Shown one piece after another: positions 1 through 64,000 of a DNA stretch of 64,000 nucleotides. Each line of letters begins with the position of its first letter. Position 1 is the first letter of the stretch. The notes under the pieces were generated by a model that had not been told where the DNA came from, did no database searches, and worked only from the letters and a program-made list of their open reading frames with translations. The stretch lies in contig JBLDXI010000024.1 in the NCBI GenBank assembly GCA_047495785.1, forward strand, positions 3,720,001-3,784,000, read 5' to 3'. Origin of the DNA: Lepidodermella squamata. Lineage: Eukaryota > Animalia > Gastrotricha. The translations under genes were made by a program, and so were the position numbers.

Positions 1-105
1 TAAGGTGTTTTTAATGTAAAATCTATTGCCAGGTAGCTCTTATTAAACACCTTTTGCTCTCCATTGTTGCACACCTCTTCGGGCGTTGCTCGCTGTTTTT
101 TCAGT

Positions 106-499
106 CCTCCAGTTTATCGGTCGTGAAGGTCAAGTGACTGTTTTTTGCTCAGCCTATCAACTGCTGGAACTGTACTAAAACGTCCCATGTCTATAAAGCA
201 CTTACGTGCTTGTATGTAATCAAATGAAGTCCACAACAGATGACTTAATACTTGACATAGGATAAAACGCGGATGCTCATGTGAGAAAGAAAAACCGAGA
301 TATTGATCAAATTCAGGATTTGAGGCAAAAGTTGAGCGAACTCGAAAGGCACCGACAATGCAACATGCAACTGGACACTTGGATATTTCAACTTTCTTGC
401 TACCAAACCAAATTCGGCGAATCGAAAACACCTGTCAGCTGTCATTTTAGCCCTCGAATAGCCGTCGAAAGCCTTGAACGGCAAACCCAGATAGTATGA
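106..499 (+). CDS. possible 3' exons of an unidentified gene entering from the left edge
   Basis: Acceptor-like sites at ~105 and ~260; ORF 281-499 with a coiled-coil-like stretch (IQDLRQKLSELER). No family recognised. Confidence 0.2.
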
Positions 500-666
500 A
501 ATGAAAGGAATTCAGTAGCAAAATTCTGCAGGTGAGAGTGGTGTGTTGGCTATTTCGGTGCAAGCCGACTATGATGACTCATAGCAGCAAATGACAACGA
601 GCTTGATGAAACAGGCAGTTTCAATTTTTTTTAGCCGAAAATCACAATAAATATATCCAAAATTAT

Positions 667-1158
667 ACGTGATGGAAGTTGGCGAACCCTTTTTGAAAAA
701 ACCTTAGCGAACCATAGCTAACTCGGTCCAAAAGTTTGTGTCACTCGATATTGTTCATGTGTTAGACTCAACACATCTAATGAGATAGGCCACAAGATGG
801 TCGACCATACCCAGACCTGGTCGGCTGGGGGTGGTCGGCCAACTTCCATTTTCAGGCCAAAAATGGAAGTTGGCCGACCACATTTAGCTTACAATTTATT
901 AAAACTTCAGCGAACCATAGTAAAACGGGGCCAATTGTTTGTGTCACTCGATATTCCTCATATACAAGTCCTGACACATTTAATGGTATCAAGTATAGAT
1001 TGGTCGGCCACACCCAGACCTGGTCGGCTGAAGTTGGTCGGCTAACTTCCATTTTCAGGGCCAAAATGGAAGTTAGCCGACCAATTTTAGCCGACAGCTG
1101 TGTCAATGAATTCTTTGGATGTGTCAAGTCACCACCTTTCAGAAAATATATTGTGTCA
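667..1158 (+). repeat. left TIR of the MULE, with ~200-bp internal direct repeats and palindromes
   Basis: Reverse complement of 5531-6022; mirrored ORFs 797-1045/5644-5892 and 852-1127/5562-5837 translate identically. Confidence 0.95.
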
Positions 1159-1280
1159 GGGTTGAATTGGGATAAGATCCACTAAACATTTATTCGATTA
1201 TAACTCCTCGGCAACGTATTTCACACTCTTCCAACGACGCTATATAATCACAATCGACACTTGTGGACACTTTTGGAAAA

Positions 1281-4200
1281 TTATTTTTTCATTGATACGA
1301 CCGGCTCGTAGTGATTTCCACTAAGACGCAGGTAGATGGAGCGGCCATCGTTAGCTGCCGATGCAGCGGATATACCATCAAGCCAGTTGGGCTGGCTCGA
1401 GGGACCAAGGCGCTTCCACGCCCACAGTTCGTTGGAAGTGGAGGCAGCGGTTTCATTGCCATAGATAAATATTGGCACCGCGAAAATGTCGGAGATGGCC
1501 TGGAGCTCAATGTACCGGCCGTACGTTGTCGGAAGCCGCATCTCCTTCTGCTCCACCCATAGACCGCCGTTGTTGGCATATTTAGGCTTAAGTAGGGGCG
1601 AACCTTCGCGAACAACGTGGTCGCAAACAAAGTTACGAAGCTGGAAAAAATTGAAACTCTATAAAAGGAGAAGCATGTGAAACAAAATACCAATATGTTG
1701 AAGTAGCGGTCTTTGAACGGATCACAGCCGAACAAGAAGAAGGCAACCGCCTGAAAAAGGCAAGAGCCTGTGGCCTGGGTTTGCAGGAAACGGACAGGTT
1801 CCTGAAGAATAGGGTGACTGGTCGGCTCCATTTTCTCGAGGTCAGCGTTGATAGTAATTTTTCGCTTGACCGCCATCAGCTTTACCGCGAGTTCCTGCAG
1901 CAACCGACCGGCTGGCCAAAAGGTGAAGCATGCGCGAAGAGTGTAGTCGCTTCTCGTCGGAGAAATCGGAGATACCACCCGCATTGATTTTGCAGTCTTC
2001 CGACCTATTGGGCTGTCTTCTCGCTCGGGCGTTTTAATGTTCGACGAGCTGCTAGCCGTTGACTCGGATTTCTCCCTTTTACGAGATTTTCTAGCAGTTG
2101 CATTCTTCAACTTTGGTTCAGCCGCAGTCTTCCGTGGGCGACCTCGGCCACGCTTGACCAGTTTTGGCGGTTCAATTGCCGTCGTCATTGGATCGAGAGC
2201 TACGTGGGCAGATGATATACGAGCTGAATCATTTGATAGTTCAAGAGTAGGTAGCGTTGAATCCTGGAGAATATGAGTGAATACAGGAGGTTTTGAAATC
2301 TTCAATTCAAAAGCTACTTACCATGGGTTGTTTCGAGTCCTCTGACATGAGAAAAGAAAGCGAAACATGTGACGAGTTTTGCGAAGCGATCAATTTTTTC
2401 TTCTCCTGTTCTTTTCGGCTGTACTTTTCCGCCATTCGCTTCAAGAATTGCCCGTCGAGACCCAACGATTTCTCAAGACCACGTCGAGGTAAGTGAAGCG
2501 CACCAGCTGTTTTCTTGGATCTACGCTCCCATTCGGCAGTGGTAGTTTCGGGAATCGGAATAGACTCGCCATTTTTCTTCGACTTGGTTTCCTTTTTCGC
2601 TGGGGCTAATCGTTTTTCGAGCCATTTTTCAGCTTGCTTGGGATCTGATTTGGTGAGCCTGTAAGCACGACGTGCGGCGCCAAAAATTGTCTTCTGTACC
2701 GAGCGAATGAATTGAGCTGGCGTATCATTAACCTTCTCGCAAATTTGGCCCTTCAATGTGCCCATCCATGACTCGACCGCGCTCTGATGCAAACGGCCGT
2801 TTGTGGAAGGAAAGGTGCCTTTGATGTAAATAGCCGACCAGAGAGGAAACATCGCCATGAACTGGGGAGATCTCAGAAGAATATTGACGACTTTTGGCTC
2901 AAAGTATGGATTTTTTTCATGCGCCGAGAATTTCTCAAGCTTGAGCATCGTTTCATCACAAACCCGCTGAAATAATATAGCAAATTTTGACTGATTGACG
3001 TACGACTTGGGCACTTGCTCTGCTTCTTCGGGCATTTCCTCATCTGAGGTCGGCTGCGGATCGTTCTTCTCCTCAGCGAATATCGTCTTGGTAGTCTCAT
3101 CTGCAATTTCATTCCAAATGGTTTCGATTTTGGTCAATGATTTCTTCACAGCAGGTGTCAAATCTTTCGAGTTGAAAATGGTCACAACACACTTCCATGC
3201 CGCTAGCACGGCTTTCTTCGACAAGACCCCTTGAAGGACACCGTAGCAGTCCAGTGCTTCATGGCGAACAAGCTTGTCTGTAATTCCACGCTTGGACATA
3301 AGACGGGACAAGTCCTTCACGTGATGATTGATGCAGAGAAATACCATTGTTGCGGTTATCACCGCTTTGATGAGCTCGTCCAAACCAGCGGCCTCCCACA
3401 TTTGAAACATTTTGTGAAGGTAGCTCAGCAAGTCGGAACTTTTGGTGAAAACCCTGATGCAGGCGTTGATCTCTGCGAAGCAACAGTCAGTGAGAGTGGC
3501 TCGAGGCATCCTCGCAGTTGGGTGAAGCTTTATCAGCTTTGTTTTCCAGAAATTCAGAAAAAACTCAATACGGCACATTTCTTGCGAGCAAGTAAGCATT
3601 TCGCCAACGGGCACTTCAATTGATTTACCGTTGCAAGTCACAAGCAGTAGTGCATAGTACATGATGCGTTTCAAGGTATCTGGGTCGATCTTACAAATTC
3701 TGCCAGTCGCGTCAAGTGACAAAATTTGATAACCGTTCAGGTAGGCGTCAAAGTAGAGGTGCTGCTGTAGCTCGTACCACAGAAATACTCCGAATTCCGA
3801 TTGCTGGAATATATGAAAATGAATAGATCAACAAAAGCTGCAATATTCCGGTGAAAATCAAAAAGCAAGAGAGGTTCAAGAAAAACGTACGATATATTCT
3901 CTAATATATTGCATGTTGCCAGAATCTTTGTGCTCTTTGGTGAGTAGACGCATGTCTGCATAAGGACAGGTATCAAGCCGGCCTCCTATAATTTGCATCC
4001 TATATTAATTCTGAATTGTGAATATCTCCATGATAAATTACCCAAATTATTCATTTCCGAGTTGATTTTGTTGAGAACCTCTTTGCTTGGCACCTGGGAA
4101 AAATTTCCTGCTGATGTCATTGCCCCATCAGCATCGCACTCGGCATCTCTACTGATTTTAAACGCCGATTTCTTCTTCAGCTCTTCAGCCAACGTCATCC

Positions 4201-4961
4201 TTTTTTGGCCCTTGATTGGTAGTCGGACTTCAACACCTTCTGGATGACAGTATTCGCCTGTGTAATTAATAAACCTAGTTATCACAGCTAAGGGTCAGAT
4301 TTAATTTAAATTACCGAACAATTCGACCTTGAACTCTAAATTGCCTTCAGAATTAGGCGCCGTCGTGTCGACGTAGATACCAAAGGTTCGTTTGCAAGTT
4401 GGTACTATTAAAGCCTATGATATGGCTATCTCGGAAAAACATAGATTCTCGCTTACTTTTACATTTCCCTCCTAACACCGATGCAATCCCATCCTCGTTC
4501 GCAATGTTTGATTTGAATGTCGGCAAACATTTTTCTGCCAAATTAGACATCATCGAGTCCCTCAAAATGTTTGACCACTGCCCTTTACGAAATCGCCATC
4601 GCGGCCGTTCACCTCTCAGTTCCAATTCGAAATCCTTCGAATCAGGAACAGGCAAAACAAAAGTTGGGCCAGTGGGAGCTGGAATTGAGAAGTCCGTTTT
4701 GCACCCTAGTTCGCGATAATATCTCATGTAGGTTCGCTGACGAAGTAAGTGGGTCGGCTTGACGCGAAATAGAATTTTCGCGGCTTGGTCCCAATATCCA
4801 AAAGGGTCGGAGTGGTCTGCAGAGATTACATGGTTCATAATGATTGAAAAGCAAGTCGTAATGACTTGAAACGTACAACTTCCCAAATCTTCCATTGCGG
4901 GTAGAAGAATGCCCCTAGATTTAAATGGCTCCAATGAGTTTAGAGCCTCAGACGCCTTCAT
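1281..4961 (-). CDS. multi-exon MULE/NOF-like DDE transposase fused to AT-hook and OTU-like cysteine protease (5' end uncertain)
   Basis: Motifs SLDATG (D1), TLTDCCFAEINA (D2), CINH (CxxH), SAVESWMGTLK (E). In-frame GT-AG introns 2264-2321 and 1641-1690 join the AT-hook KRGRGRPRK and the OTU motifs ATGSCLFQAVA...YGRYIELQAIS...LSGNHYEPV. Confidence 0.85.
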
Positions 4962-5530
4962 ATCTTCTTGATTTTAACAGCTAAAATTGGCAGCTTATTA
5001 CAGATTATATTAATCTAACATCATATTAACAGCCAGATAACTGGAAACAATCAATGCAGAGATAAATCGATTACCTATTGGTCCGATTAACCTAATAAGA
5101 TCTGAGCAAGTTGACAAATCGGGCAGAAGCTCCCGCTGCCCCTCCTCGGGATGTTGCCATTTTCCAAGTCAAAATCAAATTATAAAAAAATGTGTAACAA
5201 CCGGGAAAATGTCCAGGGCGTTGAGCAAGTAAATCGTGAAGTAGTGGCAGCTAGTTTCATGTTTTAGATCAGGCCTAATGGCTATCGAAAATCGGCTAAA
5301 AATGACGAGAGATATAGGAATAACGGCAGATAGGCTTTAACAGTTCGTAAATAGAAATAAATATAGTACAGTATAGCATGCGGATGAATTGCAATTGATG
5401 ACAAATGAACGCGTGCTTACTTTTTTATTTATTGATTTTTTTTATGAGAGTTCATCATTTTGGTTCGTAGAATACTATACATTTTTTCAATCACCAAGTA
5501 GTGGCTTCTCAGGGAATGTTACCTTCCCTA

Positions 5531-6022
5531 TGACACAATATATTTTCTGAAAGGTGGTGACTTGACACATCCAAAGAATTCATTGACACAGCTGTCGGCT
5601 AAAATTGGTCGGCTAACTTCCATTTTGGCCCTGAAAATGGAAGTTAGCCGACCAACTTCAGCCGACCAGGTCTGGGTGTGGCCGACCAATCTATACTTGA
5701 TACCATTAAATGTGTCAGGACTTGTATATGAGGAATATCGAGTGACACAAACAATTGGCCCCGTTTTACTATGGTTCGCTGAAGTTTTAATAAATTGTAA
5801 GCTAAATGTGGTCGGCCAACTTCCATTTTTGGCCTGAAAATGGAAGTTGGCCGACCACCCCCAGCCGACCAGGTCTGGGTATGGTCGACCATCTTGTGGC
5901 CTATCTCATTAGATGTGTTGAGTCTAACACATGAACAATATCGAGTGACACAAACTTTTGGACCGAGTTAGCTATGGTTCGCTAAGGTTTTTTCAAAAAG
6001 GGTTCGCCAACTTCCATCACGT
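5531..6022 (-). repeat. right TIR of the MULE
   Basis: Reverse complement of 667-1158; followed by TSD CAAAATTAT. Confidence 0.95.
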
Positions 6023-6214
6023 CAAAATTATTTATTTGACATTTCGATAAATTAACATTGAGATCATCACGCAATAACAAGTTTTACAGTGTTTTGAGAT
6101 GAGAAAACTTCATTTTTCACAAATTATTAAATTCGCACAATTCAATAGATGAGTGACTTGAAACAATTAGTGCACGTTTTGTATTATTTTGCCGTCAAAT
6201 TTTGTGATTTTTCA

Positions 6215-9200
6215 TCAAGCGTTGCTATTGTTGCTACCACTGCTATTGTCATTCTGAATATCGGACAGGTATTTTGTAACTTCATCGTCGAGGACTCGCA
6301 TTCCGGACGTATTAACAGCCTCAGAACACATTGGACACTTTTTCTCGACTTCCACAATTCTAAAAGAAAATGAATAAATTAAACTAAAAAAAATTGTAGA
6401 AAAATTACTTGAGGAAATCGGTGAGCAAACATGGAAAGTCGCAACTAGGGCAAACGGTGAAGTCTTCTTTCGTCACGTGACGGCCCGAGGCGATGCAGTA
6501 GGGCAGGGCGTTTTTGCAGTGTTGACAAACGAGTTCCATTTCAGGAACTGGCAGGCCGCAGTTCGGACACGGCGAGTCCGGTTCGGGTTCTTCGCCCTGT
6601 TCCGGCTTGCGGACAATACCCTCGATTTTCTTGCGGTATTTCACGTCAATTTGATCGCGGTATTCCGGGCGGAGGAGTGTAGCGGCGAGATTGAAGGCCG
6701 ATTCTTTCATATTGGCCTGCTGGCACTCGATAACAGCCGTTGTTAGAATTTGAACAACATCTATTGAAACCAAAATTAGCTGCTAAGTATTTATTTTTTT
6801 AGTTTTATTCCCCCACGAATGGGGGTGAGCCGAATCCCGGAGGTACTGCAATACCGGGCCGACTCGTGGACGGGGTCCAGCAAGCTGGCTGCTCCCGCCC
6901 GGCTAGCCAAAAATAGGGCTAATATCGTAGGCCCCACATGGAGGCCGTTGTAGATATTAAACTACAAAGAACAGATACTACACTTTGATCATAGCCAAAA
7001 AGGCCGAGAAGCGATACTTAAAAATTAAAAAATTAGTGGCGCCGTTCTGGCATTGCGCGTAGTCAAACCAGCTGGTCAATTTGCATATGCACAGCCATCG
7101 TTTCATAACCCGATAACTACCGCACACTAATTAATACTTGCGGAAGTGCGCATTGCGCAATCGCACTGAACGGACCTCGCCTTTAGCGCGTAACCTTTCG
7201 AACGCATTACGGATATGCGCGCATTTTAAAATTTTTAAAATTTGTTCGAAATTTAAAATTTTTATTCCAATTGCAAATTAATAATATATTTCTCAATTAA
7301 TAGACTTTGAATTGTTAAAGTAATCGAGAGGCCCAAATAATGCTAATTCATAAAGGTAAACCATCTGCGAATTTTGATTTGTGTCTAAGGTATGTATCCA
7401 CATCCTGTCAAACGACTCCCCTAGGGCGCTCAAGCTAACGCTGTGCCCTCACTTGATAAAAAAAAACACATGAGCACGTGAAGTTGTCTTATCAATAGAT
7501 TGGACTTACGGGCTGGAAAACGGCTGATGTAGTTGGTCGCGACGCGTTTCAACAACCGCGCACTTCTCACGTGGTCTTTCATCTTCGTATAAGACCTCGC
7601 CAGTATGTAGCTGTGCAGCACCTGCAAGCTGGTGCTCATCTCGAGAGGCACTCGATTCTTCTGACGCCGCAATTCGCGACACATCGACACCAGCACGTCG
7701 TGCGCAACACGATAGTTGCCCGCTTTCTGCTCCTCCCGCGCGATAATTACGGCAGATTTCGCCGCCTCTGGGTACTGCTTCAACGCCATGTATAACTGGA
7801 ACAAATATTTAGGGTCTTTCGGCATGCCATCAGTTTCGCCCATCAAATAATCGGTCAGTAATTTCGTCAAATTTTGATCATTCGCCTCGCCCGCTGCTTC
7901 AATCGCCAACTGAAGCGCGTCCTCAGAGTTGGCTAGCTGGCCACTAGCTGCCCCGCCGATATCGTGGGCCTTCAACAAATGCTTCACAGCCCTGTCGTAT
8001 TGCTGGGCCTTTCGATAAAATTTACCGGCCATCAAATAATTTCTGTCATTTTCGTAGTAAACAGCTATGCTTTGATAGTCTGAAATTGTGCCGCTATCTG
8101 ATATGACAGCAGCGTAAACGTCCATTTGATGCTGTTGCTGGGCTAATTTGAACCCCTCGTCGTTGCAATGGGACATTACCAAAAATTGAATCGCTGACGG
8201 GTAGTCGTTCAATTTCTGGAAAAATCTCGCGACTAACAACGCCCCGTCAACTGACCCGCTATCCTGAACGATTCTAACAGCTTCCTGTGGGTTTTGAAGC
8301 TTTTCCAGGTTAAGCTGGACTGCCTTGGACCACTCCTTAGCTTTTTCATAGGCTTTAGCCGCGTCCTTGTACTGTTCCTCGGCTTCCTTAGCCTTGGCGT
8401 AGTCTTTGTAGATTCGGGTCGAAGTAACGTATTCAAGAAGTTCGCGAACTTTCGCCCAGTTTTTAGCGCGGATATAAGCAGCAGCGGCTTCGTCGTAGTA
8501 AGAGGCGGTTTCGTACAACTGCCCGGCTTCGTTCCATTGTTTGAGTGATTCCAAGATGGCGGCGCAGTCTTTTTTGACGGCGCGGTTCGGCAGCTTGGCG
8601 GCTAGGGCGATGCCGCGCCGCATGTCGCCGGTTCGAATCGAAGTTCGCGCAATACCGGCTGCGCACGTTTCGTCATGCTCGCGGTACGCGGCGTCCTTTG
8701 TCAAACCTTAAAATCCAGATAAAACAAAAGTTAACATAATATTGAGTGATTTGTCGATGAATTTAAAGAAAATTTCACGAGCCGAGTCGTCCTATTTAAG
8801 CCACTGTATATCCCCCAAGCTTCATCATCAAGGCCAAAATAGTTGTCAAATTTCTCAACACTTTCACGGAAATTATTTTTTTTTCGAAAAAAAACGAATT
8901 TTTGCAGAAAAGCCACGATTCGATTATATTTTGAATTCGAAATTTTTCGATCAAATGACAATGAAGTCATCCAAAGTTGGGTTATCTTTTGAAAATCAGT
9001 AGTAAAATTTATAGATACAGTAACATTTCCGTTGACCTAGGTACATTTTTATTGCCCTCTGAATCGAAAAATTAAAAATGATCTTTCTTGACTAGTACGC
9101 AGTGATAACCAAAAGAACCGCACGGTGGGGTCGATATGACGTTTTTTTATTTCGAGCACGTGCGAGATGGGGCTGTTGTTTTGCTGGAAAACGGACCGCA

Positions 9201-12200
9201 ACTTTGCCCTTTCATGAACTCTAAAAATAGCTCAAATGAAAAATCGAGCAGTTAATGTAAGATGTGGACAAATCGAAACAATATTTTTCAATTTTTCCAA
9301 TAAATTTGATAATTTTGATGGCATCTGAATATTAATTAATACCTCATGAATATTCATATTTTTACACCTGAAATTTCTGAGTCTGTCCTAGTTACACTTT
9401 TTATTTTTGGTTGATTTGAATCCATACTTGGACCTAAATATAGTTCGGGCGGGCGCGAGATAAGTTTTGTTTCATCTCAACAAAGTCCTAACAATGCGCA
9501 ACTTCTGATTATCAATGTAAAATATCGGTGGGATATGGGAGTAGCTTTTCACATTTTCTGTGATTTTTGAGGCCAAATGAAGGAGAAATTAAAAAAATTG
9601 TTTTTAGAAAATTTACATCGATGATGAGATAACAATTTTCCAATAATTCAAGTATAATTTCGAATTGCTCAATTTTATGATCAAATTCTTACGGAATTCT
9701 TAAGGATTTAGTTCTAAAAACGGCTATCACTAAAATCACCTTTTTCAAAATGCGCCAATGCATTAGCAAAATCGCCAACAAATTCAAGTTGCTGAGCGTA
9801 TTCACGCGAAATAAACGGCAACTGATCCGGGGCAAGAGCCTTGGCCAACTGAAGCGCCTGTTCCCAGTTCAACAAATCCCGCTGCATCTCCAACGCGGCG
9901 ACTGGGCGGCTTGAGCTGAGAAACAACTGCTGGGCCAGGTCGAACTGGTCGAGGTACATGGCTAGAAAGCCGGATTTCAGACTTCTATCATCAATCGCCA
10001 AAACTTCCTCCAACGACCAAACCATACCGGCATCAGCAAGCTTGCGGAAAACCCGAATCGCAAACCCCACCTCCATTTCTTCCATAGCAACGCGGCCCAG
10101 GGTCGTCCAATGGTCTTTGTTATTCATTCGTTCGCAGATGATCCAAGCCTCGCCGAATCGCAGCAAGGAAACGGCTTTTTCGAACGATTTCAGCAGTTTA
10201 GCCGGGTCGCTCTCTTTGAATTCGTCGTCTTTAAGGTGGGTGCCCAGTCGGGTGGTTCGCACGCGGCCGTTTTGAACCTGCAGCGTGATGTCGCCGTTGT
10301 AGAGCAGAATTGGCACGAAGCCATGGGGCAGTTTAGTTCTCCCGGCGATTTGGCAATGCGGCCCTCGGATTGATTCGTTGTGGTAGACGTACGTATGAAT
10401 CAACTCGTCGTCATAGGCAACAAAGACCTTGAAATAAAATCGAGAGAAATTTAAATTTTCTTGAAATGTTTTGAACAAAAGACATAGAAAAATGGTAAGG
10501 GAAATTTTGAAAAAATCGAACAAAATAAAAAATCGCCGAGAATAGTGGCCAATAAGTATTGGAGATTTTTCGATAACTTACAGTCGATAATACCGATATT
10601 TTAGGTTTCACGCTTGATTGAACTTTTCTTGCGATTAGAAAACTTTCCTGGCATGAATAAATTCAAATGCTTCCAATTCACGCCAAAAACACATGCAAAT
10701 TTTAGAAAATTCGATTAGATTATCGGGACTATACTCCAAAACAAATGACACTAAAATAAAAGGCGCCACATTTTTTATTGTTGCGCAACGAGAAAAATCG
10801 AATTTTTTTGGCTGTTTTGGAGTAGTCCCAGATAATCAGGTAGCTAAGCAAACTTCAATTCAATTTTGAGATATTGATTAATAGGTGGTTGAAAAATAGT
10901 TCAAATGATCGAAATTGTCTAATTTACGCAAAATAATCTGAATCGAATGAGGGGAAAACAACAGGTTCAAGTTTTAAAAATTGGTCCCGAACTCAAAATA
11001 GGCGAAATAATGTCGAATATTTCCCAACCGTCACGTTAAATTTTAGCTTTTTTGACCGAACGTCCGCGGAATTTAATAAATTTCTATAAGAAATTTCTAT
11101 GAAAGAAGCGAAAAAAGTTCTGAAGAATTCAATTAATTTTCTAGAATTTTCTAAATTCATTTTCATAGGTACAGTTTCCCGAAACATAAAAAATTATTGA
11201 GAAAGCCTTTGAAAATCGATATTTCATTAGCCGAGGAAAATCGATCGAAAATTAACCTGATGATTTGAAGTCGAAGTTTCCCATAGAATAGCTCTAGTTT
11301 TCGGCGAAAATTGCGGCAATTCCAACAGCCGATCGTTCAATGGGTTATACAAAAATCCATCGCCCTTCTCGTCGATGAACACAACCATACCAGTCGCATG
11401 GTTAACAAACAGCTTAGCAATGCCGATAACATGGTGCCATTTCGACACCATAGACCACGCCTCCAGCATGAAATAATGAATCGCACCGCGATCTGTGCCA
11501 TATACGATGAAATCAGCAGTCATATCGAAGCAAGTTATCCGCGAATCACGGTGTTGTTTGTCTGGGAATAGGCGGGATTCACGGTTCTCCTCGCCCGAGC
11601 TCGACTCGCGGTTCGAGTCCTTATTAGACCCTTTACCGCCGCCCGATTTCGCCGCATTTTTCAACGAAACCATCTGCTCGATTGAATGGAGCTGAATTCG
11701 CCCGTCCAGTAGCGCCGCGGCGTAATCTGAGCTCAATTTAATCTCGTGAACTGTCCCCAGATACTCGTAAGGTCGACGTTTTTCCAACCCATTCTCGGCT
11801 AATAGGTAGAAATACGCGATGTTATTCATCCCGATCGCGACGTGGTAAGGTCCCAGGCCGACAAAAGCCGGCTCCAAATCGACATCAGCCGTTAGTGGGA
11901 CGTGGGATTTGATGACTTGATCTTCGATTGTGACCTCTTTCAACGAGGTTAGATACGCAACTCGTGTCTGCCAAACCGCGTGGAGCATAGGCAGTCTGGC
12001 CAAGAAAACGTGGACTGACCCACGAGCTGAGGCAATTGCTAGCAACTGCCCGTCGTCCGACCAAGCCACCTTATCCAGGCCATGGGTCTCTTCCTCCAGG
12101 GTGATTACAGACACAGTATCTCTCATATCGTTAACACTGTGAATTTTAACGCTGTTATCCCCAGCGGTAGCGCACAGGCCAACTGCCTGAGAAACAGCGA

Positions 12201-13253
12201 GTGATACCAAATTGTCGTGGTGAGTTTTCGTCTGAAATGATTCCTGGCCGATTTCTTTCGGGTGCGTCGATATCATGACGCAGTAACCGGCGCTGAATCC
12301 CATTATTATGTAACCATCACCGTGCCATTTGTAAGCGACCAAGGAACCGTAATGCGGTTGGAAGGCGAGTTCCAGCGGATTTTGAGGGTCCGTTAATTTA
12401 AAGAAGTACAACGTCTTACGGTTGATTATCATCGTTATCTATAACACGAAAATAAATTATTTTAGAAATTGTTTTTCGGAAGAAATCTTACGCAATTATC
12501 GCCCTGGCCCCGTGGAATGTCGGTTTTCAGCTCGGCAAATTGAACATCGGATGGGTCGCCCCTCAGCTGAGTTTGATGCACCGTATCGCCGTCGGCATTA
12601 CTCACGGTCAGCATTCGATCTTCCGATGTCAACGCTAGCAGGTTCTGGTTTGACCATGCACCTTGAGTTATACGTCGATTATGCTTGCCAATAATCGGTA
12701 ATTTCCTGGAAATCCACACAAGGTCTAAAGCTAGATTGATTCAAGGTCAAAGCTCACTTTTGAGAATGATGGCTATACAGCAGCAATGTTCCTTTGGCAC
12801 TTCCAAGTGCAAGAAGAGCAGTTGATTTTGACCAGAGTAAGCAAGTCAGTTGGTCTCTGAGGTATAAAAAAGTTTAAAATCTCTCAGTATTCCAATATAA
12901 CGCTATCTTACTTGAGACCGGATTCAATTTGATTGAGCCGTTGATTGTTAGCATTCCATAAGAAAACAGTTGACGTTTGATCGTTGGCTACTGCCAAAAT
13001 ATCGCCGTCCTTATCCCAGCCGATGCCAGAACAGCCGCCGGGTAAGCGAATCTCATCGACTTTGGTTCCATGGCGATCCCAAATTCGGACAACACAATCG
13101 CTCCTGAGAAATATTAGTACGGTAAAAATGATAGACGGAGTGAAAGAATTACCCTGTTGTAGCTATGTAATTTCCTTGACTTTTTTGCCAGCAAAATTGG
13201 GTAACGCCCTTGCCATGACTTCCCTCTTGGAGGGAAAAAAGCTCCTTCGACAT
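6215..13253 (-). CDS. WDR19: WD repeat-containing protein 19 / IFT144 (multi-exon)
   Basis: N-terminus MSKELFSLQEGSHGKGVTQFCWQKSQGNYIATTG; WD40 exons (NPLELAFQPHYGSLVAYKWHGDGYI); TPR region (ISREYAQQLEFVGD, GETDGMPKDPKYLFQLYMAL); C-terminal Zn ribbons (CPNC...LPYCIASGRH...CPMC). Confidence 0.95.
6822..7015 (-). ncRNA. U2: U2 spliceosomal snRNA (inside a WDR19 intron)
   Basis: Minus strand reads ATCGCTTCTCGGCCTTTTTGGCTATGATCAAAGTGTAGTATCTGTTCTT, then Sm site ATTTTTGG and stem-loop IV loop TATTGCAGTACC. Confidence 0.96.
10718..10837. repeat. small intronic inverted-repeat (MITE-like) element
   Basis: GATTATCGGGACTATACTCCAAAACA ... TGTTTTGGAGTAGTCCCAGATAATC form ~25-bp imperfect inverted ends. 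Confidence 0.5.
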
Positions 13254-13513
13254 TCAATTAACACCCTAAAACGAACAGAAGATATCAAAATAATTAACAA
13301 AAAATGTCGTGAATTTATTGGTTATTATTGAGTATCTTTTGTATAAAAATAAACAGTTCAGGTTAGTTATTTGCTTTGCAGAAAAATAGAGCAAAAATAA
13401 TAGTCAGTTTTGATTTTTCTCAGAATAAAATTCGAAATCTAATAAGTAACAGACAACACTGGTATAAAAACTATCACCATCGTTCAGCATCTATAATAGG
13501 CCATTCAATTTGT

Positions 13514-14880
13514 TCAAAGCCGAGCGACGCCGTAAAGGTCGTGCGTCCGTGCGTTGAAACATTTGTAAGAGCAAACTTGAGCTCGAATCGGTATGCGACC
13601 AGCGTTGTTGAGAGTGCCCATTACATCACGCGAATCAATGAATCTAACACATTCCAGCCAAGTATGCAAAAAGTATTGTCGACAAATCGAGCACTGGCCG
13701 GCGGCAGATAGCAAGTCATAAATCTTCGGCATTCTCAATACGACACGGCTAGTTTGTGAGCCTCGTTTCCTCAACTCCTTCAATAAAACACGCGCGGCCA
13801 ACTCCTTCAACGTGAATACAACCGGTTCTTGATACGAGTAAACTGGGTCGTAAGGAACTAAATTGTTCTCCTCGCAATGAAAATCGCGCAGCTTCAACGA
13901 GTCGAAATTGTTAGGGAAGTAAGAGATGCAATTACCGGCGATATCAAGATCCATCAAAGAAACCAAATTTCCAAACGTTTCAGGAAGTTCTTTCAGTCGA
14001 TTACCGGAGATGTTCAACACGCGCAACTCTGTCAAATTACCAAACAAATAGGGTAAATAATGAATGCGATTGAATCCTAATCGCAACTCCTGTAGTGTCT
14101 TGCAATTGCATATTTCATCAGGTAGATACGTAAGCTGGTTCTTTTCAACGGACAACGATTTCAAACTATGAAGGGTGCCTATTGCTGGCGGAAGTTCAGT
14201 GAGATTATTGCAGTTCAAATTCAGCATCTTCAAGTTTTGAAGGCGACATATTATTCCACCAGAAAACGAACTGATTTGATTGCTGTATAAGGCTAGCTTC
14301 TCCAATTTGCCAAGTTCTGCTATTATTTCTGGAACAGTCTCAAACTTGTTGGCTCCGAGGTTGATAACCCGAAGTTGTTCTAGTAAGGCAAACTCGACAG
14401 GCAGTTGGCTAAGCTGATTTCCTTGCAGCTCCAGTTCTTCGATTTTAAACAGCAGTGCTATGCTCTCTCCTGGAACGTCTACCAATTTGTTGTTGGCAGC
14501 AGTAAACCGCTTTGCCCTCTCCCGGATTTTCATGATTCGTCCGATGTCCATGGAAGCCTGCGGGATGGTTTTAATCCCTAAAAAATGTATCAAATAATCA
14601 GCTGGAGAGGCATTTCAGACAGAAATAACAATAAGAAACAGATATACTAGTTATTCAAGCAGCTAAGTTTTATACCAGCACTGGAGAAATACTGGAGAAG
14701 TAGCAAGGATTGGAATGTCTAAATATTATTCCACTGAAACTCTCTATCACTTGTAAAACAGTGACCGATGTCCCCGAGCCAGGGACGACCATCAAAGAAC
14801 ACTCTTACTAAGTGTTTCCAATCTCGTGAGTGTAGCGTAGCGTTAGAGGCTTCAGTTGGAGTCGCTAAAGAAGCCACCAT
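13514..14880 (-). CDS. LRRC69: leucine-rich repeat protein 69 (main exon 13514-14577; 5' exons tentative)
   Basis: LRRs followed by LDIAGN...LKLRDFHCEEN...CSICRQYFLHTWLECVRF...CSYKCF...LYGVA, matching the recalled LRRC69 C-terminus. Confidence 0.85.
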
Positions 14881-15492
14881 CGTCAGGGATCATTAAACTT
14901 GACACTAAATTTTGATCATCCATTTAGTAATTGTAATATGCAATTTTCATATTTTCTGAATAATTAATTTTTACATAGCAACAAGCGTCCCTATCACTTT
15001 AATCGTTGCGCTTTGAGAGAAACCGGTTGTAGCGGAGCCAACTTCTGTTTCCACCTGGCATCTCTGAGTAATAGCTTGGCATTTATGTCTCACCGTATCC
15101 GTATCTATCGAAATATGATATCTCAGCTTTAGGCAATAGTTAGCCTTAGTTAGAACTTAAGCCTACGAGTTTGACAGTTATTCAGCAGCTTATTCAGCGA
15201 CTTCATTGGCCCTGGTAATACGATTAAATATCGTTTTCTTCGCAATTAAATGCCCTCAAACAGACGTACTGCAAGCAAACTTGTGAGCGCGTATCCATTA
15301 AATTTTCCAAACTTCGCGAAACACTGATATGTACCTCGCGCCGATTCGTCTGCATGTGTGTTTTTTATGTTGTACGTAGCACTCCAATGATGTATAGTTG
15401 AAGCTCTGTGAGCAACGCTTCTCCACGAATACTAATCTTCTTTATTAGAGGCAGTTATTAGTCCGTCTGTTTAACTCCAGAGCAGCATTAAC

Positions 15493-18400
15493 ATGGTTAA
15501 AAAACTGAAGCGTGATGACAAGACGCCAGTGGCCGATGTGGTAAGCTACTTGAACGTTGAGAAATTAACTTTCCTAACTATTATCAATTTCAGTTTGATC
15601 CGATTCTCATTGAAAGCCGACAGGCAGCCACCGTGACTTTAATGCTCGATAGCCCCGAGGAAGAAGTGCTGATCAGAGCATGTGAAGCCATATTTCGATT
15701 CACAGACAAAGGTTTGAACTCTAATTTCACTTGATTACGACCCTTCTTCAAATAATGTGCTCTCTAGCTGAGGAAAACAAGCGAACGCTCCATGAGTTGA
15801 TGGCGACTGAGAAGCTCATGCATTTGATGCAGCACCCTGATAAAAGCGTTCGGCGTAACTCGATGATGGCTATCGGAGTAATGTCTGATCATCGTAAGTC
15901 TTATCTGTCCCATTAAAATTTTGTAAATGTGATTACCCATTCTCAGCCGATGTGCGGAAGTACCTGCGAAAAAGAGAGGATACAGTTAACATCCTGATCA
16001 ACCTACTGTCACCTGAAACAGAAGATCGGCTTACTAATGAATTTGCTTCCATGTGCACCAGCCGCTTGGCCATTGAATACACTGGCAAAGCGCTGTTAGC
16101 AGCAAGAAATGAGATATACATTGCGTTGATAAATCTGCTGGGAAATAGCGATCCTGATATTCAAAAGAATTCGATCGAAACGCTTCATTTGATGATTCAC
16201 GACTACAAGGCCCGTAGTCGACTCCGTGAATTTGAACCATGGGAAGCCATTTTCAACTTATTCGAGTCTGAATACCCGATAATTCAACAACTAGCCTTAC
16301 AAACGTTGCAGAAGATGGCAGAGGACTCGCAAAATCGAGCGATTCTTCTTAATGTTGGCGGCATTAGCCGTTTGGTTGATTTCATCGGAAATTCGGCGTA
16401 TGGAAATCTTCACATGTACGCTATGCAGGCTTTAGCTAACTGCATGGACGACCCAACTACTGTGCAGATGATGCGAGAAAGTGGTTCGCTGGCTCGGTTA
16501 ACAGCTTTCGTCATCGACCAACCTGCTCCTGAGGAAGAAAAGGACGATAAGAAGAAAAAAGGAAATAAGTCGCCCAAGGGAAAGCGAGATGGTACGTTTT
16601 GTTTTGTTTCCTCAGTTAAATTCAACTCTAGTACGTTTATCAAATGAATTGAACAGCTGAATCGCCAGGCGGTAGTCGCCTAGGGCAATATGGTATAGAA
16701 AAGTGTTGTGAACTCGTTGTGTAAAATCTCTGACGTTTAAAGCAATCGCACTTCTACATCAGTAATTGATGAACACTTTATTTATTTCAACCGCACCAGA
16801 TGACTATGGTAGGTTTCTTTCAACCGTTGTCGCTCTTCCGCCTATTTTCAAATTTATTTATTTGTAGACTTCGTTAGAGTAAACATTTCGACTGATATTT
16901 CCCTTACTTTCGCATGAAAACTATCAAGTTATACCGAACCGCCCTAATTGCTGGTTTTCGTTTCTTTTCAGATAAAAAGGACAAGAAAAAGAAAGGCGCT
17001 GATAAAGGTGGAGATGAGCAGGTCGTGCCGACTCTTGCGATTCTGAAGGAAAACGCGGCCTTGGCAATTGCTCGTTGCGCCCGGCAGGCCCCGATTCGGC
17101 AAATGTTCCACGAACAAAACATGGAAGTTTCACTGCACGCCTTGCTTCAACGTGACGAGGATAAAGTTCAATCAGCCGTCGCGAGAGCAATCACAGTCAT
17201 GGGCGAGTCGGATATTTGCCGAGAGGCTTTCAACAAGCTCGAAACTGTGCCACTCTTAGTGAAGCGATGCTTCTCAGATTTCGCGCATGTTCGAGAAGCC
17301 TCGACCTTGGCTTTGGCTAATCTAACGAGCAACCACCCTAGAAATTGCCAGGGCGTCGATGAATCTGTCGATTTGGCTCGAGTTATCGGGTTGCTGGAGG
17401 AGAAGTCTGATCTAACCGTAACATCAGTGTTGCAAATTTGCACGAATCTAGCCGCTGTCGAACATTTGAGACTGAAATTGGAGGTCATGGGCGTTGTTTC
17501 GGCGATTTTGACGTGTCTCCGATCTCACGAGAACCCTCTAGTTCAAAGCCGTGGGCTACTAGCGGCTTCGTCTTATTTAGTCGATCAAGAGTGTAGGAAT
17601 GAATTTCGAGAATTGGGCGGGTGTGAAACGTTGGCGAACCTCGTCGCATCACCCGATCCTGAGGTACTTCGAATGGCTTCTCTCGCCATCGCAACTCTAG
17701 GCACAGACCACACGGCTGCGGCTGAAATGTGCGCTGTAGGGTGCGTGGAAACCCTACGACAGGTTCAAATGTCCGAAACTCGCAAAAATTCATTCTCTCA
17801 AATGGCTTTGGATAAACTGTTGGCGTCAAGTCTGCCCATGAAATACGCCCTGTATTCGAGGTTAGACGCGACTGATGTTATCGGCGATGGCTTCTACGAT
17901 GCCGGTCCGATTGTTGATATCGCGCAATTAGCCACCCTGGAGGGCTATTGCCGCGCTCCATTGAACCAACGCCGTCCGGTTTTGTTGGTAAATGCGGTGA
18001 GGCCGCCGCCGAAAAACGCGGGCTCGGCTGTTCCGCAGCCTGCTGGCCCGGGTGCGCCGGTGAGTCAGCCTCCGGAGCAGGAACAGGATGTTTCAGGTAT
18101 GGTGTCTGGTACGACTTCGGTGATGAGCAACGCGCCTGGTAAGCAGACCGATAAGGAGAAGGGCGGGAAAGGTGATAAAGGCTCGAAGAGATCGTCAGTC
18201 AGCGATAAGAAGCCTCCAAAGTAAGTTAAAACCTTGCTTCAATAAAGCATAATTTTTACTAGAAAATTACTTGAAAATTTGAAAAAAATTCGGAGCTTGG
18301 AAAACCAATTTCATGATTATATTTTCGAAATATAAAGCTATTACGGGGAGTTCTATGATGAGCGGGGTAGTACAACAATGAGCCCAGCTTACTCAATTCG

Positions 18401-19405
18401 GTAGGTTTTTCCGACACAATTCGCACGAATTTTCCTCGCAAATTCAATTTTTGCAATCGTCAAGTGACTGATCCTTTATTTTTTCTACCACCAATATATA
18501 TTTCAGATTTTTCTAATTTTTGTCCGTTTTTCTATTCGCAGGGGCCCCGGTGGTAAGGGAAGTAAACCTCAGACGGGTAATACGTCTCCAGATCCGTTGC
18601 AAACCGGCACCCCGGAGCCCATGCGAACCCCGGAACCGACAATGGGTCTTCCGCCGGGCAACGACCGCGTCCCATCTGCTGTACCTATGCAACAGGGTGG
18701 GGTGTTTACACCACCCTATGACCCCATTCTCGCCGACTACATCGAGGAGGTGCAAAGAGCCATCGAACCGTTGCCTAGCTCGTGGCATCAGGCTGTTACC
18801 CTCGCTCAGTAAGTTTTTAAAAATATGCAAATAAAATTTTGACATTTTTTCAAAATTTTAGATTGAAATTAAAATTTTCAAAAATTTGAAAAACAAAATC
18901 CGGATTTCAAATTTCATCAAATTAATTAAAAAATTGAAATTTTAGGAATTTTCAAAAGTTGAAATTTCAAAATTTCAAATTAATTTTTTTCAAAATTTTC
19001 AGATACGTTTCTGACAAAATGGGCGGTGCGGTAGATCGCGATCAGCTGACATCTGTGCCTTTCGAACTGCCTCTCTCGCAACTAAAAGTCGAATTCGAAT
19101 CCAACGTGTTACCCATCGGTTACGTTAAACTCGGCGTCCATCAACACCGGGCGCTGCTCTACAAGGCGCTAGCCGATCGCATATCGCTACCCGCTTCGCT
19201 AATACGCGGCCATTACAATCGGTACGCAAATGTTGTCGAACTCGTGGACGATGTTGATGGAACAGCGAGCCCATCAACAGGCACCGGGCAGGCTGTTGTA
19301 GGCCAAGTCATCGCCCCCAAGCCGTATCTCGTCGATTTACTGCACCAGCCTGGCCGGTTGATGAAACTCGAATCAAACGAAGCAATTGAATATATGAAAC
19401 TTTGA
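15493..19405 (+). CDS. ARMC3: armadillo repeat-containing protein 3 (multi-exon)
   Basis: Spliced N-terminus MVKKLKRDDKTPVADVFDPILIESRQAATVTLMLDSPEEEVLIRACEAI; ARM repeats; DGFYDAG; EDR1-like C-terminus (HRALLYKALADRI...YLVDLLHQPGRLM). Confidence 0.92.
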
Positions 19406-19883
19406 AAAATCAAATTGAACTGTGATAGATCTGTCCGAATCTGGGACATTTTTTACAATTATTATCAAAAAATGTAGATCATTTCGAAAATGAAAGTTGT
19501 GTTTTCTTGATATAAAATAGTGTCTGGATTTGATCAAAATGACCATCTTTCGCCAAATTATTAGCCGCGGAAATGTCTTAGGAAACGTTTTCCGCCGGTT
19601 TGTAAAATGTGCCGTAATATGCCATTGTTATTGTTGAGTGTTATCTCTATTGTAATTTTGACATTTTTCCACTCTGAACGCCTTTTGTTACTAGGCAAGC
19701 CAATTTTCGCGCATCTTCTTTCATGTTATTGTTTGCCGGCCGGAATTTCATTTGAAATTCTTTAGTTTTACCCCAAAAATTGTGCCACGTGTGGTTTAGT
19801 TTATTTTAAATTTATTTGCAATTTTTCACGAAATTTTGCCAGAAATAAACTGCGATATTGCTGAATAAAATCGTGTTTTAAAA

Positions 19884-20397
19884 ATGGCTATCAAATTATT
19901 TGCGGTGGTTTTGCTGATATCTGTGGCTGGTAATTTTTCGATTAGTTTTAAATTAAAATTATGTTTCATTTAAAACAGCTGAAAATTTGAACCAGAAATC
20001 TGCGGATGAAATTTCGCAATTTTTGCTCGAAACTGGCAACAATGATACCGCATCAAATTTAGAGTCTTTCCGCCGTTTTCTCGGAACATCACGGTTGCGG
20101 ATCAACCATAATAAACCGCAAGTAAACGAGGGTTGGGTTTATTCAACTGGCGAGGTAGTGGAGGAGGAGGAAGAGGGCGTAACTTCGGAAGCTTCCGAGC
20201 CAATAAACGCGGATTATTCAGGATCCGGATCCGGATCAGGCGATGCCTCGGTTGATATTGAACGACGGCGGTTATTAGACCAGGAAGTCAGCCGCAAATT
20301 GCTGTGGGACAACATAACCGCGGACGATTTTATTTGGGTAGAGCAGCCTACTTTCGATTACGATCGTGAGTATATGAAAAATCTCGGACTTCGCTAA
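19884..20397 (+). CDS. secreted acidic Ser-Gly protein (candidate proteoglycan core); 3' end uncertain
   Basis: Signal-peptide exon MAIKLFAVVLLISVA with a short intron; EEEEEG...DYSGSGSGSGD motif. Confidence 0.55.
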
Positions 20398-20795
20398 ATT
20401 AATTAAATTTTTTTATATTCTAGACCACGAGCAAGGAAATCTGTGCAAAACAGTAAGTTGTCAAGAGAAAAGTGGGATTTCCAAAATTTTTCACGTCCTT
20501 AGCCTTATGCACAGTTGAGAAGAGCAAAATGCGCTGACTTTATTGATATATAACACTAGATATGTGAAAATTGTTGGCAAAATCCCATTTTTCAGCTATC
20601 AGTATTCATATTTTATTATTTTTATTGATAGCACTCGCTCACGTGCGGGATTATAATAATTGGCCTCTTAGCGGCAATGCTCATCCTCGTTCTCATCGTA
20701 ACGACAAAATGCTGCGCTGTCAATCGATAAAAAATTTCCGCAGTCCTAAAATTTACTAAAAAATTTACTTTCAATTTTTTCTCACACGAGCAAAA

Positions 20796-21578
20796 ATGAT
20801 TTTTAAACGCCGAAATCGTCGCATGTCTGAAGGAACAGAGATGATGGAGACTATTCGAGAGTCTAATGCGGCCCCAGTTAAGGAGTTGTCGTCGCCTGAG
20901 GAGGAAGAGGAAGAAGCTGTAACTCCACCTGGCTCGGACTCGGCTGAAAAATGGCGGAAAATGACGTTTCACGGCCTTGGCATGGAGCAAACGGCAGATT
21001 TCAACAAGTCAAACCAGTGGATTAAGGACAAACCGCCGCGTAGCCGCAACTCTTGTTCAGTTGCGCCTATCAGCGCGGTATATAAAAGTTCCCGTAGCAA
21101 AAGTCAAGGCGAAGTAATGGGAATTCGCGAATTTCGCGAGGCGATGATGCATCCCAAAAATGAAGTTCGCATGCGTAATGTCATCGCTGAATGCTGCCGC
21201 GAGAAGGGCCTTGAAGTCTTCGAGGAGGTCTACACAACATCAGCCAAGCAGGAGAAGGTCGATCTGGTGATTGTCGATCGGAAGAACGACAAAATTTTGA
21301 TCGTCGATCCTACGGCGCCGGCCGATTCAAAAATCGACGAGGAAAAGCGAGAGCACTACAAGTTGACGATTCCAATTTTGCAGGCTGAGTTTAAAATTCA
21401 GAATGTCAAAGTTGCAGAGAGCATTATGGGCACGTTCGAGACGATTTCCAAGCATTTTGCAGAGTTTTTTCGCGACCGCAATCTGGCGAGTTCGTTTTTT
21501 GAAAAAATGAGCTACTTTCGACGTTCTTTTTTACCCTCGTTACAAAATATTGTAAAATCACATTCGCCAATAAAATAA
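20796..21578 (+). CDS. stand-alone ORF derived from the restriction-like endonuclease C-terminus of an R2/NeSL-group non-LTR retrotransposon
   Basis: W..GLG...SNQWI, then RNVIAECCREKGLEVFEEV...KVDLVIVD...IVDPT...EEKREHY; no RT and no CCHC knuckle. Confidence 0.65.
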   Translation: MIFKRRNRRMSEGTEMMETIRESNAAPVKELSSPEEEEEEAVTPPGSDSAEKWRKMTFHGLGMEQTADFNKSNQWIKDKPPRSRNSCSVAPISAVYKSSRSKSQGEVMGIREFREAMMHPKNEVRMRNVIAECCREKGLEVFEEVYTTSAKQEKVDLVIVDRKNDKILIVDPTAPADSKIDEEKREHYKLTIPILQAEFKIQNVKVAESIMGTFETISKHFAEFFRDRNLASSFFEKMSYFRRSFLPSLQNIVKSHSPIK

Positions 21579-21677
21579 GTGGAGAGCAAGGAATTCGTTC
21601 TTTAACATCGAAGATTTATTAAAAAATTGCTTTCAGCAGAGTATATAACATTTGAAAGAACTGATATTAACAGTTAT

Positions 21678-22022
21678 TTATTGGTGATTATGGTGGCCCC
21701 TGGAGCGAGCTGTAGTGGCGGCTTCGACTGCACCGCTAACGCCTTTTTTATTCGTCGCCTCAGTGGCTCCACTGTTGCCTCGCTTCTGGCCGTGGTTGGC
21801 GCCATTGTCGCTAGCAGCTCGCTTCGGCCGGTTCGATCCGCCGCTGTTTCCTCTGGCGGCAGATTTGTTGTTTGGCCCTGATCTTCCTCTTGCAGCAATC
21901 TGGGTCGAATTTCTCTCCTCGGATGAGTGGCTCGAGTCTCCTTTTCCGAGAGGCTTTGACAGGACTAGCTCGACGAGAAGCACAGCAGCAATGGCCACAA
22001 TGAACAGCTTTGCTGAATGCAT
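21678..22022 (-). CDS. orphan 114-aa secreted hydrophilic peptide precursor, copy 1
   Basis: Signal peptide, then G/S/N/R/A-rich disordered region with KR/KK sites; TATAAAA upstream; two paralogues in the window. Confidence 0.8.
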   Translation of the reverse strand: MHSAKLFIVAIAAVLLVELVLSKPLGKGDSSHSSEERNSTQIAARGRSGPNNKSAARGNSGGSNRPKRAASDNGANHGQKRGNSGATEATNKKGVSGAVEAATTARSRGHHNHQ

Positions 22023-22118
22023 GGTTGAAGTTGAAAGGTGGTGTGGAGCTTTACAGTTAGAGTTGGATGTTTATTCAAGTTTTGAATCTGATGCTTTTCT
22101 GACCAAATTTCGGCTTCA

Positions 22119-22425
22119 TTTTATAGCCGAATCTACGACCGATTTGGCTCGAAAACCTGTTTACCTGAAACCAGATAAACGCATCAATACAGACATCACG
22201 TGTGTTTCAATTTTGCACGGTTGTTATGCCGTTGTTTTCACGCTTAAACGTAGAAACCACTGCGGCGTTACTTGGGCAGAAACCACTAGCGACACCGCAT
22301 TGACGTCACAACTTGTTTTGGTAGGAGCTTTCAGAAAAAAACCTTAGCCACGCGAATTTTCAAATAGACTTCCACCACCCACCACACGTATTCTCTAAAA
22401 GGCTGCGATTGTCAAATGACTCAGG
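22119..22425 (-). promoter_or_regulatory. conserved promoter of the secreted peptide (TATA, forkhead GTAAACA, E-box, CRE, AP-1)
   Basis: TATAAAA ~22119-22125, GTAAACA ~22158-22164, CACGTG ~22197, TGACGTCA 22301-22308, TGACTCA ~22417. TATA, GTAAACA and CRE are retained in copies 2 and 3. Confidence 0.55.
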
Positions 22426-23035
22426 GTGCTTAATATACTTGGTAACATTTTCAATTTCTGTTCAGTTTTTATTTGCCCTTTGTGCTTCCACATAATATTG
22501 TAAAATCGAATTTGCCAATAAAATGAATTGATCACAAAGACGTTGTTCTTTCACTTCGAAGATTCTTTTCAGGAGAGTATTATAAGACTTGGAAAGACTT
22601 GGAAGAAAACCCCTGGAGCTTCCCTGTAACCGGGTGTCATGCCGGCGTTCTTTTCTACCTGCGTTGCAAAATATTGTGAACTCGCACTCGCCAAACTGAG
22701 CGCAATGGAGCGCACTGCACCATCACGGCGTTTCGAATCCCTCAACCTGCAACTGGTTTTGTTTTTAATTTTTCCCCGTATCTGCTCGCATATTCTATTC
22801 GCAGTGATGTGAGCTTCATTCGTTATCCTTAAAACGAAGCCCGAAAAGCACGTTTGTCCGAAATAAGAACGCCTTACCGCATAGATTTCTGCATAGATTT
22901 AGAAAAAACTTATATTGATGAATTTTTTATGCGCCAGGTGTCCAGTTAAGGGAACACAGCGCAGCTTCGATTATTATTCTTGCGCCTCGTAATATCAGTC
23001 GAGTCAGTAATCAGTCAACCCAATATTTGTTGAAG

Positions 23036-24519
23036 ATGAAACTCTTTTTCGCAAAAACTTTTCCCCTACTTTCTATTACTTACTCTGTGTTCGGCGGCGT
23101 CAAAGACGACTACTCGTACTTGGGAGATGCAAATCGTAAGCCGCAAATTATTCTCAGACCGATCGGCTTAATCTGATTTCTTACAGTGAATAATTGGAGA
23201 GTAGGCGGGAACTGGGCAGGTCCTTATTTACAGTCAGACAAGCGCATAACGCTGGGCGGCAATAGTGAATGCGATGCAAAAACCCATGGTTACTTGGCTT
23301 CGACAAAAGTATGTACCTTTCTCAAATCCTCATTGCTAATTTTATGTGAGTTTTGTCGCAGAGACTGCCCACCATCCTTAGTGATATTGTCATAAATGCC
23401 ACGTTCGATTTTCGCTGCTCTGGAAGCTACGGAGCACGTCTCCTTGTCATTCCCGAATCCTTGCTAACAACTAATAACACTGTTACCTTCTACATGAACG
23501 AATCATCATTCATCGGGATAAATGTGTGGTTTACCCCTTATTATTCTCGTATTGCTACTTTAGTCGCCGGAACGCCGAAAAACGCTAGTGACTTAGGTAA
23601 CTACGTCTTGTCCTCTCGGAATGATGGAAGGAATTACGGTAGCCTCACAACCGGTGGAGTATTCAACATCATCATCACTCTTACCAAAGGAACAGACTTC
23701 AAGGTTGGTTTTCAGATTATAATTTGTGACGGGTCTTAGACAAGCGTCGCGCAAATTAATTCGAAAATTGCGCAAATAAAATATAAACGTCGCGCAAACT
23801 AAAAGGTGCAAAGTACTTAAGCAAAGTGCGACACAATAAATGATGTTGCGAATGGAATTAATTTGGGCTACGTTTTGGGTTTCTCTCATTTGTGATTGTT
23901 GACCTTAAAGGTGGATTATTCGTCGTGGAATGTTTCAGCCTTCACACCGTTCAGCTACAAAGCGGCAACAGCATTGCCTCCTCGCGATGACTGGGTTGTA
24001 GCTGTTACAAGCAATAACCGAGTCCTCCCACAGCTTCATCAGGTCATAGATTTAACTGTTTCTGATGCTGGTAAAACCAAATGATTTGGCTAAAATACTG
24101 TTCTATTTTGCTATTTGAATTAAAGTCGAGTGTGCTCTTAGCATCTGCAAAAATGGATTTTGCTCTTCACCAACAATTCCGGGTTGCAAGTGTTTACCGG
24201 GATGGACTGGAATTTACTGCGATATGCGTAATCCTACAGTCAAAGTTTTGTCGAATATGGCCTAATTTCCCATTTCCAGCCATTTGCAATGGATGCCCTG
24301 CTGGTCAGTACTGCACAGGCCCAAACCAATGCTCCTGTTTTAGCCGCTTCAAAAAAGGCCTCAATTGTGATCAGGGTGAGTTTTTTTTGTGAAACAGAGC
24401 AAAATAGAGCACTTTCTGTTATACATACAGAATTGTGTGACTGCGTCAATGCGAAGCGTTGCTCCGCGATGATGTGCGACTGCCCAGATGGATACCCAAG
24501 GCACGATTGCGGAATTTAG
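23036..24519 (+). CDS. multi-exon secreted protein with C-terminal EGF-like repeats
   Basis: Signal-like MKLFFAKTFPLLSITYSVFG; short introns; CNGCPAGQYCTGPNQCSC...NC and CDCVNAKRCSAMMCDCPDGYPRHDC. Confidence 0.6.
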
Positions 24520-24958
24520 TTCTCAATTGACAAAAATACTAGCCCATACGCTACCTTGAGAATCATTTCAACTGGCTTCACGTTCGTAGTATGTTTGTTA
24601 AACTCCGGATTACCTGATTATCGGAGGTCTAAGCTAGTTTTTGGAAACAAGACATTTTAATAAACTAAAGTAGTAAAAATGATTCCGCGAGGTATTACAA
24701 TCGGCGTTTGGATAAATCGTTAATTTTATTTCGTGGACCCTGGAACTATCCTGAACCGGCTGTCATTCCAGTGTCTTTTTCTACCATCATTAGAAAATAT
24801 TGTTTTAACGCACGAGACAGTTCCCAATGTGCTCGCATTCCCCAATAGAAAACCTGGATAGTGCAAAGACTTCATTTCCTTCACATCGAAGATTTAATAA
24901 AAATTGCTTTCAGCAGAGTAAGTATATAACATTTGAAAGAACTGATATAAAAATGTAT

Positions 24959-25303
24959 TTATTGATGATTATGGTGGCCCCTAGAACGAGCTGTAGTGAC
25001 GGCTTCAACTGCACCGCTGACGCCTTTTTTATTCGTCGCCTCAGTGGCTCCACTGTTGCCTCGCTTCTGGCCGTGGTTGGCGCCATTGTCGCTAGCAGCT
25101 CGCTTTGGCCGGTTCGATCCGCCGCTGTTTCCTCTGGCGGCAGATTTGTTGTTTGGCCCTGATCTTCCTCTTGCAGCAATCTGGGTCGAATTTCTCTCCT
25201 CGGATGAGTGGCTCGAGTCTCCTTTTCCGAGAGGCTTTGACAGGACTAGCTCAACGAGAAGCACAGCAGCAATGGCTATAATCAACAGCTTTGATGAATG
25301 CAT
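24959..25303 (-). CDS. orphan 114-aa secreted peptide precursor, copy 2
   Basis: Near-identical to 21678-22022, with the same promoter (CRE 25601-25608). Confidence 0.8.
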   Translation of the reverse strand: MHSSKLLIIAIAAVLLVELVLSKPLGKGDSSHSSEERNSTQIAARGRSGPNNKSAARGNSGGSNRPKRAASDNGANHGQKRGNSGATEATNKKGVSGAVEAVTTARSRGHHNHQ

Positions 25304-26236
25304 GGTTGAAGTTGAAGGTGTTTGAAGGTGATGAGGTTGAAGGCGTGGAGTTTTATTAAGATTTAAATTTTTTTCAAGGTTTGAATATGATGCTTTTCTC
25401 GCCAAATTTCGGCTTCATTTTATAGGCACATCCACGGCCGATTTGGCTCGGAAACCTGTTTACCTGAAACCAGATAAACGCATCAATACAGACATCAGGT
25501 GTTGCAGGTAATTTTCCGGGTTGTTATGCTGTTGTTTTCAAGATTAAACGCCGAAACCACTGCGGCGTTACATGGGCAGAAACCACTAGCGACGCGGCAT
25601 TGACGTCACAACTTGTTTTGGTAGCTTTCAGAAAAAAATTCTGCCACACGTTGTCCAATGCGCCTTCCGTCAAATGAGTCAGGGTGGCTAACTGACTTGT
25701 GTATTTCTGATTCGTTACTCTATTCAGCATAAAGTTTCTTTAACCCTGTCATTTGTTGGATCTTTGCACCTCTTTGTATAAGGGATGGTAAATTGTGGTT
25801 GGATATGGGGTATGTGGTATTAGCTGACCTGAAGAGCAGCAACTTAATCGCAGCAGTGGTGAGTTCTTAATCTTTCTTCTTAAAGGTATTTGATTTCGAG
25901 TTGCTGAATAATGTCTTCATCTGAAACTAAGTAACGGCTGTGTCCTTTTTTACTTTCTTTGCTTGATAATCGATTGGTGTCTATCGGAGATATATTAATT
26001 TCATTCAAGCCCCGTTTTCATTTGACTTGTTCACGCCATTACACACTTTAATAGCAATGCTTATCAAATGAAAAAGGGTAATATCTCAATTTGACGGCTT
26101 TTTCGTCTTAGGAACCAACTGAATGACAGCAATATTTTCTTCCAGAAATAATAACATGATCACGAACAATTCCGACATTCGTATATCAAGTAATTTTTAT
26201 TGTAATTTTTATTTAGAGTTTATCCCAAGGCCTTAT

Positions 26237-26352
26237 GTTCTAGAAAATTCTCCGATGAATGCTGGTGGAATTTTCTAGAAAATTCGGATTGCTGCATTGT
26301 CTCGGATATTCTAGGATGCTTAATCTGGAATGTTCTATTCGGCTTTATATCA
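26237..26352 (+). promoter_or_regulatory. heat-shock elements and TATA-like box of HSP20 copy 1
   Basis: gTTCtaGAAaaTTCt (26237-26251) and gGAAttTTCtaGAAaaTTCg (26267-26286); TTTATAT ~26344. Confidence 0.85.
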
Positions 26353-26484
26353 CGCCAACTCCAACAAGTCTCTGTGTATCTGCAAAGCCTGAACAAGCAA
26401 ATTTGAAATCGATTATCAACTCTCTTTCAAGTTTCATCTCTTATTCGCTGTTGTTTATTATCGTTCTGTTTCCGAGCAATTAAA

Positions 26485-27111
26485 ATGAGCTTCTGGCTAA
26501 CGAGCTACTCTCGCCCAACCGTTTTCGACTGGCCGTCGCTGGTCTGTGATGACCACCTGGCCGACTTGGCGCTGTCGAATTTCCTCGACTACGACCGTTC
26601 GTTCGAGGCCCTCGGCCACGAGATGAACCGCCTGCGCCGCAACATGGACCGCAATTTCCGCGCCTCGCAGCAGCAACTGGCGAGCGCCCTCAACAACATC
26701 GCGACGCGGCCGGGCAGTCTGCTGGAGCACCGCAGCCTGGTGAACCCGATCGAGACGGACGCGGAGGGCAACCGGCGGCTGAAGTGCACCTTCGACCTGC
26801 GGCACTTCAAGCCCGAGGAGGTGAACGTGACGCTGGACTCGAAGCAGCGCTGCATCAAGGTCGAGGCGAGCCACGAGACCAAGGACGAGCAGAACCGGGC
26901 GAGCGTGAAGCGCCACTACCTGCGCCACCTGTACCTGCCCGACGACGCCAGCATCGACCCGGCCAAGCTGGAGCTGCAGTCGAGCATGAGCCACGACGGC
27001 CAGCTCCGCATCGAGGCCCCGCTGCCGAAACTGCCGCCACCCAAGGTTGAAGCACCCCCGCAGCAGCCAGCCATTGCCGCTCCGACCCCGATCACTGTAA
27101 ATCGCATCTAA
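26485..27111 (+). CDS. small heat-shock protein (alpha-crystallin/HSP20), copy 1, intronless
   Basis: FDLRHFKPEEVNV...IKVEASHE...RHLYLPD...SSMSHDGQLRIEAPLP; C-terminal ITV (IXI/V) motif; upstream HSEs. Confidence 0.93.
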   Translation: MSFWLTSYSRPTVFDWPSLVCDDHLADLALSNFLDYDRSFEALGHEMNRLRRNMDRNFRASQQQLASALNNIATRPGSLLEHRSLVNPIETDAEGNRRLKCTFDLRHFKPEEVNVTLDSKQRCIKVEASHETKDEQNRASVKRHYLRHLYLPDDASIDPAKLELQSSMSHDGQLRIEAPLPKLPPPKVEAPPQQPAIAAPTPITVNRI

Positions 27112-27720
27112 AATAGCGGCGAAATTAAAATTGGACTTGACATTTTCTAGTGCTTGTTATCATCTCTCCGATATAAGCTCCCAGTGCTATGCGCTGTATC
27201 AATCAGTCATTTGTGATTCTAATTTCCAATAAAATAGGCTACTTGAAATCGTCAGGATTTTTTCTCTTCTGTTGGAATTGTTGTTGGGATTGCTGGTGGG
27301 AATTCCTCATAGCTTAAAACTTCTAAGTCTTTGCGGGTCGATATTTCTAATATGTATTTCTAATATATATTGATCACGAAACACGGTTCCAACGCGATTT
27401 TTTTAAATCAAACTAAGCGAATTCTTGTTGCAATTGAGTCAATGCTTGGTAACTCAGCCCGGGAAATTGTCATTTGACGCAAATACGTATAATGTCTGGC
27501 TTCTGGGAAGGCTTCTGGCTCTTAGCTGAAAATTGGCCGATTTCTTTGAAAACTTGCGTCGAAGTTTATGAAATTTAGCCAAGCCGCTATTTCAGTTGAA
27601 TTTTGAGCGGAAAGTATAAAAAAACCATGTAAATCACGGAGATTGCTTACTTAACTCATCAGTTTCAAAATATTTTTTTTCAATTTTAAATTTTCGTATA
27701 CGACATATATGTCGGAATGT

Positions 27721-28121
27721 CTATTCGTACATATTATGTACGCGACAATTGCTATTCGTACATAGTTTCGATATGCTTTTTTCTAAGATGAACGACTTGC
27801 TCAATTTCCATCCCATTAATCAAATTTTTTGTGCGCTGCTAGCTGGCCATTAGGCCTAATTTCTCCCTTCAAAAAATCACCCTATGGTTGAGTCGCAAAA
27901 TGGCATTTGAATTGTTTTTCACGACTCTAGCGTGAATACTTTGGAAGATAGTCTGACGAAATTTGACCACTAGATGGGCCTCACTTTGCTGCATCTACCT
28001 GTGAAATTCACTGTTATCATCGGCTAATGACGAATTTCCACACCCGTTTGAATAACTCTGAAAAATCGCGAAAAACTATGTACGATTAGCAATTTTCGCG
28101 TACATAGTTATGTACGAATAG
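27721..28121. mobile_element. MITE-like element with ~48-bp imperfect TIRs
   Basis: CTATTCGTACATATTATGTACGCGACAATTGCTATTCGTACATAGTTT (27721-27768) is mirrored at ~28074-28121. Confidence 0.6.
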
Positions 28122-28300
28122 CTTGACTCTTATTTTTTTTAATTAAATGAATAAAAAATTATAGTATTCCGGTATTACTATACTACTAAAATAAATAAAA
28201 TGAAAAATTTGAAAAAAGTTTATATTAAAAATAGAAATAATATTATCAGCAAACTATTTTTATATTACTTTGTATAAATTTATTATCAAAATGGAAAAAC

Positions 28301-28762
28301 CTTTTTTTGGCAGCAAAAATCTCTTTTTGGCAGCAGAATCCTCTTTTCGGCAGAAAGTACTTTTTTGGCAGCAAAGACTTTTTCAATTGCCATAGTGGCC
28401 AAACCGTGAGGGTCACTATGGATCATCATATATCAATCGATTGCTGTTATCAAGGGCTATCGATTGGTGTCCGATCGAATTCCGCGCGGAACTTTTGGCA
28501 ATACGATTTTTGCCTTCGAACTTGAAAAATGCGCAATATTCGCGTTTTTTGGCCAAAACGTGACCCTAAATGTGCCGTGTGGACTTCGATCGGACACCAA
28601 TCGATAACCCTTGATTACAGCAATCGATTGATATATGATGATCCATAGTGACCCTCACGGTTTGGCCACTATGGCAATTGAAAAAGTCTTTGCTGCCAAA
28701 AAAGTACTTTCTGCCGAAAAGAGGATTCTGCTGCCAAAAAGAGATTTTTGCTGCCGAAAAAA
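28301..28762. mobile_element. foldback/MITE-like palindromic element
   Basis: ~190-bp near-perfect inverted arms (28301-~28495 and ~28567-28762) with ~19-bp TTTTGGCAGCAAA subrepeats. Confidence 0.75.
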
Positions 28763-29285
28763 GCATGGTCCATCAAAATATTTTTGTAAATGAATAAGCT
28801 GATTTGTGTTGATGACATGGCAGTTTAATTTCGTCATTTCTTCTACATTAGCGAGGATTTCGTCATCATACCTAATATAAATGCCCATGAATATATAACA
28901 CTCTTTTACCCGTGCTGTAGCTTTATAACATTGAGAATTTTCCATATTAATATAGTTATATAGATAATTTTTATGGGAGTTTGTCCGCACACCCTACAAC
29001 CACACACGTTTCTAATAAAAAGCACTTATCAATGAGAATAACCTGAATTTTTTTCAGTTATAGGTATTGAAACTTTCGTAATAGATAAAAACACTTTCGC
29101 AAGAACTTTGCAAAATGATAAAAAACATTTTTATTTCCAAACATATTTCATTTCCGACCCATCGTTCAAGTTAAAAACATTACCAGTTTTGACAAGGTTT
29201 CAAATGTTATATTTACAGAGGGGGTGCTTCTTTACAGGGTGAAAATCTCGACGAGCTCAAGGCAACAAAACAAAGAAAATAAAAA

Positions 29286-30462
29286 TTATTTCAAAAGTTC
29301 TATCAGCTTTTCTCGTGGTGGTACTTTGGTAAGATTGTGCCGAATAACTAGCCCAATAGCCGGAGTAGCAGGAACAAGAAAACGTTTTCCATTCTGAAGC
29401 ACCTCGCGCAAGACCGTATCCGGATCGGAGCGCATAATATTTTCTGGCAGGGTGACAGACGCTACTTTCAACGTGCTTTTATCCAGCAGTTTCAGAATTT
29501 CCGTTGTATGAGGATACGTTCGCTTGGCATCGTCCACGGTTTTGATTGCATGTTCAATCTGACCCTCCAAAGTCTCCCAAACGCTATCTTCTAGCGTCTT
29601 CTTTCCTGCATCCGTCAACTTGCCATTGTGATCTCTTTCCGCGAGTGAATAGTTTAAGACAATATTCTCGTTTAGAAGTGGGAAGCCTCCAAGCACTGAC
29701 CATACTGTCGACTTCAAGCCTACAGCATCTAGATCAGTGAATAGAACCTGAAATTCGGGAACCCTCCATAGTTGGTCTTGATTATACGGCTCAACATTTA
29801 TCACATCCTGTCTCCCTGTACTCAATAGTCCTGGGTCAACAGCATTTGGAGCGCCATCCACAATGACGCGAAGCCCATAATTTTCTGTAAGGGTACGAAC
29901 GGCTCCAGTCAGCTCGGCGCAAGGATTCTTTGCAACTTCTCCCCTTTCACTTGGACGAATCACAAGTAATGGCGATATTCCGGTCAAGCGCTTGAATAGG
30001 TTAATCGCCCACAAAGCGCGATATTCAAGATAAAAGTATGGAAATTTCGTGACTTCACACAATGCCTCGTAAATAATCTCCTTCTCACCAGTACCCGCAG
30101 GAATCTGTAACAAATAAAATCAACAAAAATTTTCACAAATCTCTAACAATATTGCTTACTCTGCATTCAACTACTCCACGTTTATTGCTAGTAAACGTGT
30201 CTATCAAACACGACTTCCCAACACCTCTGGCTCCAGTAATAACGATGTATCTTTGATGGCCCCAGGAATAGTTTTGAAGCCGTTCAAGTTCTTCTGTCCT
30301 AATAGAGCGCGGACGCAGATCAGGAGACTTCAACAGCAGACCAAGTGTGGACAGCGAAGAGAAGCCAGCTATTCCTACAACGCTTCCAACAGCCCATTTT
30401 ATAGATGGTCGCTGAAAGACTCGTGCCATCGGTATCCAATATTGTCGCAGTTTCTTAAGCAT
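29286..30462 (-). CDS. uncharacterised P-loop NTPase with an N-terminal hydrophobic segment (2+ exons)
   Basis: Walker A YIVITGARGVGKS; intron 30105-30159; Walker B-like RVIVDG; VWSVLGGFP. Confidence 0.65.
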
Positions 30463-31124
30463 AAATTCAGCATAATCAGCTCTATAGGAAGCGAAATGGA
30501 GAGTACAGGAGAGTATTTCTCTTCAATACATCAATATGTATGTCGTACCGTTTTAAGCGATCCTCCCAAAAGGTAATTAGTATAACCCATGAGGCAATAT
30601 GCCCAAGATGGAGATTTCAGATATCGCTAAGGACAATAATTGACAGTATCTTGGAAGTCCAAATATTTCCTCCTGTAGCCTAAAAAGGTTGCTCACTGAT
30701 TAAATTCCAAACTCAGTGGGTTGATAGAGATATAATAAAGCTTTCCCGAAGTTCAAGCGCCAAAAACCGACTAATAGAATTTCGTCATCTGAAGCAATTG
30801 ATCAGTCTAAAAAGTTAACCCAACCCCCTAGTTCACATAGATCGGATTTCATGGAAGTTGAAAGAGTCTCTAGGATCAACTTCCGTGGAAAGAAGGAAGA
30901 AGGCATGGAAAAGTCGGTGAATGCAATGAAAAAGCCTTTCAACATCGTGATAATATTTTATTGCCGTTGAAACGCTGTAAAAAAATTCAGAAAAAAATCA
31001 CAAGCTACGTTTGCTCGCGATATTTTTCGTGAGATTCATGCATAGATAAAAAGCCAGCAGTTTTTGAGAGAAAAACATCGAATTGCTATAAAAAATTGAG
31101 ATATCAGCAGGTCAAAACGCAATT

Positions 31125-33335
31125 TCACCGGGTCGCATAATCGAAGACAAAAGTCGCTAAGCAGACAGCATGGCCAAACCAGTTCAGCCGCGACCACGTG
31201 GCCATCAAATGGCGAAAACTGTAGCCCTCAGCCTCGCTGCCACTCTCGCTATCGCCGCCAAAACACGCCGTGGCATATGCGAATAGCAAAACGGCGTAAA
31301 ATGCGAAAGAAACGTTAACACACCGCACGGCGGGGTGGTCTAAATCGTACTTGTGGTGACAAATCGCGTCCTTGTCATCGTCCTCGCACGGCTTCGAGCC
31401 GACACAAGCGTCAAAAATTTTAGCAAGTCTCGCTCGAAATCGAAATTCAACAAAGGTGAACACGCCGATTGACAGCAGGACAAATGCGATTTGCGAGTTG
31501 AAGCCGTGAAGTAAAGCTGAGGCCGTGTAGGTCGATAGAATACCAGCTAAAGGGCCGTAATAGCGGTACATCGGCCGGAAAACGTAGCGTCTAAGCCATG
31601 TATGCATAGGGATGGACCAGGCTATGACTAGTTGCGTTAAAGAATGCGGGCATAGCACGTCGAACGGCTTTGAAACGACTAAATAAGGCGAGGGCGATTC
31701 AAGTCGCGGTTGGTCCAGGGTGACTGATCGCATTCCGCCGCTTGTTGCAATGACGGTTGACAGGTAAGAGACGAAAAAGTGGCTTAGGATGAACGAATAC
31801 GAGTCCCGAACGGCGATTAATTGCCTAGAAAATACAAACAAAAAGCTAAAATAAGATTTTTCAAATTATCAAGTCATTTAAATGTTCGCACGTATTCCCT
31901 GCTCAAAATATGAGCTTCAAAAAAACGTATTTTCCCAATCCGTAAAATATCGAAGGTTTCATTTTTTTCCTAATTAGGCCAGAATAGCTCCTAGTTTGGC
32001 TTCTTTTTAGTTATATCCGATAACTTTCGGATCGATTGCTAGCTCCCCTTTTGCGTTTTTCCATCCCCGACTCGATTGATTGCGATTGATTTCATTCGAG
32101 TATAAGACGGCCGCTCGATCTGCTAAATCTCGGAACTTCCAAGATACTTGCAAGAATTGCAAGATACTGCCATGGCTGCCGTGCTGCCTGTTTCTGCCAA
32201 GGACCGCCATTCATATTCGATCCCAAAGATTAATTCGAGTTAGATACACCCATCTCAAATAAGAAGGAAAAGATCGCAAATTTTGTGCAGAAAAATCTCG
32301 TTGAAAGCCTTGGGTGTCCACTGTTTCTATATGAAATTTTGCATTAACATTGAAATTTAAAAAGTCATCCCTAAATTCTTCCGAAAAAGCTTCGAAAAAT
32401 GCTGGTAATTTGCATTTTTTGCGATTTTTTTACTCACCTTGGCAAATTTTCATCGCTAAATAAAATTCCATTGAGGGCGCACGTTGAACACAGCAGGCAA
32501 ACAGCGCCGTAGAAACAATTTTTTGCAACATGAAGCCATTGTCTGAAGTCCTATTTCAGTAAAATTTAAATGAGAAAAAATGCAGGTGCGAAAATTAAAC
32601 TAACGATTCTCGCATTTTGCACCGAGGCTGAGAACGCACTGTAAGACATCCACGGCCCGTAGATGGCCGTTGCTGGACTAGCGCAATAGGCTAGAAATTC
32701 GAAAATATTCAAATCGGTGCTGGATTTCGGCTTTTTATCGTCATTTTTCTCCGTTGGATCATCGCCTAATAGCGAGATCAATTTCATTGCTAATATCATG
32801 TGACAGCCACGAATCGAATGCCAGAATTCGGCTTCGAATAAAACAAATTCCCTGGTACAAAAAAATCGTTGATTAAATCGAAAAATGATGAGAATTATTA
32901 TTACGGTAAACAAGTAGCGGAAGCAATAAATCCAAGACAAATTTGATTTTTTATCGGCATTTTCCGCGAAATTCGGTGCAAAACGTAAAAAATCAATGCC
33001 TCGCCGACTAGGGTGACTACAGGTATGACACTATCGAAATGCACATAAATCGCAGTGGCGCCGAGTAGAAAATGCGCCAGAAAAACCATAGGAGCGCAGA
33101 TTTTCAGGAGGAAAACAGCGATTAGGTGGCTTTGAAATGCGACAAGAACTGCAAATCGAACTGAAATCGCCGTTTGCAGTAGAACGTCGCTTGAACACGA
33201 TTTCAAAAGGTCGAACCGATCGGTCCAAGTCACTTGGTATTCCTCGAATTCGCCGCCTTGAATCAAATCATCATACTCGCCGTAATCGTCGAGCATCGTG
33301 TCATAATCGCTCAGAGCTAGGCCTTCAAACTCCAT
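31125..33335 (-). CDS. PORCN: porcupine Wnt O-acyltransferase (MBOAT), multi-exon
   Basis: WHSIRGCHMILAMKLISL, AIYGPWMSY, LSHFFVSYLS, VIAWSIPMHTWLRRYVF, TYTASALLHG (catalytic His). Confidence 0.92.
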
Positions 33336-34207
33336 TTTATTCAAAGGCCTAAAATCATTGAAAATGTTATTTCAATTCCTGATTAATAATGAAAAAAATC
33401 ATTTCTAGGACTAATGCTATTTCTATAACTAAAATAAAACGCAAGTTGCTACCATCCGAAACCAGTTTTATTTCACATTTTTTTACGTCGACGTTTTATA
33501 ATTTTTCTTTGCGATATATATATAGCGACTTTCATAAAACAACAGCAGTTTTCTTCTCCAATTTTTCTACGAACAAGAATGACACGAGAAGAAGCGGCGG
33601 CAATAAATTTAACAAATCACGGCCTCCAACAGGATACGTTTTTATAGTAAGGCCTAATAATAATAATAATTGAATGTCACAAAATATGTTAGTGAATGAA
33701 TAATTTATTCACCTACTAAATTATTCGAAAGAGTTGAGGAAAGTTTGTCAGTCATTTCATATTATAGAGCAAAGACATTGTGGTGGAGAGAAATAACGAC
33801 GCTATCCAGGTAGTCAGAGATAATGCGCACAACAACAACATGTTTCACGTTCAATTATTATTAAAAACACAGCCTTTATTTACAACGATATTTCTGTCGT
33901 ATAGATCACAAAATTTGGGCCGGGAAATAAATTAAGAAGGATTTCAGACTCACGAAATGCGTTTTATTCGTTACGTCTTACACACGCACACCGAAACAAT
34001 ATTGCGCAAATAAATCAATGACAAATTTCCGCGTAAAACAAAAGAGGAATTAGCACGGTGTTGATTGTTACTCAGGAGTTTTCGGGTTCTAACAATATCG
34101 TCTGTTTTTGGCACCGAAAATTAAGACAAATTGACATGGACGAATTGAAGTGAAATTCATCATCATTTTTGGCTAACCAAGTTATGCGAAATCAAGATCT
34201 TCATGAA

Positions 34208-35647
34208 TCAAAGCTCGTTGTAGTAGTTGTGTTTATGCTTGCTTGGACTCGCCGCGTGGTCGTCTTGCACAGATTCAGGCTGGTTATATTCGGCATTGAG
34301 AATGTGGGCGAAAACTTCGAGTTCACGAATGCTTGTCGAAAGACGGCCGATTGCGTTGAATAACGCCACAACTTCTTGCCGGCGCAACTGCGGCAGCGGT
34401 TGATCGTCCGGCCAGAATAGAATTTTCAACGCTGTGCCTAAGCCATGAGTTTGCAACGTTCCCCATAACTTGCATTTATCACATCCTACGCAGCCCATAA
34501 TTCTCGAGATATTACGGAATTTTTCCCGAAATTCGTCTCGCAACTTGATTCTAACGATATTGCCATCTAGATGAGCCAGTGTTCCAAGAGATGAAAACAA
34601 CTCCCTCTCGTCGAAATGCTGCGGAAATCCTCGAACCACATTTAGCAGATCTTTGACGCCCTGTCTGACTTCTTCGTCACTATCATCATCGCCAGTAAAA
34701 AACGCTTCTTTCTCCTCAAGATAAGGCGCAATTTTAGCCAAAGCGCGTAACTCAACAAGATAGAGGAAATATAGATTTCGCAGGCGAGAAGCTCCATGTC
34801 CGCCAGTCAACAAATTGTCGAAACGTCGCTTGAATTCTTCGAAGTTGGGGCCCCATGCCGATGGGCCGGAATTCAGAATGTCGCTAGTATCTGCGATTTT
34901 GTTGTAATACTTTGCGCAAAGATGAACTGTGATAGACGTGTGAAGACCAGATAATAATCGGTAAAATACTCGCTGCTCCAGACAGAGGTGATCCAAATCA
35001 TTCGTCCAGTAAAAAAAGTCACGCTCGCTTTTAAAACAGTTCTCGGAATATATTGCGCGCCATATCCGGTGGGCAGAAGGGCCCTTATAGCCAGTGAACC
35101 GCTCCGGATTAAGAGTTAAATCTACGAATTCGCCCTCGCCGGTATCGTTTGCTTCTTCCATTTCACAGAAATCATAGAGAGCTTCATCATACGCGCGCCA
35201 CGATCGGAATGCTTCAACTTGAGCAGGTTCTAAGGTTGTGTCGATTTCGCTCAGTATATCATGAATTTCAGGGTTCGCCGACGACTTTTGCGGTGGCGGT
35301 GCCGAGCATTGTTCGCCAGAATTTTTGTCGCTTTCGACCAAAATGCCTTTCGGAAGATCTTTCGCAGCGCAAGGTTTTACTTGACAGGACTGGGAGGCAC
35401 ACGCGCCGTCATCAGGCCAAAAGGGGCAAGGCTTTTTCATATTTATGCGATAAAACCGGAAATAGTTCGAGTTTAGAAGACTAGCAAGGCGAGGATAAAA
35501 TTTGAGATTGTTGAAAGCATCCACGCCATCAACGGAGCAGGTCTCGCAGTCGTCGATCGGACCACGCCATGTTCCTGTACAGAAAGTTATCAGTACTGCA
35601 GCTATGAACCATGTGGAATCGCCAAAGAGGCGTTTAAGCGGTCTCAT
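34208..35647 (-). CDS. ERO1: ER oxidoreductin 1
   Basis: YFRFYRINMKKPCPFWPDD, VDLTLNPERFTGYKG, NISRIMGCVGCDKCKLWG (CxxCxxC). Confidence 0.96.
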   Translation of the reverse strand: MRPLKRLFGDSTWFIAAVLITFCTGTWRGPIDDCETCSVDGVDAFNNLKFYPRLASLLNSNYFRFYRINMKKPCPFWPDDGACASQSCQVKPCAAKDLPKGILVESDKNSGEQCSAPPPQKSSANPEIHDILSEIDTTLEPAQVEAFRSWRAYDEALYDFCEMEEANDTGEGEFVDLTLNPERFTGYKGPSAHRIWRAIYSENCFKSERDFFYWTNDLDHLCLEQRVFYRLLSGLHTSITVHLCAKYYNKIADTSDILNSGPSAWGPNFEEFKRRFDNLLTGGHGASRLRNLYFLYLVELRALAKIAPYLEEKEAFFTGDDDSDEEVRQGVKDLLNVVRGFPQHFDERELFSSLGTLAHLDGNIVRIKLRDEFREKFRNISRIMGCVGCDKCKLWGTLQTHGLGTALKILFWPDDQPLPQLRRQEVVALFNAIGRLSTSIRELEVFAHILNAEYNQPESVQDDHAASPSKHKHNYYNEL

Positions 35648-36471
35648 TGTGCAAAACCTATCTCATGCGAAGGTAACGCTCTACTTTAACTTTGTAATGA
35701 AATGCTATATTAAAAAAGAAGAAGTAAGAGCCACTAAAAAAGAAATAAATAAAGGCAATAAAGAATAAAGAGCACTATGAGTTGAAAAACCTCCAAGTAA
35801 CCAACATTACCAAAGTTCCAAGTTTACTTCGAAGTAACTAGTGGCACAATGTATGTACGTAATACGTTAATGTTAAACTAAAAATACAAGCATCACCACC
35901 ACAGCAAGCTCAAAAACTTCCACTGAGCTTCTCCGATCAGCTCGTCAACGTTTCCAAACGGGAAACAGGAAACAACAGTGACGGAAACGAGTTGTTTTCT
36001 CGAAGCGCTTGATTTTGCCGACGTGTCGCTATCTCGACTTTTCCCGGCAAAATCGCAATCTTCACAAATTTGTTAAAGATAATCCCAAATAATTCTTAAC
36101 TCTTTTTCAAATGATATACAGTGCGCACAAAAAGTCAGGTCCCATCCTGTTTTCCGCTGCAGCGAGAGCTACCGCTCAGAAATTAAAATAAATTAAAAAA
36201 TTGAGAGAAAATATGAATTCCGTTGCGAAATTTGAAAAATAAATGCACAGAAAAACATGACGCTAAAACCCTCAATCCAGGTTGAGCGGGGAAAGTTGTG
36301 AAGTAAGGGATTCTTTGTTTTGGATTATCTCGAAATCTAGGACGGTTGCACCCCAGGATTTCTCGAATCTACCAGTCGTCAGGTTTCGAAGAATCCGATT
36401 TAATAACAGAATACACATGTTACCGTCTTCAATTCTGATATACATACCCTTGAAATAGAGCACTTTCTGCA

Positions 36472-36727
36472 AAAAAACGACATTTTCCACTGGATTTGAA
36501 CATAATTTTTACTTTCCCTCAGATCCAAGCACGGTAACCACATAGTTTTTTTAGCATGCCTTAAAGGTTGAAACTCCGCGAGTATTTTTGAACCAAAAAT
36601 ACTCGCGGAGTTTCAACCTTTAAGGCATGCTAAAAAACTATGTGGTTACCGTGCATTGGATCCTGCAGCCAGGCCAAAGTAAAAATTAATTTGATCCCAA
36701 TTCAAAGTGGAAACTATGTCCGTTTTA
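36472..36727. repeat. long palindrome/hairpin inside the DD41D element
   Basis: Core arms 36529-36590 and 36594-36654 pair with a single T bulge and a 3-nt loop; imperfect pairing extends outward. Confidence 0.9.
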
Positions 36728-36812
36728 TTTGCGTGCTTTAAAGAATCGAGATATGAGATTAGTTTTTCGTAAAGAAATCCATAAGGTTCCGTGTTCTTTT
36801 TCTAGATTCACC

Positions 36813-37460
36813 ATGTCTTCGCCCAGCTCTGCCAGTTCTGATCTTCAGGACGAAATTAACTGCAAAGTCTACGATATTTGCCGGAAACCCGCGCCTTCCT
36901 CAATCTTTTCGACACCATATATTTTTTACTTCTTCTCCGACTTCTTCTCGTTTTCTCTGACATCGTCCTTGATCATTTTAATGTTCTGCGTCCTCAAGAT
37001 CACGTCTTTCGCCCTGTATGGTAAATTTTTCAGTCTCATCTTTTGCATCATTCGACTTGTTTTAATCCTGGCTTTGTTGCTTTATTTTAGTGGATTTTCT
37101 TTTCTTCTTGGATTTTTGTTTCTTGCCATTGATTTTCATCCGTTTTTTCTTCATATTTTTACTCAGTCAAAGCATTATTGCGCTCTGCTGATGAAATTTC
37201 CTCCTTCTACGGATAAACCTATCTCGCTTGCCGAATTTGATCGCCTTTCAATAGATTACACGAATTCGGAGTTGCAAAAGCTGAGAAATTACGTCATGAG
37301 TCCCCAATGCAATCAATGGAACCTCGTTCTGCGCCTTCGCAATGCAACACAGTTCGCATATGCTATCGATAACAATGAGATGAGGGACTGCAACTTTATG
37401 CCCGAAGTCGGTGATGAGAAATCTGAGGCTGACAGCATTAGCTCACTTGATTCGGATTGA
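36813..37460 (+). CDS. transposon cargo: truncated NEMP/TMEM194-like inner nuclear membrane protein (215 aa)
   Basis: Several hydrophobic segments followed by KFPPSTDKPISLAEFDRLSIDYTNSELQKLRNYVMSPQCNQWNLVLRLRNATQFA, matching the recalled NEMP motif FPP..LL.EEEY....ET..AL.ELR.YC.SP.C..W..V.RL..P.RFA; acidic tail. Confidence 0.75.
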   Translation: MSSPSSASSDLQDEINCKVYDICRKPAPSSIFSTPYIFYFFSDFFSFSLTSSLIILMFCVLKITSFALYGKFFSLIFCIIRLVLILALLLYFSGFSFLLGFLFLAIDFHPFFLHIFTQSKHYCALLMKFPPSTDKPISLAEFDRLSIDYTNSELQKLRNYVMSPQCNQWNLVLRLRNATQFAYAIDNNEMRDCNFMPEVGDEKSEADSISSLDSD

Positions 37461-37642
37461 GAACTTATGCCGTAATTTCTCTACTCACAACTCCGAACTA
37501 GTCTAATCTATTGCGAGACTTTCAATTAGGCATTTAACTTTGTTCTCTTCATCTCCATTTTTCATGTCCCTAATCTGTAATTGTGTAACTACGAAAATGA
37601 AATTTTTACTAATTTTCAGTCTTTTGTTTTATAGATATTATT

Positions 37643-38770
37643 ATGTTCACAACTGAGGAGAGAATATTTGCTTTCAATAATACCAAAGTTCCCTACCGAC
37701 AGTTTTGTGAAGCTTGGCGAAATCGGTTTGAAAGTAACCCCCCGAACAGAAAATACCGCCTACGTCTTGTCAAGAAATTTAATCAGTCAGGATCGATCCA
37801 TAACTTGCCGCGATCAGGTAGACCGCGCTCTGCTAGAACGGACGAAAATATTTATCACACTGCGATTGCGTTATGTGAAGACATTGCTGACCCCGAAGTT
37901 AATATTTCAGTTACGAGGCCGCGTGTCGAGGATATTGCGGACCATCTTATGATTTCCAAACAAAGCGTGCGCAATATCATACGTTTCAACTTGAAATGGC
38001 GATGCAAAACTGCATGCAGAGTCCATCAGCTGAATCAACAAGACATTTATCGCCGAGCAAACTTTTGTAGTGCAGCTCGAAGAATGCTGGAGATAGATCC
38101 GAACTTCCTGGATATGATAGTGTGGACCGATGAAGCACTGTTCACGCTCAATGGAACAGTGCGTACTAGTTACTTGCGCTATTGGGGCGACCCGGCTGAT
38201 CGAAGGAAATATTACTCAAAGCGCCGTGAGCACAGTGGCGTCATGGTATCCATTGGTTTGTGGAGATATGGCATTCTGGGTCCATTCTTCTTTGATGACT
38301 TGCCACGGCTTGAGCCAAACCGACCCAAGGATAGGATCAACGCGGAAAAATATTGTCAGCTTCTTAAAGAGCGCTATTTTCCTGAAATTAATAGGCAATT
38401 TCCAATGACCGACAGCGAGTTGCGATCTGATGTTTGGTTCCAACTCGACGGCGCGCCCATTCACACCGCCACTCAAACAAAGTATCTGCTTAACTTGCAT
38501 TTTCCGGAGCGCTGGATAGGAAACAAAGGGCCTATGAATTTTCCTCCTTACTCGCCCGATTTAACGCCACTGGATAATAGTTATTGGGGCGTTCTTCGTA
38601 CGCGGGTTTATCGCCGTCGGCCATCTACTCTTCCTCATCTCAAATGGCTCATTGAAGAGGAGTGTAAAGCCATGTCACTGGACTATATTGAAAAAATTTG
38701 CACAGTGGAAATGAAAAGACGAATCAAACTTGTGTGTCAAGAAAACGGAAACTTCATCGAACACATTTGA
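37643..38770 (+). CDS. DD41D (rosa/Visitor) transposase, intact 375 aa
   Basis: HTH region with RSGRPR; WTDEALF, FQLDGAPIH and PYSPDLTPLD, with 41 residues between the 2nd and 3rd Asp. Confidence 0.95.
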   Translation: MFTTEERIFAFNNTKVPYRQFCEAWRNRFESNPPNRKYRLRLVKKFNQSGSIHNLPRSGRPRSARTDENIYHTAIALCEDIADPEVNISVTRPRVEDIADHLMISKQSVRNIIRFNLKWRCKTACRVHQLNQQDIYRRANFCSAARRMLEIDPNFLDMIVWTDEALFTLNGTVRTSYLRYWGDPADRRKYYSKRREHSGVMVSIGLWRYGILGPFFFDDLPRLEPNRPKDRINAEKYCQLLKERYFPEINRQFPMTDSELRSDVWFQLDGAPIHTATQTKYLLNLHFPERWIGNKGPMNFPPYSPDLTPLDNSYWGVLRTRVYRRRPSTLPHLKWLIEEECKAMSLDYIEKICTVEMKRRIKLVCQENGNFIEHI

Positions 38771-38996
38771 CAGTTTATTTTCGTTGACGATAATTTATTT
38801 GAATTTTTGTATTTGTATGTTGAGTTACTAGTCAAATATTGTTTTACTGTCTTCCTAGTCAACATGCATGCAATATTAAAATTAAAATAAAATGACTTGT
38901 AGCACCAGACTTTTACTATTGAGGCACGAAATTATAGGCAAGATTGTAATGCAACGAATATATTTTAGTCAGTGCAGTGATCATGCAGATGAAACC

Positions 38997-39950
38997 TTAT
39001 CTGCGTCTTCTTGGGACAGTGAAGCGTCCAGTGCCGTCTCTGCTTACTTCTTCCACGAGCTGAGTAGGCAGCCAGCTCTTAGCACGCTCATACATCCTCT
39101 TTCCGAGGCCAATTATGATATACCAGACATCAGATTTCGTAAAGACGAAAATCCATCTAATGATAATGCAGATGGTGGATTCTTCCAGCATCAAGCTCTA
39201 AAAATATCGAAGTCAGGTTTATTGAGAAAGTCTGTCTTGGGTACTTACGAGAGCCAAACCGACAGTCGTGTAATATGTCGCGGCAATTATGAACTCCCCG
39301 ATGGCACAAAATAATATTTGTAGCAGCAATTCCTCGCAGCCAAGCTTGAGAAATGATTTGCACATCATCCATAGCGCAATTATAATGAGGTAAAAAATCA
39401 ATTGGCCTTTTTTGAACGATTCTTGCTGATGAGGTAGCATTAGAATTTGGGAGATAGCTACTCTCCAAAGAGGATATTCCAGAATGAATTCGTTAAACTT
39501 TGTCCTGACTTCCAAAAAGCCGGCGAAAAAGTCATTGACCGTGTCTATCGCAATCGATTTGGCATCAAATTTAACACCGGCGCAATAGCCCGGAATTTCA
39601 GGATAATACGCTGCGTAGACGTCCAGATCTTTCTCATCATAACTTGCATAGCAAGTCTTCCAGTTCTCGGCTGCGCTGCAATTTTGCGTCTTCCTTCCTT
39701 CTCGCTCAGCTTCGCAAACAACAAGCTCGAATGCTAAGCGGCGATAATCAGGAGTCTCATCACTTTTGCATTTCGCGTCAGCATTAGAAATCCATTCTTT
39801 GAAACATTTTTGCTTTCTCGTTAGGAGCATTTCTTTGAATTTTCTTCCAGAAATGATTCGCAATTGGTCAACTTCAAGAGAACTCGTTTTATCGGCAGGG
39901 ATAACGCCCTGAACTAACATCGGCAGCCAGATTGCAATAAGACGGATCAT
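38997..39950 (-). CDS. transposon cargo: miniaturised Brambleberry/GEX1/Kar5-like nuclear-envelope fusion protein (~300 aa, 2 exons)
   Basis: Signal peptide; six-Cys domain C-x11-C-x17-C-x11-C-x8-C-x22-C with RLAFELVVCEAEREGR; C-terminal TM segments; phase-0 intron 39198-39248 joins exon 38997-39197; basic tail PRRRR. Confidence 0.78.
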
Positions 39951-40098
39951 TCCAGCAACTTGCAAGTAAAATTAATATAATAATTCCTACATCAAAGATA
40001 CAATCTAGAATCAAAGAAAGTTATTAAGTAAAATTTGAGCTAAAATCTGAATAGAAAAATTACATATGTTGCAAAATGAGCATAGTAAACATGTAATT

Positions 40099-40531
40099 TT
40101 AGTCTAGTTTCACCCCCGCACGATCAAAAGTCACTTGCTCGTTGTTAGCAACAAACTCAATTGCACCTCCTCTGCCCTCCTCGACAGCTACAGGACGGAC
40201 TCGCCTTTTCAGCGTCTTCTTAATTAGTAATGTGAACAGGATGATTATGACTAAAAACATCACCGCCGCCACAGCCGCAAGGCCGACTATTGCTCTATGT
40301 ACAAAAGAAGATATGACTCTATTATTGTTGACGAAAACAAATATCATACTCCTTGTGGTCAAATAATTGCACCGGGGTACTGGCTGACGGATGGCTTTGG
40401 GCCTCTGGTTCAGGTTCTTCCGACGTTCCAGCGCTGTGTAGGGATGTGGCTGTGGCTGTAACTGTGGTAGGTTGCAAGGTCGGTTGGGTTGAGCAGATCG
40501 CCCACAAAAGGCAAAGGGGAGATTCATCCAT
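40099..40531 (-). CDS. transposon cargo: small single-pass membrane protein with T/S/P-rich ectodomain (~125 aa, 2 exons)
   Basis: Intron 40295-40349 joins ...PTTVTATATS...FDHKE to AIVGLAAVAAVMFLVIIILFTLLIKKTLKRR (TM plus basic stop-transfer). Confidence 0.6.
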
Positions 40532-41779
40532 GATTTTCTATAAAATTCTATTTAGAATGAGGGTAAGACGATGAGAAGATCTTGTGAGCAAATGTGCAGG
40601 AGATTACAGCGTCGAGACTACGGAAATAGCAACTGACGACTGCGGGCGAGTGCGAGAAAGGCTGAGCAACTGACCTACTATGTACTTCTAAACCGCCTTT
40701 GTTTCCCGTTTCCCCCCGTTTCCCCTGGCAACAGACGTCCGTTATTTTAATTTTAATTCATAAAAATTATTAATTATCAATTTTGACAACATATTTCTAA
40801 TTATTTTCAAATTTTACCCGCGAATTTCCGGGTGAGCGGGGTGGGACCTGACTTTTTGTGCGCACTGTATAGTTCGTTTTGGCAAGATTTGACAAATAAA
40901 ATAAATGTGAAAAACAAAATACGACACGAACCGCGAAAAGAAAGTCAGCTGCGTCTTATCTTTCGCCGGGTTTCGCGTCCGCCGATGTGAGCATTTATCT
41001 GCAGCCATGACTTTTCATGTCTTTGTAAACAAGGAACAAGGTTGCTTTATTACAGTCAAAACTTCTCGAGAGACACCCGATGAATGAAGAGGTCGTAGAT
41101 CGTAGACCCGTTCGGCACCAACTGTTCAAGTTCTTTTAAATCTCGACCGGCGGCGCCCATCTTATTTGTCACGGGGAAACCTCATGCAAAGCCTCTGGTG
41201 CTCTCGCCCGAAATTGGGTCATTTTGCTCATTGATCTGACACAAGACTTCTTTCTTTTGTCTTTTCCATCATTGGGCGTTCGGCTTTGTCGCTTTCGCCG
41301 TTGTCTTTTCCAGACCATCTCCGGTCTTGGGAAGACATTTTCGCAGCTATGCCTTTGATTTCTCGCCTTCGTGGTATTTGATTTTCTATTACCTACCGCA
41401 TTTTATCGAATGATAGCCATGATGAAATAATGAAAAGAAAATCGGTCAATCGAGGGGGCTTTTATTCCGAGGGAGGCAATTATTAGCTCCGAAACGTTGC
41501 GTCATCACTTTAGCCAAGTCCATAGATTTAGGCGTGGGCAGCCGCCAAGAGATTTTTGCCAGGTTCAAATACTTGAAACGTTGATGCCGAAGTAATTCCG
41601 CTGTCGGAAAAGCTATTCTGAATCATTTGGGCCAGGTGATGTTCCACGTTTCAACCTGCTTTTCAACCTGCTGGTTCCTGAAATTGATAGTTACTACAGT
41701 CGTCAACTATTTCGTTTGTGTCGTGAAGCTTCTTGAAAGTTGCAGTCATTGTTTTTAGGTTTTTACACTTCTCACAGTA

Positions 41780-42919
41780 ATGGCTACTGCTGCAGGAGAC
41801 ACAAGCGCTAGCGCTGCAACCGCTTGCTTGCATGTTGCGATTGGAGATTGGCCTGAATTTCTCGAGGAGGCTCGACGTGCACTGGCGGTTTTGGAGAAGC
41901 TTGATCAGGAGCCTGAGGAGCCGGAGAAGAGATCTGACTCTGGCATCGGAGCCAGCAGTGCCGCTCCTACTCCTGACGACTTGAACATTGAGAACGTTAA
42001 CTTGGATGACGCTTCGAAGGAGAAGAAAAAGAAGAAGAAAAAGAAAAAGTCCAAGAAGGCTGGCAGCGGGACGAAGGCTGGCGAAGAGAGTGAAGAAGAG
42101 GATGACTCGAGCGAGGCAGCAGGGTCTTCTGCAAAGAGCACTGTCACAGGATCAGATTACACCTCTGCCACCACCACTGCTACCTCAGTTTTACCTGGCG
42201 ATGCTGAATCAGTCCGCTTGGCTGAGGCTGATAAGCTAGCCGCTGAGGGAACATCGATCGCTCGTTCTGGTGAGCCCGAAGCTCTCCGTCGTGCAATTCA
42301 GTTGCTTGGATCTGCCATCAACCTTTACCCGAACCGAGCTGGTTACTTCGGCAACCGCTCGCTCTGCTTCTTTAAAACCGAAGATTACGTCTCTTCTCTG
42401 AAAGACGCAGAATCTGCGTTGAAACTGGAGCCGACGAATTTGAAGTATCTCAACCGCAAAGCTCAGGCTCTGATGAAACTCAAACGTCAAACAGATGCAA
42501 GAAACGTCGCTGATGAAATGTTGAAAATCAGCCCGAACAATGAGGCGGCCATGCAGATCCTTGAGGACATTCGCCGCCAACTTGTCGAAGATAACCTCGC
42601 CTCTCACGCCCGTAACCGCGCGGACGATGATGATGATGACGGTGACACTATTTCCTGCGCTCCGTCCTCGGTTCAATTCCCACCTGTTCGTCCTGTCGCC
42701 GTGAAAGTCTCAAACCTTCCTGCCAACGTTTCTCAGGCCGTTTTGCGATCTGTTTTCACGTCAGTCGGAGTCGCTACGACTAGCGTTGGTTTCGACGCTG
42801 CTGGCCCTGGTACCGCGTCTGTTTTCGTTTTGAACGCTGAATCAGCTCGTAATGCTGTTTCGAAACTCGACGGTTTCATCCTTGACAACAAAGTTCTGAA
42901 GATGGAAGTTCAGAAGTGA
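41780..42919 (+). CDS. TPR-repeat protein with poly-Lys tract and C-terminal RRM-like domain (TTC31-like architecture), intronless
   Basis: YFGNRSLCFFKTEDYVSSLKDAESALKLEP TPRs; VKVSNLPANV...AVSKLDGFILDNKVLKME RRM-like. Confidence 0.75.
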   Translation: MATAAGDTSASAATACLHVAIGDWPEFLEEARRALAVLEKLDQEPEEPEKRSDSGIGASSAAPTPDDLNIENVNLDDASKEKKKKKKKKKSKKAGSGTKAGEESEEEDDSSEAAGSSAKSTVTGSDYTSATTTATSVLPGDAESVRLAEADKLAAEGTSIARSGEPEALRRAIQLLGSAINLYPNRAGYFGNRSLCFFKTEDYVSSLKDAESALKLEPTNLKYLNRKAQALMKLKRQTDARNVADEMLKISPNNEAAMQILEDIRRQLVEDNLASHARNRADDDDDDGDTISCAPSSVQFPPVRPVAVKVSNLPANVSQAVLRSVFTSVGVATTSVGFDAAGPGTASVFVLNAESARNAVSKLDGFILDNKVLKMEVQK

Positions 42920-43237
42920 AAAAATCATGATCAACAACGAAATGACGTTATTCTTTTCATTTTGTACACACGGTGTCTCAACATGAGTATTGATCTTGCC
43001 GCAATATGAAACGATATCGGTGCCGGTTTATGACAAGATTTGCAATCAAAATTGCTCAAGAATATCACTTCCAATAGAATCTGCAATAATAGTAGTAGTG
43101 TTATTACCTCTCTGGTACTAATAAAAGTCACGAAATATAATGTTTGCTTGTTTTTCTCGATAGACCGAGTTGTTACTAAATGACCTGAAGCTGATCGCTG
43201 GCGAAAAGATTGATTGTTTGAGTGGCGTGGAGTTACA

Positions 43238-45611
43238 ATGGATGAAACAACTTCACTGGTTGGCTCTCGCGACCACGGCAAATCGATCTATTCGGACTCG
43301 GTTTACGGCGGCACGAGCTCGGTTAGCATTACAATTCAAAGCGCGGCAGGGTCTGTTAGGCCTAATACGAGCTCAATAGCCTTGAATGGCGATTCAGAGG
43401 AAGAAAAAGGTTGAAAAACGCTCGAAAATTTTGAAAAACATAAGTAACTTCCTGAATTTTTGCAGATGAGACCCCTTATTACATCTATCATGAACCTGTG
43501 AGAAGTAACGTAATTAATGACGAGGACGAAGAAGAGGATGACGACGATAAAACTGCGCCATTTGACCCAATTCCCTGCTGTCCGTCGGTTTCTCGTCGCC
43601 TAGCTGGCCTTTCTTGCATTTCAATCACGAACATGCTTGTAATGTGTCTCGTTCTTGTCGGCTACGGCATGTGCTTCTCGCTGTTCTCTCCCTTCTTCCC
43701 CAACGAAGCCGGCAGAAAAGGCATGAGCCCCACTGTTGTCGGTCTGCTATTTGGCTCGTACGAACTCGTCATGTTCATCGGGACGCCGCTTTCGAGTAAA
43801 GCCATCGGCCATCTAGGCCTGCGGTTCATGATTGGGTCTGGCATGTTACTGGCCGGCGGGGCGACTATGCTGTTCGGTGTTGTTGATAAATCACCCGATG
43901 GTATCATATATATCGTCCTGTGCTTTGCGGTTAGAATTGTTGAAGCGGCTGGGGCTAGTTTGTACCTAACAGCTTCGTACTGCGTTGCTGGAAATATGTT
44001 CCCGGACAACATAGCCTTTGTTTACTCGTAAGTTCTTCGTTTATTCGTGGGGAGATGGAGAATTTGAAAAATCCTGAAAATTTAAACCCTGAAATGTACA
44101 GAATTATGGTCGTTTAAGCCTTAAATTTTCATTTTTTTAGATTGATGGAAACGGCCAATGGCGTTGGATCGATGATTGGCCCATCAGCGGGCGGTTTGTT
44201 GTATACAGCTGGCGGATTTTACCTGCCATTTGTCGCTGTCGGAGGCGTTTTACTGCTATTCGGCTTATTTTCAACCCTCTTATTGCCCGCAGAAGCGACT
44301 GGGACTGAAGTTCTCGAATTTGATGATGACGGAAATCCGATACCGGCTAATAAGAAGAAAGAGCCGCTGCCGTGGTCGCGGCTATTCAAATCGTCCATCA
44401 CCGCCTGGGTTATCATGTTCACAGAGGCGTTGGCTGCTATTTTAAGCAACTACCCCGAACCGACTATATCGATCTACTTCGAATCACTGGGTCTCAAAAA
44501 TCCGGCGACGGTCGGGGCGATTTTTCTGGCTTCGACTATTGTCTACACGATAGCATGCGTGCTATTCGGCCATCTCGCAGATAAATTTGCCGATAAATGC
44601 TACTTGGTTCGTATTTTTTCATTTAACCTTGCAATTTCTCACCTATTTGGAAAATTTGCTAAAATTTCTACTCGCCGGAGCTTGTAATCTTGTAAGTCAG
44701 CTCGAAAATTTCGAATTGAGTAAATTTTTGCGATATTCGTATAGAATCAAAGTTTTCATATTATTTTGGGTGATTATTTTTACTTTTTTTTGACCGATTT
44801 TCTTATAATTTCATGAAAAAATTTAAAATTTTTACCTTCATTTTATTTATTAGATTTATTAGAAATTTATTAGATATTTAATTACGAATTATAATTTTTT
44901 CTTGAATTGAATTCTCGTTGAAGCTTTCAGAGAAATTCGCTATTTGAAAACCAATTTTACTTTAATTTTAATTTTCGAAATATTATCTATGTTCAGATAA
45001 TGGCGGTAGGTGCGCTGATCACAGCCATTTGCTTCTTCCTAATGGGTCCACCACCTTTCATCGACAACTTCATCGCACCATCAATCGCACTAACAGCTGC
45101 CGCGGAAATCGCGCTATACAGCGGAATCGCTATGATCCTAGTCCCCGTACCTCGAGCTTTGTTGAATGCCGCGAAAGACTGCGGTTTCACCGAGGGACTC
45201 GAAACCTCAGCTATGGTAGCCGGTCTCTACAACGGCCTGTGGTTCATGGGCGGTTTCGCCGGGCCACCCATTGCCGGTTTCCTGCTCGAGCGGGTCGGAT
45301 TTCAATGGGGCGCTGCCATTATGAGCGCAACTGCCATGGTTTTGTTCACAGTGCTGATAGTCGTGTCGTTTTTCGACCGAATACCGGCCTGTGTCGTGAA
45401 GCGGCAGTACGACTACGCGGTTTTAGTTGACGACGAATCGGTCCGAGGCGATGAGGATGCGAAAGAGCCGGACGAAGGGGTTGATATTTACTACGACCCG
45501 TCATCGCCTGTGCACCCGCTTCAAGCGAGTAGCCGACGTGGCAGTGTGACTTCATTCGTCGGAAGACGGTCTTCCATTAGAGGCTTGGTGGCGGTACCAA
45601 TCAACGTCTAG
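43238..45611 (+). CDS. MFS transporter, SLC18B1-like (multi-exon)
   Basis: FSLFSPFFPNEAGRKG, FAVRIVEAAG, METANGVGSMIGPSAGGLLYTAGGFYLPF, GGFAGPPIAGFL. Confidence 0.85.
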
Positions 45612-45890
45612 TTTATTTTCTATGAGAATTTTAATTGCTCGATATGATATTATTACATTTTTTATAAAACTGGCCAATCAATTGTGAAATCAAAAACACG
45701 AGAACCAATCAATACTGTTGATAATTACTTCCAATTTTTCTCTTTCAAAATTTTACTGTGCTCTCAACACGCGATTGAAACGTTGATTTTATTCCATTTT
45801 TTACCTCTGAACAAGAAAATGAACGAGTTTTTCTACTGCGGAATTTTGAGGTTTTTTATTGTGTTAATTTTTAGATTTTTATCAGAAATT

Positions 45891-46610
45891 ATGGGTGGTG
45901 GACAATCGGCTCCGAAAAAGGTTACATTCGAACGGAAAGGCGATGATGCGATCGAAGTGACGCAGGAAGCGTTTGATATAATGACTGGCAAAAAGCGAGC
46001 CGCTGATAAGTTGGACGATGATCACTCGGCGAAAAATAGTCACAAGGAAAACGATGCGCCGAAAGCTAAAAAACCAGCGCCGCCCAGTGGGTTGTTCATG
46101 GCCGATGACGCGCGGCATGCTGAGTTGATGGAGGCGGAAGAGCGTTTTCAAGAGAGGCTGCGGAAGCTCGAAGCTGCGCAAAAGCGGGACTTGGCGCAAG
46201 AGAAAGCGTCTCTTGAAGCAGCGTTGAAAGAGCTGGAATCTAAACTATCGTAAGTTTTACGCAGTCTATGATAGTCAAGTACACACCCAAAATATAGGGT
46301 TCCAGCCTTAACTTTGAGGCTCTAGTATACATTTTTATATGTAATTAAATGCAAATTTTTCGACCTATTGGAAAATTTGAGATCCGAACATATTCCTAAA
46401 TTTTTCCATTGGGTTTTAACGGATTTTGTTTTTGTTTTCAGGCACTCTGTTGTGGCCATTGATGGTGTGTGTCGCGCCGATCAAGAAGCCGTTATCGCAT
46501 GTTATCGCTCGAACCCGAACAAATCGCTGAACTGCGCCAAGCTGATCGAGCAGTTTTCACATTGCGTGAACAGCGAGCGTCTTCGGTTGTTAGGAGCTGC
46601 TACGAAATGA
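45891..46610 (+). CDS. CHCHD3: MICOS subunit MIC19 (CHCHD3/6 family), 2 exons
   Basis: Myristoylation-type start MGGGQS..KKVTFE; coiled coil; CHCH motif CRADQEAVIAC YRSNPNKSLN CAKLIEQFSHC. Confidence 0.85.
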
Positions 46611-47035
46611 ATACCTAGAAAAACCTAGATCAAACCTTACCGGCGTTAAAATGTATAATAAATGAGTGATCCTTTCGAAATTATCATCAAATAAATGAAA
46701 ACTGCCCGTGCTGCAAAGCGTAGCGAAGTTTCATCCGGATCTTGAGATTGAAATATTGTATTTTCTGTGTTTAAAACATGATTGCTACTATCCACCCTTT
46801 TTCTTTCACTCACGACTCGGTGAATTAAACTTCGCTTTGTAAAATAGTCAGCCCATGAAGAATTGTTATTAAAATGACTGGAAAAAGTGACGCGTATTCG
46901 AGTTTTATTTCAAAATCCTAGTAAATTATGGCCTGTCGAAAGCTCACGTGGGGTAAGGCGATGGTTAGGAAACAAACTCAAAGTTCGCGTTGTGCTACGG
47001 CAATATCCCACCAATCACTTTTCGATGGTGTAATT

Positions 47036-47827
47036 TCAAAAAATCGGGGTAGTCGTGAGAACACTGTGGCAATTGCTGAGAATATGGCCGTATTGCCCGC
47101 AACGGTAACACCTGGTGTAAGGACAGTGCGCCTGTATGTGGCCTTTTTGCTTGCATCGCGAACACGATATCATAGGATCCTTCACAGGCCAGTGAATGTG
47201 CTGATTTTGGCCCAATGGCTGGCGGGCTCTCTCGATTTCCACTCCGGATTTTGCTATGTGATTTGACAGCTGCTGTCCCAGGTATTGGATATCGTCAATG
47301 GCCTCCTTCGCAATCTCCCCATTCCTCACAACTTCTAGGTTGATAGATCCCTTTGAAACGCGGCATCTGAATTCGAGTAAATCAGCAATATTTCTTTCGT
47401 TGGTTCGAGAATTTTTCGGAAATCTTTGAGAGCCCCATTGAACGATGGCGGTCTGCAGGGATTCTCGGTTGATCGCACTCTCCATCAAACAGCCTACAGC
47501 CCGTATTATGTTGCGAATATCAGGCGTTGTCAAGGCAAAACTCATAAATTGCTCCAGTGATGTCGGGAAGTCGAATCCATATAATTCTGCAAATCGTTTC
47601 AGCGCAGCTTCTTCCGAGGAACGGGGCTCTAGTTTCTGCCAAACAATCAATAAATCTTGTACCAACCCCTTCACAAACTCGCCGAATGCAGAACTGACTT
47701 GGGCTTGTTGAACAACGCGACGAAACGGAGTTCTTAACCTCTGCAGAGTTTTGCACGGTCCAATTGATTGAAGGCGGCCTGATGAGCAAAGTTTTAGCGA
47801 CCTCTCTATATCACTCATTGTCAACAA
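47036..47827 (-). CDS. double CCHC zinc-knuckle protein (Gag-like), paralogue A
   Basis: CSRCKQKGHIQAHC-PYTR-CYRCGQYGHILSNC; aligned by eye to 48020-48838. Confidence 0.75.
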   Translation of the reverse strand: MLTMSDIERSLKLCSSGRLQSIGPCKTLQRLRTPFRRVVQQAQVSSAFGEFVKGLVQDLLIVWQKLEPRSSEEAALKRFAELYGFDFPTSLEQFMSFALTTPDIRNIIRAVGCLMESAINRESLQTAIVQWGSQRFPKNSRTNERNIADLLEFRCRVSKGSINLEVVRNGEIAKEAIDDIQYLGQQLSNHIAKSGVEIERARQPLGQNQHIHWPVKDPMISCSRCKQKGHIQAHCPYTRCYRCGQYGHILSNCHSVLTTTPIF

Positions 47828-48019
47828 ATCGCATTTGTGTGCTTTGATTCAATGCGAGGTACCTATGTAGCGATAGGTGTATCGATGTCTTTTCGGCTCT
47901 TAGCAGCCTCTGCTGAAACAATAGGCCACTTATTGATTTATTCAAGTAAAAATAACGGATCGGCTGCATGGTATGTAATTAATATCACATTCCTTCATTT
48001 TAAATGCGTAAAACAATGT

Positions 48020-48838
48020 TCATGGCATATTAGCATTTGGTCGCTTCGGGCAGCTCCCAAGGACGTGGCCATAGAGTCCACATCGGTAGCATCTCGTGTA
48101 GGGGCAACAGTTTTGTTGATGGCCCCTTTGTTTGCACCGAGGGCATCCTATAGATAGATCCTGTGCGACAGCTCCTCTTGACCAACGGACAGGCTGGTGC
48201 ACACTTTCCATTCTACGATCCTGCTCGATTTTGTTAACCAAATCTTTGAATCTGGCTGAAAGCTGAATACTTATGTACTCGATATCGTCCATTACTTCCC
48301 TGGCAATTGAGAAGTTATCGCCCGCTTCCAGCCGAATCCAGCCATTTTCAACAAGGGAATGAAATTCTAGCAAATCGCTCAAATTTTGCTCGTTAGAATT
48401 CGGATTTTTTATGAAAGTGTATGATGCCCAATCTGAAATACTTTTCTGAATTTCTGCGCGGTAAGTTACAGACTCAAAGAGACACCCGACTGACTTCAGC
48501 ATGTTCTTCACATCTGGTCTCGCCAAAGCTTTTCGAAGGCAGTTTTCGACGGTTAGGACGCCGGGTTGAAAGTTGTATTCATTAGCGAAACGTACAACGG
48601 CTAGCTCTTCTGGGGATCTCGGCTCTAATTTCCGCCAAACACTGAGCAAGGTGTTGACTATTAAGCTAGAAAATTCGCTGAAGACTCCATTGACCTGAGC
48701 CGATTGAATGACGCGTTTGTAAGAAGTCCTCAGCCTTAGTCGAGTTTCGCCAAACTTCGTAGGCCTCAAGCCATAGGCTGAGCATATTTTCAAGTATTTG
48801 TCAACGTTGGCCATTCGCCAGGGGAAAAAATGCTTCAC
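48020..48838 (-). CDS. double CCHC zinc-knuckle protein (Gag-like), paralogue B
   Basis: CPRCKQRGHQQNCC-PYTR-CYRCGLYGHVLGSC; shares RLRT..RV.Q.AQV and WxKLEPRS.EE with paralogue A. Confidence 0.75.
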   Translation of the reverse strand: MKHFFPWRMANVDKYLKICSAYGLRPTKFGETRLRLRTSYKRVIQSAQVNGVFSEFSSLIVNTLLSVWRKLEPRSPEELAVVRFANEYNFQPGVLTVENCLRKALARPDVKNMLKSVGCLFESVTYRAEIQKSISDWASYTFIKNPNSNEQNLSDLLEFHSLVENGWIRLEAGDNFSIAREVMDDIEYISIQLSARFKDLVNKIEQDRRMESVHQPVRWSRGAVAQDLSIGCPRCKQRGHQQNCCPYTRCYRCGLYGHVLGSCPKRPNANMP

Positions 48839-49368
48839 AATCTAATTACTGCAAGACGTGAAATCATTAACATAATATCGATAAGTATGTGCACACGCAG
48901 CCTTATAACTAATTCATTTCCAGCAGACAGCAGAGAACGAATAAAGTATTCAGAATTATTGGATCGGCGAAGGAAGATTGTTTTGCCACCATGAAACGTG
49001 TAGCACTAAAAAATTGGGGAATTAAAAAAACCCTATCAATTACAATAATAGGCACGATCACTGATGAATAAAAGTCACAAAATACCGTGTAGATGAATCA
49101 AGGGTCGTTCTAGTTTTAATGGCGTGCTGCCACGTAATTAAGGACAGTTGATGTTCAATGGTGGATGAATGAGTTAATTCATATAGCGCGAGGCGCAAGG
49201 AATGCCGGTAAACAAGCCGTAAGGAGGTCAATAGAAACACCATTAAGTTTCTAAAATAATGCAGAATTGTCTATTAGCAGCCATCAAATTACGCGCTGCT
49301 TTTCTGACGGCGAGAAGGCCAAGATCAAGTTGAATATTTTCGCGCAAAACATATAAAATAGCGATATC

Positions 49369-50128
49369 ATGTTGTGGCAAGAAATGGAAGGCATCATGCA
49401 ACGGGGCAAGCCTAAGCCGGAGCTCGAAGGCTGCTACAGAAATTTACGAACAAGGCCAAAACGACTTGAAAGTTTTGTAGTTGTTGGCCAATCCTCGGAT
49501 TCAGATAGCTCACATTGGGTCCCGATTCATGTTCAAGAGGCAAAAAAGCACGAAGCTATGGCGGAAGCCAAAGCCAGGCAAATCGTAAGCTAATTATTCG
49601 TTAATTCAAATGCACCATTACCTGAATTTTTGCAATTTTGCCATTTTGCAGCGCTTTTTCGATGCATGCCGGAGAGGCTCCTTCAATGCTGCCCGTGAAT
49701 TACTGCGAGACGGAAAAATTCACATCAATCATCATCAAGAGCACGAAGATTCCAACCTCGAGGAAGCTGCTCAACCTAGTCGCCCTAAATCAGCACGAAC
49801 CGAGAAATTCCAATCAAAGAAGGTCGGTCCTGGTATGACTGCACTGGCTTGGGCCAGTTATTACGGTCATGACGGTATAGTGGAAATGTTGCTCAGAGAA
49901 TTCAGGCATCACAGTCCTGAAGTTGATAAACGCGATCATGTTTTCAATCGAACGCCACTCATTTGGGCGGCTGGCTTTGGGTACACCAGGATAGTGCGAT
50001 TACTTCTTGATTTTGGCGCAAACGTCAATGCACGAGATAATCACAACTTCACGGCTCTTAAAGTTGCAAATCAGTACAGCCAAACTGCAGTCGTAAAAAT
50101 GTTAATTGACAGAGGCGGGAAGGAGTGA
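49369..50128 (+). CDS. small ankyrin-repeat protein (2 exons)
   Basis: GMTALAWASYYGHDGIVEMLL, NRTPLIWAAGFGYTRIVRLLLDFGANVNARD. Confidence 0.85.
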
Positions 50129-51008
50129 TTTTTATAAGGATTTTCATGCTGCTTATTCCAGAAGTCTACCGGTTTTACTTTGAAGCTATACAAAGCAATC
50201 CATATTTATATTGATAGTAACTAATAAAGAACTTCGAATTAAGGGATATATTTGTCTTCTTTCATTGTCATAAACCATTCAATGGCTTATTTTTATCTTC
50301 CATTTCTCATTTCAAATTGAATCGAGTGGCGTCTAGATTGGTGTGGGTATGCTTTGGGCCATCAGTCGGCAGATAATCTAGATTGATATCGAAAACAAAG
50401 CAACAAAAATCTTCTACGCCAGCTTTTTACATGATAAGTAGCATGAGTTACATGACGGCACGCGGCACGGCTCAATTTTATTTGTGGTGGGACCAGACCA
50501 AATCAGCAGCGTAAATCAGCGTCTTTACGTACGAATATAATACCAGCAAATTATTTAACGGTTCTTCGTATAAGCGACCGACATCGATGAGATAGACCTG
50601 TGCTATCGCTGAGCCAATGTCACGTAACTTCAAATCAGGGATCAAGGTTCAGGGTTCAGGATAACCTAAGAATTCCCAAATCCTAAAAAGCCGAAAACTA
50701 AAAGTATGATAGAAACTAATATAGCAGCGACGAGAGTGCAGATATTAATTTAGTAATTTATGGTAACTTCAATGCTTTCCAAATCAGAATTTAAAAGATT
50801 GACCTTGACTACATGAATTCAAAAGTTTGTCGGCGCGCTTTATCTCTTTTTCTTCCTCAGTCTCCAGGCTCTCTTGCTTCAGAAATCAGATGTCGTTGCT
50901 GGCATAGGCTCTCTTGCTGCAAGACATTTCTGTTCCATTTTGGTTTCCCGAGCTTGCTCTGTTTCTATTTCACAAAAGCGGTCAGAAACTAAACAGTAAT
51001 ACTCGACT

Positions 51009-51717
51009 ATGAAGCTACGCTCACACAAGTCTTGCGCCGAATCGCTTTGCAATATTTCGGTTAACTTTTAACTATCAAGCCCGTTTGTTATGTCGATTAT
51101 CGCTATTTTAGGATGTCAAGGAAGAAATCAAATCAGAAGCTGATTCCAATGACCAAATAGAAGCCACATGCAGCAACTCTTCTGGCGCTGCCGTTGTTGA
51201 TCGTAGGTCTTGTGGTCCCATTTACGGTACTCGGGCTATAAGGAAAAAGAGGAAGGCGTCATCAGTTGATCCTAGTGACCCACCGACTGTATCAGTTATC
51301 CTGCAGACGTGGACACTAGCTGAGTATGCTGCGTTGAAAAGAGGCGTTGAGCTCCATGGCGAATCGAACTGGACCAAAATCGCTAAATCAACTCCCATCC
51401 TGAATCATCGTTCTCGATTTGCGATAAAGTATGCTTATGAAAGGATGGTCTCAAATCCTGCTCTTTTGTGCCTCCTCGATGGATCAGATGAAAATATGCA
51501 TTCTATTGCCGTTGTTCCTCAGCGAATTTGGACTAAAGAGGAGCTCCAAGCTATAAGAGATGGCCATGAGCGGTTCGGTCATAATCGTTACAAGTGGCAG
51601 CTAGTTATTGATCACTATCCAGTCTTGAAGGGTCGAACTTTGAATCAATGCAGGCAAATATGGAACCGCCTACAAAGAGAGCCTGATTATGCTACTAAGA
51701 TGCTCGGTGATTGTTGA
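51009..51717 (+). CDS. double Myb/SANT (telobox-like) protein 1
   Basis: WTLAEYAALKRGVELHGESNWTKI and WTKEELQAIRDG...GRTLNQCRQIWNRL; one short intron. Confidence 0.8.
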
Positions 51718-52192
51718 TCTCTTACGAACGCTTTGTTGCTCATAACTCATAAAGTTGTTGCTCAGTGATAATATTAAGTTATTCTCTTTTAGCTACGTAG
51801 GTTTTTTTTAATCTATTCATATCATTAAATTAATCAATGATGCTTATCAGGACGAGAAGCATAATGAGTTCGAGAAGGTACTGTTAACATTTACAGGTTT
51901 ATCGAAAGAATAATCCAGAGGACAGCAAGGTGTCCATATGCCGAGAGGCGATGGAAAAAGCCTGTCCTGGATCTGGCCAGATTGCTTTTACTCATTCAAA
52001 AGCACGCTAAGTGACTAATTTTGCATTCATTGTTTTTCTTCCTGTATATTTTTCAATTATCTGATTTGGTCGCCTATCACCATCAATCAATTTAACTGGC
52101 TTCTTTGAAAATATGTTTCTCTCCATTCCTCGCTTTTCAATTCAAAAGGAGGAGAGAAAACAGATATAACACAGAAACATTACTAAACAACT

Positions 52193-52910
52193 ATGAAGGT
52201 GCGCTCACGCAAGTCTCGCGACCAGCCGATTTGCAGTTGTGGGGTTAACTTTTGAATTATTTTGCCGCTCTTTCATTCAATTTGTTGATTTCCATAATTT
52301 CAAGGATGTGAAGGAAGAAATTAAATCCGAACCTGACGCTGACGACCAAGTAGAAACCACGCGCAGCAACGATTCTGACCCTGCCGTTGTTGATCATAAT
52401 GTCTCTGGCCCCATCTATGCTACTCGGGCTTTAAGGAAAAAGAGGAAACCTTCAACAGTTGATCCCGGTGATCCCGCTACTTCTTTCGTTGTATTGCGGA
52501 CGTGGACGCTAGCTGAGTATGCTGCGTTGAAAAGAGCTGTTGAGCTCCATGGCGAATCGAACTGGACGAAAGTCGCTCGATCAACTCCCCTTCTGAAAAA
52601 TCGATCTCGATTCGCACTAAAGTATGCCTATGAGAGGATGGTGTCGGATCAAGCTCTGTTGCGCCTCCTCGATGGTTCAACAGAAAATCTGCACTCCATC
52701 GCTGTTGTTGCTCAACGCAAGTGGACTAAAGAGGAACTCGAAGCCATCCGAGAAGGCCATGCGCGTTTCGGTCATAATCATTGCAAGTGGCAACTAGTTC
52801 TTGATCACTATCCAGTCTTGAAAGGTAGAACTTTGAATCAATGTAGGAAAATTTGGAACCGCCTTCAAAGAGAGCCTGATTTTGCTGCCAAAATGCTTGG
52901 TGATTGTTAA
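52193..52910 (+). CDS. double Myb/SANT (telobox-like) protein 2
   Basis: Close tandem paralogue of protein 1 with the same exon structure. Confidence 0.82.
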
Positions 52911-53016
52911 TCTCATATCTTATTTGTAAAATTTTTGCGATTTGCCCCTGATTTCATTTATTCATTGTCATATTCATAGGTTTGCTTAATTTATTGAATC
53001 ATTATACTGGTTACTG

Positions 53017-53975
53017 ATGCTCACCAGGAAGAGAAGCATAGTGAGTTTTATTCAAAAATTAAAGCATTAGATTTGATGTTTATCTATTTTACCAGAGATT
53101 TGTCGAAAGCAATACCTTGGATGAATCTGAAATTAAACTCGAGGCCGAGTCTGTCAAAGTAATTGAATTGAATCAACTAGGGTTTCGCCATCAAAGATGA
53201 ATTTTTGATTTTTTTTAGTCTGATGGTAGTGAGAGTGGAGATAGAGAATCTCAAATGGAGCCATGTTCCACAGACAGGTAAGGCATAATCAAAATAATAT
53301 AGCAAGGAAACGTAATAATTTTATTTTAGCGTTTCAACTTCCAACTCGCGGGGCATCTTCGTTCCATGGACTATGATCGAATACGCGGCGTTGAAGGAAG
53401 CCGTTCTGAAACATGGTATTGGCAAATGGGACCACATTCGTCAAAACGAACCGATTTTAGCGAAGCGGAGCAAAAAATCTCTTTACCACGCGTGGAGAAT
53501 TTTACAAAAGGATTATGAGCAAGAAATTACAGGAGTAAAGGAGGAACCACCCGCCGAAATAGAACGAAAAAGATGGACTAAAAAGGAAATAATTGCGCTC
53601 AAAAACGCCGTTCAAAAACACGGCGAAGGAAACTGGCGAGTTATTTCCGCCACAACGCCGGCTTTATCCGGCAGAAAAATGAACTGCTTACGCTTCAAAT
53701 GGCAATTAATGTCAAGAGAAGCCGCTGAAAAGGGTGAAAGGTTGATTGTTGAACCCAACACGAAACCAGAAATCCGACGCGGTAAATGGAGCAAGAAAGA
53801 GCTTGAAGCTATTCGACAAGGCCATTTGCGTTTTAATGGCGATGCGAGGAAGTGGGATCTAGTTATTGCCAGTTACCCGAAAATTCTTGCCGGTCGAACG
53901 TCGAATCAATGCCGACAGGTGTGGTACGCCGTTCAGACGCAGCCGAAGTATGCGGCTAAATTTTTCGAAGAATAA
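53017..53975 (+). CDS. triple Myb/SANT (telobox-like) protein 3 (short 5' exons tentative)
   Basis: Three WT/WS..E..A(L/I)...HG.G.W-type repeats. Confidence 0.78.
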
Positions 53976-54107
53976 TTCTCTGCTGTTTTACTGCTCAATT
54001 TTTGTTGTTGTTTTGTGGTTGTTGCAATTTTCGTACTCGGCTAAATTAAATTCTGATTAATTTAGTATTTATTATGTGATGATTTTGAAGTGAGATTCCC
54101 GAGGCGA

Positions 54108-55078
54108 ATGTCGGTTAACGGGAATTTCAGATCGAATCGGAAGCGGAAAGTTGTAACTTTCGTAAGTAATAAAGCCAGTGATTGCTCATTTTTTTAATTT
54201 TCCTGGTTTGACGTTATAGGAAAATGATAGCTCGATTGAAAATCTGAATGATGCGATAAAACTGGAAGCTGAATCTGTTGCGGTAACTATTGAAAAGTTT
54301 GCATTTCGATTTAAGCGAATCAAATTTTATTAGTCAGATGAGGAAGAAACTCTTAATAGCAGCGACTTGAGGTAAGCAATTGAAAGGGCAACGATTTTGG
54401 CTCAATTGTTTGGTTTTTAGGGAATCTCCCTCGAAATTTATTCCTTGGACCGTGGCTGAGTACGCGGCTTTGAGAGCAGCTGTTGCTAAGTTTGGCCGCG
54501 GAAATTGGAAAACCATCCGCGAAAATGAGCCTCTCTTAGCTAAACGAAGCAGTAAATCGCTTTACTACGCCTGGCGACTCCTTCAAAGCGACTTGGAAAA
54601 GGAGGCCGCTGAAAAAGGCATCAAAATCGAGCCATTTGAGTCGAAACCTAACGAACCTTGGACTAAGCAAGAGATAATGGCGTTGAAAAATGCCGTTAAA
54701 AGGCATGGCGAGGGCAAGTGGCAGGTCATTCTTGCGACAACTCCAGCGCTATCGAAACGAAATCGAGCCAGTTTGTGTCAAAAATGGAGAATTCTGTCAA
54801 AAGCGGCGGCTGAAAAGGGTCAAAAATTGATTAGAAATACTCCTAAAAAGCCTGCGAAAACGAAGAAACCTGGTCGAATTAATTGGACTCGTAAGCAATT
54901 AGAGACGATTCGCGAGGGTCATTTTAGATTTGACGGCGAAGGTCGAAAATGGGACATGGTTATTGCCACTTATCCGAAAATTTTAGCCGGTCGAACTTCG
55001 AATCAATGCCGGCAAATTTGGTACAAATTGCAGACTCAGCCGGATTTTGCGGCTAAATTCTTTGGCCCGCAGGACTGA
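54108..55078 (+). CDS. triple Myb/SANT (telobox-like) protein 4 (short 5' exons tentative)
   Basis: Paralogue of protein 3: WTVAEYAALRAAVAKFGRGNW, WTKQEIMALKNAVKRHGEGKW, WTRKQLETIREG. Confidence 0.78.
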
Positions 55079-55205
55079 TTATCTCAATCATCCTACTCAA
55101 TTTTGTTGTATCTCTTCTCAATCATTGCTCATGATTCTTTCTGATTTTGCCTATAATAATATGTACATGTTTTTTCATCGATTGTTTTTTAGAAATTTTA
55201 TAAAT

Positions 55206-56929
55206 ATGGAACTCAGAGATTGGCGACTTGTTCCCGATCCAGATTTTCAATTCATCACAATTCATGGCATCAATCGCTCGCCGACGTTTTTCTTCAAATC
55301 GCCGCCAATTGTCGATCGATTGGACCAGTATGTTGTTCAAACTCAATCTGGCTCGTATTTGAAGTTGCGAGGCCCGCCGAAAATGGCAAAAATGTTGGAA
55401 AATTTCTCGCCTGAATTTTCTGAAAAATTTAATAATGGCTTTCCGGAAAATTGGCATGATCTATTCACTGCTGAGCTGGCTCGGTTGGAATACGAAAAAA
55501 TTGGCATGAATGCGGAATATGATACGCCTTCTCATGATGAGGTAAGAAATTTGCGTGAAATCGAATTTTTTAATTTAAATTAATTTTCGATTTTTTTCGC
55601 TAAATGCCGTGAAAATTAAGAATAGAACAAAATTTGAGCGTCAATGAAAATAAATTGCAAAATTATTCTGAAGGAGTCCACCGTTTAGCATCCGTGGAGT
55701 TTTTTCATGGAAAATTTATTCCAAAAATTAAATTAAGGAGGACATTTCTATTTTCAAGTTGTTTGCAAAATTTTGATGAATTTTTCGCTTAACTAATTTA
55801 TTTTTTGCTACTATTTAGGATCTACTGTCCAGGCTTTTGAACCCTGTGACTGGCAATGCCGAAGACGATCTGGGCCTACTGGCCGTCTCAGAAGACCCTC
55901 TCCGACCGGGCGCCGTGTTCAGCCTAGCGAATCCCGGAAAAAAATCACGGACTTATCGTAGGATAATGGTTCAATAAAACACTATTAATTTATCGCAAAT
56001 TTTTGAAAAATAATTCTAAACAGAAATCTGACGCGATCGGCGATGAAAGTGTGAAGAAAAGCTACCGAAAACGGCGTATTCTCAACAAAATCAAGCGAAA
56101 TTTGAACCTGCCTTATAGCGACATGTCGAGCGACGAAGAAAGCGGGAAAGATCTCAAAAATGACGAACAAACTGCTGATTACATTCCATTCACAGAAAAT
56201 GAGTTGAATCGAAAAGCGATTCATGAAATCAACAAATTTCTAGCTCAATTTTCGGACGATGTGGACAGAAAAATGACGCCAAATTTCGACAATGCAGATG
56301 ATTACGAGGTGTTGAGAGCTCGCAGCTACTCGGTCGCGCAAATTGCGGCGATGAAAATGGCGAAATCGCGCGTGTTCGATTCGCATGAATCGAAAAAACT
56401 CTTGAAGCTTTACCCGCAACTGCGGGGAATTCAAAATATCGAGAGGCCTTTATTACTTGATGACATCGAAAATAGCCCTGTTTATAAACAGGCCATACTC
56501 GACTACCAGCGTGTTCAAATGTCCCTAGGGGTGAAATATTTGCCGGTCGAAGCGCCCGATCCACTCGTAGATCGTTACTGTGATAGGCCGGTTTTAGTCG
56601 TTCGAGAGCCAGTTTTTAGGCCTGAAGTTTGCCGAGCGTTGATGAGAGCTATAGCGAGTTTTGACAAAACACGAGTGACGATTACTTGCGATATGATTCG
56701 AAGGGCGCATCCGTTGTTGCGCCGCTTCAGCGACGTGCGCATCAACCAGGTTTTGGTGAATTTGTGCTTCAAGCGCGGCTTTCGGCATCAAATGCTGCAC
56801 GGTCGCACGGCGACGCCGTCAGAGTTCAAGTCGTTTGAGGATGCGGATGATTTGAGGCGTTACATTGAGAAGCAGAACTTGCGGCATCCGGAAAGGAAGC
56901 ATAAAGAATGGCGGTGTGACCAGTTTTAA
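55206..56929 (+). CDS. SANTA-domain protein (KNL2/MIS18BP1-like), multi-exon
   Basis: LRDWRL...IHG...FKSPPIVDRL...VQTQSGSYLKLRG...FSEKFNNGFPENW is a typical SANTA signature; donor at ~55542; downstream exons to 56929. Confidence 0.75.
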
Positions 56930-57354
56930 GGCTTCGAGCATTTTTCCATCCGTTTGTTCCTTTTCAAGTGAATTTTTCTATTGAATAAAAGATTGTTGAA
57001 GTTCGATAAAATTGCGTTTTTTGACTCGGAAATGATTTTTTAAATATTTGGCTGATTTGCTGATGGAAACTGTGTGGAAGAACATGAAGAAATCTTGAAA
57101 TGACTTGTAAAAGCTAAACATGAGGCATTCTTGAGAAATTCTAAACCAGGTACCGTCAGACCTTTACGGTGTCACTTTTTCAAGCAAATCTTGAGTTGAT
57201 GATCCACCTCAACGAGAAAATTTAACGCTTAGGTTCCTGGAAACCTATTTTATTGAAAACTACCGAAATATCACATGACATTATTACATGAGCACTGAAG
57301 ATGATAACAGCTACAGTTCTATTTTGATTGCAAATGTTCATGACTGCTGTAATT

Positions 57355-57410
57355 TCAGATGCGATTGACAGTGATCGGGGTCGGCGCGTCAATGACTGGC
57401 TGCTGCTGTA
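57355..57410 (-). pseudogene. relic of an HSP20 3' end
   Basis: AGATGCGATTGACAGTGATCGGGGTCGGCGCGTCAATGACTGGCTGCTGC closely matches ~58755-58805. Confidence 0.7.
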
Positions 57411-57969
57411 AATTCACGGATTTAGATAAGACATTCGATGCAGCGGGCTCGATGTCGTATCGTTCGTTGGTGGAATTTGTAGCAAAGCGACATAGCAAGA
57501 CAATCTAGACAACTCCAGTTATTTAACGTTGGGAAAATCAGAAAATTTACTCAAATCCATCAGTCACCCTGTGTCATTTGACAATAGGAGCCTTTTGGAC
57601 AATATACGTGTGGCGGGTGTTTATTCTAGAATCTATGGACGATTCGTGTGGTTGAATTTTTTTTCTAAAAAAGCTACCAAAACAAGTCGTGACGTCAATG
57701 CGGGGTCTCTAGCCGCGAATGTAACGCCGCAGTGGTTTCTACGTTTAGTCTTGAAAACAACAGCATAACAGCCCGGAAAATTACCTGCAACACGTGATGT
57801 CTGTATTGATGTGTTATTCAGGTTTAAGGTAAACAGGTTTCCGAGCCAAATCGGCCGTTCATTCGGCTATAAAATGGTTGCGAAATTTGGTCAGAAAAGC
57901 ATCAGATTCAAACATTGAATAAACATTCAACTCTAACTAAAACTCAACCCCGCCATTCAAGCTTCAACC

Positions 57970-58314
57970 ATGCATTCATCAAAGCTGTTCATTGTGGCCA
58001 TTGCTGCTGTGCTTCTCGTTGAGCTAGTCCTGTCAAAGCCTCTCGGAAAAGGAGACTCGAGCCACTCATCCGAGGAGAGAAATTCGACCCAGATTGCTGC
58101 AAGAGGAAGATCAGGGCCAAACAATAAATCCGCTGTCAGAGGGAGCAGCGGTGGATCGAACCGGCCGAAGCGAGCTGCCAGTGACAATGGCGCCAACCAC
58201 GGCCAGAAACGAGGCAACAGTGGAGCAACTGAGGCGACGAATAAAAAAGGCGTAAGCGGTGCAGTCGAAGCCGCCACGACAGCTCGCTCCAGGGGCCACC
58301 ATAATCATCAATAA
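57970..58314 (+). CDS. orphan 114-aa secreted peptide precursor, copy 3
   Basis: Near-identical to copies 1 and 2; promoter CRE 57690-57697, GTAAACA 57829-57835, TATAAAA 57868-57874. Confidence 0.8.
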   Translation: MHSSKLFIVAIAAVLLVELVLSKPLGKGDSSHSSEERNSTQIAARGRSGPNNKSAVRGSSGGSNRPKRAASDNGANHGQKRGNSGATEATNKKGVSGAVEAATTARSRGHHNHQ

Positions 58315-58752
58315 TCGATTCATTTAAAGACCGATTTTATTTGCTCGCAATACTTTTTTAATTTTTTAATAAAATGACTTTCATTTTCAAAAAACTTAAT
58401 CTTTTGTTCAACTCAGAATTTCCAACGCAAGTTGGCGGAAAGACCATTGTTCATGGTATGGATTTATCCGAATTGAAGGTCATGACATTCAGCAGTCATT
58501 ATTAGTGTACTAATACAGTACTAATGTGCAGTACCCAGCAACCCGTATTACGCGATCTCATCGCATCGAAGAAGCGCCTAAAAATTGACGCCTCAAAACT
58601 TTACCAAAACAAAAACTTGATGATTCGCCTATTTTATTGAAAACTATAATCACAAATGACTGATTGATACAGTTCATGGCGCAGCACATTGAAGAGATAA
58701 CAACAAGCACTAGAAAATGTTAGCTAAGTCCAATTTTAATTTTGCCGCCATT

Positions 58753-59379
58753 TTAGATGCGATTGACAGTGATCGGAGTCGGCGCAACAATGGCTGGCTG
58801 CTGCGGGGGTGCTTCAACCTTGGGTGGCGGCAGCTTCGGCAGCGGCGCCTCGATGCTGAGCTGGCCGTCGTGGCTCATGCTCGACTGCAGCTCCAGCTTG
58901 GCCGGGTCGATGCTGGCGTCGTCGGGCAGGTACAGGTGGCGCAGGTAGTGGCGCTTCACGCTCGCCCGGTTCTGCTCGTCCGTGGTCTCGTGGCTCGCCT
59001 CGACCTTGATGCAGCGCTGCTTCGAGTCCAGCGTCACGGCTACCTCCTCGGGCTTGAAGTGCTGCAGGTCGAAGGTGCACTTCAGCCGCCGGTTGCCTTC
59101 CGCGTCCGTCTCGATCGGGTTCACCAGGCTGCGGTGCTCCAGCAGACTGCCCGGCCGCGTCGCGATGTTGTTGAGGGCGCTCGCCAGTTGCTGCTGCGAG
59201 GCGCGGAAATTGCGGTCCATGTTGCGGCGCAGGCGGTTCATCTCGTGGCCGAGGGCTTGGAACGAACGGTCGTAGTCGAGGAAATTCGACAGCGCCATGT
59301 CGGCCAGGTGGTCATCACAGACCAGCGAAGGCAAGTCGACAACGGTTGGGCGAGAATAGCTCGTTAGCCAGAAGCTCAT
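58753..59379 (-). CDS. small heat-shock protein (HSP20), copy 2, intronless
   Basis: 208 aa, 9 substitutions relative to copy 1. Confidence 0.93.
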   Translation of the reverse strand: MSFWLTSYSRPTVVDLPSLVCDDHLADMALSNFLDYDRSFQALGHEMNRLRRNMDRNFRASQQQLASALNNIATRPGSLLEHRSLVNPIETDAEGNRRLKCTFDLQHFKPEEVAVTLDSKQRCIKVEASHETTDEQNRASVKRHYLRHLYLPDDASIDPAKLELQSSMSHDGQLSIEAPLPKLPPPKVEAPPQQPAIVAPTPITVNRI

Positions 59380-59502
59380 TTCGATGCTGTAGAAATTCGA
59401 TCAGGAAATAGTGAAAAAAATTGAAAATTCAATGAAGCTGTTACAAATTTCGTAGTTCAGGCTTGAGAAATGTACACGATTGTCAGAGAAAAAAATGAAC
59501 GC

Positions 59503-59592
59503 CTTATAAAACCCGAGGAGAACATTCTAGAATAATCGAGAGTATACGGCGGCTGGGAAAATTCTAGAAAATTCCTAGAATTCCTAGAAATT
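59503..59592 (-). promoter_or_regulatory. TATA and heat-shock elements of HSP20 copy 2
   Basis: GAAcaTTCtaGAA (~59520-59533) and TTCtaGAAaaTTC (~59562-59574); TTTATAA ~59504-59510. Confidence 0.8.
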
Positions 59593-59877
59593 TACTAGTT
59601 ACTTCTTAACGAGTTCTTCGGATCGAACTGTCGTCATATTTTTGTTCTCGAATCTTCTGTGCTCAGCAAAAAACCATATTATATCCTGTGTAAAAGGCTA
59701 CCTACCTCAAAAGGACGTTGTTCTTTGTTTTAATTGCACCAGTTTAGCACACGAAAATTTCTCGCGTGATAATAACAACTGTTGGAGAGATTTTACATAA
59801 ACTTGTGCATCACTGATACTTTTCAGCCAATGTAGTCGATTGGACGCATTCGATGTATTTTAGCTTCAAAAAGATAT

Positions 59878-59950
59878 CGAGGCTGCCAGGAGTCGAACCT
59901 GGAATCTTCTGATCCGTAGTCAGACGCGTTATCCATTGCGCCACAACCCC
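59878..59950 (-). tRNA. tRNA-Arg(ACG)
   Basis: GGGGTTGTGGCGCAATGGATAACGCGTCTGACTACGGATCAGAAGATTCCAGGTTCGACTCCTGGCAGCCTCG; T-run terminator follows. Confidence 0.96.
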
Positions 59951-60139
59951 GCCCTGAGTAACCATGACAATAACCTCAAAGCAAATTTTACGACGAGGAG
60001 ATGATTCGCACATCAGCTCACTTGAAGCCGCTAATTCCGACGTTGTAAATCGTGTGGTGATAGGTAATAAAAGTCGGAAACTGAAGTGCTTGTTTATTTG
60101 CTTTTGAAGAAGAAACTTGCTCGTAGTAAATGCAGCCTA

Positions 60140-60211
60140 GGGGGCATAGCTCAGTGGTAGAGCGTCTCATTCGCATTGTGAAGGTCTCGGGTTCAATCCC
60201 CGATGCCTCCA
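60140..60211 (+). tRNA. tRNA-Ala(CGC)
   Basis: Cloverleaf with G3:U70 identity pair, anticodon loop TTCGCAT, A/B boxes, and downstream T-run. Confidence 0.9.
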
Positions 60212-60538
60212 GTTGGCACCTTTTTACAATTAATCACAATAATTTTTTTTATTTAATTATTTCAATTTTTTTCTTCCATTATTAGCATTTTTCGATTCTT
60301 TCAAACTTGAAGGAATTTTTCGGTTTATTACGCTAATAAAATCGTGTATGTTAACTGCATTTGCCCACCTCTTACACGTTACGCCAAAAAAACGTTTCAG
60401 TCAATGAAAACACAAGGAAATGATATCAAAAGCTGTTCTTTTATTTTCCGAGCCAGAATTATCATATATTGCTATAGATATAAGTTTGTTGTGAGAGTTC
60501 GCAAACATCAACAACGATTCTCAAAGCTGTGTAATTCA

Positions 60539-62839
60539 TCACTCCATCGTTACTTCATGTTCATCGAAGTCGTAAGCATCGTCCGCCTTGGTCTGCTTTT
60601 TACGCGCAGCTTTCCGCGCCTTTTTCGCAGTCAGCTGACGCGATCGATTCACAGACTTCGCGTTCTGATGATCGTCCGAATCTTCATCAGAATTCTCATT
60701 ATCATCCTCGCTGTTACCCGAATCTTTTTCTGCGGGTTTCGGGAGCTTACGATTTGCTTTTTTAATAGTTCTCTCAAGCAAACGCTGTTCATCTACTTTG
60801 GTCGTAACTAACATATCGCCCTCATTTTGCGGAATTTCCTCATCACTCGAGTCGTCTTTAGCGATTTCGAAGCAATTTTCCGGCAGGGTCACTTCGCCGA
60901 TCGACGCGATTTTCATCGATTTTTCACCCAGGCTATCCGTTTCTTTCGCCATTTCCTGTAAAGCCGCAAATTGCTCGTCTGAAATGGCTTCTAAATCGAA
61001 TTCTTTGGCGAGTTGCGTGACCACTGCCGCTGAATCTTCATCGGCGACAATTGGGTCGAGGGCGGCTGGTGGTTCAGTGTAGTAGCCGAGTTTGCCTGAA
61101 TTCCAATCTCGCAGCACCATTTTAGCCGTGCGTTCCAGGTCCGGCACGCCGCCCTTCTTCACCTTGCCCCAGCGCTGGGCCATCAGGGCCAGGAATTCGT
61201 TGGCTGTTTCGAATTGCGGTAGGTTGTAGGCGAGCATCAAGCATCGCTGTGAGCACCGCTTAATTATAGTTTCGACAAGAGGTATCGCATCCTCTACAGT
61301 TTCCGGCTAAAATGAAAAAATATCAATTAATCGCTAAATTGAATCAAGTCCCGGAGAATTTTAGGAATTTTGACGAAATAATTTCAAAATTTTGGAAATG
61401 TTTCGGATAATGAAAAAGCAATGATCAACAAATTTGAATTTTACAATCAAATCAAGTCTATCAAGTCTAAAATAACCAGGTAAACAAAATAAGTGGAAAT
61501 TATTTCTTCTTGCCGTTAAGAAAAAAAATCGAAATGAAAATAATTAGATTGGATTTCCGGTGTAATAATTCGCTACGAAAAAATTTCGAAGGTCATTTGT
61601 AAGAATTTTGAAAGATTCTGGATTTTATATACCTATATAACTCACATTGATGCAATTTCTGAGCACGGCTTCTTCGGCATTGAGATGCTTCGCGAAAATA
61701 ACGCCCGGGCTGTCGACGAGGCGAATATGCTTGTCGAGATTGATTTCTTGCAAGGCACGGGTGACGCCAGCATGAGCACCAACCTGGCACACCTTAGTTC
61801 GTTTCAACGAGTTGATCACACTCGATTTGCCCGTATTCGGCAGCCCAATAATGCCGACTGTTATTGACGTTCTCACGTCTTTAATTCGGCAGTAATTGCC
61901 GAGAATTTTCAGCAGAGACTCGGCGCCGAAACAGCGGCTCGAGTTCGCCGTTTCATCGGCCACAGTTCGGAACCGACCGCCGCGTTTCTGCGACAAATTT
62001 GAGCGTTGAGTTTGAGTTGAGGCTTTGAAAGCGACGCAGGGTAGTTGGCCTTGAAGGACACGCAGCCACTGTTCGACGACTTGTTTCGGCACTAGATCGA
62101 TTTTATTGAGCACCAAGATCAAACGTTTTCCAGCTGACAAAATCTGAGAAAAGGATAAGTCCACCCTAAAGAATGAAATATATTTGATGATAATTAAATT
62201 ACCCTCTGTTCAACATCTTTGCATCGGGTGCCAACAGGATCGCGAGCGTCTATAACCTCCAGAAGCACATCAGACTTTTCAATAACTCTCTTCAAGTCAT
62301 GATAATAAGCTGCAGTGGATCGCTCTTTGACAACCACTGCTTTTTCTGAACCGTTTTCTCCCTGCATTTTCGCCTTTTTCGCCTCGAATTCGCGATTGCG
62401 GTTTTCGGCGTTTTTAGCAAGGGCAGCTAACGGGTTATCATTCACTGCAGCGGCGGAAGCGGCGCGCTTTCGTTTCGCAGCCAATTCCTTCTCTTTAAGC
62501 CGATCTTCTTCAGCCTAAAATTAAGTGAAAAATTAATAGTCGAATTTTCAAAGTTATTCTCTGCAAACCTTGGCTTTCGCTGCAAGTGCTTCTGCAACAA
62601 CTTTATCACGGTAAGGTAGCATGCGGGGAATTCCTGGATCCTTAGCACCCTTATTTTTCGAGGGTCCACGTTTTTTCGCTAATTTTTTCAATTTTCGGTG
62701 ATGCTCTCGGACTTTTCGCTCGACCTTGTACCGCTGACCCGCCTTGACGCGCTTACTGCGCTTTTCTAAATTCAAAACATTCCTCTCAATCTGGATGAAA
62801 TTATCAGCTGAAAAACCTACTCATAAACTTCTTGACCAT
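60539..62839 (-). CDS. GNL3: nucleostemin / GNL3-like circularly permuted GTPase (multi-exon)
   Basis: RYKVERKVREHHRK...KDPGIP, SDVLLEVIDARDP, LNKIDL, GLPNTGKSS, DSPG, KKGGVPD...VLRDWNSGKL. Confidence 0.92.
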
Positions 62840-63014
62840 TTCCGAATCAACTTTATTTAGATAAAAACTCTAATAAAGGCAAAAATACACCATTACCAAT
62901 ATTGCGTCGCTTAGTAAAATTAGTTTCTGATCTTTTGTTAGTGAACCGGAACAAAATAATATTTTTAATATAATTTTTCAGTGTGTTTGTATCAATTTCA
63001 GTACCATATGTCGC

Positions 63015-64000
63015 TTATTTCTTGCTCGTAACAGTGGTGAAAGCCTGCAGTCCAGTAATCGCACGTCCGAGAATCAAAGCGTGAACATCAGCCGTGCCTT
63101 CGTAAGTATTAACAGTTTCCAAATTCACCATATGCCTAATAATGTGGTACTCGTCCGAAATTCCGTTTCCGCCCAAAATGTCGCGGCAATGGCGAGCGAT
63201 GTCAAGTGATTTTTGACATGAGTTGCGTTTGATGAGAGAAACCATTTCCGGGACAAGAAGGCCTTGTTCCTTCAACCGACCGACCTGATGGCAAGCTTGT
63301 AGACCAATGCTAATTTCGGTCGCCATATCGGCGAACTTCTTTTGGATCAACTGCATCTGAGCGAGGGGCTGGTTAAACTGAATGCGGTCCAATGTATACT
63401 GCCTTGCAGCGTGGAAGCAAAACTCGGCAGCTCCGAGAGCTCCCCAAGCAATACCATAGCGAGCTTGATTTAAACATGAGAAGGGTCCGTTCAGACCTTT
63501 GGCGGTGGGAAGAAGCGAGCTTTCCTCATCAACAACCACGTTATCCATCACGATCTGACCAGTAATGGACGCCCTCAGAGACATTTTACCATGAATGGTT
63601 GGAGTTTCGAAGCCTTTCATACCGCGCTCGAGAATAAAGCCTCGAATAGGTTTGCCGGGTTCAGAAACACTCTTAGCCCAAACGACTGCGATATCGGCAA
63701 TAGGTGAGTTTGTGATCCAAGTTTTCGATCCGCTTATTTTGTAACGACGTTTACCGCTCGATTCATCCAGAACAGCGACTGTTTCCATGCCACTTGGGTT
63801 TGAACCATGGTTGGGTTCAGTAAGACCAAAACAGCCAATCAGCTCACCACGAGCAAGGCCGGGGATGTATTTGTTCTTCTGAGCATCTGTCCCGAAGGTG
63901 AAAATTGGGTACATCACGAGGGAAGACTGGACGGACATCGCGCTACGATAACCACTATCAACGCGCTCGATTTCCCGTGCCATCAACCCGTACGCGACAG
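63015..64000 (-). CDS. GCDH: glutaryl-CoA dehydrogenase (5' part beyond window)
   Basis: [71 protein letters not shown]. Confidence 0.95.

Follow-up and report, generated by a model that had tools for sequence, protein, structure and literature searches.

A DD41D Tc1/mariner transposon probably belonging to a clade with co-inherited membrane-protein cargo

Introduction

The locus analyzed here raises the question of what three membrane-protein genes are doing between the ends of a small transposon, and whom they serve. The window, that is, the whole 64-kb stretch of DNA that was analyzed, belongs to a non-human animal with a compact, gene-dense genome. We regard it as probable that the locus is an intact, recently inserted and autonomous cut-and-paste Tc1/mariner transposon of the DD41D type, from a clade whose co-inherited membrane-protein cargo works for the element. 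In the literature searched, we found no description of this clade, nor of any transposon with a nuclear-envelope cargo theme, in agreement with the initial annotation, whose author knew of no such element.

Element boundaries and insertion status

The ends of the element were located as follows.

36117..36118, no strand: putative left TA target-site duplication (direct sequence reading; local context TATA)
36119..36144, + strand: left terminal inverted repeat (TIR; 26 nt, perfect; starts CAGTG; imperfect continuation to 36147)
40842..40867, - strand: right TIR (26 nt, perfect)
40868..40869, no strand: putative right TA target-site duplication (direct sequence reading)

The perfect 26-nt inverted ends enclose 4,749 bp between their outer limits, in line with the 4.7 kb initially annotated. 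The repeat CAGTGCGCACAAAAAGTCAGGTCCCA (26 nt) occurred exactly twice in the window, once at each end in opposite orientations, against a chance expectation of 0 copies (100 shuffles of the window), and the inverted repeat reaches 33 nt at 97%. TIRs starting with CAGTG are Tc1-like. A TA duplication had also been claimed, and TA is indeed present at both ends; since both flanks read TATA, this is consistent with a duplication yet indistinguishable from local context.

For the empty-site comparison, we used metagenome contigs of a related animal (L029-L031) that are collinear with the window over 11.7-46.6 kb. The interval between the ERO1 and TPR genes, which are separated by about 400 bp in the relative, measures about 0.4-0.7 kb in these contigs versus 6.1-6.5 kb in the window. 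No element lies between the two genes in the contigs, which showed no match to the cargo genes A, B, and C or the transposase gene (T). The element is an insertion, and its orthologous ERO1-TPR site is empty in the relative. The possibility that the cargo genes are syntenic host genes, which the initial annotation had named as a test, was rejected on the same comparison. One copy of the element was found within the window, and its mobility in the host genome is suggested by the perfect TIRs and the intact open reading frames (ORFs).

Transposase and hairpin

37643..38770, + strand: DD41D Tc1/mariner transposase, 375 aa, intact (catalytic spacing, PDB sequence matches)
36519..36667, no strand: near-perfect palindrome or hairpin of ~150 bp, upstream of gene A (folding)

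The transposase ORF is intact, as annotated, and has the catalytic residues D163, D269, and D311, with spacings of 105 and 41 that define DD41D and confirm the initial call. Its sequence matched Sleeping Beauty SB100X (8e-6) and Mos1 (1e-5) in PDB, and the Pfam DDE_3 and HTH matches were under their cut-offs. Eighty-seven homologs were identified, the best at 62% identity, and the nearest named transposases were only ~30% identical. The long hairpin reported initially was also recovered. Its arms (36529-36590 and 36594-36654) are perfect but for one extra T, with a folding energy of -119 kcal/mol (z = -20.8), and a second copy was absent from the window and from all other loci examined.

Cargo genes

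The three membrane-protein genes had been annotated as uninterrupted. All are open, but only gene A is uninterrupted, whereas genes B and C are one-intron models.

36813..37460, + strand: gene A, 215 aa, short NEMP-like multi-pass membrane protein (Pfam PF10225)
39249..39950, - strand: gene B exon 1 (signal peptide, six-cysteine domain, short helical linker, first transmembrane helices)
39198..39248, - strand: gene B intron, 51 nt (GTAAGT...TTTTTAG; sequence reading; in-frame join gives a 300-aa protein)
38997..39197, - strand: gene B exon 2 (last hydrophobic segment, basic tail ...PRRRR, stop codon)
40350..40531, - strand: gene C exon 1 (N-terminal MDESPLCLLWAIC motif, Thr/Ser-rich segment)
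40295..40349, - strand: gene C intron, 55 nt (GTATGA...ACATAG; sole donor phase joining both open frames)
40099..40294, - strand: gene C exon 2 (one transmembrane helix, 45-aa tail, stop codon)

The gene A protein has 3-4 hydrophobic helices and the conserved NEMP C-terminal region. Residues 75-183 align to positions 129-239 of the 249 in the Pfam NEMP profile, with a score of 35.6 bits, above the gathering cut-off of 28.7. At the level of sequence, gene A is thereby shown to be homologous to the NEMP nuclear-envelope family, as had been proposed. NEMPs are inner-nuclear-membrane proteins required for fertility (PMC7455189). Gene A shares with the family (PF10225) the last transmembrane helices and the C-terminal region, but it matches only the last 45% of the profile, lacks the N-terminal signal peptide, the luminal part, and the first helices, and is carried by a transposon. 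A homolog in locus L032 (34% identity, E 7e-27) itself scored 28.8 bits against NEMP, and a protein of 201 aa that matches NEMP weakly is encoded at the same position in the P0001 contig; in both, the gene lies upstream of the transposase. The NEMP-like gene is confined to the subfamily of the window's element (subfamily I) and is absent from both complete relatives, L002 and L003, indicating that it is dispensable for the clade.

Gene B matched 'Protein brambleberry' of Nematostella by phmmer (E 3.5e-4 over the whole library of 1.84 billion proteins) and Brambleberry by hhalign (97.7%, E 2.5e-12, 147 columns), the latter with all six hallmark cysteines aligned without gaps. These matches show homology to the Brambleberry/GEX1/Kar5 nuclear-envelope family and bear out the initial assignment. 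Kar5/Brambleberry proteins are mediators of nuclear-envelope fusion (PMC4291462). The AlphaFold2 model of gene B had a pLDDT of 72-89 across residues 30-130, and homologs of exon 2 were found in L008 and L001. Like the members of this family, the protein has a signal peptide, a luminal six-cysteine domain, and C-terminal transmembrane helices. In contrast to them, it is encoded inside a transposon, and a short, basic tail replaces the long C-terminal tail of Brambleberry-type proteins; it has 300 aa versus 553 aa in Nematostella Brambleberry, and its cysteine-rich domain is joined to the membrane by a linker of ~60 rather than ~120 aa. As truncated members of their families, A and B may each fail to reside in the nuclear envelope or to act on it.

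The spliced product of gene C is a threonine-rich protein of 125 aa with a single hydrophobic peak at residues 59-91, matching the single-pass, Thr/Ser-rich protein that had been described. Its homolog in L007 begins MDDSPLCLLHGIC, and the single-pass proteins have a signal peptide and a mucin-like Thr/Ser-rich ectodomain. In subfamily III they terminate in ...SSSVV, a sequence more reminiscent of a PDZ-binding signal at the plasma membrane, and this weighs against a nuclear-envelope reading.

Conservation of the cargo among related elements

The relatives are metagenomic loci whose transposases are 45-62% identical to that of the window, values that exclude one recent family. The Brambleberry-like gene was identified in all seven loci with sequence beyond the transposase (L001, L002, L003, L004, L005, L007, and L008, in the last of which the cargo adjoins a hAT fragment), and a single-pass membrane gene was additionally present in four of the seven. 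An HMM of the B family recovered L004 (1.5e-26), L002 (7e-23), and L005 (1e-8), which were outside its training set, as well as L001, L003, L007, and L008, and matched neither the 20 distant transposase loci nor the host-like contigs. Transposase-only relatives, the second outcome that the initial annotation had asked about, were therefore not seen among these informative loci, and L032 and P0001 also carry the NEMP-like gene. The gene order A>T> <B<C recurs in the P0001 contig, L032, and L007, and complete cargo-bearing relatives are represented by L003 (4,872 bp, TA|CAGTG ends) and L002 (~5.3 kb).

Within subfamilies, T was 59-71% and the B cysteine-rich domain 43-58% identical; between subfamilies, the values were 45-55% for T and 19-29% for B. 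Judged by these identities, B divergence tracks T divergence. Within subfamilies, dN lay at 0.22-0.58 in T and at 0.33-0.54 in the cysteine-rich domain of B, and dS was saturated and not computable in most pairs compared. Proteins conserved while synonymous sites are saturated show, from sequence comparison, that the cargo has been under long-term purifying selection, and this, together with the presence of gene B in every informative relative, upholds the earlier view that random capture is unlikely. As part of the explanation that we regard as probable, a shortened Brambleberry/GEX1/Kar5-type gene would be ancestral to the clade and the transposase inherited together with the membrane-protein genes; most clade members would carry the Thr/Ser-rich single-pass protein, with a NEMP-type gene added in the subfamily of the window's element. 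Cargo kept in distant relatives points to a transposon that owns a nuclear-envelope toolkit.

Possible roles of the cargo

The initial annotation had speculated about nuclear access, karyogamy control, or toxin-antidote-like drive. Our best guess is that the cargo works at the nuclear envelope of the germline or embryo, to the element's own benefit. The transposase would move the entire 4.7-kb unit between TA sites. In germ cells or early embryos, the cargo proteins would insert into the endoplasmic reticulum (ER) and nuclear envelope, to the advantage of the element and not of the host. In the likeliest mechanism, which we put forward tentatively, the cargo would deal with the element at the nuclear envelope after excision. 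The NEMP-like tail might engage the BAF/chromatin layer, the Brambleberry-like protein might bind DNA through its basic or AT-hook-like tail, and the fusion-type luminal domain might allow DNA wrapped in envelope to return to the main nucleus. As the net effect, the element, unusually large for the mariner type, would undergo less loss and less self-integration. Tc1/mariner transposition in vitro does not need accessory proteins, which counts against this account.

The main alternative, rather unlikely in our view, is selfish drive, in which the membrane proteins would act as a toxin-antidote system or interfere with karyogamy. Pronuclear or karyomere fusion could, for instance, be disturbed by a dominant-negative Brambleberry-like protein deposited in gametes, with rescue by another cargo protein made by carriers, and the transposon would then gain through distorted transmission besides transposition. 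Two or three co-inherited membrane proteins arranged as two compact convergent gene pairs fit such a system, and B retains the luminal six-cysteine domain with a shortened linker, as an interfering form would. Each major domain of yeast Kar5 is essential to nuclear fusion (PMC4291462). Defects in plant GEX1 are reported to retard or prevent karyogamy and to give rise to haploids (PMC13763932, PMC12205866), and mobile elements with selfish incompatibility genes are known from nematodes (bioRxiv 10.1101/2022.07.12.499685). However, only the Brambleberry-like gene spans all subfamilies, so that any partner must differ among them (the NEMP-like gene occurs in subfamily I only), and no resemblance of the cargo to known toxins or antidotes was found.

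It is improbable that the likeness to nuclear-envelope families reflects ancestry only and that the cargo acts at the ER, plasma membrane, or vesicles, e.g., as a fusogen or adhesion module aiding DNA transfer between cells or individuals. The signal peptides, mucin-like ectodomains, and ...SSSVV ends of the single-pass proteins would suit such a role, as would the finding of widely diverged elements in the same samples. Nevertheless, both identifiable cargo genes derive from nuclear-envelope families, the B proteins have basic or AT-hook-like tails (RPGRPRKR in L003, KPGRPRKN in L002) that fit DNA contact, and structural comparison found no viral or fusogen match.

That the cargo consists of functionless host gene fragments, acquired by transduplication of the Pack-MULE type, is largely refuted and very improbable. 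Gene-fragment capture by DNA transposons is well known (PMC6431247), and A and B are both shorter than the host-type families, but the cargo ORFs are still open in elements with saturated synonymous sites, the dN of the B domain is near that of the transposase, the six cysteines and transmembrane segments are retained, gene B persists in 7/7 informative relatives with gene order conserved inside subfamilies, and these elements are autonomous, whereas Pack-type elements are not. Finally, the single copy visible in 64 kb could suggest host genes caught between solo ends or two elements, or a domesticated immobile remnant, but this scarcely credible reading is contradicted by the empty orthologous site, the TA-flanked perfect TIRs that exactly enclose transposase and cargo, the same modules between TIRs in L003 and L002, and the intact transposase with its three catalytic residues.

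Comparison with known mobile elements

The transposon proposed here shares with the DD41D elements Visitor/VS and rosa, and with Tc1, a putative TA target duplication and short TIRs, and with the DD41D elements a single DDD transposase whose second and third aspartates are separated by 41 residues. Described DD41D elements encode the transposase only and measure ~1.0-2.3 kb in bees (PMC8472432). In contrast, the present element, placed among them by its catalytic spacing, has 4.75 kb and three extra conserved genes.

Pack-MULEs and other transduplicating DNA transposons likewise hold host-derived coding sequence between cut-and-paste TIRs. They are non-autonomous and carry fragments that mostly decay, whereas the element in the window is autonomous and its cargo genes are complete, having starts, introns, and stops of their own, and are conserved over saturated divergence.

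Large elements such as Starship/Enterprise with Spok in fungi and Teratorn in fish carry accessory genes that serve their own spread. Nematode Mavericks with selfish cargo (bioRxiv 10.1101/2022.07.12.499685) also have accessory genes that aid their own spread, and such elements may be a precedent for drive cargo. Mavericks, Starship, and Teratorn are tens to hundreds of kb long and use other integrases or recombinases, whereas the present element is a small one of the Tc1/mariner type.

Structure and classification of the element

The element contained one transposase gene (T) and three genes encoding predicted membrane proteins (A, B, and C) between terminal inverted repeats (TIRs).

Features of the element (window positions, strand, description)
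36119-36144, + strand: left TIR, 26 nt, CAGTGCGCACAAAAAGTCAGGTCCCA, one of exactly two copies in the 64-kb window
~36519-36667, no strand: near-perfect palindrome (hairpin) upstream of A; -119 kcal/mol and z = -20.8 on folding
36813-37460, + strand: gene A, uninterrupted, 215-aa multi-pass membrane protein
37643-38770, + strand: transposase gene T, intact ORF of 375 aa
39950-39249, - strand: gene B, first exon of a 300-aa spliced protein
between 39249 and 39197, - strand: gene B, intron of 51 nt (GTAAGT..TAG)
39197-38997, - strand: gene B, second exon
40531-40350, - strand: gene C, first exon of a 125-aa protein
between 40350 and 40294, - strand: gene C, intron of 55 nt
40294-40099, - strand: gene C, second exon; the protein has one transmembrane helix
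40842-40867, - strand: right TIR, 26 nt, CAGTGCGCACAAAAAGTCAGGTCCCA, 26/26 match to the left end

The length between the ends was 4,749 bp, with four genes, and a single copy of the element was found in the 64-kb window. A chance origin of the TIRs was rejected, since the expectation for a 26-nt TIR in shuffled sequence was 0, and the inverted repeat continued to 33 nt with a 97% match. TA was located immediately outside each TIR, in a local context read from the sequence as TATA at both ends. The perfect, TA-flanked TIRs proposed in the initial annotation were thus recovered, as was its intact DD41D transposase: the catalytic aspartates of T were D163, D269, and D311, with spacings of 105 and 41 that define the DD41D type, and all three were invariant across the transposase alignment wherever the sequences were complete. 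In phmmer searches of PDB sequences, T matched Sleeping Beauty SB100X (8e-6) and Mos1 (1e-5). It scored 23.7 bits against Pfam DDE_3, under the cut-off of 28.6, and its N-terminus matched DUF4817, HTH_32, and HTH_29 with scores under the Pfam cut-offs. The nearest named homologs of T were arthropod proteins (~30% identical), and public assemblies gave no match when looked up for the exact transposase and ERO1 of the window. Taken together, the TA flanks, TIRs, DDD triad, and transposase similarity identify the element as a member of the DD41D group of the Tc1/mariner superfamily. Additionally, with its perfect ends and intact triad, the element was probably active recently.

The initial annotation had also described a long hairpin, which was present, and three uninterrupted membrane-protein genes. 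All three genes were found and A was indeed uninterrupted, but B and C each contained one intron. The hairpin arm had no match elsewhere in the window or in related loci, and an Rfam search of the element, hairpin, and related loci identified no RNA family. Genes A and T were separated by 183 bp on one strand and genes C and B by 148 bp on the other, the two pairs being convergent. Splice-acceptor-like sites preceded the start codons of A, T, and C by 5-8 nt (36806-36812, 37628-37642, and 40532-40545, respectively), and the acceptor-like sequences seen were ..TTTCTAG, ..TTTATAG, ..CACAG, and ..TTCAG. These sites and the close same-strand pairs may reflect spliced-leader trans-splicing of operon-like units. 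Similar acceptor-like sites occurred ahead of some host genes (41771-41779 and 44991-44999), the distance to the start codon being 2-8 nt across all of these sites. A 140-aa ATG ORF antisense to B (38892-39314, + strand) was rejected as probably spurious, with no homolog in three loci carrying relatives of the element (L001, L007, and L008); a call resembling this ORF was present in the P0001 contig, which carries a transposase homolog.

Insertion site and host neighborhood

The neighboring ERO1 gene (34208-35647, - strand) showed at best ~50% identity to named proteins, about equally for molluscs, insects, chelicerates, and a brachiopod, and its product was 64% identical to P0102, an ERO1 protein encoded by metagenome contigs of a related animal (L029-L031; 14-28 kb; samples ERZ27333047, ERZ27332993, and ERZ23486764). 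The window also encoded IFT144/WDR19, a U2 snRNA, and other animal-type genes at a density of ~1 gene per 2.5 kb. We conclude that the host is a gene-dense, non-human animal, protostome-like by its best matches.

RNA genes in the window (window positions, strand, description)
6820-7015, - strand: U2 spliceosomal RNA gene, 159 bits
59877-59951, - strand: tRNA-Arg(ACG) gene
60140-60211, + strand: tRNA-Ala(CGC) gene

The contigs L029-L031 were collinear with the window from 11.7 to 46.6 kb (~35 kb). The distance from ERO1 to a divergent TPR gene was ~400 bp in L029 versus 6.1 kb in the window, where the element lies between the two genes, and searches of the related animal's contigs for A, T, B, and C gave no match. 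This comparison identifies the ERO1-TPR interval of the related animal as the empty orthologous site and the element as an insertion. The alternative of host genes lying between solo ends was rejected on the basis of this empty site, and the cargo genes were not, as the initial annotation had considered, syntenic host genes in a relative lacking the TIRs.

An 18-nt motif, GATTTTGC(C/T)GACGTGTCG, with a TGACGTG core (CRE/UPRE-like), was present in the ERO1-TPR intergenic regions of both species (window 36010-36028 and L029 ~9805-9825), which shared 17/18 positions. It was located ~90 bp from the insertion point of the element, and its orientation relative to ERO1 appeared to be reversed. In addition, the window contained ~10.7 kb (20400-31100) where the collinear L029 had ~450 bp (13678-14127). 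Within this extra DNA were two copies of a gene segment (21640-22324 and 24921-25624; 90-96% identical), a gene for Hsp20 (26485-27111), a foldback at 28291-28773 whose arms measure 219 nt, and, at 27735-28106, a pair of 34-nt inverted repeats.

Cargo genes of the element

Gene A scored 35.6 bits against the Pfam NEMP profile (PF10225), above the cut-off of 28.7, which agrees with the NEMP assignment made in the initial annotation; its homolog in the related metagenomic locus L032 scored 28.8 bits against the same cut-off. Since the match spans profile positions 129-239 of 249 (residues 75-183 of A), A is interpreted as a shortened NEMP in which the final membrane helices are retained along with the conserved C-terminal region, whereas the full NEMP architecture of signal peptide, all TM helices, and C-terminal nucleoplasmic domain is not present in the 215-aa protein. 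A word-based search for homologs of gene A gave no match, and its relatives were found through genomic context alone. Searching PDB sequences with the profile of A returned nothing meaningful, and the AlphaFold2 model of A (pLDDT 50) was too poor for structure searching.

An exhaustive phmmer search with B exon 1, covering 1.84 billion representative proteins, yielded seven matches in total, five of which were metagenomic relatives. The sixth was Nematostella vectensis A7RG01, named 'Protein brambleberry' in UniProt (E 3.5e-4; residues 30-132 vs 33-137), and hhalign of the B-family profile against this protein together with the seventh match gave 97.7% with an E of 2.5e-12 over 147 columns. 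Kar5/GEX1/Brambleberry proteins are marked by a cysteine-rich domain in which six cysteines are conserved (PMC4291462). Six cysteines of B (C49, C61, C79, C91, C100, and C123), which were preserved in the B family alignment, aligned gap-free to C54, C66, C84, C96, C105, and C128 of the Nematostella protein. Hydrophobic residues 1-19 of B, a predicted signal peptide, were aligned by hhalign to the Nematostella signal peptide; hydrophobic segments were located between residues 179 and 263, and the AlphaFold2 model contained helices at 183-200 and 206-227. The linker from the cysteine-rich domain to the membrane was ~60 aa in B vs ~120 aa in Nematostella, and this stretch, where family members have one or two coiled coils, was modeled with helices at 135-167 at pLDDT below 55. 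As judged from the alignments and the model, B has the sequence features of the Kar5/GEX1/Brambleberry family other than the coiled coil, which is uncertain, and the Brambleberry assignment of the initial annotation was upheld. B had no Pfam match, which is uninformative because Nematostella Brambleberry itself matches no Pfam model. When the B model was compared with PDB and BFVD by Foldseek, no structure matched with an E of 0.001 or lower.

The C-terminal tails of the B proteins were PRRRR in the window, RRGRR in L008, RPGRPRKR in L003, and KPGRPRKN in L002, and AT-hook-like ends were seen in the Brambleberry-like proteins of subfamily III (L003 2978-3424 and L002 3038-3580). The basic or AT-hook-like character of these tails suggests a candidate DNA-binding tail.

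Gene C encodes a threonine-rich, single-pass protein of no recognizable family. Its N-terminal C-x4-I-C motif was also conserved in L007 and L001, and the single-pass gene was faster-evolving than T and B.

Relatives of the element and co-inheritance of the cargo

The best T homologs (45-62% identity) were all from ENA metagenome assemblies, and three of these samples also gave the contigs of the related animal. The relatives formed three subfamilies.

Metagenomic relatives of the element
Subfamily I (P0001 contig, L032, and L007): T 57-62% identical to that of the window
Subfamily I, P0001 contig: 4,694 bp, gene table only; NEMP (weak), transposase, then an opposite-strand 234-aa gene
Subfamily I, L032: A homolog (34% identity, E 7e-27) immediately upstream of the transposase
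Subfamily I, L007: C homolog, B homolog, and transposase, arranged as in the window
Subfamily I-type cargo, L008: C-like gene and B adjoining a hAT fragment, without a DD41D transposase
Subfamily II, L001: T 45%; transposase, then opposite-strand B and a threonine-rich single-pass gene
Subfamily III, L002-L005: T 44-50% (tblastn); transposase right after the left TIR and a same-strand Brambleberry-like gene

Both ends were seen among the relatives in L003 and L002 only: L003 was complete, with TA/CAGTG ends at 56 and 4927 (4,872 bp), and L002 spanned ~142 to 5409. One or two opposite-strand single-pass membrane genes were also present in L002-L004. The subfamily III transposases contained a short intron just before the third aspartate (TPL / DFSxWG; L003 ~1375-1411, also in L002, L004, and L005), whereas T of the window was intronless. 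The arrangement in L008 could reflect nested insertion or module exchange; its cargo module was located at 1487-2791 (- strand), and the C-terminal dimerization domain of its hAT-type ORF scored 18.6 bits, under the Pfam cut-off of 21.4. MULE-type transposase genes were located no more than a few kb from the DD41D elements in L001 (3274-4245, - strand) and L005 (2786-4090, - strand), indicating that these relatives sit in transposon-rich DNA.

A B-family HMM matched L004 (1.5e-26), L002 (7e-23), and L005 (1e-8), none of which was in the training set, and had no match in 20 distant-transposase loci and the contigs of the related animal, while the only match of the HMM of A was L032. These results indicate that the Brambleberry-like gene was ancestral to the clade and that the NEMP-like gene was a later addition in the window's subfamily. 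Family members were therefore not limited to a transposase alone, a possibility raised in the initial annotation, as a Brambleberry-like gene occurred in subfamilies I, II, and III. The relatives recovered by a scan of JGI metagenomes with the transposase alignment were all distant (at most 33% identity) and lacked cargo, and a scan of IMG/VR gave no match.

Synonymous divergence was saturated, dS being not computable in most pairs and 1.3-4.9 in the remainder, and dN/dS ratios were consequently unobtainable for most pairs. Within subfamilies, dN was 0.22-0.58 for T and 0.33-0.54 for the cysteine-rich exon of B. The identities of B (43-58% within subfamilies and 19-29% between) tracked those of T (59-71% and 45-55%), a pattern consistent with co-inheritance under purifying selection and inconsistent with repeated capture or neutral passenger DNA. 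Neutral capture was rejected on this tracking and on the conservation of the cargo under saturated dS, in line with the earlier view that random capture was unlikely.

Proposed function and comparison with known systems

NEMPs have a supporting role in germline nuclei and in fertility (PMC7455189), and nuclear envelopes, among them those of early embryonic karyomeres, are fused by Kar5/Brambleberry proteins (PMC4291462). Cargo that is conserved has to benefit the element, and since A and B descend from nuclear-envelope families, we infer that its site of action is the nuclear envelope of the germline or embryo. Our preferred but tentative version is that the cargo handles excised DNA. The DD41D transposase would move the element between TA sites according to the established chemistry of its family. 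Nemp1 has been reported to bind BAF (Mamada 2009, cited in PMC7455189), and the tail of the NEMP-like A would engage BAF and chromatin; the basic or AT-hook-like tails of B would bind DNA, and a luminal domain of the fusion type could allow DNA wrapped in envelope to return to the nucleus. The main rival is a drive acting through interference with karyogamy or the fusion of karyomeres; the semigamy and haploid induction described in reports on GEX1 mutants (PMC13763932 and PMC12205866) make it conceivable, and we regard it as improbable. In its broad form, covering both DNA return and drive, the proposal is a possible reading to which we give a fairly low probability: a small cut-and-paste lineage would have co-opted host Brambleberry and NEMP, and the element would itself govern how nuclear envelopes fuse or how chromatin is tethered in germ cells or zygotes, either for the return of DNA without self-integration or for inheritance bias through interference with karyogamy or karyomeres.

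The cargo theme, which combines nuclear-envelope fusion with a fertility-linked inner-membrane protein, suggests an as yet unexplored link between transposons and nuclear architecture in the germline. The element also supplies natural shortened variants of Brambleberry and NEMP, proteins with poorly understood mechanisms, and raises a testable idea of how large mariner-type elements cope with the loss and self-integration of excised DNA; a drive of a new type is the alternative.

A full-text literature search found no paper that ties Brambleberry or NEMP to a transposon, and no Tc1/mariner case figures in a review of large eukaryotic elements that carry cargo (PMC6431247). Within the literature searched, the element is undescribed, as the initial annotation had supposed. 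The DD41D elements of bees are 1,024-2,258 bp in length and encode only the transposase (PMC8472432). The element, at its length and with four genes, departs from this simple DD41D plan of a sole transposase gene in 1-2.4 kb. It also differs from Pack-type transposons, which are non-autonomous and carry decaying gene fragments, in that its transposase is intact and its cargo is conserved under saturated dS. Tc1/mariner is the textbook minimal transposon, consisting of two ends and a single gene. The retention of two or three membrane-protein genes by a clade past dS saturation shows that even Tc1/mariner can evolve accessory functions. From the comparisons made here, the element is a cargo-bearing variant of a well-known kind of transposon, in which a nuclear-envelope theme appears to have been kept over deep divergence.
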